A stretch of 58,635 nucleotides of DNA, the filler included, from Jimgerdemannia flammicorona (Eukaryota): the NCBI GenBank assembly GCA_003990765.1. It is 3 parts of 3 records of this genome, joined end to end, with 100 filler letters (N's around TTAATTAATTAA, not from the genome) between each part and the next. Parts side by side here need not be neighbours in the genome. Positions count along the whole stretch, not along the records: positions 1 to 19,484 come from RBNJ01001930.1; 2 more parts are not named here. One strand, written 5' to 3'. Below are positions 1 through 58,635 of the stretch, piece by piece; position 1 is the stretch's first letter; each line of letters starts with the position of its first letter. The notes below the pieces were generated by a model. It did not search any database, was not told where the DNA came from, and worked only from the letters and a program-made list of their open reading frames with translations. A program made the position numbers and the translations under genes.

Positions 1-82
1 GTGGGGGGGGGGGGGGGGGTAGGGGTTGAGTTTCGGAAGTGGAGAGCGAAAGGTGTGTGGGGGGAGACGTATGATGACCCAC

Positions 83-1449
83 CCGCCGGGATTCTCGAAG
101 AATACGGAGATGGGCAGGCACATCCCATCGGCGTAGGAAACGACGGCCTACATGGGATAACATAACAATACGTTGTTGGTGGATACAACATTGGCTCCCA
201 ACGATTAGAACCCCACACCGCCACCACCACCCCACAGAGCGCGCGAAGACCACCCAACATTGCACGCACCTTGAATTCTTTCAGGTTAAACGTCAATTCT
301 ATGTCCCGTTGCACTAGGTAGGTCGCAAAGTCCGACACGTCGAGCGTGAGTTCCGTTTGGAGTGATCTCTTGTCCTCTATACGGCAAAATAAAGATAAAA
401 TAAAATAAATCAATCATCCAACATACTCGAACCCTAAAACATACTACTTCATTCCCTTTCACTCACCTCTTCTCCCTCCCTCGCCCTCCGCCCCTCCCTC
501 GTCCTCCCAGAAGCTCTTGATGTGCACGGCGCGCCCGCCACATGACAGGGTAACCTCCTCGAGCTTGGGATGGAAGTGGGCGGTCCAATCTGCGACGAGG
601 CGTGGATCGACGACCAGGCGGTGCGGGCAAACCTTGGTGTAGACAGCACTCAGTCGGTCGGCCGGGGAGTAGGTTAGCTTGTGTGTTTTGAGTATACCTA
701 GGGGAAGGGGGAGGTCGTTTCTCAAAACCATTTCAGATTGGATTTGCACATAACCAAACCAACACGCACCATATTTGCACACCATCCGGATGATCAGCCT
801 GCATTCGCCGGACCCATCGCCGACGACGATGCTCCCGCCGCCACGGCCCCCGTCGTTAGCGGGGTCCTCGAGCCTCAGCTCGCACCGCTCCACGTTGCGG
901 TCCAGATTGCTCTTGCTGCGGAAGATGGTGGTCAGGGTCTGGTAAGAGGGCGTGAATGTGGTGTACTGTCAACTCGGCACAGAGATCTTCAGTGCTTGCG
1001 ATGCGACTAGTCGCACGCTCGGCATACGATAGTCTTCGCCCTCTTCCCCTCCTCCCCTCCTCCCCTCCTCCTCCTCCCTCCCGTAACGTGGTGTCCACTC
1101 ACCTTTAACAACACCTGACAGATTAACGCCTTGTCCGCGCCGTTTGCAACACCACCGGCGTTGGCATTCTGCCTTGTCTCAACACGATACTCGCCGAAGA
1201 ACTTGGGGAAGAAGCTATAGGTTGCGAACGCCGACCGCGACGAGTTGAGAGTCGAGAGGACCAGCTATAGTTTGGAGTGTATGTGCCTGTGAGCAGTCGA
1301 ACACGAAGAAAGAAATAGTCAGGACAGGGAAACTGGGGAAGGACCTTCTTCTTAGTGGCTTCGATGGTGAGGTCGTCGCCGATCTTGGAGAGGCAGGCGA
1401 GGGCCCTCGAGAAAGTCTTGAGGGACTGGCCAGGTATGACAGCGTTCAT
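83..1449 (-). CDS. rad9: Rad9 subunit of the 9-1-1 DNA-damage checkpoint clamp, 5' part; exons 1449-1345, 1264-1103, 938-770, 697-467, 376-270, 147-83; continues off the left edge
   Basis: Spliced translation with GT-AG introns in consistent phase: MNAVIPGQSLKTFSRALACLSKIGDDLTIEATKKK|LVLSTLNSSRSAFATYSFFPKFFGEY...CQVLLK|TLTTIFR...VERCELRL...ECRLIIRMVCKYG|ILKTHKLTY...HFHPKLEEVTL...|LQTELTLDVSDFATY...LTFNLKEFK|AVVSYADGMCLPISVFFENPG. These are recognisable Rad9-family motifs. Confidence 0.93.
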
Positions 1450-1539
1450 TTCGAATCCTTGGGCCTCGCGCACGCAGTGAAGACACGGGAGGCGCAGTAG
1501 AGGAGTGAAGGAACGGCGCTTCTGTTAATTCGGGGAACA

Positions 1540-1547
1540 TGACGTCA
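1540..1547. promoter_or_regulatory. Perfect ATF/CRE-type palindrome TGACGTCA about 90 nt upstream of the rad9 start codon
   Basis: Motif seen directly. ACGCG (MCB-like) words also occur near 1581 and 1693. Function is inferred only. Confidence 0.3.
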
Positions 1548-2394
1548 TCAGTTGTGGGGTAGCCAAGCTTTTAGCCGTGCACGCGCTGGTCCCTTGCATT
1601 ACCGAAAAAGGCACACGGCAGAGATTCCCGCGTAGCGCTCCGCGGGTGATTTGAAGAAAGCCTGCCCGAAAGGGGTGTTCCATGATTTTCTGCGCGTGTT
1701 TGTACTGTGGCGTAATATCTGGACGGACGGATGGATGAAATGTGAACGATGACCATTACGAGCCGAGTGAGATAAGGGAAGGTGCGGGGCCCCACATGCC
1801 AATACGGAGTGGAGCATACGGGTAGCACTTCTTGATGAGAGAGCGAGCTCAATTGATTCCGTCGATTGAGGGAGAGGGGGGTGGTGAATGTAGTATATAT
1901 GACAACATATTGTGCTAATATTACACAATTACACAAGTTGTGTATCACGAAAATCGCCTATCGGTGACACACTCTCTGGCTGAAATCAGGCAATGGGAGA
2001 AATGGCTACGGGTTTTGGGGTGCGGTCGTACTTTTCGGGATCAAGTACACGTCATGGATGTATGTAACGGCTCGATGTACAGAGTGCCGCTATTGCGTGA
2101 CCTGTCTCACTGCAACACTCGCACGAGGCGGGACGGAGATCCATGTTCGGCACGTCAGAATCTGACTGGGTGGCAAAAGATAAAGACATTTTCCAAGTGG
2201 GCAAGGGACACGATAGGTAGGTGTGCACGAGTGGTTTTAATTTCGATTTGATAGCAAAGCCAACTATACACATACACTTCAACTGTCCCAAGCTAGGATG
2301 CCCCAAGCCCGAAGTTCATTTGGCGTGTCAATTATTCGATCAATGACATGGACATATCGGGATATCAATCAACCAAAGCCCCAGTGAAAGATTC

Positions 2395-2470
2395 CATCCA
2401 CGAACCCACGAGTTCCGCGAATATCCACGAGCATCCACGAGCATCCACGAACATCCACGAATCCCACGAC
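2395..2470. repeat. Degenerate ~10-bp tandem repeat (ATCCACGA core)
   Basis: atccacgaac, ccacgagtt, atccacgagc x2, atccacgaac, atccacgaat, cccacgac in series. Confidence 0.8.
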
Positions 2471-2958
2471 CACACTGCCTCGGGCGATGTTCCACCGCCT
2501 ATTAATTGTAATGGCTACGAAGGACCGAGTATTCCGAAATTGAATACTAATTAACTGTAATGTGTGAAAATAAAATAAAATAATAACAAAATAAAGGAGA
2601 GGTAAGTACTTATTCTCACTATAGAGCCGGATGAGACCAGAATCAGCGGAGCTGTAATGTCGAAATTATCCACGTGGCTCCCCATCCTAGTACGATATTC
2701 CGAAATACTTCGCACGACGGTGAGGTCCGTCAAACGGAGTGATACATCTGGGCTTGTGACTCATTGCGGGAACTCGGTTGTACTTTCTTTGAATTTCCAC
2801 GAACGTCAAGTATGACAGCGGTCGCGTGTCCTGTCCTGTAAACGAAATGCGTGTTTTTTTTGTTAAAAATGGCATGGCAAACGTGGCGTGCTCTGGTATA
2901 TAAATCCTACCACTCTCCACTGTTCTCTTTATCCTAAAGCGATCCTTACCACCGAAGC

Positions 2959-3303
2959 ATGGACCTATCTCCAGGCAACGCAGCCATTGATAGTTCCTCC
3001 AGGAGCCAGCTGGTATTTGTCACAGCCGTCTACGCCTACACCTCTCTCCTCTCCCTTCCCTCAAAGAGCATTATCTGATTCCAATTATCCTCCACATCAC
3101 AGCAAGGTAGCAGCTCAAGTACGCCCACGCTCTGTGCACAAGCACCCAATCCCTCCACCAGCGGGGCGTCTTCCGACGACAATCCTCCCCCCGCCTCGAT
3201 CCCCGTCTCTGCCACGGGCCACGTGTCCATTATCAATATCCTGTTCGACCCGCTAGACTATGGTGGTCTGGACCCTTATAGAGGATTAGCCATCGGTGGA
3301 TAA
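2959..3303 (+). CDS. Predicted small two-exon orphan gene (type II-a), 84 aa; exons 2959-3012 and 3103-3303
   Basis: TATATAAA at 2897; 90-nt phase-0 intron GTATTT...CACAG; exon 2 starts with CAA and stays open to TAA at 3301. Protein MDLSPGNAAIDSSSRSQL|QGSSSST...VSATGHVSIINILFDPLDYGG. The donor site is weak. Confidence 0.5.
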
Positions 3304-3569
3304 GGCTGTTTCAGTTGAAGGTGTTTGGTGTTATTCAGCCGTCGTTTCGACCTACAATTAATCGCCCTCGTGAAATTCAAGGTTTTCACACGACGCCGAG
3401 GACAATGAGTGTCTGCGATGTAATGAAAATAGCAGATGCTACTCTATAGCATTTGCATTCGCATTCCTCGCTTTTTTTTTTTTTTTTTTTTCCCCCCGAG
3501 GGGGGAACATTTGGAGAATTCAAAATTTTTTTTTTTTTAGCATCACCATTTTTATTTAAGAGCAATCTC

Positions 3570-3611
<42 letters not shown>

Positions 3612-4316
3612 CACCCTTTTTATGCGCGCACCAAGTTATGTAATGAATAGCTATCTACAGAAAAATGTTGGAAAAAAATGTTGAATCATGCACCAATGTA
3701 GTCGTGAGCCAGTGGCGCGAGTGTGTTTTAGCATATGTTACTTGCCTGGCCGTTGAAGCGAAGGGCCAGTTTCAAGATAGAACCTCTGAACGTCACCAGT
3801 CATCCCGAGATCCCAGTTCTGCATGTTACATTGGCGTCAGACAAGCGGATGTAACGTTGTAACAACGAAGTATAGCAGATAGCCCCCAAGATGTGTATGC
3901 TTCAGGAGGCGGGAAAGGGGGGTGGGGGGGGGGGGGGGCTAGCGAAGAGAGAAGAAGGAAGGATTAATTTATGACCGCCATTTTAATTCAGCCCAATTGG
4001 AGCTCCTAGCACCTTGCCTGCTCCCATATATGATTAACTCTTTCCAAAATGCATATATCTCCGCATTATTAAAAGGCGTTTAAGTGCTTGAGTCACCAAG
4101 CATCCTTGAGGCCTTGAGGAACCACGTGGTAATTAGCGGGTAGCGGTGACGTTATCGATTAGAAATGACACACCAACTGATTAAACTGATTAGAAATGAT
4201 CCTTTTTTTATACCAGCTATCGAATAATATTATTGGAATGATTCTGTTCCGGACACATTACTTTCTCGTTTTTTGTTTTGTGCGCTTCTGATAATAATAA
4301 TAACAAAAAGAAAGAG

Positions 4317-4375
<59 letters not shown>

Positions 4376-5451
4376 GTAAGCTCCCAACAAAGGTTTTTGT
4401 ATCCCAACCACTTCGCTGCCAGCAACACATCATTTTTGTCTCTAAGATTAGGTTCATATTCCGAGAATCACCAAACGACCCACGTCATTCGTGTTGAATG
4501 TATGGCACAGGGGCGATGGGACTACAAATAAAAACAGAAAATCTCATTCAAGCGTGATCCTTGGCTTAAACAGGAAAAGAAAAAAGACGCGGTTGGAGGT
4601 CAAGGACCAGATTGTTTCACATTTACGGTGAAGAGTCGGTGCTCGTGCCGCGAATTGTTAAGACAGGCGAGGAACAGCTTCTACTTGGGAGGCAACAGGG
4701 GTCAGCGGACGTAGATATAGGTACCATCGCAGAAGGGAAACCTCGTATTCCATTCTATTTAGCAACGGTTCCGCCGGTGAAGGACGTGATATATTTAGGA
4801 GACACTAGTAAAAATTCCCTTAGCTCTTGTGATTATGTCAGCTGGTCGAAGGCCGAAGGCTCAAATACAAAGGGGCAATAGAGATAGACGAGCAAACGTC
4901 CCGACATCAGTTGACCTAATATATTTATGTGTGGCGATGGCGCGCCCCGATGTTAGAAGTCAAGCTTTTATGGCAGCCGCCCTATAGCGGCAAGCCGGCG
5001 CGCTTTTGCAAGATTCCGACGAATGCATTAATGCCTATTACGTTATTACGTATCCCTCAGAAACTGTGATCTTGCGAGGTGCAAACTGCTGATTGACCCA
5101 TTAGGCCGTAATGGATAAAAGATAGGGTGAGAGTTTCCGTTTCCACGAGGTTCACAAAACAACCCACAATTCATGGCCTTCCCAATTCTTTTCACACGTG
5201 ACCAGTAGGTTAAAATTGCTCTCACCACCTCACGTATAGAAAGCAAGATTTTATCTCCTGACTCTGCACAAGGGAAATGACCTCAAGTCTCTAATAAGCT
5301 AAGAGGTGCCATCGTAAGCAAAAAGAACCGATGTGACGACAACGAACTCCGACATTCAGCAAAGCGTAGGATACTTTATTTTTGATTGTAGCCATATAAA
5401 GTAACAGCGCCTTCCTGAAACCCATTTAATATTCTGGAAAAGCTACTCGTA

Positions 5452-5560
5452 GCTCGTCTGCCCATACGAACGATCCCCTTCACGCCTTGTTGAGGTGCTT
5501 CAGGAACTGATCGAGCGCATAATTCGTGTAGCAGATATACAAAATCGGGCCGCATCTCAT
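5452..5560 (-). pseudogene. Frameshifted fragment of a ZNFX1/Upf1-like SF1 helicase (motif Ia region)
   Basis: Minus-strand translation PILYICYTNYALDQFLKHL, then a frameshift to VKGIVRMGRR. This resembles the ZNFX1-type motif PILVVCYTNHALDQFLE...IVRIG. A possible LIQG remnant lies near 5810. Confidence 0.6.
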
Positions 5561-6126
5561 CTTGGGTATGTTCTGATTTCGAGGTTTGCTTTCCGATCCT
5601 TCCCGAGGAACGGGGAAAAAAAGTAGAGTAGAAAAGATCCGAATATTGGAGCATGTTTAACCACCTCCTATGTCGCGTTGTGCGGAATAGCGACTATGAT
5701 TCGACTCAGACAGCCTCGCGTAAAGGCCAAAAAATGTTCCTGTCAAATCGTGTTCACTGGGTGCGTTTATCTTTTTTTTCGAAGCTTTAGCTTGAAACGA
5801 TACACCCCTTGAATGAGTTAAACTAAATACTAAAATATCACGAATTCAGCATGGCATTGTGCAAATTGCTCATTTGGATCTGAGGTGTATAGTTACACCA
5901 GATCGAGATGTTACGCCTCGGGCATACGCAAAAGACATTTGCTATAGGGTATCAGTATCTGATCGTTCTCGGTTGCAATTCGAGCTGTGATCACCAATGC
6001 CTCTCTAATATAAATTCCGGGTTCGATGGGTGTTATGGATTTTCACCAAAACTTGGAAAGAAAGCGGTTATTGCACCGACTATACTCTTGCCTTGGTCTC
6101 CTTCTTCTGTACCCGTATCAACCACG

Positions 6127-6602
6127 ATGTCATTCGAAATCGACAACACTGACCAATTGCCTGACGTCGTTATGCCCAATCTTTTAGGGGATGTACGTAA
6201 CATTTTATCAACTTTTCCGTACTTCCTTTCTCACTCCCAATTTAAGGAGAATCCTCACTTTGGAACCTCTGATTTCCATAACAGCAGCAAGAAATACAGA
6301 CGAGCGTCCAGACACCGTTCATCCGCCGTATTAGCATCACACCCACAAATCAAGAACAGCTAATTGGTACCCTGACAGCTCACTTGAACTCTGAGCTTGC
6401 CACCCTTCGAGATTTTTTGCAGTCCGATGAATGGGCAACTATAGAGAGTGCGATTGATTCGGCTGGCATGGATGCCTTTGAAGACGAACTTCGAAGACAG
6501 CCGGCAGATGTGGCTGTGTGCATTGTGGCTGGACCCGACGGAGTTACGGTGCTCTTAGTCATCGCTTTCATTGCTGTTTGCCTCCATATCATTCGTCACT
6601 GA
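6127..6602 (+). CDS. Small two-exon orphan gene, family I copy A, 127 aa; exons 6127-6192 and 6285-6602
   Basis: TATAAA at 6009; 92-nt phase-0 intron GTACGT...AACAG; exon 2 is in frame with ORF 6384-6602. The C-terminal domain is homologous to those of the genes at 9482 and 17011. Confidence 0.75.
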
Positions 6603-8529
6603 GGCTCGCCCGAATTAGATTGGAAACTTCTCTAGATTTTACCCATTCCAAACCTATTCATAGAATTTAAGAGACTTCGCTAATGCACTTCCTTATTTCA
6701 CTTTTCTGGATTATGCCATCCCCCTTTATGCCCATTATTGCTAGCTTCCATGATTTCATTTATACTCCACCCATGTGTATAGATCTTAGACAATTTGTCC
6801 ATTAATAAACAATCCACCTTTTATATGCACGGACAACAAGACCTTTAACAAACTTATATAATGACTATAAGTGGCCGCGGACCGTAAAGCCGAAGATTGG
6901 GCGTGGATTTTCGCCAACGAAGCTCCTGTTCGAGCAAAGCCATTTTGCTGCAAAAACGTAGCAACAGAGCATTCACCATTTTTGGCTTGTATCATTGGCG
7001 ACGGATCGGCTCACAGAGTACGCCCACATATATATCCAGGCAGAACCGCGTGTAAAATAATAGACCACGGTTTAAACATTCGGCGTTAGCGGTGGCGACG
7101 TGTGACAGGGACGATAGGAAGTATATACAAGAGACGTGCGGGGTAATCGTGCCACAGACAATTTATTTCACCCAACCATATTCTCCTCCAAACTGTTGAA
7201 ATTCTTTGTTAGGTTAGGAAACAAGAAGCGCATCAAGGAAGAAAACATACAGATAGAAGGGAAACCGTGCAAAGCCGACTTTGGCGATGGATTCGATTAT
7301 GGCACGAGCAGCCTGTGCTACATGTTGGTCGATTTGAATGCCAGTATTTGGTGGGGATGCAGGACAGGATCTGTATGATCCATATGTGACCAGCTGACAC
7401 AATGACACATTGGTTAGGGAGGTGTTTGTGATCCTCAACGACCCTAGAACACCAATGCCAAGAGTTGCTTAAATAAAAGATCGAACAAAAACCAATTTTT
7501 TATTTTTTATTTTAATAATAATAAAATACACCGAACCACGATAAGCGAAGGGGTGGGGATGGGAATCAATGAATGCTTAGAACAATCGCCTGTAAAGCTT
7601 CTCACGACAGTACGAGAGCTAAACATGGCACAAGCCGTCGGTTGGTGTCAATAGAAAGACCGATCCTTTGACGAGAACGAAATCCCATTATGAAAGCCGG
7701 GCATTAGCTAATCACACCAGGTCTTAAAAAAGCAATTCTTATCGCTTAGTTGATCTGATCGAATATCTCACATCAGCCGTAGACACGATATTTAGACTTC
7801 ACCGACTACCTCGCTGTCTTCACATCAACGCATCCCCTATTTCTAACGGAAGTTCTGCCGCAACTGCTGATTTACTATACAATTAGCAACAGGCATTTTT
7901 CTTGACATTTCTCGATTATATATATATATATATATAATGAGGTTATGCAATGGGGAATTTCCCGAGTTGTGGGATGACTCATCCTAGCTATGATCGCATG
8001 GCTACATCAAATCATAATGCCAATAGGAATTCGCAACACGAAATTCACTTAGCGATATTGGAGTATTAGAAGTCCGTGTCTTTTGATTGGCTTGGTGGCA
8101 TGTATGTGTAAGCAAGGGCAATTCGTATATTATTGGTGAGCAAATTGTGCGCTCCAAGATCACATAAATCGCTTTTGCTCATTCGCCGATCACGATTACA
8201 ACGCCGTCTAATTCTCGCGGCATACAATGGCTTCGTTTTCAAAATCAACACGAGGATCAGCATATTCGTCGGTCCGAAAATAGCCGTATCGCCACAGTCA
8301 GTGGCACGGATGGTGATCCCCATGTTCTGACGGTCCTTGTCCCGATCACGTTGGTTCTGGCCGGTGCTTGTTCTAGACCGATTGGTTCTCTGCAGTTCTA
8401 CCACTGAAGCGTGGTGTGCTGGAAAGGGGCAGCTGATCAAAGAAAATCTGCAACTCTCAGGCGAGCGATGTAGCACAGACTGAACAGCAATCTTGTATTG
8501 CTGAGCCTGCAGAATGTCAAATGAGGATA

Positions 8530-8940
8530 TAAGTTGCTAAAATAAATAACACAAGCACATTAACTCAGATATAAAGTCTACTATATATGCTAGAACTTTG
8601 TGAGATTGATATAGTATGAGACATTTATTTATTAAATAATCTTTCAGACTGAATTACTTATATTAAACAGTGATATGAGGTAAAATATCATATAATAATA
8701 TTAATTTACCTTTACTTCAATAATGACAATATCTCTAATAAATTAAATGAATTAAATAAAAAAATCTGACTAAAAATTTAATTTAGTTAAATAATCTTAA
8801 ATTAAATTTGAAATAGAATAAGTTTTAATTTAAATTAACTTAAAATTAACTTAATAGTAAAAATTTAAATAAATAAATAAATAAATAAATATTAATAAAA
8901 TTAATTTTATTATTATCATTATTATTATTATATTCTATAC
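8530..8940. other. Very AT-rich, CpG-free island, probably a hypermutated small transposon relic
   Basis: Abrupt composition change inside otherwise CpG-containing DNA, with TAAA and TTA microsatellites at the right end. Confidence 0.45.
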
Positions 8941-9481
8941 TCGACGAACAAATGATGATGTCACCAGTGGCTTGAACGTGTTGCACATAGGTCTGTATCA
9001 CTTAGCGAACCAATCATCAAAACAAGGCTTTTAATATCGGGTCACCAGCTCTCTTGGAGGCTTTTTAAACGGACAGGTCGAATATCGCAGATTTGTGGTG
9101 GGCTCAATATCAAATATTTGCACTAACTCCGTCGAGTCGTTTGCATGTTTGTGAGCATAGCCCGAAATTTCAATAAGAGATAAGGGCGCCTCGGTATATC
9201 ACGCCAGGCCTCCGACTGCCCAGGCAGCATAGGAAACAACCTCACGATTTCCGGGCACGTGCTCCGACCATGTGGAGATCCAAGAACCGAGAACTCAGGA
9301 TGATTGGTCATGAGGGTCCACAACGACACGTTCGTTCTCGGAAACCTGAAATATGCCACCAATGAGCCCGTTGCCAGGTACTTTTTTTTTTTTCATGATG
9401 TTAGATCCTCAAGTGTAGGCTTTGGGGCGCCTGGCATAAAACCCCACCTCATCTCACAAACACCATTTAGCTTTTACGGAA

Positions 9482-10070
9482 ATGCTTTACACGGAGACGA
9501 CTACGCAACAGGTGAGGATCCGTCCCCTTTTTCCATTTTATTTTATTTTCCACCACGACAAATGTTCTGAACCTTGCCCATTATATTCGCTTTGCATCAT
9601 AGCAACTCACCACCAGCTCAACCAATCCTCTTGACCATAAGAATCCGTTGATGTCTTCCCCGACCCCTCATGACTCTCCGGAACTTCCTCGAGTGGCCAC
9701 GCAACTCCCGTCGAACAACGACAAACTATCGCGCGCCTTGCAGCCGGGTTCAAATAGCGCACACACCGAGCACCCCCAAAGGAACGAAGCTTGGGCGGTT
9801 GATAGCGCCGCCGCTCGCTGGGATCACGACTTCGCGGCCCTTTGTGAATATTTTTGGTCCGACGAATTTGCTGCCTTCTTGGACAGCATTGACGAACCCA
9901 GCAACATGGTTGACTTCGACGCAGAGATTCGAAACATCTCCAGTCAGCCTGCAAATTCCGTTATAAACCAGACGCCGGTCAGCGTCCACGTCATTACTGG
10001 TGCCCGTGAGGCTGTAGTCAACCTCATCTTTCCTTTCATCGTCGTTACGATCTACATTCGTCGTGCTTGA
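9482..10070 (+). CDS. Small two-exon orphan gene, family I copy B, 165 aa; exons 9482-9511 and 9603-10070
   Basis: CATAAAA at 9435; MLYTETTTQQ, then a 91-nt phase-0 intron GTGAGG...CATAG; exon 2 is in frame with ORF 9648-10070; shared C-terminal domain. Confidence 0.78.
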
Positions 10071-11449
10071 CTTCCACTCAAGGTCAGACCGGAAGACAAC
10101 GTTTATACCCGTTTGATATATCAAGTTTGGGAAGCCTAGGAATCCATTCGCACTATTATCGCCGTAGGTTGTGATATAGGTTTAAAATTAGATTGTTTAT
10201 ATTTATGGTTTATTCTGAATTTCCAAGTAAATTTCGGGACAATTGTAAAAATAAAATCTTTATGCATGCATTATGCTTGGGGGGACAGTATGAGCCCCCC
10301 TACAAAGTTATAAAGTTTACCATGCAACTTAAAGCGGGGAAATTTTAGGACGCTGCCACTAGTAATCGGGCCACCGACATCGTCATGAGCACCACGTGAG
10401 CGGGCACATTTACTTTAATTATATATTTGGAATTAATAGCCCAAATAGCGAGAGGGCTAAGAGCCAAGGAGCGGGCGATTGAAACTCAGATACCGGATTT
10501 CCTTTGTCACAAATTGCGGGGCCCCGCACCCGCCGACGTTCCGATCATGATTACGCTTTAGATCCATAGAGCTTATCTGCTAAACATACAAACAACACAC
10601 AGGCCGCCCTATGCCATTTCGGCCTATGCCATTTACAATCCGGAATTGGAGAAATCGGGACCGTAGAACTTCACTTTGGAACACGCGCTTCCGTTGAGCG
10701 GATTCCAGAAAAATCGGTTTTCGGGCGAGAACCATAGAACTTGACATTGGAACATACGCTTCTACTGAGCTCGACCGCAAATTAGATTCATGGTAAGGGC
10801 TGGCTCTTGGATAATGTGCGAAGTCGGACGGGAACGGATATGTAACCCACTTACAGGTTCGTGCTATTGATACTAGTCGTACTGTTAGGTAAAGTTTAAA
10901 CCGTTTTCACGTGGCCTAAACTCAGAGAGGCTCATAACTGTGAATCCTTAATGCACATCGCCCATCTAGTTTTTACAATTCTCACGTGGACCTTGGTAGG
11001 TATGATAAACTATTGGAATTGCTCTCAAGGTTGGCAAAACCTTATGGGTTTTTACGTACGCAAGAATATAACCCTTAGAGTCTCAGAATTTTGGTGACGT
11101 ATTGGAAATGGAGGTTTAATGATGTGGCTTGAGATGATTTTGCTAGTGGCGTCGTGTGATAATAGTTACAGAATACAGTTTTCATTTCGTAACGGGAGGA
11201 AAGGTGGCTAGAAGGGTCGTTTGGCAGGTAAAGTTCCAGAGATCAAAGGAATACTATGTTGCTGGCGAACAATACACGCCCGATAACGCCGTGTGTTCAT
11301 ACCATTTCGGAAGTCTATCTCGCGAATTAGCGACGTTTGTGTGACAACGGAGGCTTGGTCGCATTGTCAGCCAAATTAAAGTCACCCCTTGAAAAAACGC
11401 CTCTTGGACACCCTTCACGGAATCACAGCAGGAAAAGGTGAGCGAGAAT

Positions 11450-11960
11450 AGCAACCAAACCTCACACGCTGATCGCAGATACCAACAAAAGACTTACATC
11501 CCTTCCTCCTTAGATATAAACCTTTCACACTATCACACTATGTCTACGGAGCCACAGGACGAGGTAAGGTAGCAGTAGCAACCAAACGTCACACACACTG
11601 ATCGCAGCTACCAACAAATGACTTACTTGCATTCTGAACCTTCTCGCTTAACAGCAAGTGCCGAGAACCGTTTCGACCCAAGATAGTCCACACCTGGACC
11701 CCTCGGCCGGAATCCTACATGACCAAACCACCGTCGGAATCGGGCACGTCCAACAAATAACAGTAATGGACCTCGACATTACGGCCATCATGACGTTGGA
11801 GATCGAGGGAGATGTTGACATGGCGAGCGTGCAGGCTTGGAACCCAATAGTCAAGGGTAACCTAAGAAAGAAGATGACGAAAGGCGGATGAGGGATACCA
11901 TAGCGAGCGTGCAGGCTTGGATCCCGATCGTCAAGGGTAACCTATGAAAGATGACGAGAA
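11450..11960. repeat. Two short imperfect direct duplications (~50 bp at 11450 and 11577; ~63 bp at 11819 and 11899)
   Basis: agcaaccaaac.tcacac..ctgatcgcag.taccaacaaa.gacttac occurs twice; cat.gcgagcgtgcaggcttgga.ccc.at.gtcaagggtaaccta occurs twice. Confidence 0.85.
11540..11891 (+). CDS. Predicted small two-exon orphan gene (type II-b), 86 aa; exons 11540-11563 and 11655-11891
   Basis: TATAAA at 11515; MSTEPQDE, then a 91-nt phase-0 intron GTAAGG...AACAG; exon 2 starts with CAA in frame with ORF 11658-11891 (VGIGHVQQITVMDLD). Confidence 0.55.
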
Positions 11961-13479
11961 AGTGGGAGTGGTTCATAGCTATATTATTATTACCTTGTAC
12001 AATATGCCAGATCCGCTTTTCTTGCCAATGACTCACGCCAGAAATTATCGCACTCTATGATTTATATGTCGTATCAATACCAATATTTCAAAAAGCTAAC
12101 AGTTACCTATATGACGTCATATTGTATGATGTGACGTATGTGTGACGTCCTATGCATCGGGTTCATGTCAGTTGTCCAGCGCGCAAAACGGAGCGGCAAT
12201 AGTTTACATCGGTACCGCAACCCTCTTTATACCTTTGCCTTCGATAGCTCTTTTTGACAATGACTGGAATGATTGATAATGATTGATTTTGTGTTCACAT
12301 GTAAATTTTTTCTCACGGAAAATTGGGGTGTCACGAGGGTTTGTCAGCGACTAAAGTCACGTCCAAGTCCACCGAACAAGAGCTCTCTAGAAAAATGGTG
12401 CGTTCCTACAATCTAATGTGATGGTAGTTGTCGCAAACTACGTGCAAAATGACACTGGACGTCGTTCTTACATAAAATAAAATAAAATAACGCGGTGATG
12501 TTTGAACATACTCATTTGAAAAAGGATGGGCGATACGGGAGATCGGATATTTGCGGGCTCCCACGTTTCTAAATAGAACTATAATATAATCATATCACCA
12601 AGCAACATGGGAATGTGTATTTGCAGCCATCGATACCATGTGAATCAGTCCCTGCTGAAACACGTTACGCCTCACCCCTTTGTCCCATCGCCTTTCGCCG
12701 AGCATTAACTACAACTTTTGGCTTCGTTGACACCCTTGCTTTCAACGACCTTTCCTTGCATTGTCGGAGGTATTTTGCATTGTCAGAGAACCAAGTTCCT
12801 AAAATAAACGCTTTGCACAACAGGGATATATTAAGGAATAAACAAGTGTCAAGGAGTAAACAATTGGAATTAGTCGGCTCCGACCTGGGAGGCTCGATTT
12901 TGAAGTTGAATCGCTTCCGAACTGCAATGACTTGTTTCCCCCTGACTTATCGCAATGAAATACAAACGAAAACGCGAGACAACGAGTCATTCCGGTATCA
13001 CGCCTCGAACCAATGGCTCTGCGACATTATTTAATTAGCCGCCAAAAAAAAAAGACGAAACGTCATAAGTCATGCTGTTGGCCATTATTGTGTTTCTGTT
13101 CGTATCACAGACAGATGTGTAATCATCGTGGGGTGTTGGGAAGTGAACACAAAAGAATACAAATCTATTTTTTTCTCTCGGAATGTGACGTTATCACTTT
13201 CGGTGGTGAACCTAACAACCTCTGGATAAATCAGTCACTACGCCATGGCACGCTACACCTCCTCATCCACCTATCTCTGAAACACCGGTAGTGTATCAAT
13301 CTTGACCCCGTGTTCCTCATGTAGACCGCAGATTTAGAAAATGCGGCGTACGGCAAAAAGTTGGAAGGGTTGTGAAGGATGTGACTCATCCGCGACGTAA
13401 ACGCGCACCAGCGTCACCAGATCACGTAAAATCTCCTCGTGATAGCAGACTCTACTCTGGTTAGGTTATGATAAAGATA

Positions 13480-15013
13480 ATTATCTTCCGAAAGCAAAAA
13501 TGCTGTATTTGTTTATCTCGATGCTCTGCCGAATCTTATCCAAACTCCGCAGACTCGTTCATTTCTCTCCTTAACCGCCTGAAGTATTGCAAAGAGTGCT
13601 TTGAATGGGATGGGGCTTTGCATACGCTACTGGCCTTTTTCGACATAGGAACTTAAAGTCCGTCCTACCATCAAGCAGACTTTGAGGCCCAGAACTCGAA
13701 GTCTGTAGATATATATCAGTATCACTCTAGCACTGACCGAGTCCCAACGCGATACCGAGTCCCAACGCGATACGCATACTGCCTTCGACATCCAGGTTGC
13801 AGGTTTTTTTTTTTTTTTTTTTTTTTTGACAGAAGTAACGTGCACAGCATCCACCCAGAAAATAGTCAGAGCGAACAACCAGCAACATTGAATGTAAGGA
13901 ACTAAATCTTGAGTAACAAGCCACGAGGGGTTTGGCCATGACTATTCATAGTATACGATTAGGCTGGTTTCTTTTCCTTTGTTCCTCCGACGCCTTCCAA
14001 TTTTTTCTTCCCATTTCTGCTTGTTTTCGCGATGTCGTATGCGCGTAGGAATTGAATCGCGTATATACGTTTGTTTTGGTCTCTTGTGTTGGTATTATTA
14101 GAAAATGGGACAATTTACCCCCGTCAAAAAAGCGCTTCCTAAACAAGCTAGTTCGGCCGCGGCATCGAACTAGGCGGTATCTTGTGCCCCCAGCATGGAA
14201 ATAATAACTGTGAGAAATGACTCTGACCCGGTGCTTGCCACATGGCAATGGCTTGGCAACAAATATAGTAAATATAGTCCGTATTACAAGAGGCAAAAAG
14301 AAAGATAGAAAAGAGAAAATACACAGAGGTCGTAATTGAAGGAAGATTAGCGGGCGCAAATCATGCGCGGTTGGTGAGAGGTCACTTGTCAATTCCCATG
14401 CAGACACAGAACCGGAAATCCGGTCAGTGAAAGGATCACCCCAAAGCCACAGAATACGCATGATGACCCCACCAACGGCGGGCATGCTTATTCTGGAGGA
14501 TCCAATATCGTGATGGACTTTTTCGGTTGCGGGTTTCGCTCAGGGGCCTTCAGCCTCATGGCATACGTTGCAGATCCAATTGCGCAGTTTGGTCGTGCAC
14601 GCGGTATAGGCGCATATGATATTGGGATCGCCCTCCCCTCCTTGCAGATCAACCACGAGGAGCTTGCTTGATTGACTAATTGGCTAATTGGAACGGGTTG
14701 ACGTGACAAATTTATGGTGTTATATAATGTAGTCCGCACGCCATAAATTTGGGTTTACTATGTTGGCCGTAGATTGCAAGGTTATAGAATCCCGCCAGAA
14801 AATGGTTGCACAGAATTCAATCTCCGCAATCACCTTAGAACAGTCAAATCTGCGTGAGCAATTCCCCAGACAAGTATTTGATGCCAATGTATTGGCATTG
14901 ACAAAAAGAAACATAAATGTACGTTTCACATGGTCACCAGCCAACAATGGAATACGGGACGAATGCGGTCGCAACTCTTCCAGCCCATTTTGCATCGCCG
15001 CGGGTCGTTGCAT
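13480..15013 (-). pseudogene. Probable degenerate F-box/LRR (RNI-like) gene
   Basis: Consecutive broken minus-strand ORFs: SRIPLLAGDHVKRTFMFLF (F-box-like start), VNPNLWR/TTLYNTINL across a frameshift, MRILWLWGDPFTD and LRVLGLKV (LRR-like). Recognition is by pattern only. Confidence 0.35.
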
Positions 15014-17010
15014 GTTTAAATAACCACTGCTCTCTCGTAAGGGTAGCGTTCTCTGGTATGTTAGAGTTTGATTAGTTTGATTAGGTATTCATGCATTATG
15101 TATGCCACAGACAGTACCTGCAGGATTCGCTGACAGTCATGTACTAAAATTGCGTAACTTTAATGATGCCACACAGTTGATCCCTTCCTCAATTCGAAGG
15201 ATATGACTATCAACAATCCGGGGTTGAGCATACTAAGCCACGTAAGGCAGTTACAAGCTTTATTTTTGATCCCTTATTAGAAAATCTGGCAGTCCAGCGT
15301 AGCGAGCGTCCTCGCATTTGGGGCGCAATTTCGGGTGAATATTTGACATTTGACATTTGATATGCAAGCACGAATGAGACACAGAACGCTCAATGGGGCA
15401 CTATCACAGAATGACTTCGTTTCCCGCCGTTCGGGCGGCTGCGCAACGTACTTCTGTACCCGGAACATTACAATCGAGACCGCCGATATGAGCTTGACAC
15501 GCCGTTTGCATGGCGGCAGAATCAACACATGTGTAGCTCCTCATTTCGATACATCGGATAGAAGCATATATGACGAGTGGCCGAGCTGCCTGCCTAACAA
15601 CTGATATGGAAAAACGTGTGCCTCCCTGACAATCACGCATTATACCTAATCGCGGCCAAGTCAAATCGACCTGGAACCCTTTATCTCGGAGTACACGCGG
15701 AGACCGGTAGGTAATTGCGCTCGAGCGGACAAATTGTGTCACCTAGTCTTCTGCTTCCTATAACCCCGACGTAACGCGTGGAGCCTGACAATAGAAACCC
15801 ATACCAATCAGAAACAACGTGCGCAGTTTTTTTTTTTTTTTTTTTTTTTTTTTTGGCACCTTTGGGCTTCGCACACCAGGTACTCAATAAAAGGGGGAGG
15901 GGGCGATTTTTTTTTCTCCACCACACACGCTGCTCGAGCAATGACCAAATAAGTCGACAAATGATCGAGCTTCCATTTTTGATAATCCGAAAGTGCAGCT
16001 CTATTGGGATGGAATGCACAAAAGGAGAAGTGCACAGGGATGGGGTTTACACCCATTTTAAAGTACAACGCTGGTACTAGCAAAAATAACGTTTTGGTTG
16101 GTAAAAAAAAAAGAACAGCAAGCCACAGCGTGCATTTTAAATAAGTATCTAATTTTGTCATAGAAATGTACCGATTGATTTCCGCCTTCAGCACTGCAAC
16201 ACGCTGGTGCACACACTCAGTTTTTTGAGCTTGAACCGGTGACTGCGGCTTCAAAGGTTTTGTTCAACTCCGCAGAATAGCTTTTCAATGGCATGTGCAT
16301 GTGATATCATTTCTTTATTTTATTTTATTTTTGTGTGAATTTACATTAGGTTTTTATTTTTTGATATTGATATTTATACATGCATATATATAAAGAGTTC
16401 TGTTGGAATACTACGATAGTTTTCACGTGATCGTCTCTCGATCGGCGTGGGTGATCGTCAGGTGCCCGGATGCGCTGTGGAACATCATGGGCGTAGTCTA
16501 TCGCAACGTTTTGTGTAACAACGGAGGTGACACACCCTAGGTCTTGACCTATGCACGCCGTCATTTCGGGCCATTTGTAGCAGATGCCACTGTTCCATAT
16601 CTCGCATCTCTATACTTGACCCGCAATTGCACGGGTATTTTAACCTCAAAAAAATGATTGTTTACGGTCACACGGGGGGGTGGGGGGGGGGGACGGCGAC
16701 AAGAAACCGGGCAACTTTATGTGCATTCAATTGGCACGCGTGACTTCGCGATCCAGAAAGTTGCTGTTGCGAAGCGAACAGGGCGTAGTGGCCAACGTTT
16801 TGGTGCTACGAAGCATACCAAGCCTCCCATTTCACGGGTGAAGTTTCCAAAATGCATCGCACGGCTTTTTGTAGGTTAGTCGGAATTTTTATTTTACGAG
16901 CATCTATATAAAAAGCAGGGCAGTTCGCTTCAATCCCATTTTTTTTAACTATTGTATAGAACGCATATTGCAATAGAACTCTCTCGCTCATTAATTATTC
17001 TTGGTTATCA

Positions 17011-17393
17011 ATGGTACAAGTGAGCATCATTTTTTTTTTATTTTTTTTTTTAAGAAATGTTTGGCCTATTCCACTGGATGGTCGTACTGACACCAGGTTT
17101 TGTTTTAGAAAAACGGCAGCGACGAGGCGACATACCTTAGCATCGAAGAGATGCTTACCGCGCGCCGGGACAACGACTTCGGGGTTGTTCGAAATTATGT
17201 GCTGTCCGAGCAATTTTCGACATTGGCGGGGGATGTTGATCCTGACAGCATGCGCCTCTTTGAAGCCGAGCTTGCCCTCGACCTTCAGAGGCAGGCAATC
17301 AATAACGCTGCCGAGAGAATGGTGGGCGTGCGCATCCTCATGGTGCCCGGGCGGATTGTAGTGGTGTTAGTATTTGCTTTCCCCGTCGTTTAG
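17011..17393 (+). CDS. Small two-exon orphan gene, family I copy C, 97 aa; exons 17011-17019 and 17109-17393; homology continues past the stop to 17414
   Basis: TATATAAA at 16905; MVQ, then an 89-nt phase-0 intron GTGAGC...TTTTAG; exon 2 is in frame with ORF 17151-17393; shared C-terminal domain. Confidence 0.75.
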
Positions 17394-17788
17394 ATCTACA
17401 TTGGGCGCGATTAGACTTGCCCATCAGACTTCGTTTTCGGCAAGAGCCGAGTTGTCGTTCTTAATAACATCAATAACTATATGAATTTGTTTTACTATGT
17501 ATATACCCCTATGCTCTATGAATAAAAAATTTCCGCTTCATGGCCTCGGCTCTCGTGTTATGTGATTCATAAAAACTACTCGCGAGACAGCGTTGAACTG
17601 CACAGCCCGATCATGTAACCGAAAATTGTTGGGGTACGGGAAATCAGGTGTGGTAACCAGGACGAAAGCAAAGTCAAGAAGGACAAGGAGTAGGCGCTAG
17701 TGTGGGAGAGACGAGGAGGACGAGAAATGTTGCCGCGATCGTCTCTAATTGCGGAAGCGAGGATGAAACAGAGCCCGGGGGGGGGGGA

Positions 17789-17892
17789 TAAGGAATAATG
17801 GCGTTTTGGCGCGCAAGGTAAGGGACAATGGCGCTTTGACGCGCAAGGAGGTGCTTTGAAGCGCAAGGTAAGGAATAATGGCGCAAGGTGGG
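17789..17892. repeat. Degenerate ~30-bp tandem repeat (aagg.a.aatggcg...gcgcaagg)
   Basis: gcgcaagg occurs four times and aatggcg three times within about 100 bp. Confidence 0.75.
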
Positions 17893-19098
17893 GAATGCCG
17901 TAGGACATCCCCCCCGCGTCGATCGATCACTTGCAGATTGTTTCCTGCAGTGCAACCAAAACGTCAGTGAATCTGTAGAACATGAATTGCATTGGGAACC
18001 CCAATTTGCGGGCGCAAGCAGAATATGACATAATCGGACACGGCCCATCATCTGCCCAGGGCCCATTCACCCCACGGGTCCTATGTTTTTGCAGTGGTGT
18101 TGAGACACAATGTGGCACAAAACCAATTTAACGATCGACAAGATGTTTATTGAAGAAACAAATTTGGGGTCGCTGTCGCAATTAACTGGGATGGTGTAAG
18201 TTAATTCCGAGGGTTCGGTGAATTTTGTTCTAACCGTCGCTGTTTCCCGATTTTCCCCGTTTGGGTTTCTTTCCGTTTCCCCTTTTAAAGTTCCCACGAT
18301 CCGCCGCGGGACCCAGAAATCTGGTGAGGGGGGGATGCTTCGTCGTCATCTAATTAACATCCGAAATAAGGTTGCGGCACCCTTGAGACCCTTTGCGCTT
18401 TATCGCAGGAAAGTTGATCGGTTCCGCACAAGTACGGTGCGGGACGCGATTAGGCGAGGCACATGTGTCGGCGGCCGAAAAGAAGATCATTACACGTGAA
18501 TAGAGGACGCGCCTAGGTGGCGTAATCATGTCGCGTTTTGCGGCTCCGCTTCGGTGATTTTCGGATCATGCGGATAGGAAAAGGAGGCGGACCCGGATAG
18601 TTTTTTCCATACTTAAAACCTAATGTCCGAAGGCATCCGTCCCTACGTGCCGCGGAGCCTCAGGACCCAAAGTTTATGTTTATCCCGAGGGAGCCCGGAT
18701 GCCGACATTGTCGAAGGATAGTTGCGCCTAGTTTGAAGCTCAATGTATTCGCCACGGTTTCGTGCGTAAACAAGGTCACTCGCCTCGCGAGCACTTTCAT
18801 TTGCTTTGTAGCATCTTTGTTGATCATTGAAACCTACCAGAGCATTCTTTCTTTCTTTCCGGTCTTCTTGATGCTTTCGTGCTTACGTTGCCGACATGCG
18901 CGCTATTTCGGCGCGGATTTGTTTGCTCGCGGTTAATTGAACGTAGAATGGAAACGGGTTTTAAGAATCGACACGTGGTTCGAAATGAAAAACAAAGAAG
19001 TCACAGGATGTCGAATGTCGGATGTCGAATTAATGTCGGATGTCGATGCCCTTGCATAAAGATAACGGTGCTTCTTTTTTTCTCTTTGCATATTTATA

Positions 19099-19133
<35 letters not shown>

Positions 19134-19300
19134 CCCTTACGAGAAATAGGAATTACCCAAAAATTATTGATATTTCCCTTGATTCCCACGCCCACGGAAA
19201 TCTTTAGTAAAAGGCGAAAGATTTGTCCGACATGAACGCAGGAAAGGAAAGATACAGCAGTAGGACGCGGACTGCAGGGCCCGTGGTAGAGTTGGGACGA

Positions 19301-19372
19301 ACTGCTTCCAATGCCAAGTGAGAAATTTGGACTGCTTCCAATGCCAAGTGGGAAATTTGGACTGCTTCGATG
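19301..19372. repeat. 30-bp tandem repeat, about 2.3 copies
   Basis: actgcttccaatgccaagtg(a/g)gaaatttgg x2 followed by actgcttc. Confidence 0.85.
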
Positions 19373-19484
19373 CGATTGATGATTGATGGGATGAATGGTA
19401 TTTCATACGTCATGTGCAACGTTGCTACGCCCAACTCTTTTCTCGCCCACCCTGGATATCCCCCACCGCACCAGCACGTCCGAT

Positions 19485-19584
19485 NNNNNNNNNNNNNNNN
19501 NNNNNNNNNNNNNNNNNNNNNNNNNNNNTTAATTAATTAANNNNNNNNNNNNNNNNNNNNNNNNNNNNNNNNNNNNNNNNNNNN
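19485..19584. other. Assembly gap: 100-nt N spacer containing an artificial TTAATTAATTAA stop linker
   Basis: 44 N + TTAATTAATTAA + 44 N, identical to the second gap. Confidence 0.97.
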
Positions 19585-19820
19585 ACCTCCCCTTCCTCCG
19601 CCGCTGGGGCCCCGGCTAGCCATCGAGGCCCCTGGCATCCCCAAACCATCTCCCCTCCTCCCCACCTGCTGCCAGCCAAAGGCACCGCCACCCCCCTGGC
19701 CAGTACGCTCACCAGATCGATCGTTGCCATCCATGTTGTTAGTCGCTGGACACCAAAAACATTGTAGAAAGTGTTGTCTGAGTCTTGTGTAACCTGAATG
19801 TTACCGACTATAGAGTCTAT
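19585..19820 (-). mobile_element. 5' end (UTR and ORF1 start) of an L1/Tx1-like LINE, cut by the gap; retains CpG
   Basis: Matches the 5' ends at 30220 and 48708 (tgtgtaacct(g/a)aat.gta; ATGGCAAC start; gtactggccaggg). Confidence 0.7.
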
Positions 19821-19829
19821 ACTCACTGT

Positions 19830-20570
19830 ATAACAGAGTTGAGCTCATGAATTAACTAGATCTTATCTATAGAATACTGAGGTGAGGATGTCTGGAGTCC
19901 TCTGGAGACAATTTGGTACTTATGGACTGATCATTGGAGTCTACTGAGTTGTGGGAGGTTTGGGGGAAATGAGGAGAGATATTGTCATTAGTTCTTAAAT
20001 GCCTTATTGCTGAGAGTATACTCAATGTGAAATATATAGGTAGTGGACATAAGTTTAAGAATTCTTAGCTAGAGGACAAGGGGGCCAGAGATTGGAGACT
20101 AATGGCAGTATTTCAAATCAGATACTCAAAGGTTCTAAGAGAAGATAGAAAAGGTGAGAGATAATAAGAGACAAAATCAATTAAGATAGGTCTCTCAGAA
20201 ATTGGAGAAGCTGCTGAGGACCTAGACTGATTTACTGGATGATAGAGAGGAGGGGGATTAGAGAGTTCAGTGGATCCAGCTCAAGGTGAAGGAGCTGAAA
20301 AGGATGCTAAGGTAGGAGGAAGATCTATAGTTAAAGAGTATGACAGTTTAGTTGAGGTGATAGGATATAGAAAAGAGGGAGTGATCTATGAAGTTTCTGT
20401 TGAGACTTCTTCAGGTGAAGAGAGTGAGATAAAATTAGGAGAGAATATTAGATAAGATAGAAGAGATGGTGGTTAGAACCTCAGAGATCTTGAACTAGTT
20501 GAGCTTGAGGTAGAAGCATTTGTGAAGTGAGGAGAAAGGTAGAGAAGATATCCTAAACATTAAATGGCAT
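19830..20570. mobile_element. Unclassified, heavily mutated CpG-free repeat relic
   Basis: CpG-free, rich in stop codons, lying between two LINE pieces; no domain recognised. Confidence 0.35.
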
Positions 20571-22988
20571 CTAGAGAATTGATATCCAGATCCAGTAGAG
20601 GGTGTTGGAGACCTTGAAGTACCTGTCTAAGATGGGGAGATAAGTAGGATTTTGACAACAACTAGTCTTAGAATAGCTCCTGAGGCAGATGATTTATTTT
20701 GGAATTTCTAAAAAAGATGGCAGATATAGAATTGGCTTTGGAGGAGGTGGCATAGATCTGTAATAGAGTTATTAGATCAGGAGAGTAAATTGAGAGACAG
20801 TAACTAGGACCAGTAGCTCTGTTATATAAGTACAAAAGATGAGAGGAGTGGAAGAACTGGAGCTGTTTATGTTTTTGTATATAGATTATAAGCTGATTAT
20901 AAAGATATTTGTGGCTAGGCTACAAGAGATGACTTAGCAAATACTAGGAGCTGAACAGAGGGACTTTGTTGGAGGTTACTTGATAAGAGATAAGATAGCC
21001 TAAGTGTATAGAGTTATTGAAGGAGTACAAACTACAGAGGTCAATGATTGACTGATTTTTCTGGACCAGAAGAAGGTATATAATAGAGTCTAGTAAGTAT
21101 AGCTGGCAGAAGTACTGAAGTATATAGGAGTTCTTCCAGAGTTCAGACAATCATTGGTCAGGCTATTGGAGAGCAGTTGGATAGTAATATTGATAAATGG
21201 ATATAGGGGGATTTCATTTCTCCTGGGCAGAGAAGTATTACTTTATACTCTCTCTCTGGAGCCTCTGTTGGACAGAATCAGATATAAGGTGGGGGGGTTA
21301 AACATTCTAAAAGTAAATTGGAAGGTGGGAGTCTTTACTGATAATATAGTAGTTGGGCCAGACTCTATAGAAGACATGGCTACACTGAAGGAGGCCATAG
21401 AATGATATGAGGAGTACTCTAGTACTAAGCTAAACTGGCACAAGTGTGAGGCCCTGGTGTTAAAAGAAGGAATAGTAGCAGAAGATATGATTAGAGCAGT
21501 TGTTTTAGCAGGAGAGATAGTCCATTACCTGAGAATCAATTTCTCAGTATATGGATCACTGCTGTCTCAAGAATGGTAGAAGCAATAGTTAGTTGAGTGG
21601 AGAAATACTCTTTTGGGATGAGGTGGCTGATACATCTCTCTAGCTAGAAGTGAGATAGTGCTGAATATTTACTAGCTGTCCAAGTTTTGGTATCTGGAGT
21701 ACAACTTGAATTTCCTGGTATTAGTGGTTAAGAGGCTGTTGAAGATGGCCAAGTTCTAGATATGGATAGGATGGAGGAATCAGATTGGCTGGGAGGTGAT
21801 AACATTCTCAGTAGACTAGGGGGGACTAAATCTGATAGACTTTACTAAGCATCTATATTGCTTGAGAGTATGGTGGTTGAAGTAAGATAATAAGTTAAGG
21901 GGCTATAAGTGGATATACCTTATATAGAGAGTATAGGAGGTATAGTTCTCTCCCTATAGTATATCTGGTGATTTGATTTCCCTAGTAACACTGGAGGGGA
22001 GCTAGAAGATATACTTTAAGTGATTCTGATAGAGAGTATTTGATGGCATATATTGAATTGATATCAGATAGCAGAACAATGAAAGAGAGATTGACTAGGG
22101 ATACAGAATGTAGAGGTGGGACTGTCTTCTATTAGAGAGTATACCAGTAGATGACTTCAGCTTAGAGGATAGTATGGAGTATCTTTAGGAGTAAGAGTAA
22201 GATCTGTAGTCTGAAGTATAGCAAGAAGTGGGAATCAGTAAGAAGTGAGACTGAAATGGGGTTTGATCATAGAGCAAGTAAGTGGTACAGTAGATCTCCC
22301 CTAAGTTCTGGGTAGTATCATGGAGGCTTTTGTGGTAAAATATGGTATTGAACTATCTATCAGAACATTTGGTAGATATGTAGAAAAGTATTGGAGTATA
22401 AGGAATATCTAAATATTGAATAGGAGGGTGGGATAGTATAGACTTCTGAGTATTAGTTGGAGGAGTGTGAGGTGATGAGAGACTTTTTGAGGGTAATTAA
22501 GAGTCTTTTGAAGATCTATATACCAGGGCATATAATGAGGAGAGATGGGGTAATCTTAAGAGAAGGCTGGTGGAAGGGGTTGGTAATGAGTGGTTAATTA
22601 TTAAGTAGGCACTAGCTATTTGAGCTGAGCTTACTAGTTATTGGCTATATATATTTAAGGATAGACAGAAGTTGGTACTTAGATTATAAGTTATAAGGTA
22701 GAAGTAGCTGATGTTGGACCTATTGAATGGCTGGTAGAAGTGGTGGGGATCTGGAGAGAGGCCCTATAGAAGGTTGGTAGAGAAAATTTGCAGACAGAGT
22801 GGAGGAAGGATTAGATAGCTGAGGGAATAGTGGCTTTCCAGAGAGATAGAGAGAGAGAGAGAGGAGGAGGGAGGGAAGCCCCTTGTGGAATTAGATGAGA
22901 GGTGGGTTTGTATTAGTATAACATAGATTAGATGGTAATAAAGTAGAGGTTTGAGTAACTATAAAAAAAAAAAAAAAAAAAAAAAAAA
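20570..22988 (+). mobile_element. 5'-truncated, heavily mutated L1/Tx1-like LINE (RT to poly-A)
   Basis: FLDQKKVYNRV, LYTLSLEPLLDRIR, VGVFTDNIVVG (degenerate FADD), LNIY*LSKFWY; AATAAA followed by a poly-A tail ending at 22988. The left boundary is approximate. Confidence 0.88.
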
Positions 22989-23550
22989 GTCTTAGTATTG
23001 AAGATTTAGTATAACAGCTTATCAATCCTAGATAAGGCATATCAGTTCTTGATAGTAATATTGTTGAGAGCCCTATAGTTAATATATATTTGCAGAGAGC
23101 TATTCTTCTTTTTAATAAATAAAATAGAAGCTCTAAATAGAGAACTAATAAATTTAATATATCTTTAGATCAATAGTTTAGTCAACTTATTCTTAAAGAT
23201 CTTGAGTTTAGGTTAAGTCAGCTGGTAGATACTCTTATATAGAGGTTCATATTCTGGGATAAGATCAATTCTATATTAGATTTGATACTTGGGTGAAAGT
23301 TCTTTAAATTCCTAAAATATCTCTTAGAATTCCTCAAATAGTTTTTATATTTCTGATAGTACTGAGTTGCTCAGGGCCTCTGAAATATTTTGTATAGTAT
23401 AAATGAAGTATGTGTTCACCTTTTTGCAGAAGAGTCTCTTCATCTAAATGATAGAGATGATCTTGATTCCTTGTTAGTTATTACTCTTTTAGAGTATCAG
23501 AGTGATCTTTCTGTCTTTATAAGTCTGATTAATCTCATTGATTGAGTCAA
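22989..23550 (-). mobile_element. Ty3/Gypsy reverse-transcriptase fragment, heavily mutated
   Basis: Minus-strand SSLFRASILFIKKKNSSLQIYINYRALNNITIKN*YALSRIDKLL is a mutated form of [40 protein letters not shown]. Confidence 0.85.
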
Positions 23551-24397
23551 ATATGATTATGCAATCTACCAAATAGATATTAAGACAGCCTTTTTGAATA
23601 GCAATATAGATACAGAGCTATATTTTTATCAAACATAAGAAATAAACTATAAATAATAGAAATGAGCTTATATGTAAATTATATAAATATCTTTATGATA
23701 TCAAATAAGCAGTAAGACAGAGAAACTGAAAAATAAACAAATATCTCTTAGACAATAGATTTAAGTATTATGAGATCAATTTATATATATATATACATCC
23801 ATATACATCCTCAGGAATAGTATACCTAAGAAATTAGAAGATAATATTATTCTAGTTAGAATGATAATTGAGATTAATAATATGAAGATAATACTATGCT
23901 AAGAATTCAAGATGACAAATATTGGTAATATATTCCATCTTCTTGGAATATCAATTATATGTGACAAATATGAATGTGCTATATATCTATCACAAGTTAA
24001 TATATTTGGACTCAACTCAAATATTTTGATATAAGTAAATGCAAATCTGTTAGAACATCTATAGAGACATCTGTAAGGCTAAGGAAGACTGATACTTTAT
24101 CTGAAGATAATGACATCCCCTATCAGTAAGTTATTGGATCTTGCATTTATCTCAGAGATCTGATATATTATATATAGTCAACAAAGTGACATAGTAGTTA
24201 TCTTACTATGACAATTCACATTGGATATAATCAAGTGTATTTTTAGATATATTAAAGATATAGCTCATTATATACTCAACTTAGAAGATAGCAATGATAA
24301 GAGATAAAGCAGAAGCAGTATGATAAGATTATCTAGTATATATGATATAAACTGGGCCAGAGAGCTCAACAATTAGTGCTCTATAATTGGGTACTTC
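23551..24397 (+). mobile_element. Ty1/Copia relic, RT part (left half, split by a LINE)
   Basis: QIDIKTAFLNSNIDTELYFYQ, CKLYKYLYDIK*A, EFKMTNIG, PYQ*VIGS, and NWARELNN (from DWAGD.DD) just before the LINE insertion. Confidence 0.85.
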
Positions 24398-27300
24398 TTT
24401 TTTTTTTTTTATAGTCACTTGGACTCTGCCTTTATTACCAGTCTATGAATAAATATACATCATTCCTACCCACTATCCAATCCCCACAGAGGGGCCCCTC
24501 CCTACTTCCTCACAAATGAAAATCACCCTTTCACCAACTACCCCAACTCTCCCCCCACTTTGCCCACAGATTTTCTCCACCAAGTGGCGCCTCTGACCAC
24601 CCTGCATCCCCCAACCCAGCCACCAGCCTGTTAAGGTGTCTTCCATAAGCCTATGCCATCACAGCAGCTGGTCTCTCAAGCTCTGTCTCCTCCCATCCTC
24701 AAAAACAAATAGTCAATAACTGGCCAGCCCCACCCAAATAGCCAAAGCCCAACCCAAAGTAAGCCACTCCTTCTCTATCCCCCCTACCAATCTATCCCTC
24801 AAGTCCTCCCACCACCCCCATACTTCATCACCCCTACCCCATATCCCGAAGCGATTCCCAATTATCTGCCACAAATCCCCCAACACCTCACACTCTCCTA
24901 GCCAATGTTCTGGTGTCTGTATGTAACCCCCCTCCTGCCCTACATTATGGCACTCCTCACAGTTGAAGCAACCCCCTACAACAAGGTGCTCTGAGTGAAA
25001 GTTGAGCATAACATTCCTCTGCAGCATATGCCACCAGACCACCCAGTACTTTGGTGGCAGCCACATTCTCACTGCAGCACTCCAGGTCCAAACACTATGC
25101 CAGTTCTACTCTTCGCCAATTCCAACTCCTTGCCAACCGCTAGGCCACAGATCCTGGCCTGGTCCCCTTTGGCATTCCATTCCATCACCAATGTCGAACT
25201 CAACTAAAGGAGCGCCACCCAGCAGTATACAATCCCATCTCCACATTGCCAGGTCCCAATCCTCCTTGCCTTCATTCCCCTACCAACGAATACCAATGCA
25301 GTGCACTCCTTCTGCAATCCCCCACCAAAATCCTTTATATCGCAGTTGGGCAGTATTCTGAAGCCCAACCAAGGAGAGGAGATCACCAGTTGAGCCCCTT
25401 GGCGATGCCCGCCTCTCCCATATCTTCTGTAACAGAGAAACCCATCCACCTCCTCTCAACTCTACCACCCTCTTCAGCCACCATGCTCTCAAGCAGTGTA
25501 ACCATTTTGGGAAGTCAACCAGCCCAAGACCGCCTCTTACCACTGGTAGAGACAAGGTCTCCCAACTAATCTGACTATGCCTGCCAGCCCAAATCCATCT
25601 CTTCACCGACTTCATCAATCGCTTCACTACCCAGGCTGGGAAGTCCAGATGATATGCCAGGTACCACAACTTTGGCAGCCAGTAGACATTCAAAATCGAG
25701 ACCTGCCCTGCCAGAGAAAAATGTCTTCCCCCCCAACTCCGCAGAGCCTCCTCCCAGATTCCAATCCTCTGCTCCTACCAAAGCCTGGGCAGAACTGACC
25801 CATAGACTGACAAGTAGATACCTAAGTACTGCACTACTTCACCAGTGGGGATGATTGTTCCTATAACTTCCCCTCCCGCCAGGCCATTACCGAGCACCAT
25901 CATCACACTTATGCCAATTCAGCTTAGCTCCAGAGTACTCCTCATACCACTCCACAGACCTCTTGAGCTCCTCAACATCAGCAATCGAACCCAAACCCAC
26001 CACCATATCGTCAGCAAAGGCCCCAACCTTCCATCCTATGCCAAAGACAGAGAGCCCCACTATCCTCTGCCGAATTCAGTCCATAAGTGGTTCTAGAGAA
26101 AGAGCATACAAAATGGGGGACAATGGATCCCCCTGGGGCACCCCCCTACCCAAGGGGAATGCTACCCCTCTATGTCCATTATATGTGAGTACAGCCCTAC
26201 TCTCTTCCAGTATGCTGACCATTGTTGACTGGAATTGATACGGAACCCCATTCTATCCAAAACTTTCTCCAGCCAGACTCTTCACCCCTGGTCATATGCC
26301 TTCTCCTGGTCCAAGAAGACTAGATGCCCATCCAGTCCACAGGCCCTAACCCCTTCGATAATGCTATGCACCCAGGCAGTGCCATCCCTGATGAGCTGAC
26401 CACCCACAAATCCCCTCTGCTCAACACCCATGACTTGCTGGGCCACCTTCAGTAGTCTTGCCACCACCACCTTAGTTACCAACTTTCTGTCCATATCTAG
26501 CAACATTATTGGCTGCCAGTTCTTCCAATCCTCTTGCCTTCCTTTGTTTTTATAAAGCAGTGTCACCAGCCCAAGGTCCTGCTCCCCCACCCACCTCCCT
26601 GTTTGTAGAATAAGGTCACACATTGCTGTCATCTCTCCTATCATCCCTGGAACTCCAACCATTTGCTTCCAAAAGTCCCAGGGCAGACCATCCTCCCCAG
26701 GTGCCGTACCTGGCATTGTCATGGCAAGAACCTGGTGGATCTCATCCACCTGTACAGGCATCATCAGGTCCCCTAGCCCTTCGACTTATAGTGGGTGCCA
26801 ATCCTCCAATGTTTGTTCAATTGTAGTGGCATCCACCCCACCCTCCTCCTCACTCCACAATCCACTCCATCTCTCCTTCAGCGATCCAAGAATGTCCTGT
26901 ACACCATGCACCAGTACACCATCAGAGTCCAACCCCCTTCCCACCATTGGTGGACCTGCCTCATCCTAAGGGCCCTTGTAAGAAGCTTGGAAGGCCTCTC
27001 CCCTTCCTCCAGATCCTGCCAGCAAAGATGTGCTGCCAAGCTCTGTACCCTTGCCTCTTCCTCCTCCCACAGCACCTGTTAAAGTTCCCCAACCTCTATT
27101 TTCGCCCTCATTAATCTCCAATCTTCTTCTCCCTCCAACATCATCAGCCTTGCCCACTCCTCCAGAAGCCTCGTCAATCTGGCAGAGGCCCAATGCACTC
27201 TTTGTTTTTGCTGCTTCCCTGCCTCCTTACCAGCCTCCCTCCAGTAAATCCTGGCCATTTCCTTCATCCTCATCCACCGAGTCCCAACTGAGGCCCCTTC

Positions 27301-30220
27301 CTGCCTCCAGTTCTCCACCCTCAGTTGAATGTCTTTAGCCCACTCATCCCACTGGGTCTTGTCATCTAACAAAGAGGAATTGAGGCACCAATGTCCAGGC
27401 CCATCCCCACTTCCCCCAAAGCACCCCTGTCCCAACAGCCCCCAGTGATCCGACCATGGACACCATTCCACCTCCAATGACTTCCAGACATCTAGTCCCC
27501 AGCAGCAGGCCATTAAAATCCAGTCAATTCTAGTCCCCAGACCCCCTGCCCAATGTGTATAGACCCTCCTATTCCCCCAGCACTCCCTTCCAGCATCTAA
27601 TAGTGCACTTAGTCTTTCTACTTCCTCCCATACCACCAGTCCTCCACTCCTGCTCTCAGTACCTTGTCCTCCATCTGTTCTATCCAGCAGTATATCCCTA
27701 ACCATATTGAAATCTCTCCCAAGCACATCCACCCCAGCCTCTGCAAGTAATCCACTCTCTTGTAAGCCTTTCACCCAATCTACTCTCTCACCCTGTACCA
27801 CAGAGCAGTAGCAGGAGCCAACTGTAACTGGCCCCCAGCCTGCCCGAATCCACTCTCCCCAGACCAGTCTCTCCCCCCAGCACCGCACATTCTGTATCTC
27901 CCCTCTGCCTTTCCTAACCAAAATCCCAACCTTGCCCTTCCAAATCGCCACACCTCCCCATTCTTTCGTCCATTCTAACCTATCAGAGTCATCTTCACAC
28001 TGGACATCCTGCAAGAGGAAGAGATTGGCCTCCAATCCCTTCATCTAAGTAAAAATATTCCTACATCAAGAAGTACTCTGTAACCCATTCACATTCAAAG
28101 AGAAAATATTGGTTGTACTGTTCATATTGATGATATATATGATGTCATCAATCAGTCTCTACTGCTCTATGCTCATCTCCTCCTGTACCTTGTCCAGATT
28201 ATGTTCTGCAGCCACCTCCTCCTCTTCTGCCCTCAGAGCCTCCAATCCAGTCAGCAGTTCATTCATCTCTCTATTGGCCTTCTCCTCGAACTCCTCTCAG
28301 TATTCGATACATGCCTCCTGCTAGAGCTGTAGTCCATGACACTTGTTCCAGCAGTATTCAGCCCTTTCTCCAGCAATGACTACCATCTCTGCCTCCCTCT
28401 CCTTATCCACCTCATACCCTTTCTCCTCCAGGTACACCATAAGAATTTCCACCTTCAATGCCTTCATTATGCCATCCTCCTGCAGTATCCCTGCCCAATG
28501 TTCATCACTCATCACTTGTAAGTCCACTTCCCCCAACTCTTCCACTGCCAGGTTATTCATCATCCGGCACATCTAAAGCAAATTCCCCACCTCTTTCCCC
28601 CCTGGAGTCACTGGCCTCCCTCCATCCAACATTGTGGTGTCAGCTCCAGCACTTGCAGACTCATCCCATACTTCTGGGACATCCACCAGTTCCTCCTTGC
28701 CAGCCACCACCACCTGTCCCCCATATGCCACCTCTGGAACTCCGAATTGCACCCTCTGGGCCCCTCACATTGGCACATCTTCTACTGCCCTGTTCTGGAA
28801 AGCCAGGCCACACCTGATGAGAGGAGTAGGGGTAGGGGAGCCTGCCCAGTCCTCCTCCCACACCTCCAGTGTACCATCTACATATGGGTCCTTCCCAGCC
28901 TTCTCCTTGGCCTCCCCTGCCTCCTTCTTGTCCTTCCCCTCCCCCTCACTGGCCCAGACACTCGCTTCGGCTCCCCCTGTGCCCTTCACCTTGCTCGCCT
29001 CCCCCAGTGGTCTGCTATCCAGCTTGGCCAGCAACTCCTTCTGTCTCTTATGCCCCTGAGCCCTTTCCCACTGCTCCTTGGTCACTCAAATCTGCTTTCC
29101 ATCCACCACCTCCAAGTGTGTTGCCTCCACAAAAGCCTCCCAAGTCTTCGCTCGCCTCTCTACAGCACCACCCAGCTCTTCTAGTGCTTCCAATAAATCC
29201 TCCTCCTCCTCCTCACTTCCCTTCACCCTTGTCACCTTACACAGGATCGCTCCCCGGACCATCACCAAAGGCCAATCCCTTGCCTTCCCAGTGGCTTCTT
29301 TCCCAGCCAGCCGAATCCTCACATCCATGTCACTAGTCCTGAGCGAGGTCCCTTCTCAGACCCTAAACCCGATATCCACCACCTCTCTATATTCTGCCAT
29401 AAAATCCTCAACTCTCTTCCTTATCTCCATCACCATCACCATCGGCACTCCTTTCACCAGCAGTTGGACCACTCTGGGGTCCCACTTCAGGCACCATACT
29501 ATTAGAACACACACCTCCCCAACCACCAATCCAACCTTCAGTGCCTCCTCCAGTAGTGCCACCTCCTCAAAACCCACCTCCACTCCTTCCAGTCCCTTCA
29601 AAAACTTCACAGATGCCGCTCCTGCCACCTGCTTAGCGATGAGCCCCAGCACCATTTTCACCATCACCACCAGGCCCCAGAAGCACAGTGTGACTGCGAA
29701 TGCTGAAATCGATTTTTTGAGTAACGGGGCCACCACCAGACCCATTACACCATCCACTAAGTCCCCTTATCTTCTAAGCCTCAGCTGCTCAGCCTCGCCA
29801 TCAGCCGTCACACCCCACCCAGCCACTACTCCCCCAGCTCTACTGCACCCCCTTCTAAGGGCTGCTCCCCCCTGCACTGTCACCTTCTCGGTCTCCTTGC
29901 CCTTCCTCAGCCAGCCCTCCAGCCCTGATGCCTGCTGTCTCTCCTTCACCATCTCTGCGAAGCTTGCTCTCCCAGATCCTGATCCTCTGCCACCTCCTCC
30001 ACCCCTTCCACATCCACCCGCCAGCAGGCCCCTTATACCTCCCCCCAGGCCTGGACCCCTCCCCACCTACTGCCAGTCGAAAGTGCTTGGGCTACCCTGC
30101 CCAGTACACACCTCAGGTTGCCTGTCGGTTGCCATATTGTTAGTCTCTTTTCACCAAAATGATGTTGAAAGTGCCTTCCAAAGATTGTGTAACCTAAATA
30201 GTACTGGAAAGAGATGAATG
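24398..30220 (-). mobile_element. Full-length (~5.8 kb) L1/Tx1-like LINE: ORF1, ORF2 with APE + RT + CCHC finger, poly-A; disrupted by stops
   Basis: MNSTTNIFSLNVNGL (APE start), FLLQDV, DFNMV, TRIDWIL, WSDH, APGEDGLP, LVFLDQEKAYD, PQGDPLSP, GAFADDMV, CEECH..EHWLGEC; poly-T at 24398-24410; TSD ataattgggtac(t/c)tcttt at 24383-24400 and 30221-30238. Confidence 0.95.
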
Positions 30221-31140
30221 ATAATTGGGTACCTCTTTAAAATCAGCAAAATTAGAGTCATTTTATGACAAACTTACAAGTAATCTTTAGTAGTAATATC
30301 ATCTATATAAGCAGAGTATCAAAGTATTGTCTATGATAATAAAGAAAGCTATATAGCTTTAAGAACTGCTAAAGAAGTTACAATTCTCTCAAGAATAGCA
30401 CTCTATACTATTCCAATAAGATAATTAGTCCATAATTCTATAATAAAGTACTTTATGGTATATTGTACTAGAATGAAGCATATTGATATATAGGTGTATT
30501 TTATATAGAAATATATAAAAAATGGTACTATATATCTAGAATATACTTCAATAGAGTACATGATAGCAGATTCATTAACCAAAGTCCTTCTAAAGGCTAC
30601 ATTTGATTTATGTATAAAAGAAATGAGACTTATGAGTAATTCTATAATAGTTAATAGGAACTATACACTAGTGAGCAGCAAGTAATAGTAATAATGATAA
30701 TATGGATATAATAGAAAGTTTTTTGGAATACTAAAAGTCTCTTACTATATCTTATATATATCTATCTATATTGTTAGTTTTATCTAGTTACAGGTGATTT
30801 TCTTTAATAATATTACTCTGGATCTCTATCTTTCACTACTTAGTTTATCTATTTTTATGTTTATAAGTAGAGAATTTTAATCTTTTTTAGTTATCTAGAT
30901 ACTATCTAGTTGGTCATATTTAGTTAATCTTTTATTTATATATTCTGCATATTCTGGGACATATCTCATAGTAGAAGTATTGAAATATTGAAATATCTTA
31001 GTTATAGCAACTCAATATATAGTAGTATAGCCTAACTATATCATTACTATAAACATCTGAAATATGTGTAAAAGTATATAAGCTAGTATCAATAAAAAAT
31101 ACCCTCTCCTTCTCTCTACTCTTTCCAAGTATTTCATAAT
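30221..31140 (+). mobile_element. Ty1/Copia relic, RNase H part and probable 3' LTR remnant
   Basis: IIGYLFKI resumes exactly after the TSD; RMKHIDI, GTIYLEY, MIADSLTKVL are Copia RNase H motifs. LTR limits are uncertain. Confidence 0.8.
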
Positions 31141-34100
31141 ATTTTTCTTACTCTATTACTTTACCTTCTGGGAGTAATTTATTTTTTTCAGGGACAAAAA
31201 GTGAGGGAGGCTGGGGAGGTGTTTCCACTTACTCTTTTTATATTCTTTATCTTTTTCTTAGATGATTCTTCTGCTTGTATTCCTATATGGTCTTTCTATA
31301 GATCTTTCCTTTTCTCTACTAGATATACTATCTATCTAGTGATAATCTTGACTAAATATAAGTTGGGTACTATAGTCTTTACTATTGCTTTCTTCTTCAA
31401 AGTCTTCAACAGGGTGAGCTTCAGGCTTCTTGTACTGGGTTTGATTCTTTCAATTCAGTATTTCTGAGTCTCTTTAGTTACTTTCTTTATTGTTATATTC
31501 AGTAGTATAGTGTCTGAACCATCTATAGTGGAAGTATTGGACTTGAGCTCTGTCTCAGACAGGATATCTTCTTTCTTCCTACTGATAGCTCCTATTATCT
31601 CTAAGTAGATAATCTTAATTTCTTTATAGTGTATACTCTCTATAATCTTGTAGATAGCTCTGATTTTCATATGTGGTGAGTTTTTCAATCTGCCTGATTA
31701 ATCAGTCTAACTTAGAACTAAGATCTTAGATTTCATTTCTATCTTTCTTCTATTCTTTGGCTGGCTTTCTTTCTTCAGATCTTTCTTATCCTTAGAGGTA
31801 TCTTTGTAGGGCTTTGACTAAGAGATCCTCCTTATTATCCTTCTTATTATAGTCAATCCAAGTAGTTTCTTACCTGATATTAAAAAATTATTAAGCTGTA
31901 TCTACTTGCTCTTCAGGCCTTCTGATACCTAGGGTATAGATATACTGAGCAATATTTGATAGAATTTCATTCATAAAGATTATTAGACTTATAATATCTT
32001 AGTTGGTGGTATTGAACCCATCTGTATATATTCTCTTTAGAATTCTTATAAAGAATACTCTGGGTAATTCTCAAAGATTCATCTTCATTCTTATAATAGC
32101 TTTTTGGGTCTTTTAGTGAATCACATTTCCTGCATACTTTTCAATAAACCAATGAGTCATAGCTTCATATTCTGCTTACCAGATTGGTACTATATGAATG
32201 GCTGCTCTAAGGCCTGAATATATACTATTTCTTACTCAGCTGAAAATCCCTCTGTCTGACTCACTGATTTGGATCTTATAAATAGTAATTTTTCTTTCAG
32301 CAGAGAGGTTCTTCAGAGCAGTAATTTCTTTAATTACATTAAGAAATTCGCTTGGGTCTTTCTCTGCATAATCTGCAAAGGTTGATATTAGAGTGCTCTT
32401 TTCTCTGCTACCTTACTGGTCACAAGGTTTGGTAGGCAATCTTCTGAGTCCCTTTTCCCCTATTATTACCCCCTCTATCTCAGATTGGTTTGCTGTACCT
32501 GTAGGGGCATAGTGGGAGGAGGGCAATAGTGATGAGTTGCCCTTTTATCAATGTCAGATTGGTGTCTTCTCTAATTTTTCATAGATTCTGATATCTTTGG
32601 TTGCATCTGGAATATACTTATTTTGGGCAGTATCTTCTTCCTTTTGCCATTACCAATAAGGTGTTGTCTTGGAGCATTATGGGTTATGTAGGGAGTTGTC
32701 TGACCTTGGGTATCAAGTACTCAGCATAGGCTACCTGCAGGTCCTCAGTGCCTACAGTGGGGCCCTCTGTCTTTGGCAAGCTTCCCAGCAGTGTAGTTCT
32801 AATATAGGTGACTGTTTTTCAGGTATTGTTGGGATGGGAGGGGAGATGGCTGTCACAGATAAGAGGAAGGGAAATAATGGTGAACCAGTAGAGTACCAGG
32901 CTGGGGGCAGTTGTCAGGGCTGGGGTGAGTACTACTTCAGTGGGGCCTTTTGATTGGTACAGAGTGATTAGGTAGTAGGTGTCACTTATGGCTTCTTTTG
33001 GTGATATGTGTGGTTGGGCCCCAGTCATTGGAGTGGTTTGGGGGGCCCAAGGCTATCTATTACAAGCTTCTTGGCTATACTCAATAAAACCAGGAGCTGA
33101 TATGGAAATGTGATCAAGGCCCACAGGTTTGAGTAGTTGGGTATTGGGGGTCCCTTCTGCCTCACATATAAGTTCTTTACTCATCTCATCTGAGAGAACC
33201 AGACCCTATCTACTGTGATATACTTTGATGAGGGTTTTTCTTTATCTGTCATTCCCTTGAGGTGGTAGGGGCTATTCTATTTGGCTTGGGTATGACCTTG
33301 TATATATGTTGGGGTCTCAGATATGCATTTTTGATCATTGGTATATGGCTGAGTTTCCCCTCATGGTAGAGAGAGCATGGTGTACAGAATGAGGTGTAGG
33401 CCACTATAGGCCCTACTGTACCTGACATGGTCAAGCTGCTGGACAATAGCTAGTCTAGGTTAATGGGGGGGCAGTACTTGATGGGTGGTGGAGGAGGGTT
33501 TTGGCTTATATAGTCAAGGTTCTCTTCTAATAAAAATCTGCAGGACTCTGAGTCTATAAAATAAAATAAAAAAAAAAGTTAGTATTAGGGTGACCATTTC
33601 ATCATCACTGTCTTCTGGTTCTGATTCTGGTTTACTTTCTGAGTTCTTACTGGAGTTTGAGATACTAGAGTATCCTGAAGATAGTATTATCAATCTTGGA
33701 CAAGATACAATGGATCAGAATATCCTTGAGAGAGTTACTTCTAATTCTTCTGATTCTGTGACTGCTGGTAGTAGGGGTTCAATAGGTGAAATTGATAGAA
33801 CTTCTTCAGAAAATTGGGCTTGTATAATGAGGTCTTTAAGTTCTTGTGCAAGCTCATCCAATTCTCTGGCAGAGCTGTCTGTATTGTCTGATTGATCTGG
33901 TGGCAAGTCTGCTAGTACTGGTAGAGGATTCTGTATTATACTGGCTTCTGATTAAGATCCTTCTAATACAGAGTAGTTGGTAAGTCTTGAGGGGATAACT
34001 TCTCTTCCTATCTATATACTGGTGATGAATGGTTCTCTTATGGTAGCAGAGATTGGTATTGTATTAAATATATATATTCAGTTTAACTATGGATTCTTAT

Positions 34101-35101
34101 GAGCTGAAAAGTTATATTAATTTTCAAATGTAATATGCTAACTCAATAGAGCCAAATTATAAGGATGGTAGTTGATGTAGTTTGGCTTGAGCTTTTAGTT
34201 ACTTTATTAAAAGTAACAAAATCTTCTAAGATTCCTTATTGGTATTTAGTGATATAATAGTCAATTCTGGATACAGTAGTTATAATTTATATATCAATTT
34301 CCTTATTGGAATAGTTCTTAGGTATATTAGTGTTTTGGATAATATAGATAATTTCTGTATAGTATAGTGATTGCTAAAAGTATATGATTTCTGATATAAT
34401 GATCTTAAGTAGTATAATGATCTCTAAAACTATTTGATTTCTGATATGATAATCTTGTGTAGCATGACAATCTCCAAAAGTATATATTTTTTGATATAAT
34501 ATAGTAGATTGGCAGTATTCTATATTAGGTGAATTTAGCAGATAATTTAGTTTTTTGCAGATTCTTCCTAAATCAGCAGGCTTCTGATATTGTCTGGCAA
34601 GTATATCAAAATATTACAGATTCCTCAAAGTTATATTATAGACTGGCTTCAGCAAAGTTGTATCTAATAGACTGGCTTTATGTTGAGAATACAGATGGAC
34701 TTCTTGAAAATGGCAGCTCTTCCTTAAATAGCAGATTACTCAAATGGTGACAAAGTTCTTTACTCAAACTTAGGTAGCAAATACTCTTAAATTCAGACTT
34801 GGTCTTTATATTTAAAAGTGGATTTATGTGGAAAATAGCTCACAACTTCTTGGCACTAACTTATTGATAGGTTTCTCCTCCTAAGTATACCAGACAATTG
34901 GCTTTTGCTTTTGATTTACAGACTGAGGTTTATTCATTTTGTCTCTGGGGTATTTTATTCAAGTTAGTTGCTATCTGGTTGCTATGTGGCTAACTATAGA
35001 TGACTATTTATAGAGAGGAGTGATCTTCACAGTCTCAGATAGACCTTCAATGTCTCAAGGGAACCTTCAATGGCTTGAGGAGACCTTCATGTCCTGTAAC
35101 A
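31141..35101 (-). mobile_element. Degenerate LTR-retrotransposon-like 5' region (gag-like frames; possible LTR about 34129-35101)
   Basis: CpG-free, stop-riddled minus-strand coding-like sequence; TGTAATA...TGTAACA termini; CpG returns sharply after 35101. Internal structure is not resolved. Confidence 0.5.
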
Positions 35102-35239
35102 TTTCCTTCTTTAGCTATCTGGGTTATTTATACAAGTTGGTGCAGTAGGGCAATTCTGGTTGCCTAGTATTCTTGATATAGTATATGCAATTATAGTGAC
35201 TAATTCGGATGGTAACTTGTAAGTTTTCTGCTGGCTCAT

Positions 35240-36600
35240 CACAGTAGAGATGTGTAACTTGAAAGAGAACGAAATAGGAAATATATGCCCAATAATGTGA
35301 ATTTGAAAAAAAAAATGGTTTTGCTCCCATTCATAATCCAAATTTCAAGGCACCTCCCCTGCTTTATATTTCCTGCTCTGATTCCTGTATCAGACGCGAG
35401 CAGCCCTCCCAGTTTAAAGTTTTGGTGGAGGACTTTAAATCGCTGGGCTCGGTATTCGAATATTACGTTCAAGATAGGTAGCGAAGGAACACTATATGGT
35501 TAAATTCGATGACAGCAAATACATGCCATACCGTTCGAGGCGTCACTGACACGAGGCACCTCCAAATTGTCCTTCCAGCCACCTTTTCTGTAAGAGAAGG
35601 CAGATGCAAAAGTGGCACATAACTGGCATTATCACTGTGCTGCTGCCGCTCTCCGCCAAGTCCAAGTACGATCTGCAATATTTTACAATAGAGACCCGCA
35701 ATACAATACGTGTGATGCATCTTATTGCCAATCATATCTTTATTATCTGCCAGTGGAATGCCACAAAACTGGCAAAGGCTGGAAAGATGGGCACCGGAGG
35801 ATCAAGTCACCAAGATCGGAGATGAACGGACAAAGGAGGATCAAGGGGGAAAAGTCGACAAGGAACGACATTAAACCAGGTGAGAATTAGTGGGGATCAT
35901 TAATTAATTTGTGCTAAGATTTGTATGATCAAATAAAAATAGTGTAATCATAAGTTCATGAACTGCCCAGACATATTCAGTTGCTATTGTACGAACGCAG
36001 AGGTGGCACCAATTCCAGGAACTTGGGCCACCATCCCCCTTCCGGTACTCCGAAGCCAGATGTCTGAGGAAACCAGTATATTTTTGCAGAACAAGCCGTT
36101 CGAGGTGTGGTACGTTGCTGACCAAAGCACGCAGCAACCGGCCGTCTAGCAGGTTGTTGGCGACCCCGACCAAGCTCTAGCTCTATGCTGTCTATGTTAT
36201 ATCACTTGGGATCCCGACCAATCTCCACCTCCATTGTCATAAGGGTATATTCTGTCGATGTTACATCTCAGGATCCCGACAAAACTCTAGCATGAGGGGT
36301 CGCATATTTTGTCGATATTACATCCCTTAGGATCCCGTCCAAACCCCTCCATTGTCATAAAAAGTCGTATATTCTGTCGATGTTACATATATTAGATTCC
36401 GACCAAGCTCCAGTTCCATTGCTGTAAGGGGGTTTATATTCTGTCGTTATTACGTCTCTTTGGATTACTACCAGTGTCATCGATGTTATATCTTTCGGAC
36501 TCCCGACAAAACTCCTCCTCCATTGCCATAAAGAGTCGTATATTCCGTCGATGTTACGTCTCTTGATCCCGATCAACTCCAGCTTCATTCTCGTAAGGGG
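35240..36600 (-). pseudogene. Possible degenerate LRR-type gene
   Basis: LLRALVSNVPHLERLVL and repeated KLELIGI..NID units in broken minus-strand frames. Confidence 0.3.
36165..36590. repeat. Minisatellite of about 7 imperfect ~60-bp units
   Basis: Recurrent core atattctgtcgatgttaca...gatcccgac..a.ctcc..ccattgtcataa. Confidence 0.85.
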
Positions 36601-39067
36601 TAGCTGTCCTGCGCACATGAGCCGAGCGAGGGCTTTCTTGCGGCATCCAAATAATACATGGATCAGGCGGCTGTCAAATGTTCATTTCTTGGTCAGAATA
36701 TAAGTTTGGCCGTCTCCCAGAATGAATCTACAATATGTGGGTAGTTCTAAAGTGTGGATGCAAAAAATAACACACCAGAGCGAGGTTCGGTATTCAGATT
36801 CCACCACGAGACCGCAAACGGTCACGAAATTTAGTGAGAATGATATACGAAATGCCCATTTGAATTGCGAACCCCCGGGAAGCGTCCCACATTTCTGAAA
36901 CTATCATTCCAGAGTCTCAGAGTCATACATGGAGGGAATTGCAAACGACAACCCTCATAGTCTGGGACCCAATAGAGTCTTTGACCACCTGCAATTGACT
37001 TGTCACCTTGCTGGCTCTGAGATTGGATGCCGATCGGCCGCATAATATATTTGGTTCCTTCATGGGATCTCTGTGGGAAATAGATAGCTCGAAATTGTAA
37101 ATGCTGAGAGGAAGACGTAACGGGGCAGAATCCAGAGATTCATATTCCGTCACAAGATTTGAAATCAGACGTATCGGAGATGGCAACTGCGCATATGATT
37201 TCGGCTACAGGACCTCGAATGTAACGAAATAGGGAAATGGAATAGTGAGAACGATATACAAAATGCCCATTTAATTTGCAGAACCCGACAATCCGCTCCA
37301 CACATACTCTTTTCGCGAAATTAATGGCATTGAAAAAGTCAGTCGGTGATCGATCTGGTTCCTTCCGCTCGATAATTAATGCAGAAGATGGCGTACCGGG
37401 GCGGGATTAGGAGCTTCGGATCCCGTCGCGAGATTTGAAACGTGACGGTGATTGCTTACAAGATATCAGCCAAAGGGTGAAACCCAACACCGAAGAGTAG
37501 AGAAGGGATGGTGAGAAAACGCGAAATGCTATGCATGTATATGATAAAAATGGTTATAATATCGTCCCGATTCCTCCACATCGCAATCCCTCTCACATAG
37601 GAACTGCTCGCGCGTCCTTCTATGGTTGTCCGACTCGCCACAACCTCCTCTTCCACTATGTCCTCTTCTTCATCTCCTTGACCCTCCTCCGCACCCTCCA
37701 CCTCCTCCGTCGCTTTTATTCTTGTAATCGGAGTCTGGTAGGATCTATAAGCTCAGTAGATATGGCCGATAACGATCGATAGATGTCCGCTGTGGGTTGC
37801 GGCTTGGGGATAGATGTCGAAATCGACGCACCAACTCGACGAGGATGATACAACAATAGGATTAAGTGGGTGGTCGTGGAGAAAATGGTTGGTATGGTCC
37901 CAGTAAGTCGCCAGTAGTCGTAGTCGTGGTTGGGAGATTGCATTCCAAGTGGAGAGACGTCGGCAGGGGACATCACGATTGGTGGGGGCGGATAAGACAC
38001 TAGCCCAAGCATTGTAGTTGCTCGTGCGATTGGCGGTCATGGGAGTTTGGGACAGTCATCCAAGATATTGGAGAAGATGACCATGTTCGCCCATAGAGGG
38101 GACGAGGTCTGTAAAGAGCGCTCGAGCACCCTGGTCTTGCCGAGCGAGCAGGGTAAGCCGTCGTGAGGAATGGCAAGATAATCGAAGAAATCGGAGTAGA
38201 TCCCTTCGCCTGTCCTTGTCATCCTCACCATTTCCGTCGGTCCACTCATCACCGTCATCTATTCACTCCCTCCGTAGAAGAGGCTGACCATAGGCGTGGA
38301 CCCTGAAGTTGCTGCCGCTCAGAGTGGGGTTGACCTGCAACTTACGGACGTTAACGGGTTGAGCAGGGATATCCTGTGGTTGAGTGAATTGAATAAAAAA
38401 CAAGGGAGATTTAGAAGATAAGGAATATCGAAAATATCCGTGGTCCCAACTACTTGAGTCTCAAAAATTACAACTTTCCCAAATGTTGTCTTGCCCGTTG
38501 CCTCTGCCGTCTCATTCGGATTACCAGCAATATTGATGCCAGGAAACCGACCTTATCAACAGACCCAATCCCGCTACTTGTATGGCCTCTGTCTCTACGC
38601 TCAGCATTCAATGGCAGTTGAATGAGTTACCCACACGGAAAGATTCTCTGTGGTGGAAGACGGATAAACAAAAGGAATATTGAACTCTTGCCAGGCCTCA
38701 CAAACATACATCTTACAGGGTTATGTGAGTGCGCAAATAAACGTACACATTGAGGTAACCACGCTATGTTGACAGATTTCATCTTAACTGCGATGGCCAC
38801 ACGAACGCTGTGTGTGAGAGTGGCTTGGCACACGTGTAATCGAATTGTGACAGAGTGTTTGAGGCACAAGTGGTAGCGCGTCATGGACGCGCCAAAGGGA
38901 TTATGAGTGCCATTATCGTATGAAACATTCATCAAAATATCGGCTGCAACTTTCAAGCCGTCCGCGAAATTCGTAACACTTGGAGTCACATATCATTGGT
39001 TGCAAACATAGTTTCGGCACAAAGCCGACTACGGCGATGTTGGCGAACGCCTGATTGCAAGAAAAAA

Positions 39068-39167
39068 NNNNNNNNNNNNNNNNNNNNNNNNNNNNNNNNN
39101 NNNNNNNNNNNTTAATTAATTAANNNNNNNNNNNNNNNNNNNNNNNNNNNNNNNNNNNNNNNNNNNN
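39068..39167. other. Assembly gap with TTAATTAATTAA linker
   Basis: 44 N + linker + 44 N. Confidence 0.97.
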
Positions 39168-39819
39168 GGGGAGGGGGTATTTATACTAGTGAGGGGCTAT
39201 CTGGACTATGCTAGATATGGATGTAGCACTAAGTGCCTTGCTGAGTCGGAATGCAGTCACATAGTACAAGTGTGATCTGATATATCAAGAGATCGTCTGA
39301 CTGCTGAGTCAGTTCACAGTCACATCGTACAAGGCTACTCTATGTATACTATGACTGCTAGACTATTTATAGGTCTTAGGCACTATCTGGGTAGTCTTCG
39401 ATGACATCACCATCGATTGCATCATCTCTGATGAAGTAGTCATCTAGGAAGAGTGGTTCGCGGATTACTTCTCCTTGTTGGCTGAGATAGTAATACATTG
39501 GGACTTCATCTCCGTCCCACAGAATAGCATCGTCTGTTTCATATGCTGGATAAGGTGTTGGTGGGCGAAGGATGGGTGTACTGTCTTCGCTTTCATCAGA
39601 TTCACTGTCTGCATACCTTCTATAGGTTACGGCACTATGAGTTGCGGGGTTATAGTATGCTGGCGGCTCTGGTTCATGTTACTCGTACTCGGGTGGTGGA
39701 GTGGTTGGTTTGATCTCGAGGGTTGTCTGAAGGTACAGGTTGTGTTCTCCAGTCTCTTCATTGTAATTGAAGTAATCGGGGGTGAACGCGGGTTGGTATT
39801 CGTGCCAGTGGTCATTGTC

Positions 39820-40473
39820 TCAATAAGTCTCGTATGCAGTTATGAACTGTTGTAAGTTCATTGGCAAGGTTGGCAGAGTGATCAGGGTTGGCAGAGATCC
39901 TTGGCTAGAGATCATGTTGGCGTCAGAGGGGTCATTGTCTTCTGCTTCATCTTCGTCGAAGTTGATTATATCATAGACGTCCTTCATGGTGTATCCGACT
40001 TGAGGCATTTGCAGAATATGGTCATCAGAGTGCGGGAAGGTTCTGTCTGTGGTTTTGACATACTCGAGGTACTTGTAGTTGAGTTCTTGTATCATGTCAT
40101 CGATTTGGCCATAGGACAGGGTAGCAACCATTTCACTGGTAGTGACTCGGAGGCAGGGAATAAAGGTGTTGTACTCATAGAAGAGTTCTCGATGTTTACG
40201 GGCGATGAGCTTCTGGTGTTGAGACATCTGAGTAATATCTGTATCATGGTGGTGTTCGACCATATCTTCTAGGAGGTGGCCAATCTGGTAGTAGCTTGAG
40301 ATTTGTCCAATTCGGTGGGCCTCACTAAGTATGTTCAGGGCGTTCCATCGGACTTCTATGAAGTAGAGGGGTGCCAGGCTATGGATATTCATGAGGGGCA
40401 GAGGGGGTGTGGCTCGGTTGACAATGGTGTTCCAAATGTCAGCGTGGATGCGGTTGTAGATCTCAGTGGTCAT
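39820..40473 (-). CDS. Intact intronless 217-aa ORF of unknown function, probably a retroelement accessory ORF
   Basis: Long open frame from ATG 40473 (YYQIGHLLE...ARKHRELFYEY..., acidic tail). It lies next to TE DNA and upstream of an LTR-like TATAAATACCCCC near 39185 on the same strand. Confidence 0.55.
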   Translation of the reverse strand: MTTEIYNRIHADIWNTIVNRATPPLPLMNIHSLAPLYFIEVRWNALNILSEAHRIGQISSYYQIGHLLEDMVEHHHDTDITQMSQHQKLIARKHRELFYEYNTFIPCLRVTTSEMVATLSYGQIDDMIQELNYKYLEYVKTTDRTFPHSDDHILQMPQVGYTMKDVYDIINFDEDEAEDNDPSDANMISSQGSLPTLITLPTLPMNLQQFITAYETY

Positions 40474-43400
40474 GTTTGTATATTTGGAAGTTATGGTTGT
40501 TGTTTGTTTTGGTTCTCTGATTCGACACATCTCGGTGCTCGGTATATATGCATTTAGTCCTGATTGGTAAGATTCTGTTTGTGTAAATCTTGTGTTCTGT
40601 GACTTCGTATTGACTCAGCTTTATATGCTGTGACTTCAGTTTGACTCAGCTTCGTGATCAAGCAGGTGATTTCCAGATTTGTTCAGAGGTCGCATGTGAT
40701 TTCAGTGGCTTGGAGGTTGTGCACTTACAGTTTGAGGTGGGACTCCAGAGTAGTTCAGCTACTGGTAAAGGGGGTATCTACTATGATGAAGGCTGAGACT
40801 AGGAGGAAGGTTGAGGAGGTGATGGCAGAGTATGGTGATATGGTTAATATTGGATTTCAGATATGAGAGGAGACTACCTTTAGGATGAGAGATGTTGATA
40901 TCAGGATTAGACTGGCTGGAAGAGAGACTACTGGGAAGACAAGTGACTGGCCTTCAGTACTGATATGGAGGGGCCTTTATCTGTAAGATATTGATGGTGA
41001 AGAGGAGTGAGGAGGAGGAGAAGGATCTATTAGAGGCTTTGGAAGAGATAAGTGAAGTGGTTGAGCAGAGGGTAAAGGCCTGGAAGATATATATCAAGTT
41101 GACACATTTGGAGATTGTGGATGGGAAGCATCTCTGCACTGACAAGAGGCAATGGGAGAGGGCTCAGAGGCACAAGAGGTAGAGAGAGTTGTTGGCAGGC
41201 CTGGAAGGAAGGGCAAAGAAGAATATGAGTGGCATTGAGAAGTCTGGGGGTATCGAGATGAGTGTCTGGACTAATAAAGAGAGAGGAGATGTTGAGGAGG
41301 ATCAGGATGGGACTGAAAAGTCACCACACAAGGACCCATATATAGTATGTTTGAAGTCTGGGAACAGAAATTGGAGGGTACTCTCTCTCTTATCAGGCAA
41401 GGCTCTGCTGCAAGAAGAGGATGTACTAATATGTGGCACCCAGCAGATATATTTTGAAGTTTCAGACATAGCAAAAGGGGGTCAGGTGGTGGCAGTTAGT
41501 GAGAATGAGCTAGTAGATATGACAGAGGAGGAGTGGAACAAGTCTGCAAGTACAGGAGTAGATACTACAATGCTGAGTATAGGGAGGCCAGTGTCTCTAA
41601 GAGGAAAGGAGATGAGAAACCTACTGTGAATGAGCTAGATGATAAACAACTTTACAGCTAAAGAGTTGGGAGAGGTAGACCTGAGGGTGATGAGTGAGGA
41701 GCATTGGGCACAGATTCTGTATGATGATGGAGTGGTAGAGGTACTGAAGGTAGAGGTACTTGCAATTTTCCTAGAGAAGGAGGGGTATGAGATTGATAAG
41801 GAAAGAGAGGCTGACCTGGCAATTGTTGCTGATGAGAGGGCTGCATACTGTTGGGCAGAGCATCATGGATTGCAGCTTTGACAAGAGGTCTGTCTGGAGT
41901 ATTGGAAGGAGTTTGAAGAGAAGGAGGATAGGGAGATAGCTGCAGAGAAGGAAGTGGCTGCTGAACATAACTTGGACATAGCAAGGGAGGAGATTAATGT
42001 GGATTTGTAGAGGATGAATAGTACCTCTAAATATTATTCCCAATGAATAGAATAACTAAAATTTTTTCTCTAAATGTGAATGGGTTACAGGGCTCTGGGC
42101 AGTATAAGAACATTTTCACCTAGCTTAAGGGATTGGAGGCTGATCTCTTTCTGCTGTAGGATGTGTATTGTGAGGATGATGTAGATCAAGTAGAGTAGAC
42201 TAGAGAATGGGGAGGAGCTACTACTTAGATAGGCAAAGTGGTGGTTTTGGTATAGAGAGGTAAAGGGGATCTAAGTGGAATCAGGAGCTGGGGAGACTGG
42301 TTGGTATGGGGGGAATGGCATCAACCAGGGTGAGAGCCAGTAAAAGTTAACTCTTACTACTGCCCTATAAATAGGGATAAGTAGATTACATAGATTATAG
42401 GTCTCTTAGAGAAGGGTGCATTCTTGAAGAATGGGGTGAATGTTCTGGGAGGTAACTTAAATATGGTACAGAATCTTCAGTTAGATAGAACTGATAGAGG
42501 AAGGAGTACTGGTGGTAGGAGTAGTGGCCTGGATACATGAGAGGAGGTGGAGAATCTCAGCTTTTTGAAGAATATGGGCAGAATGCAGTGAGGAGAAAAG
42601 AGGATTTATACATACTGGATGAATAGACTAGGTACAAGAATTGACTGGATACTGACAGCCAAATGCTAGAGTAGGAATGTTTAGAGGTCTCTGAAGGTAG
42701 AGTAGTGTCCATGGTCAGATCACTGGAGATTGTTGGGGTAGGGGCAGTTTGGGGGAAGTAGAAATGGACTCAGACCTCTCTACTGGTAGAGAGGGTGTGG
42801 TGGGACCCATGGGTGGAGGACATTCAGGGGAAGATCACTAGCTAGAAACATGAGGGTATACTAGTAGATATTCAGTAGATAAAGTTGAAAGGGGAGGCAA
42901 GAGTTTACTGAGGAGATGCTGGTAGGGATGCTGAGAGATGGAGAAAGAAGAGAGTGAGATGTGCTTCCAATAGGTTGGTTAGATTGCAGATGTCATGGGC
43001 TGATTTGTTAAACTCTGGAGAGGTAGATGATTAGAGGTTAGTGTAGACAAAGCTAGAAGTGGTGGAGTTGCAACAAGTGTTGAGAGAGGAGGAGGAGGTG
43101 CAGATAAAAGGAATGGCAGCTAGGTTGAGGTGGCAGGGGCTCAAGGAAGAGGAGAGGCCCACTAGGTATTTGTCAAGGCTCCTCCAGGCTAGAAAGGTGT
43201 GACATTGATGAGATGGAGTTCTTGATACAGAGGGGAAAATGGTTCATAGTATGCAATAGATCTTGGGGATACTGAAGGAGTAGTGGAGGGGTCTATGGAG
43301 TGAGAAGGAAGGGAGCACTGATGTAGAGGTAATTAGAGATACTCTGGAGAATTAGGAGCTGCCACAAGTGGAGAGCCTGAGAGATTTGATCCTACCAGTC

Positions 43401-44763
43401 TATAAGGAGGAGATCTAGAGAGTCTTTGTAGCAACTAAGCTTAGAATGGTACCAGAAGAGGATGATCTATCTTGGGACTTTTAGAAGAAGATGATGAAAG
43501 TCCTGGGAGTATTAGGAGAGATGGCTGCCCTCTGTGACATTGTTCTTCTGAATGACCAGTGGGTGAGAGGGCAGGACCTAGAGCTGGTGGCCCTGTTGTA
43601 CAAAGATAAGGGAGGAGGGAGGATTGGAAGAACTGGAGACTAATTATACTTCTGGATATAGACAGAAAGTTGGTTATGAAGATAATTGTAGTAAGATTAT
43701 AGAAGGTTGTCTAACAGATGCTGGGTGAGGAGTAATGGAGTTTTGTTAGAGGTAGACTTATTAGAGATAGGATGACTTAGGTCTATGGTATATATCATTG
43801 AAGGGGTATAGGCTAGTGGATTGGATGGGAGGCTGGTTTTTTTGGACCAAAAGAAGGTCTATAACCATGTCTGGCAGGTGTGGTTGGGTAAGGTGCTAGA
43901 CAGAATTGGAGTTCCTCTACTATTTCAAGTTTCTATGTTGAATCTGTTGGAGGGCAGTAGAGTGGTGCTGATGTATAATAGTCACCAAGGTCTGGTATTT
44001 CTCTTGGAGAGAGGAGTGCCTCAGGGGAATCCACTGTCTCCTATTCTATATGCCCTTTCATTAGAAACTTTGATAGATAGGATTCAGCAGAAGGTGGTAG
44101 GGCTCTCTATTTATAGTATAGTATAGAAGGTAGGGGCCTTTGTAGATGATATAGTGGTTGGACTTAGATCAGTGGCAGATGTTGAGGCTCTTAAGAAGAT
44201 GGTAGAATGGTATGAGGCATACTCTGGAGCAAAACTCAACTGGTATAAGTATGAGACAATAGTATTGGGAAATGGATTAGTAGAAGGATATGTCATTGGA
44301 ACAATTGTCTTTATAAAAGAGGTAGTAAGATATCTGGATATCTTTCTATCTATGTATGGATCTGTCTTGCCATAAGTGTGGTGGGAGAGGAGAGTGGCTA
44401 TCTGGAGAGAGGCTCTTAGAGGCTAGAAAGGTCACCATATCTCCCTAACAGGCTGGATGTTGATTCTGAATGTCTACTGGTTCCCTAAGCTATGGTATAT
44501 GACCTATTACTTGGACTTTCCTACTTAGGTGGTGAAGAGACTATTGAAACTGGCTAGGGATTATATTTGGGCTGGGAGGCAGTCCCAGATCAGTTGGGAT
44601 ACCCTTATAATACTAGTAGCTCAAGGGGGGCTTGGACTGGTAGATTTTTCTAAGAGGCTGTACTGCCTGAGAGCTTGGTAATTGAAGTGAGCTGTGGAAC
44701 TGAGAGGAGGAGGATGGGTGCTGCTGATGCAGAAGGTGTGGGAGATGAGATTTTCCCCAAGAG

Positions 44764-45168
44764 TGTAATATTTTAGCATAGTTTATTTCTTTTCTCTGTC
44801 TTTCTTGAATATTCTATAACCTTCCAGCACTTTCTGCATATTTAGAAATCCCCTTCTTGGTGCCAAGTATTAACTAGTACTTATTTAGCTAGTCATGGAA
44901 TATCCTGGAAACTTGTAGAACTTTATTTGTCATCATTTGTCATCCTTGCCAAGAACTTTCCTCTTGGCATTTTTCTTTGATTTCTCAGATTCTTCCAGAT
45001 CCTTCTTTCAGATCTTGTATAAATATCCCCTTTGTTCTCATGAATAAAGTCCCAGAATATTTTCTTCCAGAAATCCTTCAAGAACACTTGAATCCTTAAG
45101 TATCTCTTTGAGCTACTTAGAATCACCAGAACTAGTCACTTCCTCATTTAGAAACTAGAACTATTACA
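44764..45168 (+). repeat. 5' LTR (405 bp)
   Basis: tgtaatattttagc...gaactattaca; colinear with 56315-56719; contains TATAAATA and AATAAA. Confidence 0.96.
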
Positions 45169-45170
45169 CT

Positions 45171-45188
45171 TGGTAGCAGCAGTTAAGT
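45171..45188 (+). promoter_or_regulatory. Primer-binding site, initiator tRNA-Met type
   Basis: TGGTAGCAGC... begins 2 nt after the 5' LTR. Confidence 0.7.
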
Positions 45189-46274
45189 TACACCTAGCCT
45201 TATCAAGACACCTCTCAAGATATCAGTCACAATACTATGGAGGACAACAGGTGGAACCCTTCATACAGTACCTATGGTCCAGACAATGCCTCATACAATC
45301 AGTAAGAAGAAGAGGAACAGCAAAACCCTACTCAGTCAAATGGGGCCATTGAGAGTCTTTTGTAGACCACATTAGCTCAGATTGCTCAACATCAAGAATG
45401 TATAGAAAGAAAGGAAAGCAAGGCCTCAGCTCATACCTCTGCACCTCTACCAATATCAATACATTCGACAGCAGTCACTATCAAGCCTCAGAAGCCCAAC
45501 ACCTTTGATGGTCAAAGAGGAGGACTGTCTATCAATGCCTGGCTTTTCCAATTGGAACAATATGGAGAACTGACCAATTTGAAAGAAGCAACACTAGTCC
45601 AATTTACCACCACACTTCTCTAAGGGAATGCCACAATCTGGTGGCGAAACCATGTCCAGAATACCAGATTCTTTAACCAAATCAAGACCTGGGATGAATT
45701 CTCTGATGCTATTCAAGGCCAATTTAAACCAGTCAACAGCACCAAGACTATGTAAGACCACCTGGCAAATGTCAAACAACTCAAGTCTGTACAAGTATAC
45801 AATGTACAATTCCTGTCAATCCTACTAGAATTACCACATATCACTGAAGATGAGAAGGTTGACAAGTACATCTGAGGCCTGAAAGATTAACCCCAAGTTC
45901 ATGTTGAACTAGAAGAACCCAAGGACCTAGATATGGCAATGAAAATTATTGATAGGTTTGATGTCATCATCTATGGTCACCACTTTGAATAGAAGAGACC
46001 ACCTTTCAACAACAACAACAACTACAGAAGGGAGGAACCCAAAGTCAGAACTGTTGGACCTGCTCCCATGGACCTAGACACCATCAATAAGAACAAGAAA
46101 GGCAAGCTTACACCTGAGGATAAGGAGTGCTTCAAGAAGGCTGAAGCCTACTTCTTTTGTCATCAGCCTGGTCATATTGCAACTAAATGTCCCAAGAAAA
46201 CTACTGAACCAAAGAGGATCCTGGTCCAGTCCAAAGATACTCAAGGTCAATCAGTTGAACAAAAAGTTGTACTC

Positions 46275-46679
46275 AATTTCATGCAAGTCAACCCCAAGGC
46301 CCCGATCCCTCAAGTATAGTCAGAAGGAGCCATTGGTTTGAACCTTCAAACAGTACAACAAGTCACTATTCTGGCACATGAAAGAAGGCTCATTCCAACT
46401 GGCCTTTCAGTCGAAATCTCCAAGAAACATTAAGCAAGAATTGTACTAAGATCTGGCCTCAGTTTCAAGCACTCATTAGATGTTAGCACTGGAGTCATTG
46501 ACTCTGACTTCTGAGGTGAAATACAAGTCCTGCTAGTCAACCACAAGAACCAACTATATACTATTAATGAAGGGGACAGAATTGCACAGCTCATTCTAGA
46601 GTGAGCCACTCTACCAGTCATCAAAGAAGTCACTAAGCTGTCTTCAACCAAGCGAGATCAGAAAGACTTTGGCAGTACT
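46275..46679 (+). pseudogene. dUTPase domain within the Gypsy polyprotein
   Basis: All five trimeric dUTPase motifs in one frame: AIGLNL, RSGLS, GVIDSDF*GEIQVLL, GDRIAQLI, RDQKDFGST; same frame as the gag zinc knuckle, protease and RT. Confidence 0.93.
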
Positions 46680-48707
46680 GACAAAGTTGCAAGCATAGCC
46701 AAGAACTGAGCCAATTCAATACTCATTTTCAAAGGTCTAGTCAAGGGACAAGAACTAGATGTTCTCATAAACAGTGGAGCTGTTGGGAACTTCATCAACA
46801 AGAACCTCATTGATAAGCTCAAGATTCTCACCAAACCAGCTGGCAAGAATGGTGGAGTTGTCACTGCAGATGGCACCATCTTACCAATTGACTCAATTGT
46901 TGCTAAACTTCCCCTCAAGATCCAGAAGTACTGGGAACATTTAGATTTCAAGGTAGCATCACTAGGAGACCATGACCTGATCCTAGGCAAACCCTGGCTT
47001 ATATGGCACAACCCTCAGATTGATTGGACCAAGAATGAAGTCACCTTGATTCAGGATGGAGCCAATATTACCATCAAGCCAGACAAGACTCAGATGAGAA
47101 CCCCAATTGCTACTCTTTCAGCAATTCAGTTCAAGAAGGCTCTCAAGAAAGCTACCTGTGCCTTTATGGCACTGATCTGATCAAAGAAAGAAGACAAGAA
47201 GCTATCAATTAGTGAAAGTGTCAAGTTACTATTGAACAAGTATAAGGATGTCTTCCTAGACAAACTATCTGATCTACCACCTTCAAGAGACCATGACCAT
47301 GAAATCAAGTTAGTACCCAATACAGCCATACCTAAGAAGAAAATGTACTGTATGTCCCCACTTGAAATTGAAGTAGTCAAGAAGGAACTCAATGAACTCA
47401 TCAAACGAGGAGCCATTCAGCCAAGCAAGTCACCCTTTGGCTCTCCAGTCCTATTTGTCAAGAAAAAGGATAATACTCTGTGAATGTACATAGACTACCG
47501 AGCACTCAACAAGATAACAGTCAAGAACTATTATCCACTACCACTCATAGATCAAATCTTTAATACCCTTAAGAATGCAAAGTACTTCACCAAGATTGAT
47601 CTCACCTCTGAGTATCACCAAATTCGAATCAAGCCAGAAGACATACCCAAGACTGCCTTCATGACTCCCTTTGGACTCTACAAATTCCTAGTTATGGCCT
47701 TTGGTCTCACTAATACACCAGCAACCTTTCAAGACCTCATGCAAACTGTCTTCAAGGATCAGCTCTATATCTTTGTACTTGTATACATCAATGACATCCT
47801 GATCTTCAGTAGCACTGAAGAAGAATATCTCAAGCACATCGAATAAGTCCTCAAGATCCTCCATGAGAACAAGCTCTATGCAAAGCTCAAGAAATGTGAA
47901 TTTTTCAAGGATCAAGTTGAATACCTTGGACACATTGTATCAGCCAAAGGAATTCAAGTAGACTTAAGGAAAATACAAGCCATTGAACAGTGGCCTATAC
48001 CAGCAAACCTCACTGAACTCAGGTCCTTCCTTGTTCTGGCTGGATACTACCATTGATTTGTCAAGAACTTCTCTGGCATTGCAGAATCTTTGACAAACCT
48101 CCTGTGAAAGGAACCCAACTCTGATCTCTATGTCCCCTACATCTGGGATACTTTCTGTCAACAAGCTTTTCAAGAACTCAAGAACTGCCTGACCCATGCA
48201 CCTGTCTTTAGAAACATGGACCCAAACTTGAAGTTCATAGTCACCATAGATACATCTAACTTTGTCATTAGTGCAGTCATTTCTCAAGATAATGGTCAAG
48301 GACACTGACCTATTGCCTTTGAGTTAAGAAAATTGTTTCCAGCAGAACAAAAGCTGGCTACTCATAAAAAGGAACTCCTGGCAATCATGCATGCCCTCAA
48401 GACTTGGTGACACTACCTAGAAGGAGTTGAGTTTGATGTGATCACTGATCACAGATCCCTTCAGTATATCAACACTCAACCAACCCTTTCTCACCAACAA
48501 GCCAAGTGGAGTCAACTGCTTCAGACCTTTACCCCAAACATTATCTACAAGCCTGGCAAAACTCTGGTTATACCAGATACACTTTTAAGAAGACCTGACC
48601 TTGCTGCAATTTTACAAGTCACTGTGGTACCTGAATTCTTCAATCAGATCAAGAAGGTATACAAACAAGACTCTCTGGTTCTATAAAGGAACACCAAGGA
48701 ATTCAAG

Positions 48708-51700
48708 AAAACATCCTTTCTTCAGTAACATTCAGGTTACACAACCTTGGGCAATACTTTCAACACAGTTTCTAAAGAAAAGCTATTAGTATCATGGCAA
48801 CTAATGAGTATTCTGAGGTGTGTACTGGGCAGGGTGGTCCTGGAGTATTCAAATGGCAGCAAGTGGAGAGAGGCCCAGGCTTGAGGGGAAGTATGAGTGG
48901 CCTGCTGGCAGGAGGATGTGGTGGAGGAGGGGGTAGAGCTGGAGGTCAAGGGGCCAGTAGAGTGAGCTTCATAGAGAAGGTAAAGGAGGGTCAGCATAGA
49001 GCTGGACTAGAGAGCTGGCTGAGGGGGGGGAAGGTGCTGGTGAGGGCTACAAGGCAGCAGCCTTATGGGGGAGCCTCTCTGGAGGGCCTTAGGGGTGGAG
49101 CTGGGGGGGTAGCAGCTGAGGTAGGGACTGCTGATAGGAGTGTGACAGGTGATCTGGAAAAAAATCTAAATGGGACTACTGATGGTGGGCCAAGCAGTGG
49201 GAAGGGCACGAGGCCTAGGGATCTGGCTGATGGTATAATGGGACTGATAGTGGCCCTGTTACTCAAGAAGTCAATCTCAGAGTTTGCTGTCACAATATAC
49301 TTCCAAGGTTTGGTAGTGATGGCAAAAATGGTTCTGGGGTTAATCATGAAGCAGATGAGTGGCGCAGTATCTGTTAAGTTCCTGAAGGGCCTAAAAGGGG
49401 TGGAGGTGGGCTTTGAGGAGGCTGGGCCATTAGAGGAGGCTTTGAAGGCTGGGATGATAGTAGGTGAGATATGTGTACCAATGGTGAGATGCCTGAGGTG
49501 GGACCCAAGAGTGGTGCAGCTCTTGGTGAAAGGAGTTCCCACAGTAACTACTGTAGAGATGAGGAGGAGAGTCAAGGAGATCATGGTAGAGTATGGGGAG
49601 GTGGTTGATATTGAGTTCAGAGTGTGGGAGAGTATCTCTCTCTGGATAGAGGATGTGGACATCAGAATTCAGTTGGCAGGGAGGGAGGCTACTAAGAAGG
49701 CTTGGGACTAGCCTTCAGTGATGGTGTGGGGGGCTTTCTAATGTAAGGTGACAAGAGTGAAGGGAAGTGAGAAGGAGGAGGAGGATTTGGTGGAAGTACT
49801 AGAGGAGCTGAGTGGAGTAGTGGAGAGGAGGGCAAAGGTGTGGAAGGCATTCAAGGAGTTGATGCATTTTGAGATAGTTGAAGGGAAGCGAGTCCACATC
49901 AATAAGAAGGTGTGGAAGAGGTCCCAAGGGCACCAGAGGCAGAAGAAGTTGGTGGTGAAAATGGGGGCAGAGGTGAAGAGGAAGGCAGGAGACAGTATAG
50001 CCACTAGAGGTGCTGAGGTGAGTGTCTGGGCTGCTGGTAGTAGAGGGAATGAGGAGGGGGGCCTGGAGGAGGCTGAGAGGGTGCTGAGCAAGAATCCATA
50101 TGAGGATGGCATATTTGAGGTTTGGGAGGAAACCTGGGAGGATTCACCCTCACCCTCTCCCCTTATCAGAAGGGGTCCAGTAGCAAGAAGTAAAGTGGTG
50201 GAGGATGTGCTGATGTATAGTGCCCAGCAGATGTACTTTGGAGTCCCAGATGTGGAGAAGGGGAGATTGGTAGAGGCAACTGGAGAAGAGAAATTGGTGG
50301 ATGTCTCAGAGGAGAGATGGAATGAGTCAGCAAGTATAGGGGCTGACACTATGATGCTGGATAGAGGGAGGCCAGTGACCCCAGGAGGGAAGGAGGTAGG
50401 AAATTTGCTCTGGATGTGCTGGATGATGAACAACTTGGTGGCAGAAGAGCTGGGGGAAGTAGACCTCAGAGTGATGAGTGATGAGCATTGGGCAAGGATC
50501 TTGTAGGGTGATAGAGTGGTGGCAGTATTGAAGGCGGAAATTCTGACAGTATACTTGGAGGAGGAGGGGTATGAGGTCAATAATGAGAGGGAGGCTGCTC
50601 TGGCAGTTGTGGCGGGCAAGTGGACTGTCCACTGTTGGGCTAAGTGGTATGGACTGCAGCTCTGGCAAGAGGCTTGCTTGGAGTACCATGAGGAGTTTGA
50701 GGAAAAGGAGGATGGGGAGCTGGCTGAGATCCTGGTTGAATTGGAGGCTAAGAGGGCTGAGGAGGCAGAAGCTATTACAGAGTACAATCTGGATAGGGCA
50801 CAGGAGGAAGTGGATATGGAGCAGTAGAGGACTCGTTCAAAACTATATATCCTTCCTTATGAATAGTACAACTAACATTTTTTCTTTAAACATGAACAGA
50901 CTAAGGGGGTCTTTCCAGCACCAGAATATTTTTACTTGGCTGAAGGGACTGGATGCTGATCTCTTTCTTTTGCAGGATGTCAGATGTGAGGATGACTTGG
51001 AAGGGCTAGAATAGACAAAGGAATGGAGAGGGGAGGTAGTTTGGAGGAGAAAGATCGGGATTCTGGTTTGGAGGGGCAGAGGGGAGATTCAGGATGTGAG
51101 GAACTGGGGTGATAGACTAGTCTGGAGAGAATAGATATGAGCAGGCTGGGAGCCAACCATAGTAGGTTCCTGCTACTGCTCTACTGTGAGGATTGAGCAT
51201 ATAGATTGGGTGAAGGGCCTCCAGAAGAGTGGGGTCCTTGCAGAGGTGGGCATAGACTTGCTTGGGGGGGACTTTAATATGGTCAGAGATGCACTGGTGG
51301 ATAGGACTGATAGAGGGTGGGGGGCTGAGGGTAGGAGTGGAGGGCTGGAGGCATGAGAGGAGGTGGAATGGTTGAGTGTGTTGATAGATGCTGGTAGGGG
51401 GTTTTGGGGTGATAGGAGGGTGTATACACACTGGATGGGAGGCCTGGGAACAAGAATTGACTGGATTTTGATGGTGAGCTATTGGGGTTTTGATGTGTGG
51501 AAGTTATTAGAGGTTGAGTGGTGTCCATGGTCAGATTATTAGGATTTGCTAGGGCAGGGACATTTTGGGGGGAGTGGAGATGGGTCTGGACATTGGCACC
51601 TCAATTTCTCTTTGCTAGCTGATAAAATGTTGTGGGATAAGTGGGCAGCAGACATTTGACAGAAGGTAGAGGGCTAGAGAGAGGAGGGTGTCCCAGTTTG

Positions 51701-54573
51701 TGCCTGGTAGTTGAGGCTGAAAGATGCTGCCAGGGCATACTGGAGTGAGGCTGGCAGAGTGGCTGGAAGACAGAGGAGAGAAAAGAGAAAATGGGCTTCT
51801 GCTAGATTGGTTAGACTTTTGGAGGATTGGGCTGATCTGGTAGTAAGAGAGGGGGGGGAGGACTAGAGAGTAATGTAGGTAAAAATGGAGATTGGGAAAT
51901 TACAACAGATACTGCAGGATGAGGAGGAAACATAAGTGCAAGGTCTGATGGCAAGGTTAAGATGGCAGGGATAGGAGAAAGGAGAAAGGCCTTCAAAGTT
52001 TCTCACAAGAGTCCTTCAGGTGAGGAGGGTGAAGCAGAGATGAGAGGGAGTAGAGGACTCTGATGATCTGCTAGTATATAGTATATAAGACATTCTCGGA
52101 GTTTTGAAGGAGTGATGGAGTGATCTATGGAGTGAGGAGGAGGATGGGGCAGATGATGCCACCATTGACCAAGCTCTGGAGGACTGGCACCCACTGTAAG
52201 CAGAAGGACTGGGCAACTTGATGTCACTAGTTCGGGAGGAGGAGGTTCACCAGGTGCTTGCTACAACCACTTTGAGTACAGCACCCAGGGAGGATGGTCT
52301 GCTCTGGGACTTCTGGAAGAAGATGGTAGGAGTTCCTGGAATACTGGGGGAGTTGACAGCATTGTGTGACCTGATACTATAGTCTGGGAGATGGGTGGGG
52401 GAGCAGGATCTAGAGTTGGTGACATTGATTTTTAAGAACAAAGGGAGAAGGGAGGACTAGAAGAACTGGAGGCTGATTATACTGCTAGATATGGACAGAA
52501 AGTTGGTCACTAAGGTGGTAGTTGCTAGATTGCAGAACATGGCCCAGCAGGTCCTGGGTGAGGAGCAGCATGGCTTTGTAGGAGATTGGCTTATTAGGAA
52601 TAGCATGGCTTGGGTATATGGAGTTATTGAGAGGGCAAGGGCATATAGACTGGATGGTTGACTGATCTTCCTGGATCAGGAAAAGGCATATGACTGTGTT
52701 TGATAGGCCTGGTTGGCAAGAGTACTAGATAGAATCAGTATTCATCCTCAGTTCAGGAAAGTGATGGTCAGCCTACTAGAAAGGAGTAGAGCTGCCCTCA
52801 TTTGCAATGAGCACAGAGGGGTGGCATTTTCCCTGGGCAGGGGAGTACCTCAGGGTGACCCACTATCTCTCATTTTGTATATACTGTCCTTGGAGCCTCT
52901 GATGGATAGGATTTGAAGGAAAATAGTTAGAGTTTCTATCTATAGTATTGGGTGAAAAGTTGGTGCCTTTGTAGATGATATAGTGGTTGGCCCGGGATCA
53001 ATTGAGGATGTCATGGAGCTTAAGAAGACAGTGGAATGATATGAAGTCCACTCTGGAGCTTGACTCAATTGGCACAAGTTTGAAACAATAGTGTTAGGTA
53101 ATGGACTAGTAGGAGGAGACATCATTGGAACAATTGTCCCAGTGGGGGAGGCAGTACAGTACTTGGGCATATATCTGTCAGTCTATGGGTCAGTTCTTCC
53201 AAGACCCTGGTGGGAGCAGAGAATTACAATCTGGGGAGAGGCCTTGCAGAGTTGGGGTGGATGCCACCTGTCTTTGATGGAGTGAGTCTCAATTCTGAAC
53301 ACTTACTGGCTTCCAAAGCTGTGGTATTTGGTATACCACCTGGACTTTCCAGCATAGGTGGTAAAGAGGTTGATGAAACTGGCCAAGGGGTGGATCTGGG
53401 CTGGAAAAAGGAGTCAGATCAATTGGGAAGTCTTGTCTTTATCAGTGGTTAGAGGGGGCCTTGGGCTAGTGGACTTCCTGAAATAACTATTTTGCTTATA
53501 TGCATAGTGGCTGAAGAGGGTGGTAGAGTTGAATGGGGGTAGCTGGGTTCCCCTGATACAGAAGGTCTAGGAGATGATGTTATCACCAAGAGGCTCTACA
53601 GATGATCTACTGTCCTTGGTCAGACTTCAGAATATTGGAAGAATATGATTCAGAGGTTTCTGGTAGGGAGTGGTAGAGGGGGCTCACTGCATTGAAGTCT
53701 GTTGGTGAGAGAATGAAGGAGAGGAGCCATGGGACCCAGCCATGTAGAGATGAAACTAAGTACTACTAGGGGGTGCTCCTCTCATAGGCTTTGATATTAG
53801 CAATAGGGTTGAGTGTCAGTGGAGACCAGGATAGGATCTTTGGCTCAGCAGCTAGCAACTAGCAGGCATTGGAGAGGAGTGGGACTGGAGTAGTATTTGG
53901 GCTTGGAGTGATAGAGTGTGATATTGAATGCTGCCAAAATATTGGGTGGTCTGATAGCAAATGCTAAGGAGGAATGTTATGCTCAACTTCTGATCAGGAC
54001 ATCTTATTGAGGGAGGGAGCTTTGACTGTGAGGAGTGCCACAATGTCAGACAGGAGGGGGGATATATGCAGATGCCTGAATATTGGCTGGAGGAATGTGA
54101 AGTACTGGGTGACTTTTGGTTAGCAGTTGGTAATCAACTAGATGTAGCATGTAGGGTGATGGGGAGCAGGGTCAGTGGGAGGATTTGAGGAATAGATTGG
54201 TAGGGGGGGTGGGAAATGAGTGGCTCACCATAGGGTGGGTATTGGCAGTTTGGATAGGGTTAGCAGGCCACTGGTTATTTGTTTTTGAGGAGGGGAGGAG
54301 TTTGAGTTTGGGGGTGCAGATATTGCAGTGGCAGGGGCTGATGGAGGATATAATGACAGGTTGGTGGCATGGTTGGAGTATGCAGGGTGGTCAGAGGTGT
54401 CAGTTGGTGGAGAAAATTTGCCAGAGGAGCAGGGGGAGGTTGAGGGTAGTGGATGGGAGAGTAGTATTTGTACAGGAGGGTTTGGGGAGGGGACCCACCC
54501 ATGGGGATTGAGTAGTATGGGGGGTTCATGTAATTATCAATAGACTAGTAATAAATGGAGAAGTCCATGTAAC

Positions 54574-54620
<47 letters not shown>
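48708..54620 (+). mobile_element. Inner full-length L1/Tx1-like LINE (ORF1 about 48794-50827, ORF2 about 50859-54511), inserted between Gypsy RNase H and integrase
   Basis: 5' end homologous to the copy ending at 30220; APE, RT and CCHC motifs; long poly-A ending at 54620; TSD aaggaatt(c/t)aag at 48696-48707 and 54619-54630. Confidence 0.95.
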
Positions 54621-54622
<2 letters not shown>

Positions 54623-55829
54623 AATTTAAGTAAAAGTATACCATCAAGGACAACCTCATATACTATCAAGACAAAGTATACATTCCTATCAACCTTGAAC
54701 TATGGTACAAGATTCTTCATGAATATCATGACTCTCCACTAGCTGGTCACCTTGGAACTGAGAAGACCATCAAGAATATCCAATGAGACTACTACTGGCC
54801 AAACATGCTCAAGGAAATCAAAGAGTATGTCCAAAGCTGTGATCTTTGTCAAAGAAACAAGGCAAGCAACCAAGCACCCACCAGTCTTCTACAACCTCTG
54901 TCAATTCCAACCAAGAAGTTTGAATAAGTCACAATAGAATTCATTGTGCAACTCTCATAAATCAAAACAGACTATGATGCTATTGTTGTGTTTGTAGGCC
55001 ATCTCACCAAGATTATAATTGCTGAGCCAACCACAACCAATGCCACTGCCCCAGAAATTGCAAGAATCTTCTTCAAGACTGTCTTCTGCCATTATGGACT
55101 TCCCCAAGTAATTATCAGCAACCATGACCCCAAGTTCATAAGCCACTTCTGGCAAGCACTCTTCAAGACCCTTGGAACCCAAATTGCTATGTCCACTGCC
55201 TTTCACCCTCAAACTGATAGACAGACTGAGCAAATGAATAGAACACTTGAACAAATGCTCAGAAACTATGTGTCTTATGAGCAAGATAATTGGGACCACT
55301 ATCTGACCTATACCAAGTTTGCCTACAACAATGCTGTCTAATCATCAACTGGTCTTTTCCCATTTCAGCTACTTCACAGTCAAAACCCTGAGACCCTTGC
55401 AAGCCTAGTCCTATTCCAGCAATCCAGTCACACATAAGTCCCCACAGCCCAGAACCTTATCGACAAAATGGATTTTCTTCTCAAGATCGCCACTATGAAC
55501 CTGCAAAAGGCTCAGCAACATCAAGCTAAGTATGCAGATAAGAAGCAGTGAGATGTCATATACAACATTGGAGATATGGTTTTACTCAAAGCTGATAACA
55601 TCAAGGCTCAATCTCAAGTCAACCACCAGTCAGTCAAATTCCAGCCCAAATACCTTGGACCCTTCGAGATCACTGAGCAAGTCTCTACCTGGTCTTACCA
55701 CCTCAACTTGCTAACAACCATGTATATATACCCAGTATTCCATGTGTTACAACTCAAGGCCTGGAATCAGTCATCTCCATACTCTGGCCAAATTCTAACA
55801 CTATCAGTACCAGTCATAGTTGAAGACCA

Positions 55830-55985
55830 CATCGAGTATGAAGTTGAGAAAATCTTAGACAAGTAAGTCTGATACTATCATACAGAATACCTAGTCAAGT
55901 AGATGGGTTACCCTGAATATGACACCACCTGGGAATCTGCTGCCAATCTCAAGAACTCCCAAGACCTCATCCAAGAGTTCAAGTA
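55830..55985 (+). other. Chromodomain at the Gypsy integrase C-terminus
   Basis: EYEVEKILDK...EYLVK*MGYPEYDTTWESAANLKNSQDLIQEF. Confidence 0.9.
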
Positions 55986-56301
55986 AAAAGGAACTCATTA
56001 ACTGCTCATGAGGTTCTCTTCTTAGATAGTAGATGACCTACTGTACTGATCAGGTACATTATACATCAGGGCTCTCTAAGGGATATAGTATCAGAAATAA
56101 GAGATATAGGAGAACTCTATAAATTCTGCAACCAATGAGATTCAAACCAGTTCTCATTCGATCAAGATGATACTTTAGCCCTTACCTTATATAAGGATAA
56201 CCAATCCTTGCCAATGAGTCAATACATTTAATTTGAAGTTTTTTTTAGTCTTATTGTTTGTTATGTGTAACTTTGAGAATTCAATGAGGATGTTGATTCT
56301 T

Positions 56302-56314
56302 AAGGAGGGGGAGA
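56302..56314 (+). promoter_or_regulatory. Polypurine tract
   Basis: AAGGAGGGGGAGA immediately before the 3' LTR. Confidence 0.9.
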
Positions 56315-56719
56315 TGTAACATTTTAGCATAGTTTATTTCTTTTCTCTATCTTTCTTGAATATTCTATAATCTTCTAGCACTTTCTGCATACTTAGAAAT
56401 CCCCTTCTTGGCACTGAGCATTAACTAGTACTTATTTAGCTAGTCATGGAATATCCTGGAAACTTATAGAACTTTATTTGTCATCATTTGTCATCCTTGC
56501 TGAGAACTTTCCTCTTGGTATTTTCCTTTGATTTCTCAGATTCTTCTGGATCCTTCTTTCAGATCTTATATAAATATCCCCTTTGTTCTCATGAATAAAG
56601 TCTCAGAATATTTTCTCCCAGAAATCCTTTGAGAAAACTTAAATTCTCAAGTATCTCTTCAAGCTACTTAGAACTATCAGAACTAGTTGCTTTCTCATTT
56701 AGAAACTAGAACTATTACA
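56315..56719 (+). repeat. 3' LTR (405 bp)
   Basis: tgtaacattttagc...gaactattaca followed by the TSD AAGAG. Confidence 0.96.
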
Positions 56720-57767
56720 AAGAGGGTTCTCAGGGGATTTACTATCTCTAATAGACCTGGGTGGGAGCCATTGGCTTAGGTATAAAGGTTTTTGATAGGG
56801 AGTAGCTAATAGAGCATACTGTATAGGTCTATGCTAGCATAGCAATGAAGGGAAGACACTATGGAGACCTACTATGTGGAGATGAGATAGACTACTTTTG
56901 GGGAGCACTCCACTTATTGAGTTTAATATTAGAGATAGAGTAGAGTATCAGCAGAGACTCAGTCAGGAACTTTGGCCTGGAAGTTAGCAAGTAGTGAGGA
57001 TTGGCAAGGAGTAGGATTGGGAAGAAATCTGGGCATAGAGTGCTGAAGTATAAAGATGGCTTTCTCCCAAGTTCTGGGTAGTATGGTGGCAGATACTACA
57101 GAGAAATATCATGTTGAATTTCTATGCTGGACATTTAGTGAATGGTGGACTACTGGAATATAAGGAGTACTATAATATAGAATAGATTGGAGGATTTGTA
57201 CAGACTCCAGAACATTGACTGGGAGAGTGCAAGGTTCTGGGAGACTTTTAGATAGTGATAGGGGACTGGCTGGATGTAAAGAGGAGACCAGATGAGGAGA
57301 GAGATTGCTGGGAAGATTTGTAAACTAGGTTAGTGGAAGGTGTGGGCAGTAAATGGCTCACTATAGGGTGAGTTTTAGCTATATAGGTAGAGCTAGCTAA
57401 ATATTGGCTCTTTGTTTTTGAGAAGAGATAATAGCTAAATTTGTAGGAGAGGTTGTTGAGATAGGAGGGGTTGATGGGAGATTTGCTAACAGGGTAGTGG
57501 ATTGGATGGGGTCTCCAGGGTGAGCATCATTACCATCTAGTGGAAGAAATTTATAAACAGAGTAGTAAGTGAGTAGAGATGAATAATGACCTAGTAGTCT
57601 TTAATAGAGAGGGTATAGGGAGACAGGAGAGAGGGAGCCTAGGGGGATCAGATAGGGGTAAGATCAGATAGAATTGGGCTCAATATATTATATATTGGAT
57701 AGACAGATATATTAATAAAGAAAGGAGTCCAAGAGACTATAAAAAAAAAAAAAAAAAAAAAAAAAAA

Positions 57768-58635
57768 CTCAATAGCTCTCTTTAATTACTAAGACTAAAG
57801 ACAGTACAACCTCTTTAGAAAGTTCTCCAGACTAATGTCTTCTCTATTAACTGAGATTACCAAGACCTTCTAACTAATCTGACTTCTTCTCTCTATTCAA
57901 ATCTTATTCTTAGTCATCCTCAACAATCTCTTTACTACTTATATAGGAAAGTTCAGATGATATGCTAAATACTAAAACTTTGATATCCAATAGAAATTTA
58001 GAATTGATATCTACTTGATAAAAGAAATATAGCATCCTCTCCAACTTTAAAGGATATCTCTCAAGGAAGCTGAGGAGTATAAAATATATTAGAGCTTATA
58101 GTATAAGAATGATGAGATATATAAAGAAGTTTATAGTATAAAATTACTAGAGTATAATTCTTAGACTATAAAGATTGCCAGAGAGAATACTAGAGAGTAT
58201 AAGGTATAAAGGTCTGAGAATATAGATACTTACAGTATAGGGCTATAAGAATATCAAGATACTTATAATGTAAGTAGTATAAAAGTATCTAAAAATAATC
58301 AAAACAATAGTATCTAAGTGGTTAAGTTTGTATAGAAGCTATATACGTAGCTAATTAGAGTTAGTTATTTTAATAATATCACCTATTTTGATAATATTAT
58401 AACCAATCAAAGTCTTCAAATTTTTATAGGTAAATTTATCTATAGTCTAAAAGTTAAGTATATTTATTTTTAAAAAGAAAAAAATATAATAATTTCTTAG
58501 TTATAGTTTATTTTTTACTTTATTTTTTATATCTTTTCTATCTTTATATAATATTTTAATACTCTTAATTTTTTTTAAATATTAAGACTTTACTGAAAAA
58601 TTTTTGTCTTTTTTTAGTACTTTTTTTTTTTTTTT
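57768..58635. mobile_element. Extremely AT-rich degenerate repeat relic, unclassified
   Basis: Nearly CpG-free, TpA-rich, no ORFs. Confidence 0.4.

Follow-up and report, generated by a model that had tools for sequence, protein, structure and literature searches.

A candidate Endogonales-restricted family of small proteins with a helical motif and a hydrophobic, beta-branched C-terminal tail

Introduction

Fungi of the order Endogonales count among the most ancient of the fungal lineages that associate with plants. Several described protein systems resemble the small proteins treated here. Tail-anchored proteins, a class rather than a sequence family, carry one very hydrophobic C-terminal segment (about 16-22 residues, within about 30 of the end) with a short basic end, have a small cytosolic part and are without an N-terminal signal. 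The rule of thumb for membrane spans on the Kyte-Doolittle scale is 1.6. The known amyloid signalling motifs of fungi are rich in G, N and Q and not aliphatic. In phage baseplate gp25/TssE-like proteins, minor pilins and Tctex-type dynein light chains, helices are packed on a short antiparallel sheet. Within the order itself, BC937DRAFT_87532 of Endogone sp. FLAS-F59071 is annotated as a hypothetical protein.

According to the published description (PMC10386755), Endogonales have large, repeat-rich genomes with thin annotation, and more than 77% of the genome of Jimgerdemannia flammicorona consists of repeats. In a 58.6-kb stretch of J. flammicorona DNA, which we call the window, a first-pass annotation had proposed three small plus-strand genes, A, B and C, with a common C-terminal domain and of no recognised family.

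In this study, we show by sequence comparison that the predicted proteins of these genes have a helical motif in common with the Endogone hypothetical protein. As judged by alignments and database searches, the A/B/C family is real, unclassified and lineage-restricted. We describe its predicted gene structure and fold, and weigh what its tail may do.

Results

A, B and C are related along a C-terminal domain

The translations quoted for A, B and C are found in the window as given. BLASTP aligns A with B (E 6e-9) and B with C (E 3e-11) and gives no match between A and C. All six ordered pairs are recovered by tblastn against the whole window (E 1.1e-5 to 1.7e-8); no fourth copy appears in the 58.6 kb, the next-best match having an E of 0.71 or worse. 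Smith-Waterman scores are significant against shuffled controls, with z of 12.0, 13.9 and 16.7 for the three pairs and 0/1000 shuffles reaching the score. Either half of the domain holds by itself: z is 6.9-9.3 for the helical half and 5.4-6.8 for the 30-residue tail, with at most 1/1000 shuffles for either. In 3/3 pairs the plus frame is the best frame (scores 84, 86 and 98 vs at most 67 for any other frame pair). The proposed alignment of three plus-strand paralogues is thus confirmed at the level of predicted proteins.

A common predicted exon-intron plan

The three gene models (Table 1) share a predicted plan of a short, variable first exon followed by one phase-0 intron. The junctions proposed for it (6192/6285, 9511/9603 and 17019/17109) are all possible in sequence. 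We scanned stop-to-stop frames of at least 90 aa for an upstream in-frame ATG and a GTGAG, GTAAG or GTACG donor followed after 50-150 nt by a phase-0 acceptor. Five of 129 frames fit, three of these being A, B and C, which leaves a background of 2/126 other frames with a donor set picked after the donors of A, B and C were known. Homology-mapped introns in the neighbouring Rad9 gene likewise use GTGAG and GTAC donors, and one of them (GTGAGT...TATAG) measures about 90 nt. The Rad9 frame itself, at 462-968, shares 99% identity with J. flammicorona proteins. By eye, TATA-like strings lie 5' of each copy, at about 6006 (A), 9436 (B) and 16903 (C). The search over ATG, donor and acceptor combinations returned a second possible ATG for gene A, at 6172. 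By inspection, exon 1 peptides and exon 2 starts are polar or acidic, in agreement with the earlier statement that the proteins have no signal peptide.

Table 1. Positions in the window of the predicted parts of genes A, B and C
Feature	Position	Strand	Length	Remarks
A, coding exon 1	6127..6192	+	22 codons	ATG 6127; acidic/polar, without hydrophobic signal; from translation
A, proposed intron	6193..6284	+	92 nt	GTACGT...ACAG, phase 0; donor GTACGT at 6193, acceptor AG at 6283-6284; sequence model
A, exon 2 including stop	6285..6602	+	105 codons	
A, helical motif	~6390-6497			
A, hydrophobic tail	6510-6599			
B, coding exon 1	9482..9511	+	10 codons	ATG 9482
B, proposed intron	9512..9602	+	91 nt	GTGAGG...ATAG, phase 0; donor GTGAGG at 9512, acceptor TAG at 9600-9602; sequence model
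B, exon 2 including stop	9603..10070	+	155 codons	N-terminal part S/T/P/Q-rich, polar
B, helical motif	~9831-9944			
B, tail	9978-10067			
C, coding exon 1	17011..17019	+	3 codons	ATG 17011
C, proposed intron	17020..17108	+	89 nt	GTGAGC...TTAG, phase 0; ACTGAC branch-like site; donor GTGAGC at 17020, acceptor TAG at 17106-17108; sequence model
C, exon 2 to premature in-frame TAG	17109..17393	+		TAG at 17391-17393
C, helical motif	~17178-17288			
C, tail	from 17322			
C, beyond premature stop	17394..17414	+	six codons	then second TAG (17412-17414)

The helical motif recurs in Endogone

No Pfam-A match was found for A, B or C at the gathering score: two weak matches of P0001 stay below it, at E 0.21 and 0.23 (12 and 11.5 bits, where 27.9 and 25 are required), and P0002 and P0003 have none even below it. 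Nor did the family match the PDB or other solved structures. Searched against 1,835,955,588 proteins, the A/B/C profile gave four matches at E 0.001 or better, of which one alone looks real: P0006, the only short protein of the four. Its relatives are P0011 and P0012, the latter being BC937DRAFT_87532. With the A/B/C profile, hhalign gives a probability of 94% for P0011, 87% for P0012 and 85% for P0006 over 37-38 columns (E 1e-7 to 7e-6). BLASTP of P0012 reaches A at E 2e-6 and B at E 1e-3, with no match to C. The motif core, of about 37 residues and predicted as helix-loop-helix, reads Y/F-x-x-S-x-E-F/W and M-x-x-F-D/E; the alignment of the six sequences shows invariant S, M and F. The family had been taken to consist of three genes, a limit which the recurrence of its helical half in these Endogonales proteins removes. 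As far as can be seen from the searches, it is confined to Endogonales and has no assigned function.

P0005 and P0007, multi-repeat proteins of insect type that carry PF06757 (Insect allergen related repeat), also match profile positions 8-34, at E 1.5e-6 and 2e-4; these values are sums of four to five weak repeat matches over about 26 aligned residues. The repeats have a similar Y-[IL]-x-[SG]-x-E-[FW]-x-x-[LM]-V helix. A, B and C show no match to PF06757 even at E 10, membership was rejected, and the likeness is most likely chance or a convergent helix pattern.

Predicted fold and the nature of the tail

Two AlphaFold2 runs, both built on one three-sequence alignment of A, B and C, return the topology H-H-H-E-E-E, three helices and a three-stranded sheet, with moderate confidence (pLDDT 75.6 and pTM 0.62 with B first; 69.4 and 0.42 with A first). 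The tail forms strands in 2/2 runs at a pLDDT of about 70-80. Of the earlier description, two helices followed by a three-strand-like tail, the strand part stands at that confidence and the helix count becomes three. In the first and last tail segments, conserved hydrophobic positions alternate with variable, often polar ones (V-x-V-x-I/V; V, L/I, I and R interleaved with C/T, H/Y and I/R/G), a strand-like period of two as far as the alignments go. Gly/Pro-rich residues occupy the site of the first turn in the model, and the tail of B contains H, R, E, N, T and Y. Tests of strand versus helix periodicity by hydrophobic moment had a mixed outcome. Foldseek with the predicted model returned nothing at E 0.001 or better (TM about 0.3). 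The earlier judgement that no known family is recognisable stands for Pfam, solved structures and fold.

We tentatively read A, B and C as copies, duplicated long ago, of a single small protein-coding gene in an Endogonales fungus. In these models, each gene has a short exon 1 followed by a phase-0 intron of roughly 90 nt, and its product a polar N-terminus that varies between copies and a conserved C-terminal domain of some 85 residues. The domain would be a compact two-layer alpha+beta unit, the beta-branched tail forming a three-stranded antiparallel sheet that is covered on one face by three amphipathic acidic helices. The opposite, largely hydrophobic sheet face would be the working surface, through which the proteins self-associate in the cytoplasm or dock there on a partner or on a membrane surface. 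On this view, the proteins would be small and adaptor-like rather than enzymes. In copy C, the end of the last strand would have been lost through a nonsense codon.

The tail may instead be a membrane anchor: one hydrophobic C-terminal helix, 16-18 residues long and inserted post-translationally, would fasten a small acidic three-helix cytosolic head to an organelle membrane, with two to three residues beyond the helix including a conserved arginine. The last 17 residues, with mean Kyte-Doolittle values of 3.01 (A), 2.08 (B) and 2.74 (C) and 19-residue windows of 1.75-2.49, are by this measure as hydrophobic as a membrane span, and hydropathy taken by itself fits a tail anchor equally well. 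In A, B and C alike, the 17-residue maximum stops two to three residues short of the C-terminus, no hydrophobic leader is seen in the exon 1 peptides or N-terminal parts, and the linker between helices and tail differs by 11 residues in length, as between separate modules; the terminal Tyr/His followed by Arg would suit a membrane interface. We nevertheless consider an anchor rather unlikely, given that both AlphaFold2 runs make the tail strands and not a helix, that B and C carry a mid-segment proline at different positions, that Asn, Thr and Tyr lie within the segment of B, and that the conserved V-x-V-x-I before the Gly/Pro turn would have no obvious role.

Signs of constraint on the domain and probable decay of copy C

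Conservation among A, B and C is limited to the domain. DNA similarity is confined to the part that encodes it (z 9.7 for B-C, 2.8 for A-B and 3.0 for A-C); the introns, the upstream and downstream regions and the N-terminal coding parts are at chance level. Identity is highest at second codon positions (0.59-0.62, vs 0.44-0.49 at third positions), and transitions about equal transversions in number. The dN/dS ratios of the pairs are 0.42, 0.48 and 0.67, with dS of 1.1-1.5, near saturation; the highest, for B-C, becomes about 0.88 by a second method (dN 0.797, dS 0.909). Selection on the protein, as had been suggested, is modestly supported by these ratios and by the domain-only similarity; the near-saturation of dS speaks against reading more into them.

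Gene C probably decays. Homology to the end of B persists in the read-through translation past its premature TAG, and positions 10029-10068 and 17373-17412 (40 nt, family D7) are 78% identical. On this alignment, the second TAG is taken to mark the ancestral stop position of the family.

All three copies might be relics of a dead gene, or of a repeat-borne reading frame, lying unexpressed in a repeat-rich genome. We regard this as improbable. The premature TAG in C and the B-C ratio would fit, as would the setting: the window is mostly retroelements, and in the 129 frames scanned Pfam finds RVT_1 three times and one frame each for RVP_2, RT_RNaseH, rve and SH3_Tf2-1. The A, B and C proteins are, moreover, absent from the searched collections, though annotated J. 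flammicorona proteins are present there, so the genes must be unannotated or unassembled in them. Against relics, the frames of A and B are intact, and start, donor, acceptor and phase are kept in all three copies, a plan that is rare among the other frames. Flanks and introns have diverged to chance and the domain has not; unlike copies of a mobile element, the flanks have no common repeat body. A related gene is also annotated in another genus, Endogone.

Scarcely credible is an amyloid-like or membrane-inserting V/I-rich three-strand tail that assembles between molecules and not onto its own helices: it would agree with the wealth of beta-branched residues, with three short segments of strand-like character that have Gly/Pro or aromatic turns between them, and with tails hydrophobic on both faces in A and C, but no nearby partner gene has the same motif, no other tail copy lies in the window, and an aliphatic tail departs from the composition of known fungal motifs. 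At E 0.001 or better, the Pfam families matched by the 129 frames are, besides the retroelement domains, only Rad9 and one weak capsid domain, and thus no NACHT or NB-ARC domain was found. An amyloid signalling motif paired with an NLR gene was rejected for the 58.6 kb, which hold no second motif copy and no NLR-type domain.

Discussion

Our tentative reading as a whole, old duplicates of an Endogonales-restricted family with a folded, adaptor-like alpha+beta domain and one decaying copy, offers a small testable case: a conserved helical module with an acquired, extremely hydrophobic, beta-branched tail. The 37-residue motif defined here marks an order-restricted family. The finding also shows that real multi-copy small genes can lie among the retroelements of a large, repeat-rich genome and escape annotation. 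If the tail is a sheet and not a membrane helix, membrane prediction from hydropathy would gain a useful counter-example. Very doubtful, by comparison, is the idea that the 30-residue V/I-rich tail is a new C-terminal beta anchor, whose meander leaves the helical cap and self-assembles or inserts in a membrane; if true, Endogonales would have a specific family of self-assembling or membrane-perturbing small proteins, with the tail fused to an older helical motif. The family is one of many lineage-restricted families and as yet has no link to symbiosis or any phenotype.

Among known systems, the best structural alignments of the predicted domain are to gp25/TssE-like proteins, minor pilins and Tctex-type dynein light chains, with Z of 4.5-6.0, an rmsd of 3-4 Å across 73-87 residues and 3-10% sequence identity; every Z lies under the background of 7-8 that the tool states for models lacking relatives. 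The likeness is one of arrangement alone, and membership in these families was rejected. Tail-anchored proteins resemble A, B and C in the single hydrophobic C-terminal segment with its short basic end, its length and placement, the missing N-terminal signal and the small cytosolic part. They differ in that A, B and C have a segment predicted to form two strands with a turn instead of a helix, and that B and C have prolines and polar residues inside it. The nearest relatives, P0006, P0011 and P0012, are unlike A, B and C in their C-terminal parts, which have no significant likeness to the hydrophobic tail (z -1.4 to 1.9 for P0011 and P0012, 59/1000 shuffles in the best case); P0006 also has the motif twice, in tandem. 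P0006 and P0011 are assembly-derived, and their ends may be artefacts of gene calling that ignored splicing. All three are small (133-148 aa), come from the same fungal order and share with A, B and C the acidic helical motif L..YF.S.EF..L....D...M..F[DE]..[VLI]RR of 37-38 residues.

Gene models of A, B and C

Each of the three small genes A, B and C is read as a short first exon, a phase-0 intron and a second exon (see table). The translations quoted in the first-pass annotation, which proposed a family of three paralogous genes from the window sequence alone, are found exactly so in the reading frames of the window. The predicted gene start upstream of each frame consists of an ATG and a short stretch free of stops, followed by a donor of fungal type and a phase-0 acceptor. 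As a control, all 129 stop-to-stop frames of >=90 amino acids in the window were inspected for an upstream in-frame ATG, a GTGAG, GTAAG or GTACG donor (a set picked after the donors of A, B and C had been seen) and a phase-0 AG acceptor that opens the frame 50-150 nt further on. This plan is present in five frames, three of which are A, B and C; the claim of a common short first exon and phase-0 intron stands against a background of only 2 in 126 frames. The neighbouring Rad9 gene was mapped exon by exon and hence supplies real introns for comparison. These carry the same kinds of signals as A, B and C; one intron, GTGAGT...TATAG, is about 90 nt long, and a donor of the GTAC type also occurs.

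Two read runs share a small part of the words of positions 5900-10300, 0.11 in a run that is presumably RNA and 0.08 in a soil metagenome; no matching run is recorded as RNA. The A, B and C proteins are absent from the searched protein collections, although annotated J. flammicorona proteins are present there, and this absence counts against the gene reading.

Features of the three genes and of their surroundings in the window
Feature	Position	Strand	Description
Gene A, exon 1 and intron	ATG 6127	+	22 codons; donor GTACGT; intron 92 nt
Gene A, exon 2	6285-6602	+	105 codons
Gene B, exon 1 and intron	ATG 9482	+	10 codons; donor GTGAGG; intron 91 nt
Gene B, exon 2	9603-10070	+	155 codons
Gene C, exon 1 and intron	ATG 17011	+	3 codons; donor GTGAGC; intron 89 nt
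Gene C, exon 2	17109-17393	+	94 codons, in-frame TAG, six further codons, second TAG 17412-17414
Rad9 frame	462-968	-	Pfam match
Rad9 checkpoint-clamp gene	153-2189	-	at least 5 introns
Ty3/gypsy-type element, first part	46710-48683	+	protease, reverse transcriptase, RNase H (before 48.7 kb)
Ty3/gypsy-type element, second part	54961-55863	+	integrase, Tf2-type SH3 domain (after 54.9 kb)
Blocks of G/C strand asymmetry	20000-30000, 40000-44000, 48000-54000		GC skew +0.4 to +0.5 or -0.4 to -0.47
Short direct repeats	11463-11957		between genes B and C, otherwise unannotated DNA; two pairs: 43 nt, 86% identity, 129 nt apart; 59 nt, 88% identity, 80 nt apart
Long poly-T runs, intergenic	9380-9392, 13804-13827, 15827-15854, 17033-17051		one within the proposed intron of gene C

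Paralogy of the three genes

The similarity among the three proteins is concentrated in a C-terminal domain of about 85 residues, comprising an acidic helical half (with a 37-residue motif) and a 30-residue hydrophobic tail. BLASTP connects A with B (E 6e-9) and B with C (E 3e-11) and gives no match between A and C. When each of the three was compared by tblastn with the whole window, both partners were always recovered, with E-values of 1.1e-5 to 1.7e-8, whereas nothing unrelated scored better than E 0.71. Smith-Waterman scores of the three pairs reach z values of 12.0, 13.9 and 16.7, and none of 1000 composition-preserving shuffles attains them, so that the proposed paralogy withstands the shuffled control. 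Since the helical half (z 6.9-9.3, 0/1000 shuffles) and the tail (z 5.4-6.8, at most 1/1000 shuffles) are each significant alone, the signal is more than shared hydrophobicity. Among the 36 frame pairs of each comparison, the proposed frame ranks top in all three, with scores of 84, 86 and 98 versus 67 or less. Neither tblastn nor a six-frame search with a motif HMM (next best E 0.68) revealed a fourth copy in the window.

Pfam assigns no family to A, B or C at threshold, in line with the earlier statement that no known family is recognised. Judged by their sequences, A, B and C are a real paralogous family without Pfam classification, and none of the known relatives carries an assigned function. 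The main lines of the earlier interpretation are thus supported by the paralogy, the gene plan and the lack of a Pfam classification.

Divergence and constraint

Between the copies, conservation is highest at second codon positions, with 0.59-0.62 identity, and third positions show 0.44-0.49 identity. Ratios of dN/dS by the Nei-Gojobori method are 0.42 for A-B, 0.48 for A-C and 0.67 for B-C (about 0.88 by a second method), values which are crude because dS, at 1.1-1.5, is near saturation. The DNA can be aligned between copies only in the domain-coding part (z 9.7 for B-C, 2.8 for A-B, 3.0 for A-C). In the N-terminal coding parts, the introns and the 300 nt upstream and downstream, DNA likeness is at chance; among nine flank comparisons only upstream B-C is marginal (z 2.0, 14/300 shuffles). 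Several of these between-copy measures suggest that the protein is constrained. The selection on the protein that had been proposed is modestly supported. The pattern is that of old duplicates with a constrained domain, not of recent repeat copies. RIP-type mutation was rejected as source of the divergence, because the copies differ by transitions and transversions in about equal numbers and the fungus does not belong to the ascomycetes.

In gene C, a TAG at 17391-17393 cuts off the last six codons. These codons are still recognisable past the stop, four of the six residues matching B, and over 40 nt spanning the premature TAG the two genes are 78% identical. C versus B also has the highest dN/dS among the pairs. 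Gene C would most simply be a recently disabled copy. Its start, splice signals and remaining frame are intact, and the TAG may instead be an error of sequencing, or the truncation may be tolerated.

Predicted fold and the hydrophobic tail

AlphaFold2 was run twice on one alignment of the three sequences, and both runs gave the same topology of three helices followed by three strands. With B first, the model reached pLDDT 75.6 and pTM 0.62 (helices at residues 2-20, 23-30 and 35-49; strands at 63-68, 72-78 and 83-89); with A first, pLDDT 69.4 and pTM 0.42. The three-strand tail of the first-pass annotation is thus predicted, whereas its two helices become three; the alpha+beta model, of moderate confidence, is new with respect to that annotation. 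Foldseek against the PDB found nothing at E <=0.001 (TM about 0.3), and an exhaustive structural aligner gave a best Z of 6.0, below the typical background of 7-8, its top rows being unrelated small alpha+beta proteins.

Our tentative preference is a compact alpha+beta domain, with the helices packed on a three-stranded sheet. Only slightly less favoured is the reading of A, B and C as tail-anchored membrane proteins. The hydropathy of their last 17 residues (mean Kyte-Doolittle 3.01 in A, 2.08 in B and 2.74 in C) resembles that of a tail anchor, as does the hydrophobic segment ending 2-3 residues short of the stop codon, where an arginine is conserved. Strands are favoured over an anchor by the alternation, in the first and last tail segments, of conserved hydrophobic positions with variable, often polar ones, by Gly/Pro at the first turn, by prolines whose place within the second turn differs between B and C and by several polar residues in the B tail. 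As hydropathy and strand-like detail conflict and a hydrophobic-moment calculation was mixed, both readings are kept. If the alpha+beta domain is adopted, our committed guess is that the proteins would be small cytoplasmic adaptors, in which the hydrophobic face of the sheet would mediate self-association or docking.

Genomic setting

The Rad9 frame is 99% identical to two partial J. flammicorona Rad9 proteins and 55% identical to Rad9 of Endogone sp.; the window therefore comes from J. flammicorona or a very close relative (Endogonales, Mucoromycota). The gene was mapped with a J. flammicorona NCBI protein at 88-100% identity per exon. The remaining window is mostly retroelement debris, with Pfam matches to RVT_1 in three frames and to RVP_2, RT_RNaseH, rve and SH3_Tf2-1 in one frame each. 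This fits the genome size of about 240 Mb and the repeat content of >77% given for J. flammicorona in a review (PMC10386755).

The blocks of G/C strand asymmetry coincide with LINE-like reverse-transcriptase frames, the coding strand being G-rich and C-poor; the skew could be inherent to the composition of these elements or stem from a mutation process that differs between the strands. A Ty3/gypsy-type element is apparently split, and the gap between its parts holds a skewed LINE-like element whose frames resemble, by eye, those on the opposite strand at 28.5-29.1 kb (e.g. 49741-50856 versus 28577-29059). This arrangement looks like a nested insertion.

Relatives in the Endogonales

Concerning relatives elsewhere, a sequence profile found none in the PDB (best E 1.4), a word-based protein search with B returned 20 candidates of which none scored, and the best score of the B domain in a protein atlas, 0.86, is at chance level. 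The domain profile, compared with 1,835,955,588 representative proteins, gave four matches at E <=0.001 and none at 1e-10. Three of them were dismissed: P0004 is a bacterial multi-repeat Calx-beta protein whose score sums weak matches, and in P0005 and P0007, both insect allergen-repeat proteins, the E-values likewise sum several weak repeat matches. The fourth, P0006, is an unnamed assembly-derived protein of 148 amino acids (E 9.4e-5) with two tandem copies of a motif resembling the helical half of the domain, which suggests that this motif can act as a repeat unit. Sub-threshold PPR matches of the second copy cover only 14-16 residues and were taken as chance.

A search with P0006 led to two further relatives, P0011 (133 amino acids, assembly-derived) and P0012, the hypothetical protein BC937DRAFT_87532 of Endogone sp. 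FLAS-F59071, annotated at NCBI. That the sole short match in 1.84 billion proteins leads to the same fungal order strongly supports P0006 as a true relative. Profile-profile comparison with A, B and C over 37-38 columns gave probabilities of 94% for P0011, 87% for P0012 and 85% for P0006, and BLASTP connects P0012 with A (E 2e-6) and B (E 1e-3), with no match to C. Beyond the helical motif the likeness ends: no tail of the three proteins significantly resembles the C-terminal part of P0011 or P0012 (z <=1.9). In metagenome scans, 583 pattern stretches matched the A/B/C alignment and 311 the Endogone-type alignment, none being confirmed. The protein atlas gave no usable match for P0012, the stored model of which is poor (pLDDT 0.43).

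Among the titles and abstract openings listed for the Endogonales with lineage-specific genes, families and effectors, none mentions the family, and a New Phytol 2019 genome paper on the Endogonaceae may list such families in its supplements; literature searches on BC937DRAFT proteins and on orphan genes of Jimgerdemannia gave nothing related. On the evidence of these alignments, the helical half marks a family that spans the Endogonales and includes one annotated member, and the hydrophobic tail is confined so far to A, B and C. Both points, like the gene-plan control and the assignment of the organism, go beyond the first-pass annotation. Repeat-rich fungal genomes commonly contain lineage-restricted families of this kind.
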